A stretch of 64,000 nt of DNA from Candidatus Latescibacterota bacterium (GCA_965116885.1 OZ220741.1:4768001-4832000), one strand, 5' to 3'; positions 1-64,000 are shown, counted from the stretch's first letter. Notes: generated by a model from the sequence alone, not told the origin. Numbers and translations are program-made.

Positions 1-662
1 TCCATCGGCAAATTTGGCGTGGTGTACCACAACATCACGGGCGGCGCATCTTTAGACACATAATTGATTGCCGAAGCTGCTTTAAACATCGCCCGGGCCT
101 CTGGCTTGTCGAATTCCTCGGGCGAAAATCCAAAAAATAATTGCAGTGCCTCGTGTGCATACGCCGGCCCCGAAATAATCGTCCGGATAAAATGCGGATC
201 GTAAGAACACTGCCCCTGCCACGACGCCACGCACGTCAACCGCGTGGATTGTCGGGCCACCGGATCTTCGCTTTTCGGCTTCGCTTCTTCCCCGCGAAAC
301 CCGATCCACATCGAAATCCCGGCCCCCGCAGATCCACCTCCTGCCGCCACCCGGAAAGCATCCAAATTCCACTCCTCTGCCTTCCGCCGGATAAACTGAA
401 TCGCCCGCTGGCTGTGCTCCATCGCCGCCGGATACCGATCCGTTCCCGAAAGCGGATAATTGATCGCCACCACCGAAATACCCGCTTCCAAGCAGCCTTT
501 CAGCAACACCTGCGAAATCCCTGCTTTGTCCCCACCCCGAAATCCCCCACCGTGAATATACACATACACCGGTGTCGGACCTTCCGAATCCGCCTGATAC
601 AGATCCACCACATCCCGCTCGTGATTCCCATACGCCACATCTTTAAAAGTCGGTTCGTCCAT
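1..662 (-). CDS. Alpha/beta hydrolase (HSL-family esterase/lipase), 3' end runs off the window
   Basis: Not in ORF track; translated manually from ATG at 662: MDEPTFKDVAYGNHERDVVDLY...YIHGGGFRGGDK...INYPLS...GGGSAGAG. HGGG oxyanion and GxSAG nucleophile motifs; GGGGAA RBS upstream; open to position 1. Confidence 0.85.
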   Translation of the reverse strand, partial: MDEPTFKDVAYGNHERDVVDLYQADSEGPTPVYVYIHGGGFRGGDKAGISQVLLKGCLEAGISVVAINYPLSGTDRYPAAMEHSQRAIQFIRRKAEEWNLDAFRVAAGGGSAGAGISMWIGFRGEEAKPKSEDPVARQSTRLTCVASWQGQCSYDPHFIRTIISGPAYAHEALQLFFGFSPEEFDKPEARAMFKAASAINYVSKDAPPVMLWYTTPNLPM

Positions 663-684
663 TGTTCCCCCTTAAAAATCTCAG

Positions 685-1500
685 TTATACATCCTCGAAA
701 TTGTACGTATAAGGTTTCCGATAGCATTGGTCGAGCTTACCGCGCCACTCGCCTAAAACGCCCCGCAGATCGGCATTCCGTATATTCTGGAGAAACCATT
801 CGGGAACCTCGTAATGCCGCATATTGCAGTAGAAGGGCGGAATAAATGTATAAGTCATCGAATACCGAGTATTCTCGGTCAGGATATGGGGCGCCGAATG
901 CATCAGCGATTCCGTAAACAAGAAGGCGTCTCCCGCGCTACAAGTGGCCTCAATAGGCTCACAGAACTTACTCACTGCCGCGTAGTCACCATGAACCTTG
1001 TGCGACTTATCCATGGCCCAGGTCCCACCATCACCAGGTCCCACATCCGTCAGGAACAGAAAAAAATTCAGATAAGGGAAATGATGTATTCCCGGGTGAT
1101 ACTCATCTTCGTACATTCCCCACTTTGGCGCACTGCCGCGATGCCAGCCCTTCTTATAGCTCATGTCTTGCTTGTATTTTTGGACCTCTTTAGCGTTATG
1201 ACGAAAATCAGCAGGTCGCTTGATAAAAGCCCAGGAATTCTTGAGTGTGGCTGCAATGCCGCCGATCTCGGTGTAAGCTTCCAGAATGCAGGGGATTTTG
1301 ATGAACTCGATAAAAGAGTCGTCCCGAAGAATGAGGGTATCTATTCGAGTGGTCGTCATGTCATTGCCCGTCAGCGACCAAATACCAGACGCGATGCGAT
1401 CTAACGTGGACTTATAAGCGTTTATTTTTTTTGCATCCAATACGCCCTCCAGCCGCACCCAACCGTGTTCTTCAAAATGCTGACGCATTTCTGATATCAT
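685..1500 (-). CDS. Phytanoyl-CoA dioxygenase (PhyH) family Fe(II)/2OG enzyme with HxG iron motif
   Basis: F.EHGWVRLEGVL start, WHRG, LTDVGPGDGGT...SHK, AGDAFLFTESLMH. Confidence 0.8.
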   Translation of the reverse strand: MISEMRQHFEEHGWVRLEGVLDAKKINAYKSTLDRIASGIWSLTGNDMTTTRIDTLILRDDSFIEFIKIPCILEAYTEIGGIAATLKNSWAFIKRPADFRHNAKEVQKYKQDMSYKKGWHRGSAPKWGMYEDEYHPGIHHFPYLNFFLFLTDVGPGDGGTWAMDKSHKVHGDYAAVSKFCEPIEATCSAGDAFLFTESLMHSAPHILTENTRYSMTYTFIPPFYCNMRHYEVPEWFLQNIRNADLRGVLGEWRGKLDQCYRKPYTYNFEDV

Positions 1501-3776
1501 AACCCTCTCCTATTAACCCAGATTGGACTCGACCATGCGAAATCGCCCTGTGCCACCTGCAAATTACCACAGCGCCCACCCATCGGCACCCGGCGAAGTG
1601 GCTTTAGTCGTACCTCTACATAATAAAAATGTTCTCCAACACCTGGCTCGTCCTCAAACCTCAAAACGGCCTGTTGTTTTCCGACCCATTGCTCCTGTAC
1701 CTGCTCTCCATCCCTGAACAGCGCAATCTCCTGCACCATTCGGGATGCCTGTACCCTGCAGATTAAGTGTACCTGCCCAGCCACCCTCACCCCCGATCCC
1801 ATCGGCATTCCGTTCACCCGTACATCCATCATAACACGAGCACCGTTGGTGGCAAAACACCGCCGTGCCCACAGGGCTTCAAATAGCGCCTCCCGGGTCA
1901 GAGCCTCCGCCCACACACCCGTCAGAGCACCGCCCATCCCGGGCACAATCCGATGGGAATCGCTATTCCCCATAAACGCCAGGCGATAGCCCTGCCGCAG
2001 TGCCTTTGGAATCGTATCCCGCATCTGAATGTAAATATCCCAGCACGAACACAGTTCCACCCCCCCGAGCCGACTGCTCGGAATCACCCACCAGGTGGGA
2101 TGGTGCGGAAATGTGAACGCCCGCGTCCTCTCCATCGCTGCCACCCACTTCTCCAGTGTATCCGCATCGGACTCGGTAAAATGATACAGCGGCACTTCTC
2201 CGTCCGGAAATAGCATAATCCGATGATTCGGTCCGCTCTCCGATTCCTTGCGATAGGTGCGTTCATAGGCGGGGACAGCCACAAATCGTCCCGGATCGTC
2301 AAAGTGATCGGCCTCCGCCAGGATCAACTCGAGCTCAGATGGCGTGAGAATATTATCGTAAAGCGCATCATTATCCGTCACCGCCATAAAATCCAGCCGT
2401 GCCTTGTAGCGCCCATACGCGTAATTCTCGTCGATCTCGCCCTCTGCATCACCCGACAGATTGCCGTGACAATGGAGATCTCCCCAATAAAGCTTATAGG
2501 TCTTTCCCCCCACCTTTATTTCGGGCCGCCGATCAAAAACAGGCGGTTCGGGCAGTCGGATCGGCCGCCACGACCGCCACGCCGAAGCCGGACGTTCCTC
2601 CACGGGCTGCGCCCGATCCAGTGGCAAATACCCGGCACAGATATCCGCATAATATCGCCCTTCGGAAATCTGGGCGGCAAACGGCAACCTCCCATCCACC
2701 ACAGGTAAATCTCCGTTCACCGTATAGGCGTGTACCTGCCCATCCACCTCACAGGACCGCCCCTGATTTCTCCCGGTCAGGGGACGAGCGTAAAACAGCG
2801 CATCTGGACCGTGCCGGTTGACCAACTCGTCCTCTTTGCGCTCGTACAGAACCCAGACATCCCCATCCGTCTCCCGCACAATCTGCGGCCGTCGCCGCCA
2901 TCCCACAAATCCCATATAATGCTCGCGCCCCAGCAATCCATCGTAGAGATGCGCCACATACCCTTCGGGCATAGTGCGATCCGATCCCCTATAGGGTGTC
3001 CAGGACCGGCCATCAAAATGCGAAGCCATCGCCTCCACTTTGTGATCCACAAAACCTTTGGGATGGATCACATCGCGCGTGACCGTCCACGTCGCCCAGA
3101 CCCCGTCTGATCCGTCGGGACACAACCTCGGAAACAACTCCCAGTCATCTGTAAGCGAAAACTTCCTCGGCTTTCCAATCCCATCCGGCGTCCACTTTCT
3201 CAAAAACAGATCACATGCCCCATTTCGGAGCGTCTGGTAAGCCACCCAAGCACCCCCGGCATGACCACACAGCACGGGTCGATAGTGATCTCCCCCACCC
3301 AGCGACAGATCCACGGCTTCAGTCCAGTGACCCCCATCCAGACATCGCCCAAATATCCGACGCCTTTTACCCACCAGCGCAGTCCAGACTACCCATATCC
3401 TACCCTCACCATCTGAAGTCACATTTGGGAAAGCCAGACTCGCATCCGCTTCTGCCAGTCGCACCACCTCGCCCATTTCGCCAGCAGATCGGGCCAGCAC
3501 GCACCACCGTCCCTCCCGCACAGCGCACCACACCACCCACACGGCATCACCCCCACACGCAATCCGCGGCTGAAAATTGATCCCCGCCTCTTCGCTCACC
3601 GATAGCAGAGGACCTCGCTGCTGACCATTAAAAGACCGCGCCAGAATCCGATCTTCTTTGGGCCTGTACCCGTGCCAGGCCACCCAGAACCGACCAGACC
3701 CATCCACAGTCAGCGCCGGATCTTTATCCACATGCCCGCGGCGATGCTCCGACAATCGAATTTGCAAACGCCCCAT
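1497..3776 (-). CDS. PHP-like metallohydrolase (DUF3604/CehA-McbA-like) with N-terminal beta-propeller-like repeats
   Basis: YWGDLHCHGNLS, DFMAVTDN, FPHHP, GNSDSH, GALTGVWA, AWSSPIWV; start placed at MGRLQ (GGAG RBS) rather than ORF-track 3875. Confidence 0.7.
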   Translation of the reverse strand: MGRLQIRLSEHRRGHVDKDPALTVDGSGRFWVAWHGYRPKEDRILARSFNGQQRGPLLSVSEEAGINFQPRIACGGDAVWVVWCAVREGRWCVLARSAGEMGEVVRLAEADASLAFPNVTSDGEGRIWVVWTALVGKRRRIFGRCLDGGHWTEAVDLSLGGGDHYRPVLCGHAGGAWVAYQTLRNGACDLFLRKWTPDGIGKPRKFSLTDDWELFPRLCPDGSDGVWATWTVTRDVIHPKGFVDHKVEAMASHFDGRSWTPYRGSDRTMPEGYVAHLYDGLLGREHYMGFVGWRRRPQIVRETDGDVWVLYERKEDELVNRHGPDALFYARPLTGRNQGRSCEVDGQVHAYTVNGDLPVVDGRLPFAAQISEGRYYADICAGYLPLDRAQPVEERPASAWRSWRPIRLPEPPVFDRRPEIKVGGKTYKLYWGDLHCHGNLSGDAEGEIDENYAYGRYKARLDFMAVTDNDALYDNILTPSELELILAEADHFDDPGRFVAVPAYERTYRKESESGPNHRIMLFPDGEVPLYHFTESDADTLEKWVAAMERTRAFTFPHHPTWWVIPSSRLGGVELCSCWDIYIQMRDTIPKALRQGYRLAFMGNSDSHRIVPGMGGALTGVWAEALTREALFEALWARRCFATNGARVMMDVRVNGMPMGSGVRVAGQVHLICRVQASRMVQEIALFRDGEQVQEQWVGKQQAVLRFEDEPGVGEHFYYVEVRLKPLRRVPMGGRCGNLQVAQGDFAWSSPIWVNRRGL

Positions 3777-3816
3777 ACTCCGCAATCCTTTCGTGAAACG
3801 TCCCCTTCCAAAAACC

Positions 3817-4854
3817 CTACGGTGTTTGAAATTTTCGGAACTTTGTCCGAAACCTCGGTGTTTCAAGCACATCACGGTTCACCACAGCCTCGGGAATCTC
3901 ACCCCGAAGAATCTGCGCGGCCTGACGGAATTTATCGCGCCAGGCACCTTCAAAGTATTCATCGGTATGCCCCAGAGAGTGCGGGGATACGACGACATTA
4001 TCCATTTTGAGAATCGGATTGTTGGGATCAACAGGCTCCTGTTCGAACACATCCAATCCGGCCCCTCGAATCCATCCCTGCTGCAGCGCCTGAATGAGCG
4101 CTGCTTCGTCAACAACTGAGCCGCGCGAGGTGTTGATCAGGTAGGCCGTGGATTTCATTTTGCGCAATTCTTCTTTCCCAATCAGATGGTGTGTCTCTGC
4201 GCTAAATGGAACGCTGATGCTCAGGAAGTCGGACTCGGACAGAATCGTATCCATATCTACCAGATCTGCGCCGATATCGGACACAGCGTCCTGTTCTACG
4301 TAGGGGTCACAGGCAAGGTGCCGCATCCCGAACGGTCTGGCCAGTAAAAACATCTCATGGCCGATGTTGCCGACGCCGATGGAACCGAGGGTCTTGCCGG
4401 TCAGACCTTCACCGTGATACGCATCCCGTTCCGACCAGCGTCCCTGGCGGGTTATTCTGTCTTTGTTAATCAGTCGCATCGCGAGCGCCAGAATGAAGGT
4501 GATGATAGTACAGGCCATTGGCCGGCGAACCGCGTCGGGAGCAAAGCAGAGCATGACGCCCGCCTGGGTGAGAGCCTGAACATCGAGGTGGTCGTATCCC
4601 ACGCCGGTGTAGAGGACTGCGATCAGTTGGTCGTTTTCCGCAAGTGAGCGCTTTGTCCAGTGAGCGGTCCAGGAGATAACCATATCACATCCACGTATCT
4701 GTTCGGCGCCGACTTCTGGCAGAAACCGATCAAATATCCGGTACTCGACTTCGGGCATCTCATTGAACAGTTCCAGCCCCGGGCCGGGAATGGCCAGATT
4801 TCCAGCCGGATCAAAGAAATCTCTGGTAATTCCGAGTCTGACTTTCCTCTCCAT
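3817..4854 (-). CDS. D-isomer-specific 2-hydroxyacid dehydrogenase (NAD-binding)
   Basis: GVGYDHLD, GSIGVGNIG, INTSRG, GAGLDVFEQEP, SPH motifs. Confidence 0.9.
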   Translation of the reverse strand: MERKVRLGITRDFFDPAGNLAIPGPGLELFNEMPEVEYRIFDRFLPEVGAEQIRGCDMVISWTAHWTKRSLAENDQLIAVLYTGVGYDHLDVQALTQAGVMLCFAPDAVRRPMACTIITFILALAMRLINKDRITRQGRWSERDAYHGEGLTGKTLGSIGVGNIGHEMFLLARPFGMRHLACDPYVEQDAVSDIGADLVDMDTILSESDFLSISVPFSAETHHLIGKEELRKMKSTAYLINTSRGSVVDEAALIQALQQGWIRGAGLDVFEQEPVDPNNPILKMDNVVVSPHSLGHTDEYFEGAWRDKFRQAAQILRGEIPEAVVNRDVLETPRFRTKFRKFQTP

Positions 4855-4889
4855 ATATCCTCTCCTGAATTCTTACTGGAGATCCCCGT

Positions 4890-5666
4890 TTACGGAATCG
4901 CCATTCTGAAAATGGGGTGATTATCGGATGCGTTTGAAAGACACCCGTGGCGATTCACAAGCGGGATCATATCCGTAGTAATGTGATCCACGTTGATATA
5001 GCGGTAGATCAGGGAACGGCGCCGGTTAGAAGACGTGTTGGAATCAGAGCCGTGGGGCAGGCACAGGTGAAAAAAGAGGGCATCACCCGCATTCAGAACA
5101 ACGGGCACGGCATCGGTGGTATCAAATTCTCCCTCGTCAAACCAGGGCTGGTCCGAATTGGGGCGTTTCAGGATGCCCTGCCGGTGCAAACCGGGCACGA
5201 CTTGAAGACAGCCGTTTTCCGGAGTCGCCTCATCTACAGCGATCCAGACAGTGGCAACTGGGAGAGGTATTGAACAAAAATAAGGCGCGTCCTGATGCCA
5301 GGCATGGGCAGACCCGTAGAAAGCGGGTTTGAGTTGGGCTTCGTCGCCGAAAAAACGCAGGTTATCGCCCAGAATATCCCGCATACACGACAGAATGGGT
5401 TCACAGGTAGCCACAGACCGAAAGAAAGAATCGTGCCGGACGACGCGGCTGACTTTGCGAATGCGGTTCAGGGGATTATCGGGACGAATATCCAGGCGCT
5501 GGACCTCGGGTTCGACCTGCACGGCAATCCCGGAATCGAGTTGCCCGAGCGCAGCGCGATCCAGGTGATCGGCGATCTCTTTGAGAAGCCCCGGCGGAAT
5601 GAGTCCCTCTACAATGGTAAAACCATCTGCGTGGTAATCCCGGATTTGATCTGGAGTGAGAGTCAT
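4890..5666 (-). CDS. PhyH family dioxygenase (canonical HxD...H)
   Basis: WHQD, WIAVDEATPENGCL, PHGS. Confidence 0.9.
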   Translation of the reverse strand: MTLTPDQIRDYHADGFTIVEGLIPPGLLKEIADHLDRAALGQLDSGIAVQVEPEVQRLDIRPDNPLNRIRKVSRVVRHDSFFRSVATCEPILSCMRDILGDNLRFFGDEAQLKPAFYGSAHAWHQDAPYFCSIPLPVATVWIAVDEATPENGCLQVVPGLHRQGILKRPNSDQPWFDEGEFDTTDAVPVVLNAGDALFFHLCLPHGSDSNTSSNRRRSLIYRYINVDHITTDMIPLVNRHGCLSNASDNHPIFRMAIP

Positions 5667-5696
5667 AAAAACCTACCTTTTTTAATCCTGGATGGG

Positions 5697-5758
5697 TCTT
5701 TATCTACATGCCCGCGGCGATGCTCTGACAATCGAATTTGCAAACGCCCCATACTCCG
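5697..5758 (-). repeat. 62-bp direct duplicate of the 5' end of the PHP-like hydrolase gene (copy at 3721-3782)
   Basis: 60 of 62 positions identical by manual alignment. Confidence 0.95.
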
Positions 5759-5862
5759 ATCTCCTCGAAATCATCCCAAGGGTCTCAAGATGACTTTTAT
5801 TTTCGGGAATAATTTGTATATTGCTCATAAGAACTCTGATACAATTCCCGGAGAAACCAACA

Positions 5863-7113
5863 GTGACAACAAACACCATTCGCGTGGGCATCATCGGAAC
5901 TGGCAGCCGCGGCATCAACTGTATTGGCCATCAAATTGCCGAACAAGCCAGTGACCTGGACATCACAATCACCGCCTTCTGCAACCGCACAGAAAGCCGC
6001 ATGCACATCGCCCTTGAAGATGTGAATAGAATCGCGACAGCAGCGGGCAACAGTATCTTTTCTCCCACCTTCTACAGCGATCCAATAGCCCTGATCTCGG
6101 ACGACAACGTAGATCTGGTCGTCATCACCACGCCCACGGCAGCCCATCGCGAAGCCGCAATACCCGCACTGCGCTCGGGCAAAAAAGTCTATCTGGACAA
6201 GCCCATTGCACATACGCTTGAAGATGCCATAGCCATTCAAAAAGAAGAGTACAAAACAAATAATCCGATGATCATGGGTTTTACCAGACGCTATGAACAG
6301 CCCTGGATAGAACTCTACAACCTGCTGAAAAGCGGTGTCATCGGCGACCTCAAAATGATGCTCATCCGCTCTGTAATCCCCTACACGCATTATTTTATGA
6401 CCTGGCACCGCACGCGTGCCTTGAGCGGTGGTGCGCTCAACGACAAGGCATCGCACTACACGGACGTATTCAACTGGTTTGCGGGCGGCCACTGTCTCCA
6501 GGTCAACGCCTTTGGGGGACGCAACCTCTTTGAAGTGCGCGAAGACGCCCCCGAATTTTGTGCCGTCTGCGACGACTGGACCTGTCCCTATCGAGCGGAG
6601 TTGGTCGAAACGGGTACACAGGATCAGGCCCGGGGCGCGATTGACCAGACCTTCGCCCAGGAAACCGATCCCATGCGCCGAAAAGACAACTGCGTATATA
6701 AACCCGGCGCAGACATCTTCGACCACGCATCCATCCACTTCCAGTACGACAACGGAATCGTCGCCTCCATCTTCTACGCCATTTACGGTCCCCAAGCCGA
6801 AGACGAAGAAACCTTTGAACTCGTCGGCACAAAAGGCCGAATGATCCTGACGCGCCTGAAAGGCGAAATCGACCTCGTAACGGACTATGGGGAACGCAGA
6901 GAAGAAATCATACAATGCAAAGCCGAAGCCTTTGAAACCTCTCACTTCGGTGCAGACCGCAAACTGATTCAGGAAATTGCCAAATTTGCCCGCGGCGGTC
7001 CATCCCCAGTAGATGGACAATACGGCATGGAAGCCACGCGAATGATCCTATCTGCAATGCAATCCATCGACCAGGGCGGCGAAACCATCCGCCTCACCAA
7101 CGGATCAATATAA
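5863..7113 (+). CDS. Gfo/Idh/MocA family oxidoreductase
   Basis: IRVGIIGTGSRG, DKP motif, GFTRRY, SGGALNDKASHYTD; GTG start after GGAGA. Confidence 0.9.
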   Translation: MTTNTIRVGIIGTGSRGINCIGHQIAEQASDLDITITAFCNRTESRMHIALEDVNRIATAAGNSIFSPTFYSDPIALISDDNVDLVVITTPTAAHREAAIPALRSGKKVYLDKPIAHTLEDAIAIQKEEYKTNNPMIMGFTRRYEQPWIELYNLLKSGVIGDLKMMLIRSVIPYTHYFMTWHRTRALSGGALNDKASHYTDVFNWFAGGHCLQVNAFGGRNLFEVREDAPEFCAVCDDWTCPYRAELVETGTQDQARGAIDQTFAQETDPMRRKDNCVYKPGADIFDHASIHFQYDNGIVASIFYAIYGPQAEDEETFELVGTKGRMILTRLKGEIDLVTDYGERREEIIQCKAEAFETSHFGADRKLIQEIAKFARGGPSPVDGQYGMEATRMILSAMQSIDQGGETIRLTNGSI

Positions 7114-7123
7114 AGGAGGAAAA

Positions 7124-7942
7124 ATGACACCCATACCCATGACCGACGAGCAAAAATTCTTCTTCGACCTTCGCGGCTGGATCCTGCTACCATCTATATT
7201 ATCAGCAGCCGAAATAGAAGAGATGAAAGCCGAAGTATATGCCGGCGCCAGGCGAAGTTATGAGGGCGCACTTCAGAACCTGCTGGACCACCCGGCAATC
7301 GTCGGCATTCTAAACGAAATCCTATCCGAAGACCCCTTTGTGAAAGACGACTGCTACGGCTTCCGCTGCGAAGGCTCCTTCACCACCGTGCGGCCTCCCG
7401 GATGGGACAAATCGGAACGGGGAGACAACGGCATGCCCCACGTCGTGCGTCCACCCCAGCGAGCCAACGCCATGCGCTATCAGGTCGCGGGAAATAAAAT
7501 TTTTGCCGGGCTGACCCGGGTCGTGTGGGAACTCGAGGAAGTGGTGGCAGGACAGGGCGGCACCTCTTTTCTCAGCGGGTCACACAAAGCGCACTTCAGT
7601 TACGGCGGTCCGGATCCGTTTCGACCAAATATCGGCGGCTCACCCTATGAATCCAGCATGAGAGACACAATGGAAGATTATAGCTGTCCCGCAGGCTCGG
7701 TGGTTATCTTCACAGAAAGCCTGATCCACGCGGCCAACGACTGGATCAACCCGAACAACCCGAGATGCGCGGTCTTCAACTGCTACAACTCCATCTGGGC
7801 GCAGTGGCACCGCCTCAACCTCGACCACGAAACAATCGAAGCCATGCCCCCGATGCGGCGAACGCTCTTCCGCGGCACCTGGGCAATCGGCGGCGGTCCC
7901 AATGGAAACCGCGAGTACTCGCTGGATAACAGAACCGTCTAA
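7124..7942 (+). CDS. PhyH-like Fe/2OG enzyme lacking the acidic iron ligand (HVV)
   Basis: FFFDLRGWILLP, PHVV, TRVVWEL...GGT.F..GSHK, FTESLIH; AGGAGG RBS. Confidence 0.8.
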   Translation: MTPIPMTDEQKFFFDLRGWILLPSILSAAEIEEMKAEVYAGARRSYEGALQNLLDHPAIVGILNEILSEDPFVKDDCYGFRCEGSFTTVRPPGWDKSERGDNGMPHVVRPPQRANAMRYQVAGNKIFAGLTRVVWELEEVVAGQGGTSFLSGSHKAHFSYGGPDPFRPNIGGSPYESSMRDTMEDYSCPAGSVVIFTESLIHAANDWINPNNPRCAVFNCYNSIWAQWHRLNLDHETIEAMPPMRRTLFRGTWAIGGGPNGNREYSLDNRTV

Positions 7943-9702
7943 CGGCCCGCTCTATTCCGCATCTGTTCAACCACTGGCGTCGTTGGTGCTTCCCCACTAT
8001 AAAGTGCCTGCCCTCGCTCGTAGGACACCTCCACTTCCCCATCTTTCACCTCGAGCCGGGGCACGTTGTAATCGCGCGCATCCCGATCCGTGCCGCGCAT
8101 CACGGTCAAATGCGCGTCCGTCATGCCCTCCACCATGTCGTCGCCCCACCGGTTCCACGGATGCACTATCTCCCCGCCACTGCGGTGAAAACTCCGCGAC
8201 GAGTATTTGATCAGGATTCCCCGCCGCGGGATGGGATTCTTCCACGCCGTAGTGCCATGCGTCGTCGCCCCATCTGCAAAAAACAGCACATCTCCCGCCT
8301 CCATCACCAACTGCTTCACCAGCCCCATGTCGTCGTCACAGGACCGCACGCCCGGCGGCGTCGGGTATTTCCCCTTGTGAGATCCCGGAACACAGGCAAA
8401 CCCGCCAAGACCGGGCGGCACATCCCGCAACTGCCATGTAATCGTCACCGCCTCCGAATAGCTCCGCCCGTTCTGGAACTGATAGCCCATCGGCGGATAC
8501 ATCGGTTCCCCGGAATCGTGCAACGCATGGCCAGACGTCCCCTGAACCGAGCAAAACGCCGAAGGCCCGCTCATTCGCGCACCACTCCCGCCCATCCACG
8601 TCAACCTGTGTTGCACAGGCGGGTGCGCCACCATCTTCCGAAACGGCTCGCAATACGGCTCGGGAAGATCCAGCAAACCACCCAGCACCGGACGCCCCGT
8701 ACCCGCCAGACTCTTCGACCCCCGCGACAATTCCTCCTGCACCACAATCTGATCCTCAAACTTGTCAACTGCCTCGTTCGCCGTCTCCAACCATTCCTCG
8801 TCCATCACACCCTTGAGAATCAAATACCCGTTCAATTCCCAAAAATAGAACTCTTTTTCATCGATATTGGAATTGGGATCCCGACTGTAAATTGAAGGGT
8901 GAAACACCTCGCGCGATTCATCTATTTTTACCGTCTCGCCATCTGTCACAATCACCGGTGGAGGCGTCGAATACGCATAATCCGGTTTGTAAAGCGACGC
9001 GCGTTGTTCGGGGCTAATCGCCGCATGCCAATCCGGAGAGGGATCCTCCGCAACCATTGGACCCGTCCCCGCAGACTGAATCGCCGCCCGCCCCACATAC
9101 TCGTAGCTCAACAATCTCCGAGACGCTTCGCTCGGCCGCACCCCCTGCAACACCGTCCCCGCCACCAGAAACAGATCCCCGGCCTTCAGCTTCGGTTGGA
9201 ACGTCAGACCCATGTCGTCCTCACCAGTAGCTACGTCCTCTGGCGTCTCCACATTCACCTTGTGGGTACACGGCACCATCACGAACCCACCATCGCCCTC
9301 TTCCACATCCTCAAGCGCCCAGATCGCCCGCACGGCCTGGCAATACCGGCGACCATTCTGAAAATAGTACGCCCTGGCAGGATTTCTCGGTTCATTGCCC
9401 CCCACCAGAGGTGCTTCTACATCATAGGTCTCATCGCACAACAACTCTGGCTCCCGGTCCAGCCGGAACCCATAGCCCACGATCTGATTCAAATACCACA
9501 CCAATTGTGGATGAATCATCAAATCCCGAAACAGATCCCGAAGCGGGGAATCCCATCTCAGCATCCCCTCACTCTGCCCCCCCTTGTCCAGCGCCTCATT
9601 CAGCGCCTTCACCTCACCTCGGTTCAACACGCCCGGGATGTGCAAATAGCCTGCCACATCAAAGCAGTAATTCTCCTCGTTGCTCATCGCTTCCCGGTCC
9701 AT
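7939..9702 (-). CDS. Tandem two-domain PhyH-like protein
   Basis: Two repeats of Y.FD/WE..GYL...W.L.DV..G.GGF..VP..HK; C-terminal domain has LHDS and THG; AGGAGG RBS. Confidence 0.85.
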   Translation of the reverse strand: MDREAMSNEENYCFDVAGYLHIPGVLNRGEVKALNEALDKGGQSEGMLRWDSPLRDLFRDLMIHPQLVWYLNQIVGYGFRLDREPELLCDETYDVEAPLVGGNEPRNPARAYYFQNGRRYCQAVRAIWALEDVEEGDGGFVMVPCTHKVNVETPEDVATGEDDMGLTFQPKLKAGDLFLVAGTVLQGVRPSEASRRLLSYEYVGRAAIQSAGTGPMVAEDPSPDWHAAISPEQRASLYKPDYAYSTPPPVIVTDGETVKIDESREVFHPSIYSRDPNSNIDEKEFYFWELNGYLILKGVMDEEWLETANEAVDKFEDQIVVQEELSRGSKSLAGTGRPVLGGLLDLPEPYCEPFRKMVAHPPVQHRLTWMGGSGARMSGPSAFCSVQGTSGHALHDSGEPMYPPMGYQFQNGRSYSEAVTITWQLRDVPPGLGGFACVPGSHKGKYPTPPGVRSCDDDMGLVKQLVMEAGDVLFFADGATTHGTTAWKNPIPRRGILIKYSSRSFHRSGGEIVHPWNRWGDDMVEGMTDAHLTVMRGTDRDARDYNVPRLEVKDGEVEVSYERGQALYSGEAPTTPVVEQMRNRAGR

Positions 9703-9836
9703 CGGTGACCTCCTGTAAGAAGATTGGGGTTTATTAGTGCATTTAATACATAGTACAGCATTTTTTGGATCAATTCAAAATAAAAATGATTATACTGTTA
9801 CAAAGGTAGCAATTAACAGAAAAGGAGTGACAAAAT

Positions 9837-10739
9837 ATGACCACAAAATCGCGAAAATCGCCCGATGAAATCAAAAACCTCCTCGAAGGCCCTGTCACAT
9901 CGATACCGACACCTTTTCTCTCAAATGGAGATATCGACTGGGACGGCGTGGGCAACATTATCGAAATCGGCATTGAAGGCGGCAGCGGCATCATCTTGCT
10001 GACAGCGGGCGACAGCCAGTACTTCTGCCTGAGCGAAGACGAAATCGCACAACTCACACAATTTACCATCGAACGCACCGCTGGCCGCGCCCTCACCATC
10101 GCCGCGACCGGGGCATGGCCCACCCGGCAAGCAGAAGCATTCGCCCACAGATGCATCGAATGGGGCGCTGATGCGCTCATGTCCGTCACCACATTCCACG
10201 GCTCAGACCCCGAAGGCGTGGCCGCCCACAATGCCGCAATCGGCAAAATCATCCCGGTCATGCTCGTCGGCTATCCCTCGCACCGCGCACTGGATATGCT
10301 CATAGACGAACCCGGCATCTGCTGCTTCAAAGAAGACGGCGACACGGCCTATGCCGTAGAAACCCTGCAAAAATACGGCCACCGCTGGAAAATCATGACC
10401 GGAGGCACCCTGTGGCGTCACCTCCTCGAATGGCCCTTTGGCTGCACCACCTTCATGGACTGGTCCACCTCATTCGCCCCCCACATCGGCGCGGAATTCC
10501 ACCAGGCTCTCTGCCGCAACGACATAGCCGAAGCGCGGCGAATCACCGTCGAAATCGAACGCCCACTCTGGGATCTACAACCCAATTTTCGAGGCGGCTG
10601 GCAAACCATGTGGCGCGCCATTCTGGAACTCTACGGCGTCTCCGCCCGATATCTCAGATCGCCCCAGCTCTCAGCTACCGAAGAAGACATGGAATTTCTC
10701 CGTGCGTCTCTGGACCATATTGGCCTGCTTCCGGAATAA
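9837..10739 (+). CDS. Dihydrodipicolinate synthase/N-acetylneuraminate lyase family (class I aldolase)
   Basis: IPTPF..NGDID, WGADALM, Schiff-base Lys in FKED; AAGGAG RBS. Confidence 0.8.
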   Translation: MTTKSRKSPDEIKNLLEGPVTSIPTPFLSNGDIDWDGVGNIIEIGIEGGSGIILLTAGDSQYFCLSEDEIAQLTQFTIERTAGRALTIAATGAWPTRQAEAFAHRCIEWGADALMSVTTFHGSDPEGVAAHNAAIGKIIPVMLVGYPSHRALDMLIDEPGICCFKEDGDTAYAVETLQKYGHRWKIMTGGTLWRHLLEWPFGCTTFMDWSTSFAPHIGAEFHQALCRNDIAEARRITVEIERPLWDLQPNFRGGWQTMWRAILELYGVSARYLRSPQLSATEEDMEFLRASLDHIGLLPE

Positions 10740-10741
10740 AA

Positions 10742-12034
10742 TTAAGGCAACGCATACACCCACATAAACCTTCGGTCGTAGATCAGAGCCTCATCTCTGC
10801 CGTCACCGTTCATATCACACACCTGCATCGCATAGCTATAACCGATGTCATCGAGCCGCGTACGCTCCAAAATACCCGCCGGGCAATCGGGATGTTTTGC
10901 ATTTGCAGGCGGTGAAAACGCCAGCGATATCTCGCCATCCCCATCCATTCCCCAGGGCCATCCGCCATCGGCATACCCGATCCAGGTCTGGCTCCCCCGA
11001 AGCGCAATAATCGGACGATTTCTGTGCATGCGGAGCTTTTCCCCGCCTTTCGGAAACCCCATTGGCCAGATTCGCTCAGTGGGCCTGCTCCACACTTCCA
11101 CGCCATCCGGATCGTAAAGCACCATAGGGCCATCTGGCGAATTGTAGAGCGCGACCTGAAATTCAGAATCCGAACGAAAACATCCCAGCGCCGTACCCTG
11201 GCAATGAATGTGTTCTCTCGAAAAATAAGTCCCGCCTCCCGCCCCAAACAGGTGCAACTTGTCGGACGCAGCAATAGAAAAAACCGGACCGATAGCAGTG
11301 TGAAACACATCCGTGTAATCCACATGTTGCTGGTCTGCATTCAGCGTTTCCGGATCAACGGCATCCATCGTCCACAAAATCTGCCCACCCACACCCACGG
11401 CACAGTATCCGATCAAATACACCTGCTCGCCATCCACATCCAGAGACAAAATGTGGTGCCCACCTCCCGGAACGGCTTTGGGACCCCACACCGGCTCCAG
11501 ACCTGCGTTCAGACCCAGCACCGGCTCGCCATACCGCCACGAACCATTTCCCATCTCTCCATTTTTGATCGCAATAGCGGCCTCGTGTTCATCGGTGGGC
11601 CGTACAGCGGTCTGGAGGATATAGTAATTCTCATCGGGAAGACGGGCACTCTTTACCTCCTCCCCTGTCTCACCGTCCAGGACCACAACCCTATCGCCAT
11701 CTGCTAAGACCACCTCAATGCGCCCGTCTCCATCAATATCCCCCGTGGCGATACAAGCCTCATAGGAATGGGAGATATAAGGGATATGCGGCGGATTTGG
11801 CGTCCCCCACGTCCACAGGCGTCGGCCATCAGCGCGAAATGCCGAGACAGAGACATATTCGGGAAACAGCGCGCTTACAAAATCCCAACTCCTGAACGGC
11901 TCTGGACCAAAGATCCCCGGTCCCTGATAGGTGAGAATCTCCGGAATCCCATCTCCGTCGATATCCGCAGGAAAACACTCTGCCCCGCCGTACTCCTCAA
12001 AAGCGATCTCAAACATACACGATACCGTTGCCAT
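10742..12034 (-). CDS. FG-GAP/VCBS-repeat beta-propeller protein (rhamnogalacturonan-lyase-like fold)
   Basis: Repeated DIDGDG..E, DVDG, DMNGDGRDE Ca-blade motifs, GGGHH; AGGAGG RBS before ATG at 12034. Confidence 0.55.
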   Translation of the reverse strand: MATVSCMFEIAFEEYGGAECFPADIDGDGIPEILTYQGPGIFGPEPFRSWDFVSALFPEYVSVSAFRADGRRLWTWGTPNPPHIPYISHSYEACIATGDIDGDGRIEVVLADGDRVVVLDGETGEEVKSARLPDENYYILQTAVRPTDEHEAAIAIKNGEMGNGSWRYGEPVLGLNAGLEPVWGPKAVPGGGHHILSLDVDGEQVYLIGYCAVGVGGQILWTMDAVDPETLNADQQHVDYTDVFHTAIGPVFSIAASDKLHLFGAGGGTYFSREHIHCQGTALGCFRSDSEFQVALYNSPDGPMVLYDPDGVEVWSRPTERIWPMGFPKGGEKLRMHRNRPIIALRGSQTWIGYADGGWPWGMDGDGEISLAFSPPANAKHPDCPAGILERTRLDDIGYSYAMQVCDMNGDGRDEALIYDRRFMWVYALP

Positions 12035-12046
12035 TACCACCTCCTG

Positions 12047-12078
12047 CACAAAACCGGGACTTGCGATAAGCCCCGGTT
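12047..12078. repeat. Intergenic palindrome (AACCGGG...CCCGGTT); related copy at 14553-14592
   Basis: Both copies begin CACAAAACCGGGAC and close with CCCGGTT. Confidence 0.6.
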
Positions 12079-12087
12079 CTATAGCCC

Positions 12088-12696
12088 CTACAACTCAATC
12101 TCACCAGAGGCAATGCGCTGCAACGTCCGGACGTAAAGCCTGTGTTCCTGTTGCAACACCCGGGCCGATAGAGTCTCGACCGAATCTCCAGGCTCAACCG
12201 GCACCCGGACCTGATCCAAAACCTGACCGTGGTCGTATTCTTCGTCAACCAGATGCACCGTGGCTCCAGTCTCGCGATCACCCGCGGCCAACACCGCCCG
12301 ATGCACGACCTCCCCGTAAAAACCCCGACCACCAAACTTCGGCAACAGGGATGGATGGATATTGAGGACGCGCCCCCTGTACGCGGCCAAAGTCCGCGGG
12401 CCCAACCGCTTCATGTACCCGGCCAGGCAGACCACCTCGACCCCATACGCCTGTAAAATCGCCAGAATAGCCCCATCCAGAGCACCGGGTCCGGGGTGGG
12501 TATAGGTACTCAAATGCACCGCTGGCACGCCCATCTTTCTCGCCCGGTGTAGAGCACCGGAATCCGAGTTATTGCTGATGACCACCCGGGGCCTGGCCTG
12601 CAAGCGTCCTGTTTTACAGGCATCGAGAATAGCCTGCAAATTGGTGCCCCTGTGCGAAGCCAGAAAGCCCAGATGCAAAATCCTTCCACTCGGCAT
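12088..12696 (-). CDS. purN: Phosphoribosylglycinamide formyltransferase
   Basis: LASHRGTNLQAI, VISNN, LAGYM, LNIHPSLLPKFGG, TGATVHLVDEEYDHG. Confidence 0.92.
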   Translation of the reverse strand: MPSGRILHLGFLASHRGTNLQAILDACKTGRLQARPRVVISNNSDSGALHRARKMGVPAVHLSTYTHPGPGALDGAILAILQAYGVEVVCLAGYMKRLGPRTLAAYRGRVLNIHPSLLPKFGGRGFYGEVVHRAVLAAGDRETGATVHLVDEEYDHGQVLDQVRVPVEPGDSVETLSARVLQQEHRLYVRTLQRIASGEIEL

Positions 12697-12710
12697 TTTC
12701 CCGTTTCTCC

Positions 12711-14450
12711 TTAATCCACCTTCTCTCCCGGCTTGCGATAAGACGCCGCGTATCGGTCGCCCTCCGGATCGTACGACACATGCACCTGTCCATCCCGCAC
12801 GACCAACCTGGGCACTGTGCGATCCCATCCATCTCGTTCGGGACCGCGCATAACCGCAAACTGTTCCTCCGTCATATCTTCGACCATATCGCCCCAGCGC
12901 TCCTGGGGATCGATCACGCCACCCCCCCAGTTGGAATTTTTGGACTGATATTTAACCAGCACACCCCGTCTGGGAATCGGATTCTTCCACGCCAGCGCGC
13001 CGTGAGTACACCCGCCATCCATAAAAAACAACACATCGCCCGCTTTCATCGCCGGCTGCACCACCAGGCCCATCGTCTCGTCGCATGTGCGGATTCCCGG
13101 AGGCATCGAATACTGCGTCTTATGAGAACCCGGCACACAGGCAAACCCACCCAACTCCGGCTCCACATCCCGCAACTGCCACGTAATCGTCACCGTCTCG
13201 CAATAACTCCGCCCATTCTTAAACTGGTAGCCTCGCGAAGGACTCATCGGCTCATTCCCATCGTGCAACGCGTGGCCCGACGTCCCTTGCACAGCGCAAA
13301 ACACCGTACCGCCACCCGTGCGATACCCGCTGGCTCCCATCCAATTCAGCCGATGCACCACAGCGGGATGGGCAATCATGCGCCGGAACGGCTCGCAATA
13401 AGGCGCGGGCAAATCCACCAGACCCGGCAATAACGGTCGCCCCGTCCCCGCCTGACTCTTTGAACCTCGCGCCAGTTCTGCACCAACCTCAATCCGATCC
13501 TGAAATTTATCCACCGCCTCATTCGCCTTTTCCAGCCAATCCTCGTCCATCACCCCCCGCACCACCAGATACCCATTCAAATCCCAAAAATAAAATTCCT
13601 TCTCATCAATTTTTGAATCTGGATCCCGAATATAAATCGAAGGATGAATCACCTCAGGACTCTCCTCCACCCAGGTCTTTTCGCCATCGGTATTCAGCAC
13701 TGGCGGAGGATTAGACCCCTTAAACCCCGGCCTGTACATCACCGCCTTCTGTTCGGGAGGCGCACTCTCCGTCCACCTGGGTCGCGTTTCGGTCTCAGCC
13801 CCCGGTCCCGGTCCATTCGACTGGATGACCGCCCGCCCCGCATACCAGTACGTCAACAGCCGTTTCGGCGACCCCATCCACGGCCGCATCCCCTGCAACG
13901 CAGTCTCAGCCAGTAAAAACAAATCACCCGCCTTCAGAACCGGCTGTTTCACCAGCCCCATATCGTCCTGTCCCGTCGCCAAATCCCCGGGTGTTTCCAC
14001 ATTGCTCTTGTGGCTCGCCTGAACCACCACCAGCCCGCCATCTCCTTCCTCCACATCCTCCAGCACCCAGATCGCCTTCACCCCCTGGCACGACCGGCGA
14101 CCATTTTGAATAAAATACGCCCGGGACGGATTCCGGGGTTCATCTCCACCAACCAGCCCCTGCCCAATCTCCCCTTCCCGGCTACCCAATAACCGGGGTG
14201 CCTGATCCAGACGAAAACCATGTCCGATAATCTGATTCAAATACCACACCAGTTGCGGATGCACCAGCAAATCCCGAAACAGATCCCGCTGGGGCACCTC
14301 CCAGCCCAGCATGCCTTCAGACGCACCCGCCTCGTCCAGTACTCTGTTCAAAGCCTCGACTTCACCGCGACTCAATACCCCTGGAACATGCAAATATCCG
14401 GCGACATCAAACGCATAATTCTCTTCATTGCTCATCTCTTCCCGGTCCAT
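12711..14450 (-). CDS. Tandem two-domain PhyH-like protein, paralogue of 7939-9702
   Basis: Starts MDREEMSNEENYAFDVAGYL; collinear with the 7939-9702 protein; C-domain LHDG and THG. Confidence 0.85.
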   Translation of the reverse strand: MDREEMSNEENYAFDVAGYLHVPGVLSRGEVEALNRVLDEAGASEGMLGWEVPQRDLFRDLLVHPQLVWYLNQIIGHGFRLDQAPRLLGSREGEIGQGLVGGDEPRNPSRAYFIQNGRRSCQGVKAIWVLEDVEEGDGGLVVVQASHKSNVETPGDLATGQDDMGLVKQPVLKAGDLFLLAETALQGMRPWMGSPKRLLTYWYAGRAVIQSNGPGPGAETETRPRWTESAPPEQKAVMYRPGFKGSNPPPVLNTDGEKTWVEESPEVIHPSIYIRDPDSKIDEKEFYFWDLNGYLVVRGVMDEDWLEKANEAVDKFQDRIEVGAELARGSKSQAGTGRPLLPGLVDLPAPYCEPFRRMIAHPAVVHRLNWMGASGYRTGGGTVFCAVQGTSGHALHDGNEPMSPSRGYQFKNGRSYCETVTITWQLRDVEPELGGFACVPGSHKTQYSMPPGIRTCDETMGLVVQPAMKAGDVLFFMDGGCTHGALAWKNPIPRRGVLVKYQSKNSNWGGGVIDPQERWGDMVEDMTEEQFAVMRGPERDGWDRTVPRLVVRDGQVHVSYDPEGDRYAASYRKPGEKVD

Positions 14451-14619
14451 CTCTGACCTCCTGTTGGAAGATTGGGGTTTATCTCTGCATTGTCGAATAT
14501 TGTACGCCAACTTTTTGTCCAATCCAACAAAAAAGTTTTGAAGCTCCAAAAACACAAAACCGGGACCTGCAGCACAGCCGTAAGTCCCGGTTGTAAACAC
14601 CCTGTATTTCCCCCAAATA

Positions 14620-15627
14620 TTAAATCTGGTGCACCGCCTTGCGCTTCGCGCGCATACTGGCGTGCGATTCTGGCGACCCATCGTGAAACGTGCCGAACCA
14701 GTAATCAAACGGAAAATCGTTCTCGCCGTAATTGCACTCAAAATAGCGGTGATGCAACTGGTGAAAAAATGACGCCGCAGGCATTCTATCACTCCCTCCC
14801 ACCTCAATTTTATCAAACCCCACATGCCCCTGTGCCGGTGTAAACGCCGCATGTTGTGCATTCATCAACATGTGAATCGGATGGGATGGCACCACCCAGT
14901 GAATCAGAATACAGCTAAAATACAACAAATGCTCAATCGGATGCATAGCCAGCCCGGACCACGGTCCGATATTGATATTCTTGTGATGCAAATAATGCGC
15001 GGATTTGTACAGCGGTTTCCAGTGGGTCAGGCGGTGAACCCAATAAAAATGGAATAGCCGCCAGAACTGGATACCGCACAGCAACGCAACAAAATAAATC
15101 GGTTCTGTGCGCCAATCGACATAGGGAATTATTTCATTCGCAAACGCCCACATAGAAACCACTTCATAAGCCGTCCAGATCGTGCCCCCACTCACGCAAC
15201 TCCAGAAAATATTATCGCGCAATTGATTGCCCCACAAAAACTTGCGGTTCGATGTCGCGAGCCATTTCGACGTGTATTTATACCGCGTGCCCTGCGCCTT
15301 GAACCTGTAGAAATACACATGCCACGCGCCCGCGATAACAATTAACATCGCAATATTGCGCACATACATCTCGGCAATCCAATCCACGCGGAACGCCACA
15401 CAGCGCTCAAGCGCGGGTTGCAAATAAAGCCATGTGCCAATGGCAATAAGCATATAAATTGCGTTCCAGGGCCACAAATAGCCCGGAAAACCAAACATCC
15501 ACTTCAGCGCCTCAACAGGGCGCGGAGGCCATGCAAAAATCGGCGCAGGCACCGGGCGTTTTGCGGGCTGCCATTCGCCACTTTCATCCCGGGCAACGCC
15601 ATCTACGACTTCTCTGGTATCAGCCAT
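14620..15627 (-). CDS. Sterol desaturase/fatty acid hydroxylase family membrane di-iron enzyme
   Basis: His boxes YWVHRLTH, HYLHH, FHQLHH; NYG...D.WFGT; hydrophobic segments. Confidence 0.9.
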   Translation of the reverse strand: MADTREVVDGVARDESGEWQPAKRPVPAPIFAWPPRPVEALKWMFGFPGYLWPWNAIYMLIAIGTWLYLQPALERCVAFRVDWIAEMYVRNIAMLIVIAGAWHVYFYRFKAQGTRYKYTSKWLATSNRKFLWGNQLRDNIFWSCVSGGTIWTAYEVVSMWAFANEIIPYVDWRTEPIYFVALLCGIQFWRLFHFYWVHRLTHWKPLYKSAHYLHHKNINIGPWSGLAMHPIEHLLYFSCILIHWVVPSHPIHMLMNAQHAAFTPAQGHVGFDKIEVGGSDRMPAASFFHQLHHRYFECNYGENDFPFDYWFGTFHDGSPESHASMRAKRKAVHQI

Positions 15628-15660
15628 TGTGTACTCTCCTCGAATGGTTGAGACTACGTA

Positions 15661-16320
15661 CTAAATCCTCCCGCTGACCCACTGAATACCCCGCACTAAC
15701 ACCGACTGAAAATTTTCATCCTTCCACGTCTGATTGTCGTGCCCGCTTTGGAAGCAAAACACCCGCGTACCATTGTATTGCCGCGTCCAGCCGATCGACT
15801 TCATACACGCCGGGTGATCTGTCGTCAACAGCAAATGGCTATCCGAATCCGGCTCGCCCATCACATAAGTCTCATCGATCATCTCCCAATCGGATATCCC
15901 GCGCGTAATCGGATGATCCCCATCCTCTACCGCAATCCGCATCACCTCATCGTGGCTGAACGATTCAAACGACCCCGCGACAACACCGGCCATCTGCACC
16001 CAGGGATCCCAATTTGGAAATGCCAAAATCGCGTGGTGCAACAACACAATACCCTTGCCCGTCGCCAGCCATGATTCCAGCGCGCTTAGAGGTCGCCCCA
16101 TCCACCCAAGACGGTTCTCATCCGTCGGACCTTCCTTGTGCATATTGTAAAACACAACCGCATCGTAGAAATCGCGCTCCTCTGCTCGCGGCGATGCAAA
16201 ATCCTCCAGAGACTGAATATAGGCATCTACGCCTTCCATCTTGCGAAACAACCCGTGAAAATTCGGCACATCAAAACGGTGGCCGCCGGTCACCACCGCA
16301 ACCTTAATAGTATCGTCCAT
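15661..16320 (-). CDS. ThuA-like (GATase1-like) domain protein
   Basis: TGGH.FD, GIVLLHHA, HPIT.G...DETY, GWTR...RVF..QSGHD. Confidence 0.85.
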   Translation of the reverse strand: MDDTIKVAVVTGGHRFDVPNFHGLFRKMEGVDAYIQSLEDFASPRAEERDFYDAVVFYNMHKEGPTDENRLGWMGRPLSALESWLATGKGIVLLHHAILAFPNWDPWVQMAGVVAGSFESFSHDEVMRIAVEDGDHPITRGISDWEMIDETYVMGEPDSDSHLLLTTDHPACMKSIGWTRQYNGTRVFCFQSGHDNQTWKDENFQSVLVRGIQWVSGRI

Positions 16321-16343
16321 AATCATACCCCTCAAAGTATAAC

Positions 16344-17792
16344 CTATCGCCCCCGATTTGTCTCCCAAACCGACCTTTCCTGCCACGGCTCAAAATCTGG
16401 ATTCTCTTCGGGAATTTTGGCTTCGATCTCCTCCTGCCATCCCTTCAGAAGCTCGTGCAATCGATCTCGTACATCGGGCAATTCATCTGAGAGGTCATGC
16501 TCCTCACCAATATCCTCTCGCAAATTGTACAACTCCACATGCCCGGATTCAAAAAACTCGATCAGCTTATAATCCCCCGCTCGAACCGAAGATCCAGGCG
16601 TCCCTCCCTGATTGCCATAATGCGGGAAATGCCAGAAAATCGCATCGCGCGCCAGATCGTCCCCCCTCAACAAAGGCACGATACTCACCCCATCGCAATG
16701 CTGCTCGGGAATCAGATCCAGATCCGCCATTTCCAGTATCGTCGGATAATAATCTGTACTCGTCACCGGAACATCGCAAACAGACCCTGCCGGTGTCACA
16801 CCGGGCCATTTGACAATCAGCGGTTCCCGAGTTCCACCTTCATACATCCAGCCCTTGCCCTCGGCGAGCGGTGCATTGCACGTTGGCGAACCTTCACTCG
16901 TCGCCAACCCACCATTATCTGAGGTAAACATAATCGCCGTATTATCGGCAATACCCGCCTCTTCCAGCGCGTCCAAAATGCGCCCCACACTCTCATCCAT
17001 GCTCTCGATCATCGCGGCGTACACCGGATCGGACTGCACCGTCCGCCGCGTAATGCGCCTGTCCTTCTTGTGTTCCCCCGGGAAAAAATCGCCCTCTTCA
17101 AACGGCTCAATTTTATCCAAGCCCATTGCTCGCGCTTTCTCTTCGTACTTCTCGATCTTTTCCCGCTTCGCCTGAATGGGCGTATGCACCGTATAATACC
17201 ACAAATTCAGGAAAAACGGACGATCGTCCCGGTTCTCGATCAAATCTATAACCCGATCCGTCAAATAATCCGTCAAATACGTCCCGTCCGGTACATCCAC
17301 ATCATCCAGCACCGGAATCGTCCACGGGCTAAAATAACCCCCGCGCCCGGGAGACCCATGTTCGCATCCGCCTACATTCACCTCAAACCCGTGTTCATCG
17401 GGATAAAACCCAGGTCCACCCAAATGCCATTTGCCAACATGCCAGGTCGCATATCCCCCGTCTTTCATCGCCTGTGCAACCGTGCGTTCTTCATGGGGCA
17501 AATACCTGAAATAGGGCACATCGATCAATTTGCCGCGATTGGGGTGATTTCTCCCGCTCCAATCGATAAAATTCGTCACCCCAACCCGTGCGGGATATTT
17601 GCCACTCATCACACTCGCGCGCGTTGGCGAACACACCGGACACGACGCGTACGCATCCGTAAACTTCATCCCCTCCGCGCACAACCGATCCAGATTGGGC
17701 GTCTCGTAAAATTCACTTCCGTAACACGTCGTATCTGCCCATCCGTAATCGTCCAACAAAATAAAAATAATATTGGGTTTGCCCATTTCCAT
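16344..17792 (-). CDS. Formylglycine-dependent sulfatase
   Basis: PNIIFILLDD.G, CSPTRAS (CxPxR), GKWHLG, SDNGG, GKG..YEGG.R.P. Confidence 0.95.
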   Translation of the reverse strand: MEMGKPNIIFILLDDYGWADTTCYGSEFYETPNLDRLCAEGMKFTDAYASCPVCSPTRASVMSGKYPARVGVTNFIDWSGRNHPNRGKLIDVPYFRYLPHEERTVAQAMKDGGYATWHVGKWHLGGPGFYPDEHGFEVNVGGCEHGSPGRGGYFSPWTIPVLDDVDVPDGTYLTDYLTDRVIDLIENRDDRPFFLNLWYYTVHTPIQAKREKIEKYEEKARAMGLDKIEPFEEGDFFPGEHKKDRRITRRTVQSDPVYAAMIESMDESVGRILDALEEAGIADNTAIMFTSDNGGLATSEGSPTCNAPLAEGKGWMYEGGTREPLIVKWPGVTPAGSVCDVPVTSTDYYPTILEMADLDLIPEQHCDGVSIVPLLRGDDLARDAIFWHFPHYGNQGGTPGSSVRAGDYKLIEFFESGHVELYNLREDIGEEHDLSDELPDVRDRLHELLKGWQEEIEAKIPEENPDFEPWQERSVWETNRGR

Positions 17793-18784
17793 TATATCTC
17801 CACATCCACACTCTTGCCAGAAGCGCCCGACTCGCGTGCAGCGTGCAACACCTGCATCACCCGCAAACCGTGTTCAGCAGTAATAATCAGTTCTTCACCC
17901 TCGCGCAAATGCCGCGCAATATTCGCGTGCAGATTTTCGCGCGGTACCGCATCGGTACGCACTTCCTCAGAACCTTCGCCGTAAACCGTCACCTCGCCAC
18001 CGCCTCCACGTTCACACACAAGCGTGGCTTCCGTGCCCAGAACAACCCACTTATACGGCAAAGAATAAAAGGAAATATCCGCCTTGGCAGCACGCGCACG
18101 CACCCCATTGTCAAACACCATCACAATATCGAACAAATCGTCTGAATCGCCCCACTTCGTATGCCGCACATCGGCAAAGACCGACACCACCTTGTGACCC
18201 GACATCAAATCGATAATCTGCTCGACCCAGTGCGGCCCAAAATCCAGCAACGTTCCACCACCCGCCGCGGCTGTCACGCGCCATTGCTGATTGTAATCCG
18301 GCACGCCAAAACCCACTGCGGGACGCGCCCCCATCGTGCGATTCTCAAGCGCAACAATCTCGCCAACTGCGCCATCCAAAACCGCGTGCTTCACCAGACA
18401 ATAATCGCGATCGTAATGCCGGTTGTGGTGCATCGTCAACACCACGCCATTATCTTTAGCCGCCTGCACCATCTCCTCGGCCTCTGGACCGGTCAGTGAC
18501 ATCGGCTTTTCAATCAGCATGTGCTTCTTCGCCGCCGCCACCTTGAGCGCATCTGCATAATGCGCTGCCGAATGCGTCGCGATTAAAACCAGTTCGATAT
18601 CCCAACCGAGAAAATCATCGAGATCACCGGTCGCACGCAGACCCTCGGCAACCGCCTCTTCCCGCCTGGATTCCGTAATATCGCACACCCCCACCACATC
18701 GTACAACCCCGTCTCGCGCATCGTTCTCAAATGACCGCCAGCCACCCGCCCAAATCCAATAATACCCGCCTTGATCTTTTCCAT
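17792..18784 (-). CDS. Gfo/Idh/MocA family oxidoreductase
   Basis: GIIGFG, EKP, HNR, GGGTLLDFGPH. Confidence 0.9.
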   Translation of the reverse strand: MEKIKAGIIGFGRVAGGHLRTMRETGLYDVVGVCDITESRREEAVAEGLRATGDLDDFLGWDIELVLIATHSAAHYADALKVAAAKKHMLIEKPMSLTGPEAEEMVQAAKDNGVVLTMHHNRHYDRDYCLVKHAVLDGAVGEIVALENRTMGARPAVGFGVPDYNQQWRVTAAAGGGTLLDFGPHWVEQIIDLMSGHKVVSVFADVRHTKWGDSDDLFDIVMVFDNGVRARAAKADISFYSLPYKWVVLGTEATLVCERGGGGEVTVYGEGSEEVRTDAVPRENLHANIARHLREGEELIITAEHGLRVMQVLHAARESGASGKSVDVEI

Positions 18785-19510
18785 TTATTCTTCCTCATCA
18801 TCTCCGTATTCTTCACCGCGATAAGCCGCGCGCAACTCGGCGATATTGGTCGCCTTCTTAACGCGCGCCTGAAGCGCCTCTTCCCCTGCGATCAGTTCCT
18901 TCACATTCGCCAGTACCTCCGCCATCCGATCTGCGGGAAACTTAACCGCGCCATTTTCATCCATGTGAATAATCTCGCCAGGCGCGACATCCATGCCGCA
19001 AATCGACACCGGAATATTCACCGCCTGCACAGCCTGATCGCCATGCCCCGGCGATATACCCGTCAACAAATACTGAAACCCCATCGGACGGATTTCATCG
19101 ATATCTCTCGACGGCCCATTAGACACACAGCCCACGCACCCCAGTGCTTTCATCGTCGTCGTCATATTGCCGCCCGCAAGCCCTACCTTACCAGCAATCT
19201 CTGGCGGAAACTTCTGCTCCAGCGCCAGTACCGTCGGCTTTGGCGACGCATCCAGCGCCTCGGCCACATCCATAAACGACAACCGGCTAAATCCCGCATC
19301 TGGCAACGCAAAAGTACACGTCACAGCATACCCACACCGCGCACCGAGTTCTGGATACATACACTTAATCGTCTGATCCGTGTACCAATTTTCAAGCCAC
19401 GGATTATAAAGCCCCAAACACAACGGATTATTCGGATACGTCGCCACCACATTTGTAATAGACGGCGTATCGAAATTCTCCAGCTCCTTCAAAATCTCCT
19501 GCTCTGTCAT
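18785..19510 (-). CDS. RraA/HMG aldolase family protein
   Basis: DTPSITN, GYAVT, GCVSNGPSRD, PGEIIHMDENG. Confidence 0.85.
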   Translation of the reverse strand: MTEQEILKELENFDTPSITNVVATYPNNPLCLGLYNPWLENWYTDQTIKCMYPELGARCGYAVTCTFALPDAGFSRLSFMDVAEALDASPKPTVLALEQKFPPEIAGKVGLAGGNMTTTMKALGCVGCVSNGPSRDIDEIRPMGFQYLLTGISPGHGDQAVQAVNIPVSICGMDVAPGEIIHMDENGAVKFPADRMAEVLANVKELIAGEEALQARVKKATNIAELRAAYRGEEYGDDEEE

Positions 19511-19550
19511 GGTAATCTCCTTAAAAGGCGGTCAGCCCGCCCAGTTCATC

Positions 19551-19576
19551 GGGCGACCACAGGGGGTCGCCCCTAC
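19551..19576 (-). repeat. GTAG-family REP-like palindrome
   Basis: Minus strand GTAG-GGGCGACC-CCCTGT-GGTCGCCC; similar copy at 31404-31430. Confidence 0.7.
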
Positions 19577-19598
19577 TGACCAATTCACTTCACACTTC

Positions 19599-20567
19599 TC
19601 ACTTCTTCCCCACCTTCACCACATGTCCCTGATCCCAATCCTGAATCAGCGGCTCCAGATCATCCCAAAACGCCTCGGGAATTTCAATACTACCAGCTTC
19701 GGCATTTTGAATCGTCTCCGCTTTGTTTCGCCCCCCGCAAATCGCCGTTGCAATCAACGGATGCCGTGTACACCACTGCAGCGATGCCGCCACCAGTGGA
19801 ATGCCATAATCGTCGCAAAGCGCTTTTACCTTCCCAACACGGTCTAAAACCGCCTGACTAAAATTGCGATTCACATAAGAATGCCCGGGCAAGGGTCCCG
19901 TCGCCAGCAAACCGCGCTCCAGAGGTGTAGCAAGCGCAATCCCCACATTGTGTTTTTCAGCACCGGGAAAAATGAAGGTATCCGCCGTGCGGTTCAACAA
20001 ACTCCACGCATCGGGAACCACCGAAGCATCAAACTCGCCCGTATCAATATAGGGACCATTGGAATCGGGATCATTCGCCGCAATGCCAACAAAACGCACC
20101 ACACCCTCATCCTGCAATTTGCGCAACGCCCCAAGCGCGCCATCTTTTGCCATCACCTGCTGCATCGGAAAATCCATCGGGTCGTGAATATACAACACGT
20201 CAAACGCATCCAACCCCAACCGCTCCTGGCTGTCTTCCACCTGCTGCATCACCCCGTCGAGAGAGAAATCGTATTCATTTCCCGATCTCCCCACTTTTGT
20301 CGTCACCGTACACTTGTCAGCCAGATCGGGGCGTTCGCGCAACGCGCGACCAATAATTTTCTCGCTCACAGTATTCCCGTAAAGCGGCGCTGTATCGACC
20401 AGCGTACACCCGGCCTCAATAGCAGCCACCACATTCTCTACACCCACATCTTCATCAACTCCCGGCAAAAAATGACCATCTGGCCCCATCACACGAGCGA
20501 GAAACGCCGTGCCAAAACTGACGATTGGAACCTCCAACCCCGTTCTGCCCAATATCTTACTCTGCAT
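19599..20567 (-). CDS. Aldo/keto reductase
   Basis: LGRTGLEV, DTAPLYG..SE, TKVG, LYIHDP. Confidence 0.92.
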   Translation of the reverse strand: MQSKILGRTGLEVPIVSFGTAFLARVMGPDGHFLPGVDEDVGVENVVAAIEAGCTLVDTAPLYGNTVSEKIIGRALRERPDLADKCTVTTKVGRSGNEYDFSLDGVMQQVEDSQERLGLDAFDVLYIHDPMDFPMQQVMAKDGALGALRKLQDEGVVRFVGIAANDPDSNGPYIDTGEFDASVVPDAWSLLNRTADTFIFPGAEKHNVGIALATPLERGLLATGPLPGHSYVNRNFSQAVLDRVGKVKALCDDYGIPLVAASLQWCTRHPLIATAICGGRNKAETIQNAEAGSIEIPEAFWDDLEPLIQDWDQGHVVKVGKK

Positions 20568-20665
20568 CGCAAATCTCCTCCTAAAAAAACCCCTCGCATA
20601 ATAGACGACAGAACCCCGCGTGTCAATGCGAAAAAATCCCCTGCTCTATGTCATGGTTATGAGTA

Positions 20666-20990
20666 ATGTTACACAGCTTTAAACAAATTTGCGTTGCTTG
20701 TCGAAAGTGTTGGTGATAATTCCACCTTTTTCTCTTTGTTCTGCCTTCGGCGACCTACTTTTTGTCACCAGCAACAAAAAGTAGGCAAAAAATGCCGCTC
20801 TCAAACGCCGAGGGGCTGGCACAGCGCAAACTGCTCAGGTAGATAGACGCCATGTGATGACCTTCAAAGTGGAATGCAAACAATAAGGATGGTGGTTAAC
20901 GGAATAGCGCGCTGTGCAGAATGGTTTTGATTGATGGCGTTTTATGAGGGTGCATTTTTGTAATGGCTTATTTAAAGTACTGTGTAACAT
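20666..20990. mobile_element. Putative MITE-like non-coding element
   Basis: Terminal inverted repeats ATGTTACACAG (20666-20676) / CTGTGTAACAT (20980-20990) with imperfect extension (CTTTAAA); internal 12-bp perfect hairpin 20754-20765/20774-20785; no ORF. Confidence 0.55.
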
Positions 20991-21178
20991 CAGGAAAATA
21001 ATATTGACAGGCTATTAGCAATCTGTTGTATTTGCAAGTATTATGACAAATGAGATACGTGTCGCTGATCTCAATTTATCCTCTGACTACGCAGACGGGG
21101 CTTAACGGCGCGTGCGGGTACGATTGTTTGGACATGATAGGTTCCCTATATGCTCAATATTTTCAGGTTGGTTGAATA

Positions 21179-22171
21179 ATGGGTATAAGCGTAAAAGATC
21201 GCAAGATTCTATGGACGAGAGCGGGAAATCAATGCGCGTTCCCGGGATGTAGGCAGGAGCTTGTCGAGAAGACCCAAGATGTCGGTCCTGACATCGTTGT
21301 CGGTGAGGAAGCACATATAGTGTCGCGAAGCCGTAAAGGTCCACGGGGTTGCGAACCGATTCCCCAAGAAGGAATGGATTCATACACCAACATCATTCTT
21401 TTATGTCCCACGCATCACAATATTGTCGATAGTGCGCCCGACATTTATACCAAGCAATATATGATCGACATTAAATCTGCACACGAACACAGAGTAAGAT
21501 TCAATCAGCCTTTGGATGGATACTTGCTTGAAGTGGCTGCTACGGTACCCAATGCAATCGGAAAAGCTGTTAATTGCTGGCAGATCGGTGGCTCAATCGT
21601 AGTTATCTACTCGTATGGATCTTCGCCTATCCGGCTGGATAACGATCACTGGCGTGCTGCTGGTGTCAGAATTGGTCAATTGCATGCCACAGAAGATGTC
21701 CACTGGCTATTCGATAGTTCCGAAGCAGAGCCTGATATCGAGTACTGGCCTTCGGACTCCAAGTTTTATGTTGTTCAAGAGACATTTTTATACGACGAAA
21801 ATCGTTTTGCACCCTTCGTAAAGCATGAATTTGATCTCGCTAAGGTGCCTGCTTTATCACAAGTGGAGTTGTTGCTGGATGCAGACCCCTCCCTTGTTGT
21901 AAAAATTCCGGATATCGTCAAAGAGATAGGGGCAATTGATCGCGGCGACCATAGTGACCGTCTTGACGTTCTTCTTTTTCAGATGTGGAGAGCGGGCCTC
22001 AGTGACCCCATCCGGGTCTGCGAAGAGTTTCAACGATTTAAAGGAGCGTGGTGGTACAGCGGTGCAAATTCGGAAGGGGTCACTTCGAGGTCAAAGGAGT
22101 TAGCTCTTGTTCAAAGGGCACGAGCCTCTCTAAATAGTGCCGACTATCCGCGGGCGCGTCATCAATCTTGA
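21179..22171 (+). CDS. HNH endonuclease (Zn-finger HNH) fused to an unrecognised C-terminal domain
   Basis: LWTRAGNQCAFPGC...GEEAHI...GPRG...NIILLCPTHH.IVD. Confidence 0.8.
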   Translation: MGISVKDRKILWTRAGNQCAFPGCRQELVEKTQDVGPDIVVGEEAHIVSRSRKGPRGCEPIPQEGMDSYTNIILLCPTHHNIVDSAPDIYTKQYMIDIKSAHEHRVRFNQPLDGYLLEVAATVPNAIGKAVNCWQIGGSIVVIYSYGSSPIRLDNDHWRAAGVRIGQLHATEDVHWLFDSSEAEPDIEYWPSDSKFYVVQETFLYDENRFAPFVKHEFDLAKVPALSQVELLLDADPSLVVKIPDIVKEIGAIDRGDHSDRLDVLLFQMWRAGLSDPIRVCEEFQRFKGAWWYSGANSEGVTSRSKELALVQRARASLNSADYPRARHQS

Positions 22172-22283
22172 TCTTTTGGAAGTAACACACCTCCTTCAAT
22201 GTACCTGAATCAGACTATGATGGAAACAACTACCCGCCCATTTTTCGCCCTCTACATCATGACATGCGGAAGGAAAATTCACT

Positions 22284-24011
22284 GTGAATATTGATTCCAT
22301 ACACTTCAAGGGACATAGTTGTTTCAAAAAAGAGTGGGCTGGCTTCGACACAATCAAGCCCATCAACGTCATTATAGGACGTAATAACTCTGGAAAATCG
22401 CACCTCTTGGATTTAGTGGAAGCATTATGCGACGGCACCATCAACGGCCAAGGTTGGCAATATCGGTGCAGTAGCGTATTAGACGAGGAGTCATTAAGAA
22501 GTAAGTTTCCCGAAAACACGAGCGGAGGCGCACTGGGAGGAAATCACTGGCAGGCACACGGACAACATTTTGTCGATAAGCCGATAACCTGGAAGGTTGA
22601 TACAAGTGGAAGCATAGTCTTTTCCGATGATTTCAAATTAGACTCTCCTCGGGGTGAAAACTCAACCAATGTCCGGCGCTCATTAATTAGCCAAATCCTG
22701 CAAAACGTAACTCACCAATTTAACGGGCATTCATTCCGCAGACTTCTCGCAGATAGAGACATAAAAACCGAGCCGCAAGATGTTAATCTAACACTTGGAC
22801 CGGATGGAAATGGTGCTTCCAACATAATTCGGCGTTTCATCCTGACCACCAACGTGGAATTTCCGAGAGAAATTATACAGCGAGAACTTCGGGGTGCCCT
22901 GAATTCCATTTTTGGAAATGATGGTCAGTTTTCAGAAATACAGGTACAACATCATGACGATGGAACATCAGGTGGGCTACAAGATCATTGGGAGGTCTAT
23001 CTCGGTGAAGATAAAAAGGGTCTAATTCCCTTAAGCAAATCGGGAAGCGGACTGAAAACCATTCTTCTGGTGCTGCTGAACTTATTGGTCATACCCAAGG
23101 CCAAGATATCGGAGAACAGAAACAAATCTGGATTTGTATTCGCTTTCGAAGAACTTGAAAATAATCTCCATCCAGCACTCCTGCGGCGGCTTTTTCAGTA
23201 TATTGAAAAATACGCCATCACTGAAAAGGTATATATTTTTTTGACAACTCATTCGAGCACGGCATTGGATTTCTTTGGTGTCTCGAAAAATGCTCAAATA
23301 ATCCATGTTTTACATGATGGAGAATCGGCACGTACGATACCAGTTTCCGCACACTTCGATCACCTCGGAGTGGTATCCGAATTAGGTGCGAAACCATCGG
23401 ATTTACTCCAGGCAAATGGCATAGTTTGGGTGGAAGGGCCATCTGATCGCATTTATCTCAATCGCTGGGTTGGCCTCTATTCGGAAGGTCGTTTTCAGGA
23501 GGGTCGGGATTATCAGTGTGCTTTCTACGGTGGATCGCTTTTGGCACGGATACAATTCAAATCTCCCGAGGAAGCCGAAACCGATCTTGTTAATCTACTC
23601 AGCGTTAATCCAAATATCATCGTTGTGTGTGATGGGGATCGAACTGCCAAAGATTCTGATATAAAGGGAAGGGTGAAGAGGATTAACACGGAGGTACAAA
23701 AAATACCTGATGCTCATATTTGGATAACCGATGCGAAGGAAATTGAAAATTATATTCCAAGCTCTGTCCTCGAGAAGGCATTAGACCTTTCAGGACTTCG
23801 TGATCCTGAACAGTATGAGAACTTTTTTCCTCGTAAAAAAGCCTGTTCCGAGTCATATATCGAAGCCAATCTGAATCGGCGCAATGTCCATAAGGAAGAT
23901 TTAGCCAGATCAAGCGTTCCGCACATGACGAACGACATAATGGCGAATCGCTTTGATTGGAAAGAACAGATGAAAGAAATTGTTACCCGTATAGAATCCT
24001 GGAATACTTGA
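22284..24011 (+). CDS. OLD-family ATP-dependent endonuclease (ABC ATPase + TOPRIM)
   Basis: Walker A GRNNSGKS, signature-like SGSG, Walker B FAFEELENNLHP, H-loop TTHS, TOPRIM WVEGPSD and DGD, EIENY. Confidence 0.9.
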   Translation: MNIDSIHFKGHSCFKKEWAGFDTIKPINVIIGRNNSGKSHLLDLVEALCDGTINGQGWQYRCSSVLDEESLRSKFPENTSGGALGGNHWQAHGQHFVDKPITWKVDTSGSIVFSDDFKLDSPRGENSTNVRRSLISQILQNVTHQFNGHSFRRLLADRDIKTEPQDVNLTLGPDGNGASNIIRRFILTTNVEFPREIIQRELRGALNSIFGNDGQFSEIQVQHHDDGTSGGLQDHWEVYLGEDKKGLIPLSKSGSGLKTILLVLLNLLVIPKAKISENRNKSGFVFAFEELENNLHPALLRRLFQYIEKYAITEKVYIFLTTHSSTALDFFGVSKNAQIIHVLHDGESARTIPVSAHFDHLGVVSELGAKPSDLLQANGIVWVEGPSDRIYLNRWVGLYSEGRFQEGRDYQCAFYGGSLLARIQFKSPEEAETDLVNLLSVNPNIIVVCDGDRTAKDSDIKGRVKRINTEVQKIPDAHIWITDAKEIENYIPSSVLEKALDLSGLRDPEQYENFFPRKKACSESYIEANLNRRNVHKEDLARSSVPHMTNDIMANRFDWKEQMKEIVTRIESWNT

Positions 24012-24073
24012 AGGGCATGAACCTTGTCAATGCCACATGTGTTAGATTGTGAACCTGAAATGGAGATCTCATT

Positions 24074-24535
24074 GTAAGTCAAAAATTTAATTTTGAGAAT
24101 CTCGTTGAGTTGTGTCGGCGAACCCACGATCAAACGCAACGCTCAGCAACGCAAGCTATTGATCGCGCACTTGTCGCACGTAATTGGCTATTCGGCTGGT
24201 ATATCGTCGAGTATGAGCAGAACGGCGCAGACAGGGCAGAATACGGATCGCAGACCCTGAAAAGGCTTTCAGCAGCCCTGAAAACCAAGATTGGCTGTGG
24301 GTTCTCTGTGGATGCCCTGGAACGGATGCGCCGGTTCTACCTGCTTTACAAACACATCATTCCCGATGCTCTCGAGGCGGAAAAATTCGCAACAGTGTCG
24401 CGGATTTCCGACAGTGGAAAGATTTCCGCGACAGCGTCGCGGATTTTGCCCAAACAGTCTCTGAAGCGCGAAGATATCGCAGTTGTCATTCTACCGGAAA
24501 CCAGACAACGATTTTCCTTCGGATAGTCCCACACA
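24074..24535 (+). pseudogene. Truncated DUF1016 (YhcG-like) N-terminal fragment
   Basis: RNWLFGWYIVEYEQNGADRAEYG...GFS...L.RMR.FYL.Y; conserved xWSH read as TAG-S-H; no C-terminal PD-(D/E)xK part; no canonical start after the GGAGA RBS. Confidence 0.75.
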
Positions 24536-24749
24536 GTTAGCCATATCAGTGTATTAGCATGTCAGAAGTCGTTGAGAAGTAAGTTTCTCGAAAACATAAG
24601 AGACGGTGTCGGTAGGAAACCACTGATTTGACCGCGAACAACATTTTGTCGATATTTCTATAACCTGGGAGGTTGCAGCAAATGGGGACATATCTACCGA
24701 GGTATTCCCCGACAATCTCAAAATGTACGGATGTAGAGGGGGAGCCGAC

Positions 24750-25829
24750 ATGGCACAGCCACAACATCGCAGCAAAGACAACTTGCAACAGAGCGAATAC
24801 TGGATGCGTACCGTCTCGTTTGCAGGACTCCATCGCATTTTGAAAGCCGTTGCAGACTTTCCGACCGGACTCAAGGCTAGTGAGATTAACAACCTGGTGC
24901 TGAAAAATAAAATCTCACTTACTCGGCGTAATTCTCCCCCTTCACCTACTACCCTTTACCACTATCGGAATACCTTGTTACACCTACGCGCACTCAAACG
25001 AGATGGACGGATGTTGCGTATCAACTACGATGACCCTGACGTCTGCAAACTACTACATCAACCAGCCCCAGCCAACGGAGATCAATCGCTATGTGATGCT
25101 GCGAAAGACCCATTTGCAGCACTGGTTTTGAAAAACGAACAATGCAGATCGCTTTTCTTCGATCTTTTCATGCCTTTGGATATAAGTTCTGGTACCGTCT
25201 CCAACTTCCGGCAAAAGGGTGTCCCCGTTAAGTGGACCCGCCACCATTCCTCTCACGCTGGAGAGGTCGTTTTTGAAAATAATACGACAGGCTACACGGC
25301 ACGTTGTGTATCACCTGTAAGCGTGACTGCAATTCTATATGGCTTACGCTACTGGGCGCGTGATGAATTAGGACTCATTGACGAATACTGCCAACAAGCT
25401 GGTGGTGATACGATCATGTTTCCCTTATCCCACCCAGAGCCTTTCTCAACAGAAATTGATTCTCCTGTACTGCGGACAGTGCACTTACTACTTTCTCTAC
25501 GTACCTCACGAGAATGGACTCTTTTTTCCATTTCCGATCTCATCGCTCGTTGCTGTGTAGAACAAAGGCAACCGATTAGTGTGCTCTTCCGTGCCATTGA
25601 TTGGATACTCAAAAAATGGCCTAATCATATTTTGCTGATCCCAACATCTCGTGCCCTCGCTACGCTGACAGCGACATCGCCACAACGGGAGAATCTGGAG
25701 TTGCGAAGATATTACAGGACTTCAAATGGCCCCTATATCTCCCATATCCGCATACATCAAGAAATAACGATCAAATCCCAAGAGGTGACAAACAAACATG
25801 TCCAATATTCTGGAAAAACTCCGGCTTGA
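24750..25829 (+). CDS. Hypothetical protein, probably multi-winged-helix DNA-binding (BrxA/SspB-like, tentative)
   Basis: GGGGGAG RBS; wHTH-like segments (KASEINNL...TTLYHYRNTLLHL; ILYGLRYWARDELGLID; FSISDL...LFRAI); overlaps next gene. Confidence 0.55.
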   Translation: MAQPQHRSKDNLQQSEYWMRTVSFAGLHRILKAVADFPTGLKASEINNLVLKNKISLTRRNSPPSPTTLYHYRNTLLHLRALKRDGRMLRINYDDPDVCKLLHQPAPANGDQSLCDAAKDPFAALVLKNEQCRSLFFDLFMPLDISSGTVSNFRQKGVPVKWTRHHSSHAGEVVFENNTTGYTARCVSPVSVTAILYGLRYWARDELGLIDEYCQQAGGDTIMFPLSHPEPFSTEIDSPVLRTVHLLLSLRTSREWTLFSISDLIARCCVEQRQPISVLFRAIDWILKKWPNHILLIPTSRALATLTATSPQRENLELRRYYRTSNGPYISHIRIHQEITIKSQEVTNKHVQYSGKTPA

Positions 25830-26988
25830 CTTTAATCCCTTTGAGCCAGCGGCAACAGGTGCGCCCCTCCATGCCAAATTGTCGCCCCCAAAAGACTTGG
25901 AATCTCGAATGAAAAAACTTCTCGACTTACATCAAAAAGGAACTGGTGTCAAGGCCATAGTCATCGTTGGAGAGTACGGGACAGGAAAGACCTGTCTCTT
26001 GCAATGGCTCCATAACGAGGTTTTTCCAAGCCGTCAAATCAAATCGTTTTACTTCGACAATCCAGGGGTGCAATTCTACGACCTTGCCAATATGTTGTTA
26101 CGTACTATCGGACGTAAGGACTTTGCAAAATTTATCTGGGAGCTTGCCGGTTCGCATGTGCCTGGTTCGCATCAAACAAGCCTTTTTGAAAAAGGTTATG
26201 AGGCGTATTTGTCCAGTTCGTTCCGCCCAGGCCGACAACAGGATATGACAAGTCCCCTCCAAGAAGCGATTATAAATGCGGATGTCACGACCGACGAACA
26301 GATCGCGCACTGTCTCGCCCGGATCGTTACCGAAATTGTAAAAAAACCATATTTTGAATATCGGGACTTCATACCGAGGCAGAGTGGCAGCATGGTTCCA
26401 GAAGGAGAAGAAGCACGATACTTTCGTGCAATATTGAAAACGATCTCACAGGGAATGGGTGCCAAGGCCATAGCATTTCTGATCGACGAATTTGAGGAAA
26501 TAGGTCTTCAAAAAAGGCTCACCAGACGTGCTGCACATGATTACTTAGCGACGCTGAAACGTTTGATAAACCTCGCTCAAAGCGAACAAGTTGACTTCTG
26601 GATTGTCATGTCAATGACTCCCGAGGCCTTCGATACCACTATTAACCTCGATCCTGCGCTCGGTGAGCGTTTCTCTGGGCCATCCGAGCAAGAGCAGGTA
26701 CTTCGTATCGAACCGTTGGGTCCCAACGACGCTCTTAATTTGATGCAATCACGTATAAATGCTGCTCGTGCTAAAGAAATGGGCGAATCAACGGAAGATC
26801 TTTTTCCATTTCCAGATGATATTGTCTTCCGTCCCAACACGTACTCTAATCCCAGACGGCTCGTAAAGACCTGTTTTCGAGCAATTGCACAGGCAGATGC
26901 AGACCCACCATTTACTGAAGAATATCTTCACAAAATTGAAGATGAACTTTATCCCGACCCAACTACCAGCGAGAATGTGCAACCATGA
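25798..26988 (+). CDS. P-loop (AAA+-type) ATPase
   Basis: N-terminal NPF, Walker A GEYGTGKT, Walker B FLIDEFEE, SNPR motif. Confidence 0.88.
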   Translation: MSNILEKLRLDFNPFEPAATGAPLHAKLSPPKDLESRMKKLLDLHQKGTGVKAIVIVGEYGTGKTCLLQWLHNEVFPSRQIKSFYFDNPGVQFYDLANMLLRTIGRKDFAKFIWELAGSHVPGSHQTSLFEKGYEAYLSSSFRPGRQQDMTSPLQEAIINADVTTDEQIAHCLARIVTEIVKKPYFEYRDFIPRQSGSMVPEGEEARYFRAILKTISQGMGAKAIAFLIDEFEEIGLQKRLTRRAAHDYLATLKRLINLAQSEQVDFWIVMSMTPEAFDTTINLDPALGERFSGPSEQEQVLRIEPLGPNDALNLMQSRINAARAKEMGESTEDLFPFPDDIVFRPNTYSNPRRLVKTCFRAIAQADADPPFTEEYLHKIEDELYPDPTTSENVQP

Positions 26989-27740
26989 AAGAGGAGCAAA
27001 CCTTCCAGACAGTAGTGTTTCTGGACACAATGACACTACACCATATTCGGCTTTGCTTGGAGTCCGCCAAGAAGGATGATCTTCAATTTCCTACTGACGA
27101 GCAAACGGTATCCATATTGAAAACCCATTTTGGCAGCGTTTCCGAAGGACCTCTAAAGGAATCACTTCTAAAAGGCTTGGAGACTATCGTTTTACTATCA
27201 ACAAATGATGTACAGATCGAATATGCGCCCGTCTCAGAAATTGAGATACTCACTGGAATTACAGAGGGAGAAGCACGTATAAAAGTGGCCCAAGAGGGCA
27301 TTCCTCATCGAATGTGGTCAAAGTTTCCGGAAAGAGAGATTCGAGATCGGATAATCGCCGAGGACTTAGCTGCTATCAAGGATCGTATTGACGATCTTGA
27401 CTCATTGTTAGAGGAGTCTGGCGTTACGGTTACGCGAAGTGACAACAAACGAACAAGTGATGTAATTGAATTGGCGAAAGGCATAGTTGGTCTCATCTAC
27501 ATGGGCGAAATAGATAGTATCATTTACGCAAGCGCAGTGGCTGCCGGAGCGGACTTTTTGATCACATCTGATAGCTACCTCAGAGAAACTGTGAATAATA
27601 TTCGCGATTCAAAGGATCAACGATACGAGGAAATTCGACGAAAGTTGAATGAGCTTATCGGCGATTTCGACCTTCCCAAAGCTTTCACAGTTACGGATTC
27701 AGGTAGACTTAGAGGAATATCATCTTCATCTTTCCCTTGA
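26985..27740 (+). CDS. PIN-domain nuclease-like protein
   Basis: Acidic PIN pattern: VFLDT, SEIE, DSIIYASA...ADFLITSD; ATGA overlap with the ATPase stop. Confidence 0.7.
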   Translation: MKEEQTFQTVVFLDTMTLHHIRLCLESAKKDDLQFPTDEQTVSILKTHFGSVSEGPLKESLLKGLETIVLLSTNDVQIEYAPVSEIEILTGITEGEARIKVAQEGIPHRMWSKFPEREIRDRIIAEDLAAIKDRIDDLDSLLEESGVTVTRSDNKRTSDVIELAKGIVGLIYMGEIDSIIYASAVAAGADFLITSDSYLRETVNNIRDSKDQRYEEIRRKLNELIGDFDLPKAFTVTDSGRLRGISSSSFP

Positions 27741-27754
27741 GATAGATTCTGGTT

Positions 27755-28966
27755 ATGAAATATCAAACCACCGAGCAGGCAGAGTGGAGATATTGGGTGA
27801 CCCCAAAAGATGCCAAAGAGAAGGCAGTCCACCGTTGGTATCTATTTCCCCATAGCTTCACCGATAATCTCGTACACGCGCTGATTGATGAATGGGGCCT
27901 TAACGGCCAAGATAGGATCCTTGATCCCTTCGTGGGGACAGGTACAACGCTATTGGCCGCCAAGGAAATGGGCGTTCCTGGCAATGGCTATGACCTTTCC
28001 CCTCTCGCCGTTCTTGCATCTAATACCAAGACCGCTACTTTCTCCCGAAAGCGGTTGGAAGCAGCATGGCAAACTCTCGAACGCACATTGATATGCAGCA
28101 ATACACCCCTGAACCGCGTCTATCCGGAACTGGTTCAAAAGGCACTCCCAGAGGGCCGGCTTGAAGCTCTTAATGCAGTCGCGACAAGTATTGAGAGTCT
28201 CGAATGTTCGTCCACGGAACGGGATTTCTTCCGATTGGCGTTGCTTTCTATCATACCACGTTTCAGCCATGCGGTCGCAACTGGAGGTTGGCTGAGGTGG
28301 TTGAATCAAGGTGCTAGTGCCGAGAACGTTACGGTTTTTTTTAAAGAACAAGTTGAGATGATGTTGTCGGATATCTGTGACGCAGTCCCCCAAAGAGATG
28401 GATATTGGGAAACCCATGTCGCGGATGCGCGTGTCATGCCTGCAAACGATGCGGAATACTCAGCCGTGATTACTTCACCACCGTACCCAAATCGTCACGA
28501 CTACACGCGAATTTTTGGGGTCGAATTGATGTTTGCCTTTCTTGACTGGGAAGCCAATCGAGCACTTAGATACCAGACGTTTCATTCCCATCCAGAAGCT
28601 CGTCCGGATCGACCAGTAGCTAAAAGGTATAAACCCCCGAAGGCTTTGAACGGCAGTATCCGAGATCTACGAGACAAGCGTATGCAACGCATGCTGGAGG
28701 GATATTTCCTGGACATGTATTTATGTCTTTGCGAAGTTGCTCGTGTTTGTCGCAAAGGTGCTAAAGCAGCGTTCGTCGTAGGGAATGCACAATATGACGG
28801 TAAGGCTATCCTTGTTGATGAGTTCACGGCAGAGGTCGGGGAACAAGCGGGGCTCACCTGTGAGGAAATACGGGTAGTGCGGAGACGTGGAAATAGTGCA
28901 CAACAGATGGGGAAATATGGGCGAGTGGCGTCTCGAGAGAGTGTTGTCATATTTGAGAAGCCCTGA
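27755..28966 (+). CDS. DNA amino-methyltransferase, probably N4-cytosine (motif I before motif IV)
   Basis: VHRWY, LDPFVGTGTT (SAM binding), ITSPPYPN (catalytic SPPY), VVGN. Confidence 0.88.
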   Translation: MKYQTTEQAEWRYWVTPKDAKEKAVHRWYLFPHSFTDNLVHALIDEWGLNGQDRILDPFVGTGTTLLAAKEMGVPGNGYDLSPLAVLASNTKTATFSRKRLEAAWQTLERTLICSNTPLNRVYPELVQKALPEGRLEALNAVATSIESLECSSTERDFFRLALLSIIPRFSHAVATGGWLRWLNQGASAENVTVFFKEQVEMMLSDICDAVPQRDGYWETHVADARVMPANDAEYSAVITSPPYPNRHDYTRIFGVELMFAFLDWEANRALRYQTFHSHPEARPDRPVAKRYKPPKALNGSIRDLRDKRMQRMLEGYFLDMYLCLCEVARVCRKGAKAAFVVGNAQYDGKAILVDEFTAEVGEQAGLTCEEIRVVRRRGNSAQQMGKYGRVASRESVVIFEKP

Positions 28967-29008
28967 TAGTCAAATTAGAGTGACCAGTTGCGCCTCTGGA
29001 GGTAAGAG

Positions 29009-29251
29009 GTGTTCAAAGAACATGAACAAATCGTGCTCACTGCCGATGTAGTCGGCGATGAAGGAGAAGAACTGAAATCGGGTGATGCGGGCACCATCAT
29101 CCACATCCACCCAAATGAAGAAGCTCTTGTAGCGGAGTTCATGTCCCTTGATGGCGACACAGTGGCCATCGCGACAGTGTTACCGTCACAGGCACGCCCC
29201 GTGACTAACGCGGACCTCACACATGCCAGAACGGTTCCGGCTACTGTCTGA
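29009..29251 (+). CDS. DUF4926 family small protein (putative antitoxin-like)
   Basis: KEHEQIVL...LKSGDAGTIIHIH....VAEF...DG.TVAIATV; GGAGG RBS. Confidence 0.75.
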   Translation: MFKEHEQIVLTADVVGDEGEELKSGDAGTIIHIHPNEEALVAEFMSLDGDTVAIATVLPSQARPVTNADLTHARTVPATV

Positions 29252-29333
29252 CCCTTGCATCGATTTCGGGGGCGTAATGGGGCGCAATAGAGGCACTATA
29301 GGGGCGCATTGGAAACGCCTGTGAGACTTCGGT

Positions 29334-29426
29334 TGGCTTATTCTGGCTTATTCTGGCTTATTCTGGCTTATTAGGGTCTCATTGGGGTCTTATTGGGGTC
29401 TTATTGGGGTCTTATTGGGGTCTTAT
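29334..29426. repeat. Compound tandem repeat
   Basis: TTCTGGCTTA x3 (29341-29370), then ATTGGGGTCTT x4 (29381-29424). Confidence 0.95.
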
Positions 29427-29647
29427 CCGTTTCTCCACGGGCCGTACAGTCCCCGGCAAACGATATGTGATCAATGATGGATAGCTTGACTCAGGAGCTA
29501 TGACAAGCTGTGACGAACCATCACAGAATCGCGGAAAAAATGACCCCCCCGACTACTCCGTATAGGAGAGTGCTCGCCTGGAGCACTTGTCATCAGGGGG
29601 GAACCTTTTTATCCATTGGGCAGAATAAAACCTGAAGCAACAAATCT

Positions 29648-30394
29648 CTAAACCGCCATCGCCTCTTCTTTCAAATCATTCAACCCTTCAAACTCGCGCC
29701 AGATATCGGCCATAGCATCCGTGCTATTTTCTCTGGCATTGACGTGTCGGGGTCTGAAAATCACGGCATACCGGATATCGGGTGAATGATTTGGGCCTCC
29801 ATTGTGATACATCTGGTGATGGCAGATCACTGCATCGCCTGCCTCGCCCATAAACTGAATCGGACCATGCGGCAAATCGATATTGGGAATCCGGCGATTG
29901 GCCTTTGCCGTCTCCACATAATTGGGATCCTTTTGAAACGCCGCCTCATAAGCGCGATGAGACCCCGGCCAAAAACAGAAATTGCCCATATATGGTCGCG
30001 GAACATCGTGGACCAGAACCACCACCAGCAGCGTCATACCGCGACTCAGCAACCCATCTTTCAGCTTCCCGCCCAAATCCAGATGCCCTCGCGTCAGCGG
30101 ACGCTCCTCTGCATCGGGAAAATTGAGCTTCACATTACCTCCCTGCGGTGGAATCAACTTCCCCTCTCCCACAACTGACTCGCACAGACCCCAAAGCGGC
30201 GACTTATTAAATAAATCTGCAATCACCGGCTCATTGCTCAACCCCGGATTTCGTCCCTGTTGCATCACACGATAACGCATGTGATAATTAATAGCCCTGC
30301 GTGCCTGATCGGCCATCAACTTTGGCACAGCCCCTCGCACAAGCACATATCCCTCTTCGAAAAACTGCTGCTTTTGAGCTTTGGTCATTTGCAT
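29648..30394 (-). CDS. PhyH family dioxygenase (HxD)
   Basis: FFEEGYV, GHLD, GNF..WPGSH, MYHNGGPN. Confidence 0.88.
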   Translation of the reverse strand: MQMTKAQKQQFFEEGYVLVRGAVPKLMADQARRAINYHMRYRVMQQGRNPGLSNEPVIADLFNKSPLWGLCESVVGEGKLIPPQGGNVKLNFPDAEERPLTRGHLDLGGKLKDGLLSRGMTLLVVVLVHDVPRPYMGNFCFWPGSHRAYEAAFQKDPNYVETAKANRRIPNIDLPHGPIQFMGEAGDAVICHHQMYHNGGPNHSPDIRYAVIFRPRHVNARENSTDAMADIWREFEGLNDLKEEAMAV

Positions 30395-30403
30395 GGCAAC
30401 CTC

Positions 30404-31375
30404 CTATTCATAATCCAGCACAACCTTAATCGCCTCGTCGCGATGATCGATAAACAACTCAAACCCCTTTTGCACCTCTGTAAACGGCAAATGGTGTGTG
30501 ATAATCGGCGAGACATCGATACGTCCCTGTGCGATCATATCCATAGCCAGGGGATAATCATTCAGCGAATCTGGCCCCACAGAGCCGACCAGCGTCACAT
30601 TCTTACTGAAAAAAGCGCGATAATTAAACGCATACACATCGTCATCGGGCACGCCAAACGCCAGCACCGTGCCCAGGCGTTTGGTCAAATTCAGACACAA
30701 ATTGACCGTATCCTGATTGTGCCCCACAATCTCCACCACCAGATCGGCCATGCGTCCATCCGTAATATCTCTCACAACAGCCACCACATCTTCCCTATCG
30801 GGATTCACCACATGGGTCGCCCGCATCTTTTTGGCCGCCTCGACACGAAAATCGACCGTATCCACAGCCACAACGGTCTTCGCCCCCAAATTGCTCAACA
30901 AATGCGTCATCAACAAACCCATTGGCCCCTGCCCCACCACCACGGCGTCCTGATTGAGAATATTGCCCAACTTGCGACACGCCCAAATCACCGTCCCCAA
31001 AGGCTGTGACATCAACAATTCATCAAGCGGTTTATAATCCACGAGATGAACCCCTACTCTTTCACTCGAAATATAATATTCAGCCAACCCACCGATACCC
31101 GCCGTGGGCCGCGCCTGCACAAAATCCCCCGGTTGAAACCGATCCGACGACGACGCAACCACCGTACCAATACACTCGTGAATCGAAGTCCCGATATTCA
31201 TCGGATACACCGCGTCCGGTTGTTTCAATACAAACTTTGGCGAATCCGACCCACAAATCGCGGTCATATGCGCCTTAACCTTTATCGATCCCCCTGGAAA
31301 ATCCTCAATATTCGGCTCATCGGCCTCAAACATCTCAATCTGCCGATGAGCGACAACGTGTGCTGCTTTCACCAA
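30404..31375 (-). CDS. Zinc-binding (MDR) alcohol/sugar dehydrogenase
   Basis: ICGSD, IHE, QPL, VVGQGPMG, AIKVVL. Confidence 0.88.
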   Translation of the reverse strand: MVKAAHVVAHRQIEMFEADEPNIEDFPGGSIKVKAHMTAICGSDSPKFVLKQPDAVYPMNIGTSIHECIGTVVASSSDRFQPGDFVQARPTAGIGGLAEYYISSERVGVHLVDYKPLDELLMSQPLGTVIWACRKLGNILNQDAVVVGQGPMGLLMTHLLSNLGAKTVVAVDTVDFRVEAAKKMRATHVVNPDREDVVAVVRDITDGRMADLVVEIVGHNQDTVNLCLNLTKRLGTVLAFGVPDDDVYAFNYRAFFSKNVTLVGSVGPDSLNDYPLAMDMIAQGRIDVSPIITHHLPFTEVQKGFELFIDHRDEAIKVVLDYE

Positions 31376-31403
31376 TGCCTCCTTTAGAAACTTTTAGATC
31401 AGC

Positions 31404-31430
31404 GGGCGGGCACAGGGGCACCGCCCCTAC
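31404..31430 (-). repeat. GTAG-family REP-like palindrome
   Basis: Minus strand GTAG-GGGCGGTGC-CCCTGT-GCCCGCCC; same loop as 19551-19576. Confidence 0.65.
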
Positions 31431-31457
31431 ATTGATTGCTATCGCCTATCCATCCCC

Positions 31458-33218
31458 TCAATCCGCCGCTTCAATCCGCGGAGCCTCTAACTCACTGCGC
31501 TTTCCCAACCAGATGAACACACCGCCAACGCCCAGTACAAAACCGCCCACAAACAGAATCCCCAGACGTCCAATCAGTGGATTGGGCAAAAAGACGAGCA
31601 TACAAATCACCCCGCCAATAACCGCAGCAAAACTACCGATAATTTTGAGCTGGCGCAAATCATTTGGTATGCCGATCTCTTTCTCAAAATCAACCGGAGT
31701 CAGCATGCGATCAAAAAAGTCCTGCGCTTGCCTCTTATAAACTTCCGGCGTGCGATTCCAGAACGGCATCGTCAACAAATAAACCACTATCCCCACGGCG
31801 AGATTGGTAAACACCTTCTGCTGAAATGACCAGGTCTCGCCAAAAAGCTCCGCGCTAAAAAAACCAATTGCCGATGGAATCAGCGTCACACACACCGTCA
31901 CAATCGCCGCCCAACTCGGCGACGTGCGAATAAACAATCCCATCAAAGCAGGCACAGCCATCGGCAACGCCAACAACGCGCCGATATTCAACATATGCTC
32001 GAACACCCCTCTGCCCTCTGTATTCGCAAAATACGTGGCAATACTCACAATACACACCCCAAACACCGCTGAAAACACCTGCCCCAACCGCATCAGGCTC
32101 TTGCCCTGCATAGTCGCCCGTCCAAATAACCGGCACAGCGTCGGATAAATATCATTCGTAAAAATCGCCGCATTGCGGTTCAACCCCGAATCCATCGAAC
32201 TCATCGTCGCCGCAAACATCGCCACCACCATCAGCCCCGTCATACCCAGCGGCAACACATTCAAACTCGCAATAGCATACGCCGCTTCCGCAGCCTTGGG
32301 AATATCGACCGCCATCACCTCGGCGTGAAACAAAAGCCGCGCAGTCATCGGCGGAATAAACCAGATAAAAGCACCCGCCGTCATCAGCACAAAGCCCAGC
32401 CACGCCGCCTTTTGCGCCTCGCGTCCATCCTTCACCAGAAAATACCGCTGCGCCGACGTAAGCGTATTGTATCCAATCACATTCTTCAGCAGCATCGCGA
32501 TAGCCCACGCATACGTATAAGCCCGCAGCGGAAACTGGTCGGGTGCATTAAACACACCATAAGCCGACGACAGCCCCATATCCTGAATGCCCTGAAACAA
32601 CGCACCCACGCCGCCGAGCTTCACCAGACACAACACCCCCACCAGAATAGTAATGGGAATAAGAATAAGCGTCTGCAAAAAATCCGTAGCCGTCACCGCC
32701 CAGCTCCCCCCAATCAGCGAATAGAGCAACACCACCGCCCCCACCACCACGATCACCTGCTCAATTTTATATCCAAACACCGCCGAACAGAAAATCGCCA
32801 ACCCCAGAAGATGCAGCGACGAATACAGCGTTTGCATCACAAAAGACATCCACGCGTAAAATTGCTGCGTCGAAATGCCAAAGCGCAGACGAATAACCTC
32901 TGGACCCGTAATCGCCCGGATCTGCCGAAACCACTTGGCGAGAAACAAACCGTTGATTGCAAACCCCACTGAATTTGCCAGATAAATCACCAGCACACTC
33001 CAGCCAGCTTCATAAGCCGCACCCGCCGCGCCCGAAAAAGTCCACGCACTAAACGCCGTCATAAACGCACTCGACCCCACCAGCCACCAGGTGCCCTTAC
33101 AGCCGTTTCGAAAATAATCACTCACATTTTCATTAAAACGGCGAAACACCATCCCCACCCCAACCAACACGGCCAAATAACACCCGATCACAACATATTC
33201 AACCGATGTTTCACTCAT
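31458..33218 (-). CDS. Sodium:solute symporter family transporter
   Basis: SDYF, WWLVG.S.F...FSA.TF.G..G.AY, GG..AV..TD..Q, AATMSSMDSGLN; many TM helices. Confidence 0.92.
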   Translation of the reverse strand: MSETSVEYVVIGCYLAVLVGVGMVFRRFNENVSDYFRNGCKGTWWLVGSSAFMTAFSAWTFSGAAGAAYEAGWSVLVIYLANSVGFAINGLFLAKWFRQIRAITGPEVIRLRFGISTQQFYAWMSFVMQTLYSSLHLLGLAIFCSAVFGYKIEQVIVVVGAVVLLYSLIGGSWAVTATDFLQTLILIPITILVGVLCLVKLGGVGALFQGIQDMGLSSAYGVFNAPDQFPLRAYTYAWAIAMLLKNVIGYNTLTSAQRYFLVKDGREAQKAAWLGFVLMTAGAFIWFIPPMTARLLFHAEVMAVDIPKAAEAAYAIASLNVLPLGMTGLMVVAMFAATMSSMDSGLNRNAAIFTNDIYPTLCRLFGRATMQGKSLMRLGQVFSAVFGVCIVSIATYFANTEGRGVFEHMLNIGALLALPMAVPALMGLFIRTSPSWAAIVTVCVTLIPSAIGFFSAELFGETWSFQQKVFTNLAVGIVVYLLTMPFWNRTPEVYKRQAQDFFDRMLTPVDFEKEIGIPNDLRQLKIIGSFAAVIGGVICMLVFLPNPLIGRLGILFVGGFVLGVGGVFIWLGKRSELEAPRIEAAD

Positions 33219-33239
33219 AAGGAGTTCTCCGATTAACCA

Positions 33240-35216
33240 TCACCAGTGATGCACCAGATGCCCTTGCCCAAAGAAAAACAACACATCCACGATAAAAATC
33301 AACCCAATACCCAGAACATAACCGAGCATCAGCCCCATAAACAAAGGCAGAGATTGGCGATAAAGTCCAATACCGCCAATTTTTAACAAAACGGATTTCA
33401 CCATCCACGCCACAAAAACCGTAAACACCTGCCGCTGCAAAATACCCGTAGTAAACACCGTCAACCCAATGGGACTCAACGGCCACCTCAAAAACCGATA
33501 GCGCAAAAAACTACACAAAACGGTGAGACCCGCGCCAATACCAAAAAACATCAGCCTATCCAGACTGATGCCAAAGGGATTTTGCAATTTCTTCACCACA
33601 TTGCTAAAAATCACCACATTCCCGGAATTAAACGTATAAACATTAAAATTGTACGCGCCGTACATATACCCCAGATACAGCGTGAACACCGCCGAAATAA
33701 CCATCGACACCACCAGGGCGCACATCGTTGTCCAGAATAGCGAGCGGGTCTTGAGCTTGAGCCTCGCGCCCATCTGCGCGATATGTGCCAGCGTAGAAGC
33801 ACCAAAAGTATTGCCCAGGCCAAACGTCGAATAAGACAGCGCCAGAGACGCGGCGCTATTGGTATCCATCTGCCGAATACCAATCGTATAAAACGTAAAG
33901 CTCTGCGGCGTAATGGGCATCCGCGCATAAGCCAAACCCGACTCAGCCACAAACCGCGTCACCCCCACCGTCATCAAAATCAGCGCAAAAAGAAAAACGC
34001 CAGACACGAGCGCGGACATACCCGAATGCCACAACCAGAAAAACAGAAACGCCGCCCCCACAATAATCCCCCACACCGCCGCCCGATAAGACAACAACTC
34101 ATCCGAATCATCCACATCATCATCGCCGCGCATCGCCTTGCGCCACACATCCCGCAAATGCGCACGCGCCATCCACATACTCAACGCCGTAAATACAAAA
34201 AAAGCCCCCATCGCCTGCCAGCCCAACGCAGCGCCACCGCGAGACCCCCAGATATCGGACGCCCCAATAGTATATCCCAAACGGTCAAAAACACCGGTTT
34301 GCACAATGCCCAGCGCGTAGAAAAACCACAAACTGAACAACACATCGAGATTGGTAAAAAAGGCGAACCCCAGCACAAAAAAATTCAATTTAATCGTAAC
34401 ACTCGGAAATCCGCGCCCAAGTGGCAAAGCCCATCTGTCCATCAACGGAATAGGTGGAAAAGTATGCCAAAAATAACCCACGATATTCCACACCACCACA
34501 ACCACGGGAATGGTCAGTCCAACCCAGAACAAGCGAGAATGCAGGAGCCTGTATTTTCCTGCTTCAATCTCCTCCAACATCGTCAGCGGTGCTTCAGCCA
34601 GGGGAAAAGGCAGGCGTTCTCGATCCACCCACTGCCGCCGCAACACAGCCATCAGTGCCACGCTCACCAGTGCCAGTGCAATGAGAAAAACACCCCACCA
34701 CACAAGCGGCGTCATCCACGCATCCCAGGGAATATCAACCCCTGGGGGCTTGCCCTCAAAAAAATACGTCATCTGATCGGCGTGATTGGGCGGTGCGGCC
34801 CATTTGGGCAATCCATCCAACAAATAATCGCCCCACTGATTCTCGGGCGAAGCGTAATAATACGGCGCGGCAATCCCCCCAATAAACAAACCCATAAAAT
34901 TCGCCGCAGGCACAGCCCCTGCAATCCAACCCATTGAAAAAACCACCACCATCTCACCTTGCGACAGCGCCCACTGCGGCTTTACCCGCGCCATCAGAAC
35001 ATTCAACGGCCACGCCAGCACCGTGAAAACCACCATAGTCGCCATGGGCAAATGGGCAAAAACCATACGCGACGAATGCACGATATAGGCCGAATAAGCG
35101 GGCAACAAATTCACCAGAAACGTTACCGCAATCCCCACGCAAAAAGCGCGTGTGGTCACGCTCAGATGTTTGCTCTCCGGGTGCAAATCCCCATCCAACG
35201 CTTTCAACTCGGCCAT
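33240..35216 (-). CDS. Large polytopic membrane protein (DUF6785/DUF6784-like, OPT-related putative transporter)
   Basis: LRRQWVDRERLPFPL, RFVAESG, RYRF..WPL.PIG, K..GG..LY....P.F.GL.LG; highly hydrophobic. Confidence 0.65.
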   Translation of the reverse strand: MAELKALDGDLHPESKHLSVTTRAFCVGIAVTFLVNLLPAYSAYIVHSSRMVFAHLPMATMVVFTVLAWPLNVLMARVKPQWALSQGEMVVVFSMGWIAGAVPAANFMGLFIGGIAAPYYYASPENQWGDYLLDGLPKWAAPPNHADQMTYFFEGKPPGVDIPWDAWMTPLVWWGVFLIALALVSVALMAVLRRQWVDRERLPFPLAEAPLTMLEEIEAGKYRLLHSRLFWVGLTIPVVVVVWNIVGYFWHTFPPIPLMDRWALPLGRGFPSVTIKLNFFVLGFAFFTNLDVLFSLWFFYALGIVQTGVFDRLGYTIGASDIWGSRGGAALGWQAMGAFFVFTALSMWMARAHLRDVWRKAMRGDDDVDDSDELLSYRAAVWGIIVGAAFLFFWLWHSGMSALVSGVFLFALILMTVGVTRFVAESGLAYARMPITPQSFTFYTIGIRQMDTNSAASLALSYSTFGLGNTFGASTLAHIAQMGARLKLKTRSLFWTTMCALVVSMVISAVFTLYLGYMYGAYNFNVYTFNSGNVVIFSNVVKKLQNPFGISLDRLMFFGIGAGLTVLCSFLRYRFLRWPLSPIGLTVFTTGILQRQVFTVFVAWMVKSVLLKIGGIGLYRQSLPLFMGLMLGYVLGIGLIFIVDVLFFFGQGHLVHHW

Positions 35217-35365
35217 CGCAATCTCTCAAAAACTCAGGGCAGGTCCTGCGCTACAATATCTTCCGTGCAATGTACCTCAAAAAGCAAGTGTGTGCAAGGC
35301 ATCCATCCCCTGCACACACCGGTTGTGGTTCAGGATCTATCAGCGATCCACTCACAGACCGCTAT

Positions 35366-36328
35366 TTAAAACGACCCACTAACAGCCAGGCGCAACGGCG
35401 CATCGAAATACACACCGCCATCGCTATAAGACAGATCCACGCGGATATCGCGCCCGCCAAAATCGTACTTCAGGCCAGCGCCCAAACTGTAATCCTCCAC
35501 GTCGTAGTTGACCTTATATCCACCGCGCAATGCGAGCATATTGGAAATCCAAAGCTCACCCCCAAAATTCCACCGCTGACCGTAATCAGTAGCCATAATG
35601 GTCTCGGCCGCAAGCGTCAAATACGTCGGGTCGCCTTGCTCGCCATAGACCTCACCTGCCAGCCCAAAATTGAAATTGATCGGCGGTGAATACTGCTCGG
35701 TTTCCACAGTAACATCAGCACCCACATTGCGTGCGGCAGCGGCAATACGCAAACTGCGATAGCCCGTATATGCCGAAATGCCCAGGTCAAACTGAAATGT
35801 ACTCGTCGTCTTGAGCACCAGATCTTCCTGCACCCACCGCGCCTGCACGCCCCACGACACTTTATCGGTCATCTGACGCGCAAACATAAACCCAATGGCC
35901 GTATCGCCGCCCTGGATCATACGCCCGGTACCTGTGGCTTGAAAAATCGTCGTTTCCTCCACCTCTTCGGGCACAAAGCTCACAATTGAAACGCCAAACG
36001 TATTGCCGCCCCATTTGTAAGCCAACGCCCCCGAATACAATCCCGAATTGACCAGCCAGCGCGTGTAGGACAGCGCGTATTCACCGCCCGAAACAAATCC
36101 CAGCGCACCGGGATTGTAAAAAGACGCATCAATACCGCCGTTCATAGCGACAAAGGCTTCGCCCATAGCCACGGCACGGGGCGACGCACCGATTTTGAGA
36201 AATGCCAGCGACGACTGGCCCTTCACCGGCAAAATCGTACCGTATTCGCCAAAATCCGACTGTGCAAAGGCCGGTCCTGTCATCAGCCCGACCACCAGCA
36301 TCAGCACCAGTAATATTCGTTTGTTCAT
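35366..36328 (-). CDS. PorV/PorQ family outer-membrane beta-barrel
   Basis: Signal peptide; FLKIG.SPRA.AMGEAFVA...FYNP.AL; LALRGGY; terminal Phe. Confidence 0.85.
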   Translation of the reverse strand: MNKRILLVLMLVVGLMTGPAFAQSDFGEYGTILPVKGQSSLAFLKIGASPRAVAMGEAFVAMNGGIDASFYNPGALGFVSGGEYALSYTRWLVNSGLYSGALAYKWGGNTFGVSIVSFVPEEVEETTIFQATGTGRMIQGGDTAIGFMFARQMTDKVSWGVQARWVQEDLVLKTTSTFQFDLGISAYTGYRSLRIAAAARNVGADVTVETEQYSPPINFNFGLAGEVYGEQGDPTYLTLAAETIMATDYGQRWNFGGELWISNMLALRGGYKVNYDVEDYSLGAGLKYDFGGRDIRVDLSYSDGGVYFDAPLRLAVSGSF

Positions 36329-36338
36329 GTCAGGCTCC

Positions 36339-38714
36339 CTATCTCAAAATGTAAAACGTCCCCGTCACCGTTTGCCCCATACTTTCGGGCGTCAGCGATT
36401 CAACGACGTAAAAATAAATCCCGCTGGCCACATCAGGCGAAGTCACATTGCGTTCAATTTGGAACCACGATGCTTCGCCCGAATTGGCATCGTCGTGCAG
36501 GATTTCACCCACAATATCGCCCGCCACATTGAAAATCAGCACGCGGCTTTTGGGGGGCAATCCCAGAAAGCGGATCTTTTTTGAACTCTGGTAATTATAA
36601 CCCGATTCCGACAAACTAAACGGATTGGGCACCACGCGCACGCGCTTTTCCGGCCATGACGGCGCCAGACCCGGCTGAAACGGACTGAGATCCAGGTTCA
36701 CGCGCTGCTCGGGGGCAGAATATCCACCTTCGAGTCCAGCCTGTAAATGACCCTGCACTTCTTCGGGCAAATCGCCCATGCTCGACATGCCATTGCTCCA
36801 TGAACTGCGCGATTTGGCAAAAGCCCGCACATTGTAAAAGTATCGGAACCCGGCAACCGCCGTATTATCGCGCCACACGTATTGACCGCCCGAATAGTCC
36901 CAGGTAGATCCGGAGGTACCTGCAGTGACAGTACCTACGTCTTCCCATGGACCAAATTCCTGATAGGCAGATCGGAACACGCGATATCCCACCACATCGG
37001 CATCGCCAAAATCGGGGTTTACCGACGATTCAGCATCGTCGTTCCACGTCAATGTAATCTCGGCATCCTGATTCACCCCAGGCGAAAACTTCACATCGGG
37101 CGGATAATCGGGCAGATCGTACATATTGTCGTACGCAAATTGCGCGGCCTTCAAATGCGCCACAAGAGCGGCTTCGCCCTTGCTCAACCGCGCCAATCGT
37201 TCTTCTACGGGCAGAGGAATGTCTTTCAGACAAAATGTCTGCACATCCACTGCATAAGCCGACTGGCCTTCTCGGGATATCGCCTGCGCGCCTGTCCCGG
37301 CGACATAAGCCACCACGATCTTGGCCTTCTCGCCCACAGCCAGATTATACGGCCCAAAAGTGAGTGCATTGGCCATCGCATTGACGGTGGTTGGATTGGC
37401 ATCCGTTGTTCCCGAAAAAGTTTCGTAAATGCCCTGCTCTGAATCGCTCTGCAAATTCGGCAAATCCGTATTCAAACCCCAGAAATCGCGCGTTTCCCAC
37501 CACTTTGACGTCCTGGGTTGTTCGCCCACCGGATTGACGTATTTGCCCTGATCATTGGCATTGAACACATGCGACGGTCCACCATCGCGATAGGCCAATG
37601 GCGCAACGCCCACATACTGCGGCGATCTCATTTGCCCGTCAAACACGCCGCCCGGTAATCTCTTCGCATTGCCGTGTACGCTTTCAATATAAACGGGTTG
37701 TCCGGTGTCCTCTTCAGCGCGCTGGATACTGTCGCCATCCCACTGATAATTCATCTTCAAATCTATGTATTCAGCAGGTCCGTCGTAATTCGGCGCACCC
37801 GTATAGCGGTATTGATCGTCTTGTGGCTGATACGATCCGGGCATGCCAGATCCGATGCTGTTCCAATTGCCCTCGCCCGACATGCTTACCGTAAAGCCCT
37901 GAACAAATGAGAAATACGCCCCGGTCAGGTTATGTCCAGCACCGCCGTTCACATCTGCAACACCATCGCCATCGGAATCACCCGTGTTCTCAAATTCCAC
38001 TTCCAGAATAAAGAAATCGTCAAACCCCTGATAACTCCAGGCCATGGCTTTGCGCGTGATCGTAACACCGTGTTTGGTCGTCCACCTGCTAAAAACGATA
38101 TCTTCTGCGCGGTCGTCCTTATCGGCGTCCATGTACTGACCCCACCGATGGTTGAGGACCTCATAGGGCACACCAGTTCTCGGCGCGTCGGTTTGCAATG
38201 CTGCGCCGGGATACCAGTTGGGCATAATTGCTCCCGCACCCAATCCATGGGGTGGCACCTCGACCTGATATCCCCAGCTGGCTTCGAGACTGTTGGCAAT
38301 ATCGTAATACATCGGTGCGATATCCGCCGAAGGCGTCCACGGTCCCGAATACGATACCCCGTATTCGCCGCCGACATTGGTCAACACCCATATACCTTCC
38401 CCTCCCGACAAATTCTGTGCCTCATTTTTTTGTTCAGCCCAGCTAAAACCGTTCTTTTTGCCGAAATACTCGATATAGTCCGCACCCGCCATATTGAGCA
38501 TAAGGCCATTGCCCATGCCCGGATACGTCAAGCGGGGTGCGCCGCGAGAACTTCGGTCGTCCCAGACACCGCCCTGAGTTCCTTCATTGCGAAATCCGGT
38601 CCAGAGTTGCCCGCGGGTGAGTTGCCGCAGATTCTGCGTGTCCAGGGAATAGGCATTAAACGCCCACCCGACAACTATCAGGATCAGGACAGCAGCTTGA
38701 AATCTCCTGTTCAT
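36339..38714 (-). CDS. Secreted protein with FN3-like and C-terminal T9SS-CTD/FlgD-Ig-like domain
   Basis: Signal peptide; LTW...GYRVFRS...Y.Y.VRAF; VRVVPNPF...IRF.GLP....IFNVAG...W...VASGIYFYVVE...G.F.ILR. Confidence 0.7.
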   Translation of the reverse strand: MNRRFQAAVLILIVVGWAFNAYSLDTQNLRQLTRGQLWTGFRNEGTQGGVWDDRSSRGAPRLTYPGMGNGLMLNMAGADYIEYFGKKNGFSWAEQKNEAQNLSGGEGIWVLTNVGGEYGVSYSGPWTPSADIAPMYYDIANSLEASWGYQVEVPPHGLGAGAIMPNWYPGAALQTDAPRTGVPYEVLNHRWGQYMDADKDDRAEDIVFSRWTTKHGVTITRKAMAWSYQGFDDFFILEVEFENTGDSDGDGVADVNGGAGHNLTGAYFSFVQGFTVSMSGEGNWNSIGSGMPGSYQPQDDQYRYTGAPNYDGPAEYIDLKMNYQWDGDSIQRAEEDTGQPVYIESVHGNAKRLPGGVFDGQMRSPQYVGVAPLAYRDGGPSHVFNANDQGKYVNPVGEQPRTSKWWETRDFWGLNTDLPNLQSDSEQGIYETFSGTTDANPTTVNAMANALTFGPYNLAVGEKAKIVVAYVAGTGAQAISREGQSAYAVDVQTFCLKDIPLPVEERLARLSKGEAALVAHLKAAQFAYDNMYDLPDYPPDVKFSPGVNQDAEITLTWNDDAESSVNPDFGDADVVGYRVFRSAYQEFGPWEDVGTVTAGTSGSTWDYSGGQYVWRDNTAVAGFRYFYNVRAFAKSRSSWSNGMSSMGDLPEEVQGHLQAGLEGGYSAPEQRVNLDLSPFQPGLAPSWPEKRVRVVPNPFSLSESGYNYQSSKKIRFLGLPPKSRVLIFNVAGDIVGEILHDDANSGEASWFQIERNVTSPDVASGIYFYVVESLTPESMGQTVTGTFYILR

Positions 38715-38731
38715 ATCACTATCCTCCAATT

Positions 38732-41700
38732 TTAAAACTGAATTTCCAGACCGATTTCCACTTCGCGCGGCTGATACCTGTAGCGCGTGGCTTCATTCGG
38801 ATCGCCATAAAGCAAATACTCAGTATCATCTGGCGGGGGCAACCGCAGCCCGTACTGTATATACGTGAAATCCGAATCTCGGCTCTCCGTACTCCTCTCA
38901 TTGAACAAATTGCTCACCTCCACAAATAGCGTGGGACGCAAATTGCCAATGGCTCGAAAATCTTTGGCCGCGTACAGATCCGTCTTCATCACCGTTGCTC
39001 CCGTGCGAAATTCGCGCGGGCCAATCGGGGGAACATACTCAAACGGCTCGCCGCTGAAAATGCGGTAGATCATGCTCACGCGCAGACCGCCGAATGGATT
39101 GATCGCACCCATTTTGGGACCATAAGCCATCGGCGTGGCATAATACAACTGAAGCGACAACTGATTCCTGCGTTGTCCACCGGTAGGCTCAGCAGAAAAA
39201 ACCTGCCCATTTGACGCTGTCCATATCCCATTATCATTGGTTTTAATAGGCGGCTGCCAGGGTCCTGCACCTGGCCCCTGTGACCCGGCCTGCTCGGTCC
39301 AAGACACGATATTTGCCTCGGCTCTGGCACTGATGTCAGCCACCTGTTCAGACGTGAGTGGCACGGGCCTTTCCGAACCATCGGATTGCACTTCCCAATC
39401 GGTCCAGTAGTGTCCGGCACTGATAAAATCGGCATCGGGAAGCACATACCAGTTCGCAGAGTGCTTGCCGTAGTGAATACCGCCCGGATCGCGCACCCAT
39501 TCGGCATTGTAGGACAAATTGAACTGGAAATTATTGCTAAACGTCTTTTTCAGCGACAATTCGAGACCGCGCGCTGTCTGCCAGTAGGTATTGCGTATGG
39601 CATTGACCTGAGCAGACTGGCCTTTGAGGGGATCTACCCAATAAGAAATATTGTTGCTGGCGTACAATCCCTCATCGCGCCGATAATGTGCCGTAATGCT
39701 CGCCGTATAATCGGCCACAAAATTCCAATCCACCCCCATTTCCATACTCGTCGTACGCTGGGGCTTCATGCCATCGGATGGCTGCCGCGCCGTGGTATGC
39801 ACTTCCATAGCATTCCACTTTTCGGTCTCATCAATCATGCCGTTGCCATTGAGGTCGTTGTCCGGTGCCTCGCTCGAGAACTGCCTGCGATGGGTTTCGA
39901 GAAGCACGGGGAAGACATTCGACCGACCAATAAAATAGTGTGCTGCCAGACGGTCTGTAATCGGATGCGACAGACCCACGCGCGGACTCAATGCCGTCAT
40001 CGTTGGTGTTGAACTATCGAGGTGATCCATCTCATACCGCGCCCGCGTAAACGTGCTGTACATCGGCGATTTGCCCAGCGCCTCTCCCATTGAGCCATTG
40101 CGACCATAATTGTAATAATCCCAGCGCAAACCCAGATTGGCGACCAGGCCTCCGTATTCTATCTTATCCTGCACATACAGGTTCAGCGTCCACGGCTTCA
40201 CATTTTTGCCCAGTTCAAAACCATCGGCCACAAACTCGAGAAAGCGGCTCTTGGTATTGTCAAAATCTTCTCGCGTGCGGTGATACGACCGCTGCGTGAG
40301 CACCAATCCCGTCTGTATCAAATGCGACCGGTTGACCTGGCTCACAAAATCGTACTTGATGCCGTATTTTATATCTTCCTCTTCGGTGTATTCGCGCAAC
40401 AGCGTGGGCAAATTGAAAAAGCCCGCCTTATCTTTGCGCACGGCTTCAGTGGCATCCGGCACATCGAACGCATCGCGATCGTATTTGTTGTAGAAAAATC
40501 TCAGATCGTAATACGTATTTTCGCCCAATGTATGCGTCAGCGTCAACACCTGGAGTTGCCGGGACAATGTATAAGTGCCCGAAGCTGAAAAATCCTCGGG
40601 AAAGAAAATATTTTGTGCATTATTGCGCGTCGATCCCTGAAACCGATCCGACCGCTGATACATCCCCAGGGCTTTAACCTTGATATTTGCACTGGGCCGA
40701 TACGTCAACGTTCCCTGCATGCGCGGCGGATCGTCCGACACCTGTTCAGCCGCCGGGAACCTGGCCGGGCTGCGGGCATAACTCACACTGGCAAAATACG
40801 AAAGATCGGGTGTGAGCGGGCCGCCCAATGTACCTTCTAAGCGGTGCCCGCGCTTGTCCGTATAATCAACGCGCTCGTGCGCCATGCGCTCGACATCGTC
40901 AGATGTCCCCAGGACGCGGTCCGGTCCCGGATCCATATATGTTTCATTCACCCAATCGGGATTGTCCCACTGCACATTGTCTTCAAATCTGGGGCTTTCA
41001 TAAACGTCTCTGCCCCAGTGTTTTTTCCCCGAAGGCGTGAACTTATACTCCACCCGCCCAGAGAAATTGCCCCGGCCTTCTTTTGTCACCACACTCACAA
41101 TGCCCGCACCCGCATTGCCAAATTCCGCATTCATCCCGCCAGTGAGCACACTCAATTCCTGAATAGCCGTAGTATTCACACCCGTGAGCAAGCTCCGATC
41201 GACCTCAATCCCATCGATATAATAGCCCACCTGCGTCCCCGTTTGCGCCCGCGTTGTACTTCCGCGAATGCGATTGGTGCCATCCAGTGCCATACCCGGT
41301 TGCAATGCAATCAACTGCGATGTCGATCTCACCTGCGGCACAGCCTGAATATCTGCCGAAGAAACCACGTATTTGCTCGTGGTTTTATCTGGCTCCACAG
41401 GCGGACGCTCCGCAACAACAATCAACTCGGCCAATTCGAGACTGGCTTCTTTCAGTGCAAAATTTACTGTAGATGTATAATCCACAATCACCTGTACCGC
41501 TTCTTTCTTCTCTGTGCCATAGCCCACCATCGTCGCCGTAAGGGTGTACATGCCGGGATCTACAGCCAGAATTAAATAGCGGCCTTCGGCATCGGTAGTA
41601 GCTCCTTTGCGGGTCCCTTCGAGCGCCACATTCGCGCCCGGCAAGGACTCACCCGTAGCGGCATCTGTGATGACACCCGTGATTTTACCCGCTGTTGTCG

Positions 41701-41758
41701 CCATGGCCGATGTATCCATCAGCAACAACAAAATAAATCCCAATATTAACCGCTTCAT
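38732..41758 (-). CDS. TonB-dependent receptor with N-terminal carboxypeptidase-regulatory-like domain
   Basis: Signal peptide; GKITG..TD..TGE.LPGANV, IRG, YYIDG, GG.NAEFG, NLGLRWDY, SPR.G.S.PI, NLFN, C-terminal Phe. Confidence 0.92.
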   Translation of the reverse strand: MKRLILGFILLLLMDTSAMATTAGKITGVITDAATGESLPGANVALEGTRKGATTDAEGRYLILAVDPGMYTLTATMVGYGTEKKEAVQVIVDYTSTVNFALKEASLELAELIVVAERPPVEPDKTTSKYVVSSADIQAVPQVRSTSQLIALQPGMALDGTNRIRGSTTRAQTGTQVGYYIDGIEVDRSLLTGVNTTAIQELSVLTGGMNAEFGNAGAGIVSVVTKEGRGNFSGRVEYKFTPSGKKHWGRDVYESPRFEDNVQWDNPDWVNETYMDPGPDRVLGTSDDVERMAHERVDYTDKRGHRLEGTLGGPLTPDLSYFASVSYARSPARFPAAEQVSDDPPRMQGTLTYRPSANIKVKALGMYQRSDRFQGSTRNNAQNIFFPEDFSASGTYTLSRQLQVLTLTHTLGENTYYDLRFFYNKYDRDAFDVPDATEAVRKDKAGFFNLPTLLREYTEEEDIKYGIKYDFVSQVNRSHLIQTGLVLTQRSYHRTREDFDNTKSRFLEFVADGFELGKNVKPWTLNLYVQDKIEYGGLVANLGLRWDYYNYGRNGSMGEALGKSPMYSTFTRARYEMDHLDSSTPTMTALSPRVGLSHPITDRLAAHYFIGRSNVFPVLLETHRRQFSSEAPDNDLNGNGMIDETEKWNAMEVHTTARQPSDGMKPQRTTSMEMGVDWNFVADYTASITAHYRRDEGLYASNNISYWVDPLKGQSAQVNAIRNTYWQTARGLELSLKKTFSNNFQFNLSYNAEWVRDPGGIHYGKHSANWYVLPDADFISAGHYWTDWEVQSDGSERPVPLTSEQVADISARAEANIVSWTEQAGSQGPGAGPWQPPIKTNDNGIWTASNGQVFSAEPTGGQRRNQLSLQLYYATPMAYGPKMGAINPFGGLRVSMIYRIFSGEPFEYVPPIGPREFRTGATVMKTDLYAAKDFRAIGNLRPTLFVEVSNLFNERSTESRDSDFTYIQYGLRLPPPDDTEYLLYGDPNEATRYRYQPREVEIGLEIQF

Positions 41759-41778
41759 AATCCTCTCCTCTTTGAGAT

Positions 41779-42471
41779 CTACCAGTACAATTTGAATGCC
41801 GTCCTGAAATCGAACATCGCAATGGGAAATACCCCGGGCAGATTCCACGCCTCCATCGGCCGCAAATCACCTAAAATCATGTGATAGCGCCCGCGGATAT
41901 CCAGCCCGAATCGCCCCTGCACCACCGTCATGCCCAACCCAAAATTCGCCCCCAGAGCCGTATGTTCATCCTCTCGATCATCCAGCATCAGATCCGCATT
42001 CAAAGGCTCCTCTTTTTGTCCCGGATAAATCAGACCAGTAATCCGATCCTGATAATCGTAAAACCCCGCACCCACAGCGACATAAGGCAAAAGCTGCAAA
42101 TCGCTGCTGGACTTGCGGGTATTGAGATATGCCAGGGCATTGATCAAAAAGCTGTTGAGATTAAATCGAGAATTTGCATCTGGACTCAAATATTTTTGCT
42201 TATCAATGGGCCACGTAAACGCCAGACCTTCGATCTTTCCGTCATCCATTGTCAGGTGATGGTATTCAAACTCCATCGTAGCGCGCGAACTGACCTGATA
42301 ATCCAGCACCGCACCATATACCTGAGAAGCCGAATACCGATCGTGAAACCCCAGCACGGGCACACTGCGGTTAAAAAACACGCCAGCGCCGTATTGAGCT
42401 TCCTGGGCAGAAACCGGCACTGCGACCAACAATGCCAGTAGCCACACCTTCAACATCAAATATCTATTCAT
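41779..42471 (-). CDS. Small outer-membrane beta-barrel protein
   Basis: Signal peptide; PYV.VGAGFY, G.NFGLG, aromatic C-terminus; AAGGAGG RBS. Confidence 0.65.
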   Translation of the reverse strand: MNRYLMLKVWLLALLVAVPVSAQEAQYGAGVFFNRSVPVLGFHDRYSASQVYGAVLDYQVSSRATMEFEYHHLTMDDGKIEGLAFTWPIDKQKYLSPDANSRFNLNSFLINALAYLNTRKSSSDLQLLPYVAVGAGFYDYQDRITGLIYPGQKEEPLNADLMLDDREDEHTALGANFGLGMTVVQGRFGLDIRGRYHMILGDLRPMEAWNLPGVFPIAMFDFRTAFKLYW

Positions 42472-42704
42472 ACGTATTCCTCCTTTTAACATGTTTCCTG
42501 CGTCCAGTATATTGACGACTCATATCATATTGCCTCCTTTCCAGGGAGCACAACGGGTTATCTCTATCGAAGCGATGTACAACTTCGTAGAAGCTCAATC
42601 GTCGATATTTCCTCCTTTCTCACTATTGACAAAAACAGGTGAAATTGTTAAAATCTGTCCTTTTTGTCGTATAACGGGTTTCTGAATCCCTTATACGGCG
42701 ACCT

Positions 42705-42750
42705 GGTCGTTAGCCCGATCTCGCCAAAGTTCAGAGGCTAACGGCCTTTT
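42705..42750. other. Intergenic hairpin (possible terminator or structured leader)
   Basis: GGTCGTTAGCC / GGCTAACGGCC stem followed by TTTTT on the plus strand. Confidence 0.45.
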
Positions 42751-42791
42751 TAATTTGACCAAACAGAAAATTCGAATGTTCCAACCCTTGC

Positions 42792-43562
42792 TCAAACTCC
42801 TAACTTCTTGATAAACGCCAAATTCTTCGCGTGATCGGCATTTGGATCATCGCCCGAAGGCGTCTCCAGAACGATGTACCCATCGTACCCGATCTCGCGC
42901 ATCGCCGCATCCACCGAATCAAAATCCACGCGCCCGTCCCCCAACGCCTGTCGGTCTGTATCCTTCGCGTGAATCATCCCGACACCCTCACTTCCCAGCT
43001 TCAAAATTTCCTCAGCCGGATCCTGTCCGCGCGTCATCGTATTGCCCGTATCGTGATAGACCTTCACTGCAGGAGACCCCACGCGGTCCAAAATCATCAC
43101 CAGTTGATCTGCGCTAAACGTCGTCTCCAGATCCAAAATCACGCCGTGTTCTTCCGCAACCTCACCCAGTGCTTTGAACCCATCCACCAGTTGATCCCAC
43201 GTCGAATCTGGCCACGCATCCATATCTCTCGGAAACATCGGCACCAGAATATGCCGCGTATCAACCGCCGCACACGACCCAATTACATGCGTTAAAATCT
43301 CGACACCCTCGGCGCACTTTTCCGCTTCTGGCAATGCGGGATGAAATTGTGAAAACACCCCCGGCGACAGTGAAGAAATCTCAACACCCGCCGCATCTGC
43401 CAATCCCTTCAGTTTCTCTGCCCCGCCATCCTCCCACAAAATATTCTCTCCATAGTCTCGCCCAACACAAAACTCCACCCCATCAAACCCAATATCCTTC
43501 GCCACTGAAAATACCGCTTCCAGCGGTGCTTTTAACATAGTATCTCGAATACCGTATTTCAC
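42792..43562 (-). CDS. Sugar phosphate isomerase/epimerase (xylose-isomerase-like TIM barrel)
   Basis: GFDGVE, LE, DTGN, HAKD, LGDG.VDF, GYDGY.VLET; GTG start after AGGAG. Confidence 0.88.
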   Translation of the reverse strand: MKYGIRDTMLKAPLEAVFSVAKDIGFDGVEFCVGRDYGENILWEDGGAEKLKGLADAAGVEISSLSPGVFSQFHPALPEAEKCAEGVEILTHVIGSCAAVDTRHILVPMFPRDMDAWPDSTWDQLVDGFKALGEVAEEHGVILDLETTFSADQLVMILDRVGSPAVKVYHDTGNTMTRGQDPAEEILKLGSEGVGMIHAKDTDRQALGDGRVDFDSVDAAMREIGYDGYIVLETPSGDDPNADHAKNLAFIKKLGV

Positions 43563-43596
43563 AATAGATCTCCTTTGAATAACCCTTGAAACGCTG

Positions 43597-44712
43597 TCAA
43601 CAGAAGATTTCGTCTCCAATATCTAATTGCGGCAACACCGCACCCAACACCTTCGCAAAGGCTTGCCGCTCGGCGGATGGCCCCACGGTCACGCGAATGC
43701 AGCGGTCGAGCGGAGCCACGCCCGGCATCCGCACGAAGACCCCGTGCTGCAAAAGCATCTGCATCAGCCGCCGCGCTCGCGCGCCACTACCCACGTCGAG
43801 GGCCACAAAATTAGTCCCCGAAGACACCGTTTGCAACCCCAATTCCGCCGCCAGCACCGCGTATTCCCGTCGGCCTTCCTCTACTTGCCGCACCACCGAG
43901 CGCACGAACGCATCGTCGCCCAGCGAAGCAAGTGCCCCGGCCTGGGCGATGCGATTGACGCCAAAGTGATTGCGCACCTTGTCGAGCGCGACCACCACAT
44001 CGCGGTGTGCCAGCGCGTAGCCGACCCGGGCCCCAGCCATGCCGTGCGCCTTGGAAAACGTCCGCAACCGCACCACCTGTGCCCGTTCCACTTCCAGCGG
44101 CAACAGGGCATCCTCCGGCGCGAAGTCGATATACGCCTCGTCGAGCAGCAACACACAATCCGGCGGCAACCCCGCGATAAAATCCCGCAACTCGTCGGCT
44201 CGCTGATAGGTGCCCATGGGGTTGTCGGGATTGGCCACGTAGATCAGCCTGGGGCGCACTTGCCGCGCCTTGTCCAACAGGGCAGGCAAGTCCTCCCGAT
44301 CCGCGCGATAGGGCACCTTGTGCAACACCGCCCCGTGCCCCTCAACGTGGTAGTTAAACGTGGGATAGGCCCCCAGCGACGTCACCACTGCGTCGCCCGG
44401 CTCGGCAAAAAGGCGCACCAAAAGCCCCAACAGTTCGTCAATCCCCGCACCCAGGACGACCTCTTCCCGCGCCACCCCGTGCCGCACCGCCAACGCCGAG
44501 CGCAGCTCGTATCCCTCTGGATCGTTGTACCAATGCACTTGCTCCACCGCCTCTACCATGGCCTGCCGCGCCCGCGGCGAGATACCAAAATTGCTCTCGT
44601 TAGCCCCAACTCGCAGGACGAGCGGCTGCCCTTGCTCCCGCTCCAATGCCTCGGGAGGCACAAAAGGAACGGTCGCTGGCAGGGCGCAGACGATGTGCGT
44701 AAACGGCAACAC
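43597..44712 (-). CDS. PLP-dependent aminotransferase class I/II (HisC-like)
   Basis: GANES, ANPDNPMG, LDEAY, RTFSKAHGMAG.RVGY, IRVTVG. Confidence 0.88.
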   Translation of the reverse strand: MLPFTHIVCALPATVPFVPPEALEREQGQPLVLRVGANESNFGISPRARQAMVEAVEQVHWYNDPEGYELRSALAVRHGVAREEVVLGAGIDELLGLLVRLFAEPGDAVVTSLGAYPTFNYHVEGHGAVLHKVPYRADREDLPALLDKARQVRPRLIYVANPDNPMGTYQRADELRDFIAGLPPDCVLLLDEAYIDFAPEDALLPLEVERAQVVRLRTFSKAHGMAGARVGYALAHRDVVVALDKVRNHFGVNRIAQAGALASLGDDAFVRSVVRQVEEGRREYAVLAAELGLQTVSSGTNFVALDVGSGARARRLMQMLLQHGVFVRMPGVAPLDRCIRVTVGPSAERQAFAKVLGAVLPQLDIGDEIFC

Positions 44713-44715
44713 GGG

Positions 44716-45534
44716 TTAAGACCACACGTAGATTTCGTCGTCTTCTTCGGCATAGCCAATGAAGACGGCGAGCACCACCCGCGGATCGTCCCCCTGCACC
44801 GCAGGGACCTCGTGGATGCAGCGCGTATTGAAGAAATACAAATCGCCCGGCTCGAGCGCGACCTCGCAGTGCGCCACGCCATGCGCGGCCGCATATTCGT
44901 GAAAACGGCCCTCGGCGATATACGGCTGTATCTCCTCGGTCCACAGACAGCGATGCAACACAGCCTGCACCCCAGGCCCTGCGGAATCCGCGTTCTGCAC
45001 GCACAGCACACCGGCAAATTGGTGGGTAAAGCGCGCCACCTCGTAGTTGAACCGCTTTTCGCGCAGAACGACGTGGTCGATGTGCGGACTATAGGCGTGG
45101 GTCTCGTAGTGGATGCGAAAGATGGCCGGGCCGTACAAGCGCCCGTCGCGCTCGCGCGCCGTCTTAATCTCCTTATTGGAAGCCAACGCCCGCAAGTGCC
45201 GATAGAGCAGTTGCACCGGGTCGAGCAAACCCGCAAAAAGGGTAGCAAAAAGCGCGTGCGTCTCCTCCGCATCTGCCAGGAACGCCTCTTGGTCGCCGCC
45301 CAGGTTGCCGAGGCTGGTGCCAATGTCGATGCGCGTGCGCTCGTCGCCCGCAGCGCGCAGCAACCCGCGCTCGGCAAAGCGTTCCATCAGCCGCTGGCAA
45401 TCGGCTGGCGTACAGACCTGGGGCAACAGAATCGCCGGTATCTCCGCCCGAGCCAGGGCGCCGAGCGGATCGGCGCACTCGTCCGGCCCCACGGGCCGCC
45501 AAGCGGCTCTTGTGTGACCCTGTGGATACTTCAA
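44716..45534 (-). CDS. Fe(II)/2OG-dependent oxygenase (HxD)
   Basis: FRIH...PHID, PGDLYFFN...IHEV, R; exact start uncertain. Confidence 0.65.
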   Translation of the reverse strand: MKYPQGHTRAAWRPVGPDECADPLGALARAEIPAILLPQVCTPADCQRLMERFAERGLLRAAGDERTRIDIGTSLGNLGGDQEAFLADAEETHALFATLFAGLLDPVQLLYRHLRALASNKEIKTARERDGRLYGPAIFRIHYETHAYSPHIDHVVLREKRFNYEVARFTHQFAGVLCVQNADSAGPGVQAVLHRCLWTEEIQPYIAEGRFHEYAAAHGVAHCEVALEPGDLYFFNTRCIHEVPAVQGDDPRVVLAVFIGYAEEDDEIYVWS

Positions 45535-45567
45535 TGCGGATCCTTCCTTTTAGCCTTTGCAGATGCC

Positions 45568-46941
45568 CTACGCCCAATTCTTCGGCCAGTCAAAATGCGC
45601 GTTGATATCTTCCACGTATTTCATCGGCTCATTGGGTTCGATATTAAACAGTGCATCCAGCACCTCCACCCCGTGCTCATAAGACCTTGTCTCCTTACTT
45701 TCGAGCACGCCAAATAGCATCATCGACTTATCGCCCGACAAAACCGCCTCGAGCGTACGCTCCATATTGAGCCAATCGGGATAAATGCACTCCAGCATAA
45801 TCTTCTTAGGCAATGGCGGCACGCGCAAAGGCTGAATACCCTTCTTATTCACAATCGCGGGCACTTCCACCGCCACATCGTCGGGAATACCCGGCAACAC
45901 GCCGTGATTGGGGACATTCACCTGAAACTGCCCTTCCACATTGTTCACCAGCCCATTCATAATCGGAATATGCTGCTCGTGCGTCATCTGATCGCCAAAA
46001 AGATCAACCGGCCGAATTTTCTCATCATAAGCCGCCGCCTTCATCTGCTCGTATTTTTTTGCCTTGCCTGCCAGCACCGCATCGCGGCCAGCCGGCGTGT
46101 CTTTACCGCCATTGGGATCATACCAGTATTTCCGCGCCTCCAAATCCGTATGATACCACCAGCCGCCCCGCCGGGGCGTATCGCCAATGGGCATCAAACC
46201 ATACATCCTGTATTGATGAATCGACGCACGCGACATCTGCGTGGGAATCGCCTTGCCCTCTCGGGCCAACCGCTCCCAATACGCCTCGCTCTCCTCGGCA
46301 ATCCATCGATCCAACTTCGGATACATATCCTCATTTTCATAGATAAAATCCGTCATCCAAATATTGTGATTCAACCCCGGTGCCTGCCACGTCACCTCAT
46401 CCGGGTCCAATCCCAATGTGCGCGCCACCCCCGCGTAGCCATAATGCCCGTGGCACAACCCGCATACCTTAATCCCCGTCTCCCGCGTCATCAATGTAGT
46501 TCCGGCAAAAACTGGATTACCCGCCAGCAAAATCCACGCATCGGGACACAGCTTCTCCATATCCTGCGCCACATCCAGCATCAGTTGCAAATTGTGATAC
46601 TCGGGCATCCCGGTCTTATCGTAAAAATAACCGAGCTTCGCCGTCATCTTGCGCCGCCGCTGCATAAAATACTCATTGTGCGTCACCGTTGCCGTATTGA
46701 TAACAAAATCGGCATCCTTTAATGCAGCCTCCCGGCTCGTCGTTTTCTCAAACGTCATATCCGCGCTCAAATCCTCAGCATACCGCCGCCCGAGTTCGTA
46801 AATCACATCGAGCACTTCCTCATTGATATCCATAAAACAAACATGGCTACCATTCAACTCCTTTGTCAGACACAAATCCTTCACCAACCCGAGCGAAAAC
46901 ACCACGCTACCCGCACCAAAAATCGTCACCTTATTTGCCAT
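45568..46941 (-). CDS. Glycoside hydrolase family 4 (NAD-dependent alpha-galactosidase/glucosidase-like)
   Basis: IFGAGSVVF, DADFVIN, NP, GLCHG, GLNH, NVPN.G....P.D.AVEVP. Confidence 0.92.
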   Translation of the reverse strand: MANKVTIFGAGSVVFSLGLVKDLCLTKELNGSHVCFMDINEEVLDVIYELGRRYAEDLSADMTFEKTTSREAALKDADFVINTATVTHNEYFMQRRRKMTAKLGYFYDKTGMPEYHNLQLMLDVAQDMEKLCPDAWILLAGNPVFAGTTLMTRETGIKVCGLCHGHYGYAGVARTLGLDPDEVTWQAPGLNHNIWMTDFIYENEDMYPKLDRWIAEESEAYWERLAREGKAIPTQMSRASIHQYRMYGLMPIGDTPRRGGWWYHTDLEARKYWYDPNGGKDTPAGRDAVLAGKAKKYEQMKAAAYDEKIRPVDLFGDQMTHEQHIPIMNGLVNNVEGQFQVNVPNHGVLPGIPDDVAVEVPAIVNKKGIQPLRVPPLPKKIMLECIYPDWLNMERTLEAVLSGDKSMMLFGVLESKETRSYEHGVEVLDALFNIEPNEPMKYVEDINAHFDWPKNWA

Positions 46942-47157
46942 TGCACACTCCCTAATGTCAATTGAGAATTGAGAATTAAAAATTAAAAATTGGCCCAACT
47001 TCCCGCCCCCAATGAACTGCTACGGTTCATCAGCAGTTCATCATTCACATTCCTTAAAACGTGTAGAGACCAGACGCCTCAAACAATTTACGACATAGCA
47101 TCTAAAACCGCCAGTCATTCAGAAATAGGTCTTATGATAAAAAACAGCGCAAAGACC

Positions 47158-47185
47158 TTGACTTGACGTGTAATATATGTATAAT
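47158..47185 (+). promoter_or_regulatory. Sigma70-type promoter of the TA locus
   Basis: TTGACT (47158-47163), 16 bp spacer, TATAAT (47180-47185), in an AT-rich quasi-palindromic tract. Confidence 0.6.
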
Positions 47186-47379
47186 TATATGTATCAAAAT
47201 ATGTCAATCAATATGAAATTGTGTAAAGTAAGGAAAGTAGTGTTGTGAATATAGATTACGTAAATACCCCTTCTGATATTGCAGAAGCAATTGAACAGGC
47301 AGAAATCATTGAGGACTTTCTGCCATCACTCTATCAACTTGATCTGAAGGAAGCGACGGGGAACAGGTTTGATTCTTTC

Positions 47380-47679
47380 ATGGTCAGAGAAAAAAGCCCT
47401 ATAACAAACTTTGAATGGGATAAAAACAAAAATCATATCAACCAATCTAAACACCAGGTCTCATTTTCCGAAGCCCGGCTTGCGTTTGAGGATTCTCATC
47501 GCATCATTGCCATTGACCATAAACACAGCACACCTGAAGAAACGCGATATTTTTGTTTTGGAAAGGTTGGAGATCGCGTCTTAACAGTCCGATTTACCTA
47601 TCGGACAGACAACATTCGCATATTCGGTGCCGGTTATTGGCGCGAAGGAAGGAAGCGTTATGAACAACAAAAAATATGA
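47380..47679 (+). CDS. brnT: BrnT family toxin (may be extended in frame to GTG 47245)
   Basis: FEWD..KN..N..KH.VSF.EA...F.D, E.R...G, LTV.FT.R...IRI. Confidence 0.9.
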   Translation: MVREKSPITNFEWDKNKNHINQSKHQVSFSEARLAFEDSHRIIAIDHKHSTPEETRYFCFGKVGDRVLTVRFTYRTDNIRIFGAGYWREGRKRYEQQKI

Positions 47680-47905
47680 GCAAGCACCTTCTGATATTGC
47701 AGAAGCAATTGAACAGGCAGAAATCATTGAGGATTTTCTACCGCCACCTGATCAACTCGTCCTCAAAGAAGAGACCGTAAGGATCACACTGAACCTCAAC
47801 AAAAAGAGTGTCGATTTCTTCAAGCTAAGAGCAAAAGAAAACGGCATTCCCTATCAGCGTATGATCCGCAAAGTGCTCGATATTTACGCCGAGCGATTTG
47901 TATAA
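47660..47905 (+). CDS. BrnA/CopG-like ribbon-helix-helix antitoxin
   Basis: DFLPPP..L, .ITL.L....VDFFK..A...GIPYQ.MIR..LD.Y; overlaps the toxin 3' end. Confidence 0.85.
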   Translation: MNNKKYEQAPSDIAEAIEQAEIIEDFLPPPDQLVLKEETVRITLNLNKKSVDFFKLRAKENGIPYQRMIRKVLDIYAERFV

Positions 47906-47946
47906 ACCGCTCCGAATTGTGATCTCTCCTGACCAATCGTATAGAC

Positions 47947-48735
47947 TCAACGATTCAGACGCCTTTTCCATTCATCGCCATCAAATTGCGGGTGATACAC
48001 CTCGCTGAAAAACCGACGGTGCTCTGGCGAAAGCGAATTGATCATCTCGTCCGTAAACCCGGGTTTGTGATGGCGCACATTGATGTGATTATAAGCGTAA
48101 AACAGAGCCATCCGCGGCACATCCTGTGTCCAAACACAAGACGTATGACGCACAGCCTCGGAAAAAACCAGCAGAGAACCCGGCGGACAGCCATACGTAT
48201 CCCATACCCCCGAATCGGGATCGTCGAACAAAGGCAGCTTTTTCCGGTAATTGGACTTGTGGCTCCCCGGAATAAACGCCGTCCCTCCTTTGCCCTTCTC
48301 CACGCCATTTAATTCCCAAACCACCCTCGTCATCCCGGAGTAAATCCGCCCATCGTGGTATTGATAGCTATAATTGGGATTCACGGACTTACCCCCGGCA
48401 TGCGGCGTCCATCCCCTGTGATTATCACCCTTAAAGCGATAAGACAAAAACGCGCCTTCCAGGCGAATCTTCTCGGTCTCATCGTCGATAACCGTATGTA
48501 ACACCCGCATAATCGCCGGATGATCGATCAATTTCGACGCTGGACCACCCGGCAAACAACGCGCCTCGGGTGGTAGAGAATCTCTATCAGTACGCAATTT
48601 CTCACACTGTTCCACAATCGGCGCCATCTCATCCTCGCTCAAAACAGCCGGAAAGAGAATATATCCTCTCAGGTCAAACATCACGGTCTCTTTTTCCGTC
48701 AAAGTCGGCGTCCACTCTTTTGTCGAAATACCCAT
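47947..48735 (-). CDS. PhyH-like Fe/2OG enzyme with HxG motif
   Basis: FDLRGY, PHAG, TRVVWEL...GGT.FIPGSHK, SEAVRH. Confidence 0.82.
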   Translation of the reverse strand: MGISTKEWTPTLTEKETVMFDLRGYILFPAVLSEDEMAPIVEQCEKLRTDRDSLPPEARCLPGGPASKLIDHPAIMRVLHTVIDDETEKIRLEGAFLSYRFKGDNHRGWTPHAGGKSVNPNYSYQYHDGRIYSGMTRVVWELNGVEKGKGGTAFIPGSHKSNYRKKLPLFDDPDSGVWDTYGCPPGSLLVFSEAVRHTSCVWTQDVPRMALFYAYNHINVRHHKPGFTDEMINSLSPEHRRFFSEVYHPQFDGDEWKRRLNR

Positions 48736-48844
48736 CGCAAAATCTCCTGTTCTGCGGTCAACGGTCAGTAGCCAGCCCTGCTCCCACCTTTTAATGAACT
48801 GCTACGCAGTTGCACACTGTTCCCCAATTCCTAATTTTTAATTT

Positions 48845-50152
48845 TTAATTCCTTTCTACCCACCATTTGTCCCGATGCTTTTCTGCCAACACCTTGAGTT
48901 CTTGCGCCACCTCGGGATACTCATCAATCACATTCGTCGTCTCGTAGGGATCGTTTTCCATATCAAAAAGCGACAACTCGATATGCGCGGTCTTGTATTC
49001 CCCTGGCTCTCCGTCATTGCCCGCTTCCACAAGCGTGCGATAATCGTGTGGCAAATGCAACTTCCACTTGCCATCGCCACTGACCACCCCATCGAAAGTT
49101 CGCCCGGTTGACACCGGATAATACACATGCGAATTCGTCGCATCCGGCTGGCACGTCACAATATCCCAAACATCGACCCCATCAATCGTATAATCCGGTA
49201 AATCCGCCCCCGCCAACTTTGCAAACGTCGGCAAAAAATCCACCGAACAAAATGCCTGATGCGATACTTCACCCGCGGGAATGCCATTGGGATAGTGCAT
49301 CACACACGCCGAACGCGTACCCCCGTCAAAACCCGTCCCCTTCGCCTCGCGATAAGGCGTCTTCCCCGCGTGATTGCCATAAGAAATCCAGGGACCATTA
49401 TCCGACGTAAAAACCACAACCGTATCATCTGCCACGCCTGCTTTTTCAAGCGCATTCATAATCTCACCCACACACCAATCGATCTCCATCATCACATCGG
49501 CATACAAACCCTCCCCCGATTTTCCGTCAAACTTATCGCTGCAAAACAGTGGCACATGCGGCATATTGTGGGGTACATACAGGAAAAACGGCTCACCGGC
49601 ATGACGCCCGATAAAATCGACCGCATGCTCTGTGTACCACGTCGTCAGCATCTTCTGCTGCTCTGGCGACACATCGTCAATAACGATCTCGCCATCTTTC
49701 CAGAACTGCAATTCCATCGTATCAAAATGCCTGCTCTGCGGATGGTACTTCCACATATCATTGGAATACATTAAACCCGACGACTCGTCAAAACCCCGAG
49801 CGGGCGGGCGCGTATCCTCGTGATCGCCAATATGCCACTTGCCAAAAACTCCCGTTGCATATCCCGCGGGCTTGAGCACCTCGGCAATCGTGGCAAAACT
49901 CGGATCCAACCCTCGCGCCCGGGGCGGAATCGCGCCATAAACCTTATGCCTGCCCGGATAACACCCCGTCAACAATGATGCTCGCGACGCCGAACAAATT
50001 GCCTGAGGCACGTAAAACTGGTGATAACAACACCCCCCTGCCGCCAATTTTTCCACATTGGGCGTCGGATACGCCGTCTCTCCAAATGGCCGAAAATCCG
50101 CCCATCCAGAATCATCTAAAAAAATCACCACAAAATTTGGTCTTCGGTCCAA
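48845..50152 (-). CDS. Formylglycine-dependent sulfatase (CxAxR variant)
   Basis: PNFVVIFLDD.G, CSASRAS, GKWH, SDNGP; AAGGAGG RBS, TTG start. Confidence 0.93.
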   Translation of the reverse strand: MDRRPNFVVIFLDDSGWADFRPFGETAYPTPNVEKLAAGGCCYHQFYVPQAICSASRASLLTGCYPGRHKVYGAIPPRARGLDPSFATIAEVLKPAGYATGVFGKWHIGDHEDTRPPARGFDESSGLMYSNDMWKYHPQSRHFDTMELQFWKDGEIVIDDVSPEQQKMLTTWYTEHAVDFIGRHAGEPFFLYVPHNMPHVPLFCSDKFDGKSGEGLYADVMMEIDWCVGEIMNALEKAGVADDTVVVFTSDNGPWISYGNHAGKTPYREAKGTGFDGGTRSACVMHYPNGIPAGEVSHQAFCSVDFLPTFAKLAGADLPDYTIDGVDVWDIVTCQPDATNSHVYYPVSTGRTFDGVVSGDGKWKLHLPHDYRTLVEAGNDGEPGEYKTAHIELSLFDMENDPYETTNVIDEYPEVAQELKVLAEKHRDKWWVERN

Positions 50153-50260
50153 GATATAATCCTCCTTTTTACAATATGCATTGTTCTTGACGACAACGCC
50201 CTACTACCCGATTATTATAGAACGCCCCCACTTCATCAGTCACTCTCTATGGAGTTTTCA

Positions 50261-51163
50261 ATGGCAACCATCTCCAGCGAAGCCACCTCTCGCGTCACCG
50301 AAGACGACGTGGCCTTTTATCGCGAAAATGGATACCTCGTAATCCCCGATGCACTCACCCCCAAAGAAGTCGAAATTCTGCGCGCCGAAACCACTGCCCT
50401 GTGTCGCGGGGAGCGCGGCGACATAGGCAATTTACCAGCCATCTCGCCCGACGATACCGATGAGGACGTAATCAAGCGCATCCTGTGTATCCACCACGTA
50501 CACAGAAACTCGCCCATCATGTACGACGCGCTATCCCACCCCGTAATGGTCGATGGCCTCACCAGCGTCATCGGACCCAATGTCAAATGCATGCAATCCA
50601 TGCTCTTCATCAAAAGCGCGGGAAAACCCGGACAAGCATGGCATCAGGATGAAATCTACATCCCCACCCGCGATCAGTCACTCACGGGCGGCTGGTTTGC
50701 CCTGGACGATGCCACCACTGAAAACGGCTGTTTGTGGGTCATTCCCGGATCGCACAAACGCGGCATATTGTGGCCCCAACACGTACAGCACGACAAGCGC
50801 TTTGACTGCGCCCATGAAACCTTCCGATTCCCCTACACAGATGACGACGCCATCCCCGTCGAAGTCAAAACAGGCGCTCTCGTCTTCTTTCACGGCTACT
50901 TACTCCACCGCTCGTTCCCCAACCGCGCCAAATCCGGCTTTCGCCGCGTACTCGTCAATCACTACATGAGCGCGGAATCCCTCCTCCCCTGGCACAATTT
51001 GAAACCCGGCGAACGCATGGCAACCGCAGACATGCGGGAAATCATCATGGTCGCAGGTGAAGACCCCTATGCGTACAAAGGCACCAAAATAACGGGAAAA
51101 CCACATGTGCGCACGGCTGGCGATGGCGGATGCGGCGACGGCAGACAAGACGTGCGTTCCTGA
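50261..51163 (+). CDS. PhyH family dioxygenase (HxD)
   Basis: FYRENGYL, QSMLFIK, WHQD, NGCL..IPGSH, LLHRS. Confidence 0.92.
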   Translation: MATISSEATSRVTEDDVAFYRENGYLVIPDALTPKEVEILRAETTALCRGERGDIGNLPAISPDDTDEDVIKRILCIHHVHRNSPIMYDALSHPVMVDGLTSVIGPNVKCMQSMLFIKSAGKPGQAWHQDEIYIPTRDQSLTGGWFALDDATTENGCLWVIPGSHKRGILWPQHVQHDKRFDCAHETFRFPYTDDDAIPVEVKTGALVFFHGYLLHRSFPNRAKSGFRRVLVNHYMSAESLLPWHNLKPGERMATADMREIIMVAGEDPYAYKGTKITGKPHVRTAGDGGCGDGRQDVRS

Positions 51164-51168
51164 AACGC

Positions 51169-52584
51169 TCACTGATATTGATCGCCCGGCGCGGGCAAGT
51201 ACGTTTTCGCAATCTCCGGATCGGTCTCTGTATCCTCAATCAGTTCCAAAAGCGCCCTGTGCAACCGCCTTGCTTCTTCTGAATTTTCGGCAATCACATT
51301 ATTTTCCTGACCGGGATCTTCCGGCATATAAAACAACTCATCCACGCGACGCTCTGGCATATTGCGGCAATCGTAGCGCTCAGTGCGAATCCGTTTGGGA
51401 CCTTTGTATTTGAGATCTTTATTCGGCCAATACACCAGTGTCCACGTACCATCGGTTATTGTAGCGGGCACAGTGCCCCAGCTATCATTCAAATTCCGTC
51501 CGCTAATTGCAAACTCCCGGTGTTGCACCGTCTTGCCCGACAAAACATCGGCAAATGATTCCCCCTGCACGCCATCGGGCACATCCAATCCCGCCAAACT
51601 GCAAAGCGTCGGAAATACATCCACCGGCTGCACCAGGCTATCCACCTGTTTGCCCGCCATCGCCCCATCCGGATGATACACCACGAACGGAATATGAATC
51701 ATCGGATCGTAAAGCTGCCCCCAATCTCCCCAGGGCTTGCCCTGCAAACCGTGGTCGCCAAAATAGTGCCCGTGATCTGCCATCAGCAAAAAAACCGTAT
51801 TCTCCTTCAAGCCCAACACATCTATCGTATCCCACAACATCCCCAACCACCGATCCGTCATCGTCACCTCAGCCGCGTACAGTGCGCGCACGTGATTGAG
51901 TTCCTCATCCGTCATGTAATTGCTGAACCCATAACACGGATAAATAAGCTCATCGCCTTCATAACCCGGATCGTACATATCCACATAATACTGCGGCGGA
52001 TCCCACGGCTCGTGCGGATCCCACGAATCAATCCACAGAAAAAACCCATCCTTCACATAATTCCGCTCCAGCCAGTGCATCGCCTCGGTAAACACGCGAG
52101 GTCCCAGATAATCCGATTCAAACAAACGCCCGCGCTGATTCGCCAGATAGCGCATCACCCCGGATTTTACTTTATCCTCACTGGCCGGCCATTTGATCTC
52201 CTGCAATGCATCGCTAATCCACGGCTCACCACCCTGCCCGCGAATCCACGAAATAGAACCAAATCCGCGATCCAGAAAATTGCCCTGGGTCATAAACATC
52301 GGCGTATCAAAAACCAGCCCTGTTGTATATCCTTCGCGACGAAAACGCTCGGCCATCGTGGGCAAATTCTGCTCCATTTTATCCCATGTATTAAACGGAT
52401 GTCCCCACCGTCCCGTAAACAAATCGCGTCGGCACGGCAGGGTTGGAAACGACCCCGAATACGCCTTTGAAAACACCAGCGACTCACGCGCGATGCGATC
52501 CATATTCGGCGTCCTTGCCCGGTCGCCATAAGCACCCACGTGATCTGCCCGCAACGAATCCAGCATGACACAAATAACGTTCAT
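51169..52584 (-). CDS. Sulfatase-fold (alkaline phosphatase superfamily) hydrolase with Thr at the nucleophile position
   Basis: MNVICVMLDSLRADH, SFPTLPCRRDLFTG, WDPHEPWDPP, ADHG. Confidence 0.85.
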   Translation of the reverse strand: MNVICVMLDSLRADHVGAYGDRARTPNMDRIARESLVFSKAYSGSFPTLPCRRDLFTGRWGHPFNTWDKMEQNLPTMAERFRREGYTTGLVFDTPMFMTQGNFLDRGFGSISWIRGQGGEPWISDALQEIKWPASEDKVKSGVMRYLANQRGRLFESDYLGPRVFTEAMHWLERNYVKDGFFLWIDSWDPHEPWDPPQYYVDMYDPGYEGDELIYPCYGFSNYMTDEELNHVRALYAAEVTMTDRWLGMLWDTIDVLGLKENTVFLLMADHGHYFGDHGLQGKPWGDWGQLYDPMIHIPFVVYHPDGAMAGKQVDSLVQPVDVFPTLCSLAGLDVPDGVQGESFADVLSGKTVQHREFAISGRNLNDSWGTVPATITDGTWTLVYWPNKDLKYKGPKRIRTERYDCRNMPERRVDELFYMPEDPGQENNVIAENSEEARRLHRALLELIEDTETDPEIAKTYLPAPGDQYQ

Positions 52585-52600
52585 ATATTTCTCCTCATCT

Positions 52601-53584
52601 TTAAATATGCCCAACGCCTCGCAACACAGCCTCTTGAACCAGCAACTCGTGTTCATAAGATCGATCCGGCGCGCACTCACCCCGAATAGCCGGTAAAAAC
52701 GCCTCCAATTCCAGATCGTACAAATCCTGCCGAGATTGCTGCGCCACATCGACAAATTGAACACCCGCTTCATACCCATCGCGCGCCTCGTCCAAACACA
52801 GACGGATTTTCTCCGCAGGCTCCATCGGCTCCATAATCGCACTCCCCTTTGTACCGTACACCTCAAACCGACGCGCATTGGGCCGCGGCTCCAGCGCCGC
52901 AATATCGACAATGGCAATTGCTCGCTCAAATTCAAAAATACCCACGCCATTATCGGTAAAACCCTCGACATCGAGCATATCTTCGCGCAAAAACGGCGTT
53001 ACGCGCTCGGGCCTACCCAAAAGATGGACAATCTGATCGAGCTGATGCCCGCACAAATCGAAAAACACCCCACCCTGATGCACCGCGACAACTTTTTTCT
53101 GCGCTCTACCCAAAAACGTGGACATATGCGCTCGAACCGCAAACACATCGCCCAACAAACCCGAATGCACCCACTCTGCGATCTTGCAATACCCATCGTG
53201 ATACCGAAACATGTACCCCATCTGAATCAACAAATCCCCCTCCCGTGCCCGCGCGATAATCCGCTGCCACTGATCCCAATTTTCCCCAGCGGGCTTGTCA
53301 TACCACACGTGCTTCCCCGCTTGAATAATGGCCTCTGTCTGATCCAGACTCTCGACATTTGCACCCTCTGATGCAACAGCCACAATTTCATCATCGTCCA
53401 GCATCTCCGCTTCCGACTCAAACCAATAAACGCCTTCGTAACGGCCCGATTGCGCCATCTCCTCTCGGCGACTCTCATCGGGCTCAAACACCCCAACCAC
53501 CTCCACCTCTGCATTGGTCTGCATCGACTGCAACTTTCCGGCTGCGTGACCGTGTTTTGTACCGTATTGCGCCATTTTAACCAT
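52601..53584 (-). CDS. Gfo/Idh/MocA family oxidoreductase
   Basis: GKHVWYDKP, GYMFRY, GGVFFDLCGH.LD, GTKG. Confidence 0.88.
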   Translation of the reverse strand: MVKMAQYGTKHGHAAGKLQSMQTNAEVEVVGVFEPDESRREEMAQSGRYEGVYWFESEAEMLDDDEIVAVASEGANVESLDQTEAIIQAGKHVWYDKPAGENWDQWQRIIARAREGDLLIQMGYMFRYHDGYCKIAEWVHSGLLGDVFAVRAHMSTFLGRAQKKVVAVHQGGVFFDLCGHQLDQIVHLLGRPERVTPFLREDMLDVEGFTDNGVGIFEFERAIAIVDIAALEPRPNARRFEVYGTKGSAIMEPMEPAEKIRLCLDEARDGYEAGVQFVDVAQQSRQDLYDLELEAFLPAIRGECAPDRSYEHELLVQEAVLRGVGHI

Positions 53585-53595
53585 AGCTCACCCTC

Positions 53596-54432
53596 CTAAA
53601 TGTCAACAAACCCTCGTTGTGCCCGTTCTTGTTCCGCCACATCCAGAATGCGTCGAATCAGCAAACTTTCCAGACGTGGTATATTCGCCTTCCCACTTTC
53701 AAAAAGATCCATAATCGCCCCGGTAGAACGCGGGAAAATCACCGCCCGGTCCACCTCCATATACCGCGTCTCCTCCGTCGTCGTCACAACAGCAGCCTGC
53801 GGCGTCCTGTGTTTTTCATTCAGATTGATCACCGCCGTTCGGTTGCCCGTAAAATCGATCAAAATCTGATTGTACTTCCCCTTACTCCGGCGCATCAGCC
53901 GTTTTGCCCTGGTCCCCATACAGCTTACCACAATTTCTGTCGGGTGAATACCATACTCATCAAAAGACCGCCCACTCTGCCAGACAACAAGATGTTTCAC
54001 TTTCCGAGGACCGACTTCCCGCACAAAATCCTGCACATTGCTATACCGCAGTGCAGACGAAGTCTGTATTGGAACGCGGTACTTATCTGCAAGCGCGAAT
54101 ATCTGTTGCGCTGTCTCGATATCGGGCGCAAAAGTCTTATCCACATAAGTCGCCTTGCCAAACGGAAAAATAGCCTCACACATAGCCAGATGGCGCTCTG
54201 GAGTCCTCGGTGCCAGAATGAGATAATAATCAACCGCATCGTTCAGAGCCTGAACATCTGGAAAATAGGGCACCCCATTTTCCTCTGCCCAGGCGAGACT
54301 CGATTTCTGGCGAATACCCGTACAACCCATCACCTCAAATCCCCGGTCCTTCAACTCATTCCTGAACGCACTCAAATACACATTTGCGTGAAAATTATTC
54401 AGATCGAGATCGTAAAAACCGACGCGTTTCAA
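53596..54432 (-). CDS. Gfo/Idh/MocA-like NAD(P)-binding oxidoreductase
   Basis: HA, G..TYVDKTFA, SSALRY, YGIH; TTG start after AAGGAGG. Confidence 0.75.
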   Translation of the reverse strand: MKRVGFYDLDLNNFHANVYLSAFRNELKDRGFEVMGCTGIRQKSSLAWAEENGVPYFPDVQALNDAVDYYLILAPRTPERHLAMCEAIFPFGKATYVDKTFAPDIETAQQIFALADKYRVPIQTSSALRYSNVQDFVREVGPRKVKHLVVWQSGRSFDEYGIHPTEIVVSCMGTRAKRLMRRSKGKYNQILIDFTGNRTAVINLNEKHRTPQAAVVTTTEETRYMEVDRAVIFPRSTGAIMDLFESGKANIPRLESLLIRRILDVAEQERAQRGFVDI

Positions 54433-54458
54433 GCGGCGACCTCCTTTCAAAATAGGGA

Positions 54459-55964
54459 TTACCTCAACCCCAGCCGTACATACTGTTCCGGGGGCGCATC
54501 ACACGCTTCCATCCCCTGAATCAACAGATCCACCATTCGTTTTTCAACCTCCGGATCCTCCAGTGGCTTTTCCTGTTTTGGGTCCTGTTCCAAATCGTAT
54601 AACAAAGTCCCAAAATCATGGATTCTCAACAATCTGGGACTAAAACTCTTGCTATCCCGCCCAGTGTGAATCTTCAGCACCTCACACCCTTTGGTAAAAC
54701 TGAGCGGTTCGGAAAGCGCCATCTTGCCCACCAATTCCTCTGGGGCAAAATGAGACCGAATGTGGGTTGGCATCAACGTATATTCAAACAAAGGTTGATT
54801 TTCCCGGTCTGCCGCTGCCCGCATATACACATACCGCCCATCCGTCACATTGCCCTGATGCCCGTGCATCCCAAAAACCGCGGCCTCCCGCACCGCCGTA
54901 TCGTTATCCACCGCATCGCCAAGTGGTTTGCCAAGCATATCCACTGTCGGCTCCAAACCAAAAAAGTCCAGCAACGTCGGCCCCAGATCAATCGACGGCT
55001 GCACCAGTGCCTCCCGCCGTTCCCCTTTCTTACCACACCGCGGATCCCAGATAAAAAACGGTGTATGGGCCACTTCCTCATAAAAGGGCATCCACATCTT
55101 TGCCCAGCAATCGTGCTCACTCAGCAAAAACCCGTGATCGGTCCACACCGCCAGCAACGTATCTTCCCACATCTCCAATTCATCCATCAAATCCAGCACA
55201 TCGCCCAGTTTGGCATCGCACATCGCCAGCAACGAAGCATATTCAAACCGCATATGCTCAATTTGCTCCCGCGTCTCTTTCACCGGTTCATAGCTCGGCC
55301 AATCGTGCAACGGACCGTCGTAATCGCGATAATGTTCGGCGTAGAGATCCTTAAACTTGCGCTGGGAGAAAAACGGCTCGTGGGGATCAAATGTTTCAAT
55401 CTGCAAAAACCAATGGTCTTCCGTATAGTTCCGCCGAATAAAATCAATCCCCGCCTCAAACGTCTTCGACTGGGGTTGATCTTCTTCTCGCCGCATAAAC
55501 TGCCGATTGATCAAATCCTGCCGGGACAGGTCATCCTCGCCCGAATTTCGCCCATACGTATTTTCCGTAGAAGGATCTGCCACCTGCCCCTTCCACAGAT
55601 CTCCTTCCTGCCCCCTGAAAAACTGCCAGGTGCTATACTGGGTGTGATACGTACACCCGCCATCTTCCCAATAATGCTGATGATCGCTCACCAGATGGCT
55701 CGAAATACCATGCTCCTGTAACATGCGGGGCACCGAATCGTCAAATGGCTCCAGCGGGCCCCAGGAACGATGCAAAAAATTGGGCCGCCCCGTATGAAAA
55801 TCCCGCCTGGCCGGCATACACGGCATCGAACACACATAAGATCTGTCAAACGTCACCGCGCGCTCTGCCAACCGTTTAAAATTTGGCGTATGCGTCCAAT
55901 CACACCCATAGGGCGACAACAGATGTCGATTTAGTGAATCAAACATCACCACAACTGCCTTCAT
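54459..55964 (-). CDS. Sulfatase (YidJ/choline-sulfatase-like)
   Basis: MKAVVVMFDSLNR, CMPARR (CxPxR), FDPHEPF, TDHG. Confidence 0.92.
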   Translation of the reverse strand: MKAVVVMFDSLNRHLLSPYGCDWTHTPNFKRLAERAVTFDRSYVCSMPCMPARRDFHTGRPNFLHRSWGPLEPFDDSVPRMLQEHGISSHLVSDHQHYWEDGGCTYHTQYSTWQFFRGQEGDLWKGQVADPSTENTYGRNSGEDDLSRQDLINRQFMRREEDQPQSKTFEAGIDFIRRNYTEDHWFLQIETFDPHEPFFSQRKFKDLYAEHYRDYDGPLHDWPSYEPVKETREQIEHMRFEYASLLAMCDAKLGDVLDLMDELEMWEDTLLAVWTDHGFLLSEHDCWAKMWMPFYEEVAHTPFFIWDPRCGKKGERREALVQPSIDLGPTLLDFFGLEPTVDMLGKPLGDAVDNDTAVREAAVFGMHGHQGNVTDGRYVYMRAAADRENQPLFEYTLMPTHIRSHFAPEELVGKMALSEPLSFTKGCEVLKIHTGRDSKSFSPRLLRIHDFGTLLYDLEQDPKQEKPLEDPEVEKRMVDLLIQGMEACDAPPEQYVRLGLR

Positions 55965-55980
55965 ATCTCCTCCTATTGGT

Positions 55981-56799
55981 TCAAATCCCCACTTCCAAAC
56001 GATGGGTTGTATCCACAACCGGATCATCTCCCTCAATAAACCGCGCCATAGTATTGTGTGTCGCCGGTCGAGTTTTGAAATCCGCAATCCACGGCTGCCT
56101 GAAATAAGCCTGTTTTTCACGGGGCAAATTTTCCAGCACCACCGGTGGAATATTCAACCGGTGCCAGTGCGTCGCCAAATGCGAATACGCGTGCAAAATC
56201 GTCACCCGGGGCGTATCGCGCTGCCACACAGGACCTGCGTGACACACATTTTCCGTAAAAAATAGCGCGCTCCCCGGCGGGCATTCATACGTCACCAAAA
56301 ACGGACTGCGCTCCCCCTCCTTCAACGACAAATGCGCCTTGTGCATTGGGAAATTGGCCTTGTGACTCCCCACAATAAAATGGGTACCCCCATCCCCTTT
56401 ATTCACCCCCGACAGTTCAAAAATCACCCGAACCATCCCCGCATGGATGCGCCCATTTTGAACCCGATACCCAAAAATCGGATCGATCTGCCCCCGCGCC
56501 CCTCCGTGCAATTCACCATGTGACTGGCCCTTCTTTCTCCAAACACACCCGGCTGCCTCCAGCCGAATCTCCGGCCCGATAATCTCGTGCAAAACATCGA
56601 TCACTTTTGGATGATCAATCAACACACTCGCCGGTCCACCTGGCACGGCCCGATGTTCGGGAGGCAAAGATTCGGGATTGTGCTTAATCCGATCAATCTG
56701 ATCTACAATCGCCGCCACTTCACCTTTCGATAAAATCGCCGGACGAACCAGAAACCCCGTCAAATCAAATCTAAATCTCTCCTCTTCGCTCAAACCCAT
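55981..56799 (-). CDS. PhyH-like Fe/2OG enzyme with HxG motif
   Basis: FRFDLTGF, LHGG, VRVIFEL...GGT.F..GSHK, FTENVCH. Confidence 0.82.
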   Translation of the reverse strand: MGLSEEERFRFDLTGFLVRPAILSKGEVAAIVDQIDRIKHNPESLPPEHRAVPGGPASVLIDHPKVIDVLHEIIGPEIRLEAAGCVWRKKGQSHGELHGGARGQIDPIFGYRVQNGRIHAGMVRVIFELSGVNKGDGGTHFIVGSHKANFPMHKAHLSLKEGERSPFLVTYECPPGSALFFTENVCHAGPVWQRDTPRVTILHAYSHLATHWHRLNIPPVVLENLPREKQAYFRQPWIADFKTRPATHNTMARFIEGDDPVVDTTHRLEVGI

Positions 56800-56964
56800 A
56801 GCGGAATCCTTTCTCACAAGAGCAATCTGTTTTGATATATCACCATTAGAATATAACGCCATCCAACCGAAGTCAAACGAGATAACTCTGCCTTGACTTC
56901 CCAATTTCAAATCCCTAACATACAATTGCTTTTGATCCATCATAGTGAGAGACAACAAAAGACC

Positions 56965-58137
56965 ATGAAAACAGATTACGAATACATCGTCCTCGGTTGT
57001 GGGGGCATCGGCAGTGCAACAGCGTATTGGCTCTCGCGCCGAAAAAGCAAAGACGTCCTGGGCATAGAACAATTTGAACACGGTCATCACCACGGCGGCT
57101 CTCAGGATCACTCGCGCATCATCCGCCTGACCTATTACTACCCCCAATATATCCGCCTAGCACCCGCCTCGTACACCGCCTGGCATACGCTCGAAGAGGA
57201 ATCCAGCGTCCAGATGGTCTTCAAAACGGGTAGCATCCAATTTTCACCCGTCGATCATCCCTACCGATATGAAATCGACAAATACACGGGCGCAATGAAT
57301 GAAACAGGTGTTCCCTACGATCGCGTTGACGCCGATGAAATCGCGAAACGCTTTCCGCAATTCCGTCTAAAATACGAAGTCGATGGTATCTATCAGGCCG
57401 ATACCGGATTGGTAGATGCAAGCCGGGGAAATGCGACCCATGTAGCCATGGCGCGTTATCGCGGTGCCACCATCCTGGACAACTGTGAAGCCACGCGCAT
57501 TCGCCCAACCAACACCGGTGTCACAATCGAAACCAAACAGGGCAATTTCTCATGCCGCAAACTCATCGTCACAGCCGGTGCCTGGACAGATCGCCTGCTC
57601 GCCAGCGTGAACATAGATCTTTCTCTCACCGTAACCCAGGAGCAAGTCACATACTACGCCACGCCAAACCTGCCGGACTTTGCCATTGGGAAATTCCCCA
57701 TATTCATCTCTCATGCCGACGAATCTATCTACGGATTCCCCATCTATGGCGAAGTCGCCACCAAAGTCGGCATTGACGCATCAGGTCCCGCAGTAACAAC
57801 CGATACGCGCACCTATGACCCCGATGCCGAACGCGAACGTCGCCAGGAAGCCTGGCTCAAAGAAAATATCCCCGGATTCCTCGGCCCAAAGCTCTATACC
57901 AAAACCTGTCTCTACACAATGCCCAAAGATCGCCATTTCGTAATCGATACACTCCCCGAGCATCCCCAGATCATCGTCTGCGTAGGCGCCGGGCATGCGT
58001 ACAAATTCTCTGGCATCCTGGGCAAAATCCTCAGCGAACTCGCCATTGATGGGCACACGGATTATCCGATAGAACCTTTTGCACTACAACGCGACGCCAT
58101 CACTGATCCCAATTTTAAACCCGTCTTCCGAATGTGA
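56965..58137 (+). CDS. solA: N-methyl-L-tryptophan oxidase/monomeric sarcosine oxidase family flavoprotein
   Basis: GCGGIG, H..GGS...SRIIR, CLYT..D..F.ID, GHAYKF. Confidence 0.8.
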   Translation: MKTDYEYIVLGCGGIGSATAYWLSRRKSKDVLGIEQFEHGHHHGGSQDHSRIIRLTYYYPQYIRLAPASYTAWHTLEEESSVQMVFKTGSIQFSPVDHPYRYEIDKYTGAMNETGVPYDRVDADEIAKRFPQFRLKYEVDGIYQADTGLVDASRGNATHVAMARYRGATILDNCEATRIRPTNTGVTIETKQGNFSCRKLIVTAGAWTDRLLASVNIDLSLTVTQEQVTYYATPNLPDFAIGKFPIFISHADESIYGFPIYGEVATKVGIDASGPAVTTDTRTYDPDAERERRQEAWLKENIPGFLGPKLYTKTCLYTMPKDRHFVIDTLPEHPQIIVCVGAGHAYKFSGILGKILSELAIDGHTDYPIEPFALQRDAITDPNFKPVFRM

Positions 58138-58138
58138 T

Positions 58139-58870
58139 ATGCCTGACAATATCCTGCGTCTAAACATGTGGAGCGGTCCCCGCAATGTCTCAACCGCCCT
58201 CATGTACTCATTCGCACAGCGGTCAGACACCCGCGTAATCGACGAACCCCTCTACGGCCATTATCTGCGCGTGTCTTCTGCCGCACACCCTGGCGCAAAC
58301 GAAGTCATGTCCGACCTGGAATGCCATGGCGAAACCGTCATCCGCGATATCATCCTCGGTCCCTGTGATCGCCCTGTGCTCTTCATGAAACAGATGGCTC
58401 ACCACCTCGTCGAAATAAGTCGCGACTTTTTTGCACACACCCACAATGTCCTGCTCACGCGCGACCCCGTTGACATGTTGCCCTCACTCGTCAACCAGCT
58501 CAAAATCCCCACCCTGCGCGACACGGGCTACAAAATGCAAGCCCAACTCCTGAGCGAGTTTCACGCCATAGGTCAAAAATACCCCGTACTCGATTCCCGA
58601 GAACTCCTCAAAAATCCACAGCATGTCCTCACAAAACTCTGCGACGCCCTGAACATACCCTTTGACCCCGCAATGCTCACCTGGAAATCCGGACCTCGCC
58701 CCGAAGACGGAATATGGGCGAAACACTGGTATCACAACGTCCACAAATCCACCGGCTTTCAACCCTATCGCCCCAAAACCGAACCCTTTCCCGATCGTTT
58801 GCGCCCGCTCCTCGAAGAATGCCAACCCTATTACGACCAGCTTTATGCTCAGGCAATTAAGGTGGAATGA
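58139..58870 (+). CDS. Sulfotransferase-like P-loop protein (type associated with class IV aminotransferases)
   Basis: MWSGPRNVSTALMYSFAQR.D...DEP.Y, KQMAHH, DG.WA.HWY..V..STGF. Confidence 0.85.
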   Translation: MPDNILRLNMWSGPRNVSTALMYSFAQRSDTRVIDEPLYGHYLRVSSAAHPGANEVMSDLECHGETVIRDIILGPCDRPVLFMKQMAHHLVEISRDFFAHTHNVLLTRDPVDMLPSLVNQLKIPTLRDTGYKMQAQLLSEFHAIGQKYPVLDSRELLKNPQHVLTKLCDALNIPFDPAMLTWKSGPRPEDGIWAKHWYHNVHKSTGFQPYRPKTEPFPDRLRPLLEECQPYYDQLYAQAIKVE

Positions 58871-58990
58871 TTTGCCCAATGGGATACTGTTCCATCAGGC
58901 ACAGGAGCAAGTCCTTGGGATGAACTGCTGGCGCAGTTGTATATCGTCCCGTTGATTCGTCTATTCGTTGATTCGTCCAAAGGAGTCCCC

Positions 58991-59893
58991 GTGTCTATCC
59001 AATTACCCGATCCCCGAAACGAAAACATCCTCATCCACGTCAGCGGAGAACTGCTCCCGCGCGAAGACGCCAAAATATCCGTCTTTGACAGCGCAGTCCA
59101 GGGCGGCGATGCCGTATGGGAGGGCCTGCGCGTGTACAACGGTAAAATCTTCCAACTCGACGCGCACCTCGACCGCCTCTTCGACTCTGCCAAAGCCCTG
59201 GCCTTTGCGGATATCCCCTCTCGTGAAGCGATCAAAACCGCCATCTTTGAAACCCTCAAAGCCAACAACATGCGCGATGAAGTGCATATCCGGCTCACGC
59301 TCACGCGGGGAAAAAAAACCTCATCGGGCATGAGTCCGCACTTTAATCAATACGGCTCCTGCCTCATTGTGCTACCAGAATGGAAACCCCCTGTTTATTC
59401 CCCAGACGGCATCCGCCTGATCACCGCCTCTGTTCGCCGCAATCCGCCCATGTGCATCGACTCCAAAATCCATCACAACAATTTGATCAACAACATCCTC
59501 GCCAAAATCGAAGCCAATGTCGCAGGCGTTGATGACGCGATCATGCTCGACATCTTCGGATATGTTTCCGAAACCAATGCCACCAATATCTTCATAATAA
59601 AAAAAGGGGCACTCATCACGCCCCACGCGGATTCCTGCCTACCCGGCATAACAAGAGGTGTAGTAATCGATCTCGCACGCGACTTGGGCATCGAAGTTAC
59701 CGAACGCAACATATCACTTACCGAAGTCTATACCGCAGACGAAGGTTTTACCACGGGCACCATGGGCGAACTCTCACCCATCCTCGAAGTAGATGGCCGC
59801 ACCATCGGCAACGGCAAACCCGGTCCCATCACCAACCGCCTGCGCGAACAATACGCCCAACACACCGCCGAACAGGGCGATCCCATTCCTTAG
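58991..59893 (+). CDS. Aminotransferase class IV (BCAT-like)
   Basis: AKISVFDS..QGGDAVWEGLR, RLTLTRG, K...NN, ETNATN.F, LPGITR, GTMGE; AGGAG RBS, GTG start. Confidence 0.9.
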   Translation: MSIQLPDPRNENILIHVSGELLPREDAKISVFDSAVQGGDAVWEGLRVYNGKIFQLDAHLDRLFDSAKALAFADIPSREAIKTAIFETLKANNMRDEVHIRLTLTRGKKTSSGMSPHFNQYGSCLIVLPEWKPPVYSPDGIRLITASVRRNPPMCIDSKIHHNNLINNILAKIEANVAGVDDAIMLDIFGYVSETNATNIFIIKKGALITPHADSCLPGITRGVVIDLARDLGIEVTERNISLTEVYTADEGFTTGTMGELSPILEVDGRTIGNGKPGPITNRLREQYAQHTAEQGDPIP

Positions 59894-59908
59894 GGCCGCA
59901 TAAAAAAT

Positions 59909-59942
59909 ACAAAAGACCAACGTACAAACGTCGGCCTTTTGT
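59909..59942. terminator. Bidirectional rho-independent terminator between convergent genes
   Basis: ACAAAAGACCAACGT...ACGTCGGCCTTTTGT imperfect stem with A/T tails. Confidence 0.6.
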
Positions 59943-59982
59943 CATTTGAGCTATTGGTATTGTTGATTAGATCAAAACATCT

Positions 59983-60561
59983 TCAAATCTCCCAGTTCGA
60001 AGTATAAGACCGGTCCTGGAGTCGCTCTGCAAGTTCAATTAGCACATCCAGCGATTTATACAATCTCGCCTTCCTCTTGTCGTCGAGTTCACCGTCCTCA
60101 ACCCAATTGGCATCGTGAACATACACGTTATACGGGCTGATAATACACTTGAAATCCAGCATAAGGGACGTTGCCAGCGACGCAAACGCCATATAGCTGT
60201 GCGGCAATCCACCCGCATTGACAAACATGACAATTTTATCGTAGAAAGCTCCTCTGAGAGAACCGTCTGGTGGGGTAGAGCCTATATACTCGACAAATTT
60301 CTTGAGTTCCGAACAACACGCCCAATTGTACACTGGGCTGGCCAATATTACAGCATCTGCGGCAGCTATGACTCTGTGGCACGATAAGTAAACCTCTGAT
60401 GAATAGATCTCATCGTCATCAAAATTTGGTGGGTCAAATTGCCGAAGATCGAGAAAGTCAACAGAAATACCCTTGTCCTCCAGAGCGGTTTGGCACATGG
60501 CAGCGAGCACCCTACTGCGACTATCGGTATTGAGACTACTACTGACGACTGAAATTTTCAT
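59983..60561 (-). CDS. NADPH-dependent FMN reductase (flavodoxin-like)
   Basis: SSSL...SRSR.LA, AD..ILASPVYN.....LK, AGG..SY. Confidence 0.85.
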   Translation of the reverse strand: MKISVVSSSLNTDSRSRVLAAMCQTALEDKGISVDFLDLRQFDPPNFDDDEIYSSEVYLSCHRVIAAADAVILASPVYNWACCSELKKFVEYIGSTPPDGSLRGAFYDKIVMFVNAGGLPHSYMAFASLATSLMLDFKCIISPYNVYVHDANWVEDGELDDKRKARLYKSLDVLIELAERLQDRSYTSNWEI

Positions 60562-60647
60562 CTGGATTTTTCTCCAAAGCATAGTGTCGATATGTTATGT
60601 GTAAAAAAATAGCTTCTTTGTAATCCCAATACATCGTCATCAAGTAC

Positions 60648-60678
60648 AAAAATAACCTGTTCTTTTGGACAGGTTATT
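60648..60678 (-). terminator. Rho-independent terminator-like hairpin
   Basis: AATAACCTGT / ACAGGTTATT 10-bp stem followed by a T tract on the minus strand. Confidence 0.6.
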
Positions 60679-60846
60679 GAAGCCTGAAAAACACTTTTTT
60701 TATTAACTGACGTCCATGTAAGTCGTACTGAAAGCAGGTGTGTAGCCCGAATACGACCATCATCAGAATCCTACCGCTTCGCCTTCCTTCGCAGGAACTG
60801 GCGAGCGAAAGACACATAGAAACGACTCTCACTGCTGAACCGCATA

Positions 60847-61380
60847 TCAGACAGACTCGATACGTTCCCAAAAGTGGAGATAATCAGATGAACTAACACC
60901 AACATTTTCGATATTGAAGTTCGCACGCACACGCCCGTGGATATCGAAAGCGTACCATCTCAAACCGTCTGTAAGAATACCGACACGGGCGCGAAGGACC
61001 TCGCAGTAACGCAACACTTGGTAAACTCCATCAGACCAATAATAGCGACGCCTGACAGGAAGTCCGTGCGTTCTGGACAGCAGATCGTTACCGGGGCGTT
61101 TGGCTTCGATGACTATCCTTCCCCAGAGAAAACCAAGAAAGTAATCCGCTCGAATATCTTTGTAGTGATATTCTTGGCGAATCTCAAAGGGTGAACGAAA
61201 GAATGACGGGTCGAGAAGCGGGTCAATGAAGTATTTGCGGGTAGTGCCTTCGTCTCGAAACTCTGGCATAGACAACGCCCAATGGCGTGGGCGCCAATGA
61301 TACGAGCAATACGCCTTCTGGAATCGCACACGACCAGCAAGTGCGCGAATCGTTTGATGAAGATTGTAGTGATCAATCAC
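60847..61380 (-). CDS. Stand-alone HsdR N-terminal-like PD-(D/E)xK nuclease domain
   Basis: E..TR..FIDPLL, EY....RADY, IEAK, QxxxY (QVLRY), GILTDG..W. Confidence 0.75.
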   Translation of the reverse strand: MIDHYNLHQTIRALAGRVRFQKAYCSYHWRPRHWALSMPEFRDEGTTRKYFIDPLLDPSFFRSPFEIRQEYHYKDIRADYFLGFLWGRIVIEAKRPGNDLLSRTHGLPVRRRYYWSDGVYQVLRYCEVLRARVGILTDGLRWYAFDIHGRVRANFNIENVGVSSSDYLHFWERIESV

Positions 61381-61440
61381 TTCTCACCTTAAGATAAAGC
61401 CCGGGAGCAATCACCCTTGGGCAAGGCGAACTACAGTTGG

Positions 61441-61593
61441 TAAACCTCTGAGGTATAGATCTCATCGTCGTCGAAATTTAGGGGTCGAATTGTCAGAGAT
61501 CAATAAAGTCAACAGAAATGTCCCTGTTCTACAGAGCGGTTTGGCACATGGCAGCGAGCATCCTACTACGACTATCGGTATTGACGACTACTA
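61441..61593 (-). pseudogene. Degenerate copy of the 5' part of the FMN reductase gene (60389-60541)
   Basis: Collinear match including CAGAGCGGTTTGGCACATGGCAGCGAGCA, with substitutions and indels. Confidence 0.9.
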
Positions 61594-61640
61594 TAAAGGA
61601 CGATGGTGGCTTTTTGACGTATTGCAGCTTTCACTGTGTC

Positions 61641-62003
61641 CTACTTATAGACCAGGTGATCAGAAGTACGGTCATGATCTATTTGTACATGAAGCCTTCC
61701 TGGTCGGTGAGATACCGGTTCCCGAATAACGATTTCCACATCGCGCCCAAGTGCCGTCAACAGACGCAGGAGACGCTCCATGGAATACTCACGAAAGTCC
61801 CCTCTCAGGAGACGCGAAACATCAGGTTGGGACAGACCGAGCAATTTCGCCGCCTCGACCTGCTTGAGTCTGCGCTGGCGAATAATCTTGTCAATGCGAG
61901 TGACAAGTTCTGCCTTTAACAAGTGAGCCTCAGCATCAGGCCGCCCCAGGTCGGCGAACACGTTACCACTTCCACGTTCGATATTGATCTCTTTTGTCTT
62001 CAT
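61641..62003 (-). CDS. XRE-family HTH (HigA-like antitoxin), no cognate toxin adjacent
   Basis: GSGNVFADLG, KAEL, L.Q..AA.LLG.SQP.VS.L..G.....S.ERL. Confidence 0.85.
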   Translation of the reverse strand: MKTKEINIERGSGNVFADLGRPDAEAHLLKAELVTRIDKIIRQRRLKQVEAAKLLGLSQPDVSRLLRGDFREYSMERLLRLLTALGRDVEIVIREPVSHRPGRLHVQIDHDRTSDHLVYK

Positions 62004-62033
62004 TGCTCTACCCTTCGCCATAGACGTCCCTGT

Positions 62034-62855
62034 TCAACCATGAAAAACTTGCACTTGATCGGACGCTTTTCCCGACACAGTCGCAGGATTGAGTGCTCCC
62101 TCCCCAAAGAGGCGCGGAAACGTCTGACCAGTCTTCAAAGAACGCGTTCTCGCATCCATATAAGTCGCGCTAAAAGCCCTCCGGGGCGACGGAGTCGAAT
62201 TGAGAGCCGAACGGTGGAGCAAAAAATTGTGCAACAGAATAGCCTCTCCCGCCTCGGTCTCCAGATCGATCACATCCTCTGGCCCGGCGTACCTGGCCTG
62301 ATCCTCTTCGGAGGTATAGTGCCGCTTATTGAGAATACCCAGATTATTGCTACCCGGCACAATCTGCATACAGCCACTATCAACAGTGGCAGCATCCAGC
62401 CCAGTCCACACCGTGATAATCGGATTGGTATCAATCCCCCAACCCACGCCGATATCCTGATGCCAGGGCAAAATCGTGCCACTCTCAGCGGGTTTGTTCA
62501 TAAACATAGAACGAAAAACCGAAACATTTTCGCCGATATAGCGACGGGTAATCTGGCGGATAAGAGGATGCTGCATATAAGTGAGAAAGAGAGGATCCTG
62601 TTCCAGATCATCGATGCGTCGATAATGGAGCGTCGGCTCCTGATTCCCCAGTGTGCGATCCATTCTGACATCCGGCGTTTTGGGATTGAGCTGAAAACGC
62701 ATATTTTTATAGCGGACGCGCCCCAGCATAATATCGTCAATGCGTTGCTGCAGGGCGGCCAGTTCCCCAGGCGACAGGAGATGTCCCAGGCGCAGATATC
62801 CCTCAGCCATAAATTGTTCGTGATGCGAGTCGTCAAACGACATGAGAGGATTCAC
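62034..62855 (-). CDS. PhyH family dioxygenase (HxD)
   Basis: MFMNKP...GT.LPWHQD, GC..IVPGS, LLHRS; GGAGG RBS. Confidence 0.9.
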   Translation of the reverse strand: MNPLMSFDDSHHEQFMAEGYLRLGHLLSPGELAALQQRIDDIMLGRVRYKNMRFQLNPKTPDVRMDRTLGNQEPTLHYRRIDDLEQDPLFLTYMQHPLIRQITRRYIGENVSVFRSMFMNKPAESGTILPWHQDIGVGWGIDTNPIITVWTGLDAATVDSGCMQIVPGSNNLGILNKRHYTSEEDQARYAGPEDVIDLETEAGEAILLHNFLLHRSALNSTPSPRRAFSATYMDARTRSLKTGQTFPRLFGEGALNPATVSGKASDQVQVFHG

Positions 62856-63036
62856 TGCGTGACCTCCTCAAAAAGTTGAACAGCTTGTGTAATTGACTTC
62901 CAAACTATCACCGGGACTCGCCAGAAGCAACTGAAAAACACCAAGTCCCGCGAAACGGCCCTGCTTGACAGAGACTAAATCTATATATATGATGCCTGAT
63001 ACAGCAAATCGCCAAACACCAGAAAGGTAGAAAGCC

Positions 63037-64000
63037 ATGAGCAATGTACGAGAATTTGGAGCCAGAGGAGATGGCATCGCCGATGATACAAAAGCAATTG
63101 AGGACGCGCTGGCAAAAGGAGATGGAACGCTACAATTTCCAAAAGGCGACTATCTCATTACGCACACGATTAACGTAAACTTAGCCGACAGCGGACGGGT
63201 AAGCATAGATGGATCGGGTGGCGCAGCAAAAATCCTCATGGGTGGTGCAGGACCCGCGTTTCACATCACGGGCACACACAGACGCTCAGCCGACCCCAAA
63301 ACCTTTGAACTGCGCGTCTGGACCCACGAAAGAATGCCCACAATATCAAACCTGGAGATCGAAGGCAAACACCCCGAAGCAGATGGCTTCTTGCTAACAG
63401 GCACCATGCAGGCGACCTTCGAAGGCGTACTCTTGCGAAAGCTAAACCACGCCATCCACATACGCGACCGCGCCCGAAATGTGCTTATCTCCCACTGCCA
63501 TCTGCACGACAATCGCGGCGCAGGCATTTTCCTCGATCACGTAGATCTACACCAAATCATCGTAACGGGTTCCCACATCAGCTATTGCAAACGCGGAGGC
63601 ATCAAAATCATCGGCTCGCAAATCCGCAACTTGCAAATCACTGGCAACGACATCGAATACAACTACGACGCAAATGCAGACCGATCCGCAGACATCTGGA
63701 TCGACACCAGCGACGGAGTCTCCTCAGTCCGCGAAGGCACCATATCTGGCAACACCATCCAGGCAAAACCCTCGCCTGGCGGCGCAAATATATTGATGAT
63801 CGGCCACTCTCCCCAAACGAATAACAAAGTAGGCATGTTCACCATCGCGGGAAATTTGATCGGCTCGCAACAAAATAACATCCACCTCATTGCAGCCAGA
63901 GGCGTCACCATCACGGGAAATGCGATCTACAATGGAGTCAACAGAAACCTCCTGGTGGAACACGCGCAAAACATCGTAATCGGCAGCAACAGCTTTGACC
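63037..64000 (+). CDS. Right-handed parallel beta-helix (pectate-lyase-like) protein, runs off the window end
   Basis: Not in ORF track; manual translation MSNVREFGARGDGIADDTKAI...FPKGDY, with repeated I.GN.I coils. Confidence 0.85.
   Translation, partial: MSNVREFGARGDGIADDTKAIEDALAKGDGTLQFPKGDYLITHTINVNLADSGRVSIDGSGGAAKILMGGAGPAFHITGTHRRSADPKTFELRVWTHERMPTISNLEIEGKHPEADGFLLTGTMQATFEGVLLRKLNHAIHIRDRARNVLISHCHLHDNRGAGIFLDHVDLHQIIVTGSHISYCKRGGIKIIGSQIRNLQITGNDIEYNYDANADRSADIWIDTSDGVSSVREGTISGNTIQAKPSPGGANILMIGHSPQTNNKVGMFTIAGNLIGSQQNNIHLIAARGVTITGNAIYNGVNRNLLVEHAQNIVIGSNSFD

Follow-up and report, generated by a model that had tools for sequence, protein, structure and literature searches.

Four co-oriented and tightly linked genes in the window (the whole stretch of 64,000 nucleotides of Candidatus Latescibacterota DNA that was analysed) make up what looks like an undescribed immune system akin to restriction-modification, a cassette found in uncultured bacteria of many phyla. 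We judge, with a probability of roughly 0.6, that this is a self-contained and mobile cassette for methylation-based defence, a minimal four-gene version of the BREX/Ssp/MANTIS kind, whose mechanism we infer.

The ORF listing of the window places the genes, here g1 to g4, on the plus strand between 24750 and 28966 (Table 1), and its coordinates agree with the layout given in the first-pass annotation, namely a 32-bp overlap of g1 and g2, a 4-bp overlap (ATGA) of g2 and g3 and a 14-bp gap between g3 and g4. The motifs quoted there (LRYWARDELGLID, NPF, GEYGTGKT, IDEFEE, SNPR and SPPY) were all found in the translations. The longest ORF for g1 starts at 24723 and encodes 368 aa; the ATG at 24750, giving 359 aa, is the better start since homologues mostly begin level with it.

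Table 1. Features of the four-gene cassette and its leader (positions in the window).
Feature	Coordinates	Strand	Description
leader upstream of cassette	24615..24749	+	moves with the cassette in congeners
g1	24750..25829	+	359 aa; triple winged-helix DNA-binding protein (predicted)
g2	25798..26988	+	396 aa; stand-alone AAA+ P-loop ATPase, ORC/Cdc6-STAND type (BrxC/BrxD-like)
g3	26985..27740	+	251 aa; PIN-domain nuclease (predicted), helical insert of ~90 residues
g4	27755..28966	+	403 aa; amino-methyltransferase, DPFxGxGTT before TSPPY

Homology to the loci of two congeners (L002 and L003) picks up again at 24615, the first position of the leader. The leader overlaps the remnant of an OLD-type ATPase gene (24564-24692), which repeat families D2 and D4 connect with 22486-22616 inside the OLD gene itself, and contains a weak promoter-like site (24628-24656) whose score of 9/12 is reached equally well by shuffled sequences. 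Besides the cassette, only HNH, OLD-type and DUF1016_N ORFs lie between the flanks conserved in the congeners, and the HNH and OLD genes upstream are a separate insertion, apart from the cassette. In two RNA libraries of one study there are contigs that match parts of g1, g2 and g4 with 99% identity or more; they give a weak hint of expression, with DNA carry-over a possible source.

All four genes occur in the window's order at 37 of 57 genome loci, and the record titles for the 57 name Latescibacterota, Nitrospira, Binatia, Gammaproteobacteria, Vicinamibacterales, Spirochaetia, Planctomycetota and others; gene order is thus conserved across unrelated phyla, as the first-pass annotation had proposed checking. 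A second deep branch, with g1 around 25% identical, was represented by 35 metagenome loci, of which 21 have the order g4-g1-g2-g3 and one the window's order, so that the four genes stand together in 22 of the 35; the remaining 13 end at contig ends. Joint recurrence of the four genes is far more frequent than chance would give, and they are inherited as one unit over two deep branches with differing gene order. Across the 37 loci the identities to the window covary among the four proteins (Spearman rho 0.87-0.95), mean identity running from 47% for the PIN protein, the fastest, to 70% for the methylase, the slowest. As judged from sequence conservation, all three enzymes (g2, g3 and g4) retain their predicted catalytic residues in both branches.

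The conserved DNA block in other loci consists of the four genes only. The window's genome carries a single copy, and a search of 20 other species of the genus found a full copy in two and remnants in three. The high identity across phyla points to recent transfer, and the cassette is accessory, patchy and horizontally mobile. At 13 of the 57 loci the copy is degraded, in many cases by internal deletions that take g2, g3 and part of g4 together, and the cassette is therefore often lost.

The g1 protein matched no family in Pfam, PADLOC or NCBIfam scans, and we regard it as a new sequence family, with 399 homologues at E<=1e-3; at the same threshold the family numbers 207 clusters among 1.84 billion representatives. 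Its AF2 model (pLDDT 81.7) aligned with the FokI recognition domain (Z 9.1 across 166 aa), with SspB (6juf_A, Z 7.9 across 154 residues, 18-225 on 18-222), with BrxA (7zge_A, Z 7.1 across 153 residues) and with BpuJI (Z 6.5-6.8), Z values of 7-9 being of a size that the tool describes as common where a model has no clear match. The third module (233-348) resembles the winged helix-turn-helix (wHTH) domains of ESCRT-II, MukE and JetB (Z 6.5-7.2). A test for a three-module (w)HTH architecture was positive, at ~350 aa as in SspB and with moderate Z values. When the model was aligned with a second SspB structure, 6lb9_A, 213 residues (model 14-337) superposed with an rmsd of 13.5, and the domain orientation of g1 therefore differs from that of SspB. 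Modelling thus presents g1 as a multi-wHTH protein with a fold like those of the FokI recognition domain, SspB and BrxA, a likeness at the level of the fold only.

The first-pass annotation had called g1 a wHTH protein, with a segment reminiscent of DUF4007/SspB-type helices. The fold likeness to SspB and BrxA upholds the wHTH call, but at the level of sequence g1 is not a member of the DUF4007/SspB family: the Pfam DUF4007 model (PF13182) matched none of 33 g1 family members at E<=5, and hhalign of g1 (A1) against 14 DUF4007 proteins returned a probability of 0.1. A PF13182 search at 1e-10 found no match in the window's own genome and matches in 45 of 168 genomes of the phylum. BrxA was likewise rejected as a sequence-level identity, there being no PADLOC, Pfam or NCBIfam match. 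Variability analysis found no hypervariable segment in g1, and a diversifying specificity subunit is therefore unlikely. Clean in-frame fusions of g1 and g2 were seen at two loci (L029 and L048). Triple-wHTH modules paired with ORC-type ATPases are treated as DNA-scanning units in the relevant passages of two papers (PMC10853773, PMC12839542).

The remaining three domain calls of the first-pass annotation held. Pfam AAA_22, BrxC_BrxD and AAA_16 all matched 29 of 29 g2 family members, and in 50 sequences from both branches the Walker A residues G58, G61, G63 and K64, the Walker B residues D230 and E231, and R291 and R353 are each at least 95% conserved. This protein is predicted to be a small AAA+ ATPase of the ORC/Cdc6-STAND type, its ORC-clade placement coming from the Pfam families. 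The BrxC_BrxD match scored 29.5 bits (cut-off 22.2) with its best stretch confined to the P-loop region (44-75), PADLOC BrxD matched residues 36-74 only (8.3e-5) and PADLOC SspC gave only an E-value of 0.026. BrxD equivalence was rejected at 19.7 bits against the cut-off of 350 for NCBIfam NF033438.

For g3 the assignment to the PIN domain superfamily is based on the modelled fold and a putative active site, not on the Pfam model. The AF2 model (pLDDT 90.6) had PIN/VapC-type chains as all of its best 17 VIA-align matches (Z 9.3-11.1), with 120-137 residues aligned to targets of 120-155 residues, led by 8wmm_G (Z 11.1 over 134 residues) and 2fe1 (Z 11.0 over 130 residues); Foldseek gave probabilities up to 1.00 and a TM (target) of 0.59. 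D14, E87, D177 and D196 are invariant in 28 sequences of branch A and at least 95% conserved in 48 sequences from both branches, and the helical insert sits between the second and third of these acidic residues. Pfam PIN (PF01850) scored 15.7 bits on the window's g3, under its gathering cut-off of 23.6, and six of 28 members gave a match at E<=0.1, the best of them at 1.9e-5.

Most PIN domains are RNases, and PIN proteins are the classic toxins of VapBC pairs. The cassette might be a selfish addiction module in which methylase and PIN protein act mainly by post-segregational killing and so stabilise the island, contributing little or nothing against phages, a reading in keeping with the VapC-type or related PIN chains among the best 17 structural matches of g3, with the patchy, horizontally spread distribution and with a conserved unit of exactly four genes. 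However, no small antitoxin ORF lies beside g3, which is adjoined by g2 and g4, and in the lack of a VapB-like neighbour we rejected g3 as half of a VapBC pair. The 13 degraded copies indicate that loss is tolerated, and the ATPase and wHTH protein are strictly kept with their motifs intact when a two-part pair would need neither. We consider this explanation decidedly unlikely; in restriction-modification systems addiction and defence are not mutually exclusive.

PADLOC MTase_II (PDLC03224, REBASE-derived) matched g4 at 2.7e-61 over residues 14-403, and Pfam N6_N4_Mtase at 1.8e-8. Each residue of DPFxGxGTT (motif I) and TSPPY (motif IV) is at least 95% conserved in 64 g4 sequences, and TSPPYPN, each residue of which is conserved to the same degree, is present in the 12 commonest forms listed, which account for 48 of the 64. 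On the conserved motifs and the MTase_II match, g4 belongs with the N4/N6 amino-methyltransferases and is predicted to be a permuted TSPPY enzyme. Two variable segments, 102-125 and 207-223, both lie between motifs I and IV. In the part of PMC10406627 that concerns motif IV, SPPY belongs to a characterised N4-cytosine enzyme and DPPY to the adenine enzyme CcrM. The product of g4 is likely to be N4-methylcytosine, the motif alone not being proof of the target base.

The neighbours of the cassette are often defence genes, as the first-pass annotation had anticipated: at 17 of 35 loci a restriction- or defence-type Pfam domain is encoded within the nearest four ORFs. At nine loci the cassette is nested in a type I operon, hsdM-(aspartyl-protease-like)-hsdS-[g1-g4]-...-hsdR, and in type III operons it is found as mod-[g4 g1 g2 g3]-res, with both flanks present at 10 loci and at least one at 16; at one of them (L070) the junctions are 1 and 9 bp. 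The gene prrC likewise lies between hsdS and hsdR of EcoprrI. Such a position, with the restriction gene on one side and modification or specificity genes on the other, together with the RNase activity usual for PIN domains, would suit a PrrC-like guard or backup module that monitors the type I or III enzyme whose operon contains it, the PIN RNase being freed once a phage has put that enzyme out of action with an anti-restriction protein. Yet the type I/III flanking genes are absent at the window's copy, at those of the congeners (L002 and L003) and at 20 or more other complete loci, and at every complete locus but one the cassette has a methylase of its own, even beside a type III Mod, when a pure guard would not need it. 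Furthermore, the Hsd, Mod and Res proteins encoded around it share 67-91% identity among loci, so that each nesting may go back to one ancestral insertion with subsequent spread, rather than to a repeated association. A guard role is in our view unlikely.

At the other 18 of these 35 loci no defence gene is recognisable within the nearest four ORFs, and some stand among metabolic genes (at L002, an aldo-keto reductase and a PhyH gene adjoin). This would fit a non-immune role as an epigenetic regulator or DNA/RNA maintenance module, for example one in which ATP-dependent methylation at specific sites is accompanied by a processing nuclease, as would the mean identities of 47-70% across phyla, unusually high for defence genes, and the tRNA m2G methyltransferases that are among the nearest solved relatives of g4 (with weak E-values). 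Against this, a full copy is present in only two of the 20 congeneric species, the identity across phyla is better read as recent transfer, the cassette recurs inside restriction operons and defence islands, and g4 over its whole length fits a model of type II DNA methyltransferases. We hold a non-immune role to be highly improbable.

Under the preferred reading of a methylation-based defence cassette, g4 would mark host DNA as self, with the target sequence probably set by its variable loops, which lie between motifs I and IV. The g1 and g2 proteins would form an ATP-driven DNA-binding or scanning complex, which may serve to load or license g4, the part that the ATPase plays in MANTIS and BREX, and which on meeting unmodified foreign DNA would activate the PIN nuclease. 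The latter might cut the DNA of the invader, giving restriction, or RNA of the cell or the phage, giving abortive infection, and the sequence favours neither. The first-pass annotation had proposed that the MTase marks self, that the wHTH-ATPase pair senses unmodified DNA and that the PIN protein, as an RNase, would supply an abortive or backup effector.

Some observations run against a defence role. One locus (L048) has the g1-g2 fusion and the PIN gene, housekeeping genes adjoining and no methylase within ~4 kb; it misfits strict restriction-modification logic; a lethal restriction activity would not tolerate absence of the methylase. The 18 loci without defence neighbours and the 13 degraded copies point the same way.

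No named system was found for the four-gene set in PADLOC, NCBIfam or a literature search, in line with the first-pass annotation, which knew of no named system with this combination, and with its prediction of no full-system PADLOC match. MADS was tried and rejected, mad1-mad8 giving local or weak matches (mad2 3.3e-6 on g4 36-86, mad8 0.0028 on g2) and none on g1 or g3. Pfam, PADLOC and NCBIfam scans of g1-g4 found no known restriction endonuclease family, and they agree with the earlier statement that the operon encodes no PD-(D/E)xK enzyme, HsdR/Res helicase, PglZ or PAPS reductase. VapC-type PIN toxins and PcrIIC1 have a PIN fold with the same four acidic residues as g3, which differs in being about twice their size, in its helical insert and in having no adjoining antitoxin; unlike VapC-type toxins, it is always linked to g1, g2 and g4. 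Type II restriction-modification systems offer the full-length methyltransferase match and a compact, mobile gene set; the cassette differs in its three extra conserved genes, one for an ATPase, and in the locus without a methylase. The PIN protein could serve as its nuclease in a type II-like scheme.

The closest parallels in design are multi-gene systems. In Ssp (SspABCD), SspB and SspC are a three-(w)HTH protein of ~350 aa and an ORC/Cdc6-type AAA+ ATPase beside a DNA-modifying enzyme, a pairing whose logic is set out in part of PMC10853773. However, Ssp uses SspA/SspD sulfur chemistry where the cassette has a methyltransferase, its effector is SspE or SspFGH where ours is the proposed PIN nuclease, and SspB is a DUF4007 protein whereas g1 lies outside that family. 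BREX likewise combines, in one operon, a BrxA-like multi-HTH protein, an ORC-clade ATPase with the BrxC_BrxD signature and a methyltransferase, and BrxD is described in a section of PMC12839542 as a stand-alone ORC/Cdc6 ATPase of a size similar to g2. Among the four genes there is no PglZ, large BrxC/DUF499 (PglY ATPase), BrxB or BrxL; the BREX enzyme is of PglX type, whereas g4 has motif I before TSPPY, and in those passages of the BREX survey that name PIN it is an occasional auxiliary only (PMC12839542). MANTIS, or Gao_RL (MtsABCD), differs in its large DUF499 protein MtsA, its DUF3870 protein MtsB and its helicase-PLD nuclease MtsD, families absent among the Pfam and PADLOC matches of g1-g4, and its methylase has DPPY (adenine) in place of TSPPY. 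It is nonetheless also a four-gene system of AAA+ ATPase, small partner protein, methyltransferase and nuclease effector; in its methyltransferase, as in g4, motif I precedes motif IV and the recognition region is central, and the AAA+ ATPase is required to load the group-alpha methyltransferase, according to the portion of the preprint that treats loading (bioRxiv 10.64898/2026.09.23.753747).

Four co-oriented genes, encoding a winged-helix protein (g1), an AAA+ ATPase (g2), a PIN nuclease (g3) and a methyltransferase (g4), form a conserved set for which we found no published name. Their tight coupling, noted in the first-pass annotation, was confirmed (g1 and g2 overlap by 32 bp and g2 and g3 by an ATGA, and 14 bp separate g3 from g4), and every motif quoted there is present in the ORF translations. 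A longer g1 ORF begins at 24723; the ATG listed below is level with the start of most g1 homologues. The G+C content is 0.43-0.50 at 21-29 kb, cassette included, against about 0.53 in the surroundings. Rfam gave no match over 24400-29700, no tRNA genes were found in 20000-31000, and counts of promoter-like and terminator-like sites did not exceed those in shuffled sequence. At the cassette ends we found neither boundary repeats nor an integrase that define them.

Features of the cassette and its chromosomal site (window coordinates)
Feature	Position	Strand	Length	Remarks
Upstream site flank	17001-20652			about 90-93% identical to congeners L002 and L003
Insertion	20653-24614		3.96 kb	absent from L002 and L003
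HNH protein	21179-22171			PADLOC PDC-M68A at 3e-30; SAVED-HNH effector models too
OLD-type ATPase	22284-24011			AAA_15/AAA_21, AriA/GajA models
DUF1016 ORF	24110-24526		138 aa	DUF1016 N-terminal domain only (PADLOC PDC-S02)
OLD-like segment	24564-24692		~130 bp	just upstream of g1; 73-88% identical to 22486-22616 inside the OLD ATPase gene, 2 kb upstream
g1	24750-25829	+	359 aa	winged-helix protein
g2	25798-26988	+	396 aa	AAA+ ATPase
g3	26985-27740	+	251 aa	PIN nuclease
g4	27755-28966	+	403 aa	methyltransferase
DUF4926 ORF	29009-29251		80 aa	DUF4926 at 6.2e-10; directly downstream of g4
Tandem arrays	29334-29437			two, adjacent: 10-nt unit GGCTTATTCT-like, ~4 copies; 11-nt unit GGGGTCTTATT-like, ~5 copies
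Hairpin element	29535-29608		~75 bp	G/C-clamped; no Rfam match
Downstream site flank	29535-33000			about 90-93% identical to L002 and L003

Scanning one genome per species with g1 turned up 57 loci, which span Latescibacterota, Nitrospira, Binatia, Gammaproteobacteria, Thermodesulfobacteriota, Vicinamibacterales, Spirochaetia, Planctomycetota, Chloroflexota-type and other bacteria. All four genes were found at ≥80% coverage and in the window's order at 37 of these loci, from many phyla, so that the search for a conserved order in unrelated taxa, suggested in the first-pass annotation, bore out the arrangement. The 37 include one locus (L036) where a 3.6-kb insertion separates g1 from g2. Of the remaining 20, four run off contig ends, two are interrupted by insertions, 13 are degraded and one (L048) lacks the methylase only. 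Over the 37 loci, identity to the window falls in parallel for the four genes (Spearman rho 0.87-0.95), with g3 evolving fastest (mean identity 47%) and g4 slowest (70%). In degraded copies (L010, L020, L031, L032, L039 and L041) g1 is often kept while internal deletions take g2, g3 and most of g4; this apparent retention is an ascertainment effect, because the loci were found with g1.

Metagenome contigs scanned with six distant g1 relatives yielded a second branch of 35 loci, about 25% identical in g1. The same four families stand there in the order g4-g1-g2-g3 at 21 loci and in the window's order at one; at all the other 13 a contig end lies beside the missing gene. Since the set survives both deep divergence and rearrangement, the four genes constitute a functional unit. 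Furthermore, g1 and g2 are a single clean ORF at L029 (739 aa) and L048 (731 aa), and a 712-aa representative also occurs among the g1-family clusters, which argues for the two proteins working as a complex. A complex prediction for g1(14-343), g2 and g3, with the PIN protein as partner, scored 0.00, a value that carries no weight for or against binding. At L048 (6998-9961) the fusion and a PIN gene adjoin GUN4, Der/EngA GTPase and CbiQ genes.

g1 matched nothing in Pfam, PADLOC or NCBIfam, and none of 33 family members matched a relevant Pfam family, even at E≤5. A confident AlphaFold2 model built with 33 homologues as input (pLDDT 81.7, pTM 0.78) consists of three winged-helix-like modules. 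Using VIA-align, the best multi-domain match of this model was the FokI DNA-recognition domain (Z 9.1, 166 residues), and SspB (Z 7.9, 154 residues), the nickase N.BspD6I (Z 7.2), BrxA (Z 7.1) and the BpuJI recognition domain (Z 6.5-6.8) also matched; these values are moderate on the program's own calibration and the likeness is one of fold only. Foldseek searches of the PDB with the g1 and g3 models gave no match at E≤1e-3, the fold assignments thus coming from VIA-align, and no useful match came from profile searches with g1, g2 and g3 against PDB sequences. Passages of a BREX survey (PMC12839542) and a Dnd survey (PMC10853773) treat the set of proteins matched by VIA-align as variants of a single DNA-binding module, a triple (w)HTH, which acts as the partner of scanning ATPases. 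The likeness to DUF4007/SspB proposed for g1 holds for the fold but not for the sequence family, as profile-profile comparison with 14 DUF4007 (SspB family) proteins of the same phylum gave a probability of 0.1. A conventional type II endonuclease is ruled out on the predicted structure, in which three wHTH modules and no nuclease domain are modelled. DUF4007 genes are common in the phylum (45/168 genomes, and 12/20 other species of the genus); none was found in the window's genome.

The family to which g1 belongs is small and well delimited: of 1.84 billion representatives searched, 207 clusters match at E≤1e-3 and 185 still do at 1e-10. Counted at 50% identity the family comprises some 200 clusters, and Pfam has no model for it, which leaves an annotation gap. 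g1 was not found in plasmids (tblastn) or in viral contigs, and the ESM Atlas returned unnamed clusters only, apart from a DpdG-like lead whose value of 0.88 falls short of what the tool treats as trustworthy. The family's conservation profile showed no hypervariable segment; hence, for g1, a structural role as the ATPase's partner in DNA binding is more likely than that of a specificity subunit undergoing diversification.

[quoted passage not shown] Orthology with BrxD is ruled out by a score of 19.7 bits with the NCBIfam model, for which the cut-off is 350. The structure model of g3 (pLDDT 90.6) identifies it as a PIN domain, the top 17 structural matches all being PIN proteins (Z 9.3-11.1). 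D14, E87, D177 and D196 are conserved across 48 g3 sequences, and a helical insert of about 90 residues lies between the second and third acidic residue.

For g4, the match to PADLOC MTase_II (2.7e-61, full length) and the conservation of TSPPY and DPFxGxGTT across 64 sequences identify an amino-methyltransferase with motif I before motif IV, as judged from the primary structure. SPPY is motif IV in a characterised N4-cytosine enzyme, as described in a passage of PMC10406627. The target base of g4 is accordingly predicted from TSPPY to be N4-cytosine, a motif being no proof of the base. Only segments 102-125 and 207-223 are poorly conserved; both lie between motifs I and IV, where the target-recognition region would be expected.

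We surveyed 117 flanking ORFs (from 159 candidates) at 35 loci, leaving out ORFs shorter than 110 aa and near-duplicate or degraded loci. The defence-gene neighbourhood that the first-pass annotation had proposed looking for is often present: at 17 of the 35 loci one or more of the four closest ORFs encode a domain linked to restriction or defence (HsdM/S/R, DUF499, OLD-type AAA_15/21 with DUF4276, Abi_C, Mrr+ResIII, Eco57I, YhcG or SNF2+NOV_C). At the other 18 none of the four does, and several of these loci lie amid metabolic genes. In the window's branch, nine loci have the cassette inside a type I operon (hsdM, hsdS, cassette, with hsdR further on), seven of them with an aspartyl-protease-like gene between hsdM and hsdS. 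These ORFs of about 125 aa (Asp_protease_2 / gag-asp_proteas) occur at L004, L005, L006, L007, L022, L029 and L056 and are 84-95% identical. In the second branch the cassette sits between type III mod and res; 10 loci show both flanks and 16 show one or both; at one of them (L070) the junctions measure 1 and 9 bp. From locus to locus, the type I and type III proteins beside the cassette share 67-91% identity, so that either nesting may go back to one ancestral event, with the composite spreading afterwards.

The window's genome holds one copy of the cassette. Among 20 other species of the genus, two have a full copy, three have remnants and 15 gave no match, and 20 genomes searched outside the genus gave none. 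In L002 and L003 the cassette occupies the same chromosomal site as in the window, between similar flanks; in loci of other lineages the homologous DNA block is confined to 24.73-28.98 kb, that is, to the four genes. The HNH, OLD-type ATPase and DUF1016_N genes could be taken for components of the system, a possibility ruled out by their place in the upstream insertion: since cassette-bearing congeners lack it at the same site, these genes are neighbours rather than parts of the cassette. Together, the HNH and OLD-type ATPase genes may be a defence system in their own right, with two genes and of the OLD-ABC plus HNH type. The DUF1016 ORF is probably a truncated gene, because the YhcG PD-(D/E)xK nuclease half is missing; full-length DUF1016/YhcG genes adjoin the cassette at L053 and L066.

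The OLD-like segment appears to be the remnant of an earlier OLD gene, and recombination at this point may serve to exchange the content of the island; at another locus (L001), too, an OLD-like fragment precedes g1. Downstream, the DUF4926 ORF has homologous DNA in L003 and not in L002. The hairpin element, which sits within the conserved flank common to both congeners, occurs once in the window's genome and recurs downstream of the cassette at L023 and L029 with 84-92% identity, in three copies at L029.

Contigs ≥99% identical to parts of g1, g2 and g4 were present in two RNA libraries of one study, from runs labelled sponge metagenome, and contigs 90-95% alike over g3-g4 in an RNA library of another study. 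Cassette parts without cover in three of the libraries compared (X15, X17 and X18) carry no information, and a further RNA run (X16) contributed no contig. Because DNA carry-over may explain the contigs, these matches are a hint of expression only.

Co-inheritance, conserved catalytic residues, the g1-g2 fusion and accessory, defence-linked genomics are the observations from which a function can be proposed, and the cassette is most likely a compact methylation-based defence system, as predicted from them. By analogy with Ssp, BREX and MANTIS, the g4 methylase would mark self DNA and the g1-g2 complex would scan DNA. The MANTIS preprint (bioRxiv 10.64898/2026.09.23.753747) describes, in one part, the loading of methylase MtsC by the ATPase MtsA; the g1-g2 complex may load g4 likewise, and on unmodified DNA would activate the PIN protein as candidate effector. 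A caution comes from L048, which lacks the methylase, and from the large number of degraded copies: if the cassette restricts at all, it does not do so in a strictly lethal way. A bolder reading, tentative and in our judgement rather doubtful, is that the cassette is a minimal immune system, epigenetic and gated by ATP, in which one triple-wHTH/ORC-like ATPase machine is needed both to load the N4-cytosine methylase and to trigger PIN, and that the cassette has been recruited repeatedly into the interior of type I and type III operons. Host DNA would then be the methylase target and unmodified DNA would switch PIN on, with the nested cassette acting as a second layer that fires when type I/III enzymes are evaded or inhibited.

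PADLOC 2.0.0 and NCBIfam 20.0 contain no model for g1 or g3, and a full-text literature search covering main texts found no description of the four-gene set. The cassette is not mentioned in the PIN passages of the BREX survey (PMC12839542), in the PIN, SspB and methylase passages of the Dnd survey (PMC10853773; among 12 of 19 places) or in the BrxA-like and PIN passages of the YprA preprint. According to a portion of the MANTIS preprint (bioRxiv 10.64898/2026.09.23.753747), ATPase gating of modification versus restriction is unresolved in MANTIS and BREX. With four proteins of 251-403 aa, natural g1-g2 fusions and two gene orders, the cassette would be a far simpler target for reconstitution and structure determination than the BREX and MANTIS ATPases of more than 1,000 aa. 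Its nesting within classical restriction operons provides a test case for layered defence, and a PIN nuclease would be an addition to the effectors known to be linked with epigenetic self-marking.

In BREX, Ssp, Dnd and MANTIS, a modification enzyme is coupled to a DNA-scanning ATPase and the DNA-binding protein that accompanies it. By the tests that define BREX, Ssp, MANTIS, MADS and VapBC, the cassette belongs to none of them, and in its working would by analogy be most like BREX, Ssp and MANTIS. If the single-machine reading were true, the cassette would be smaller than any member of the BREX/Ssp/MANTIS class known so far and would bring a PIN effector into that class for the first time.
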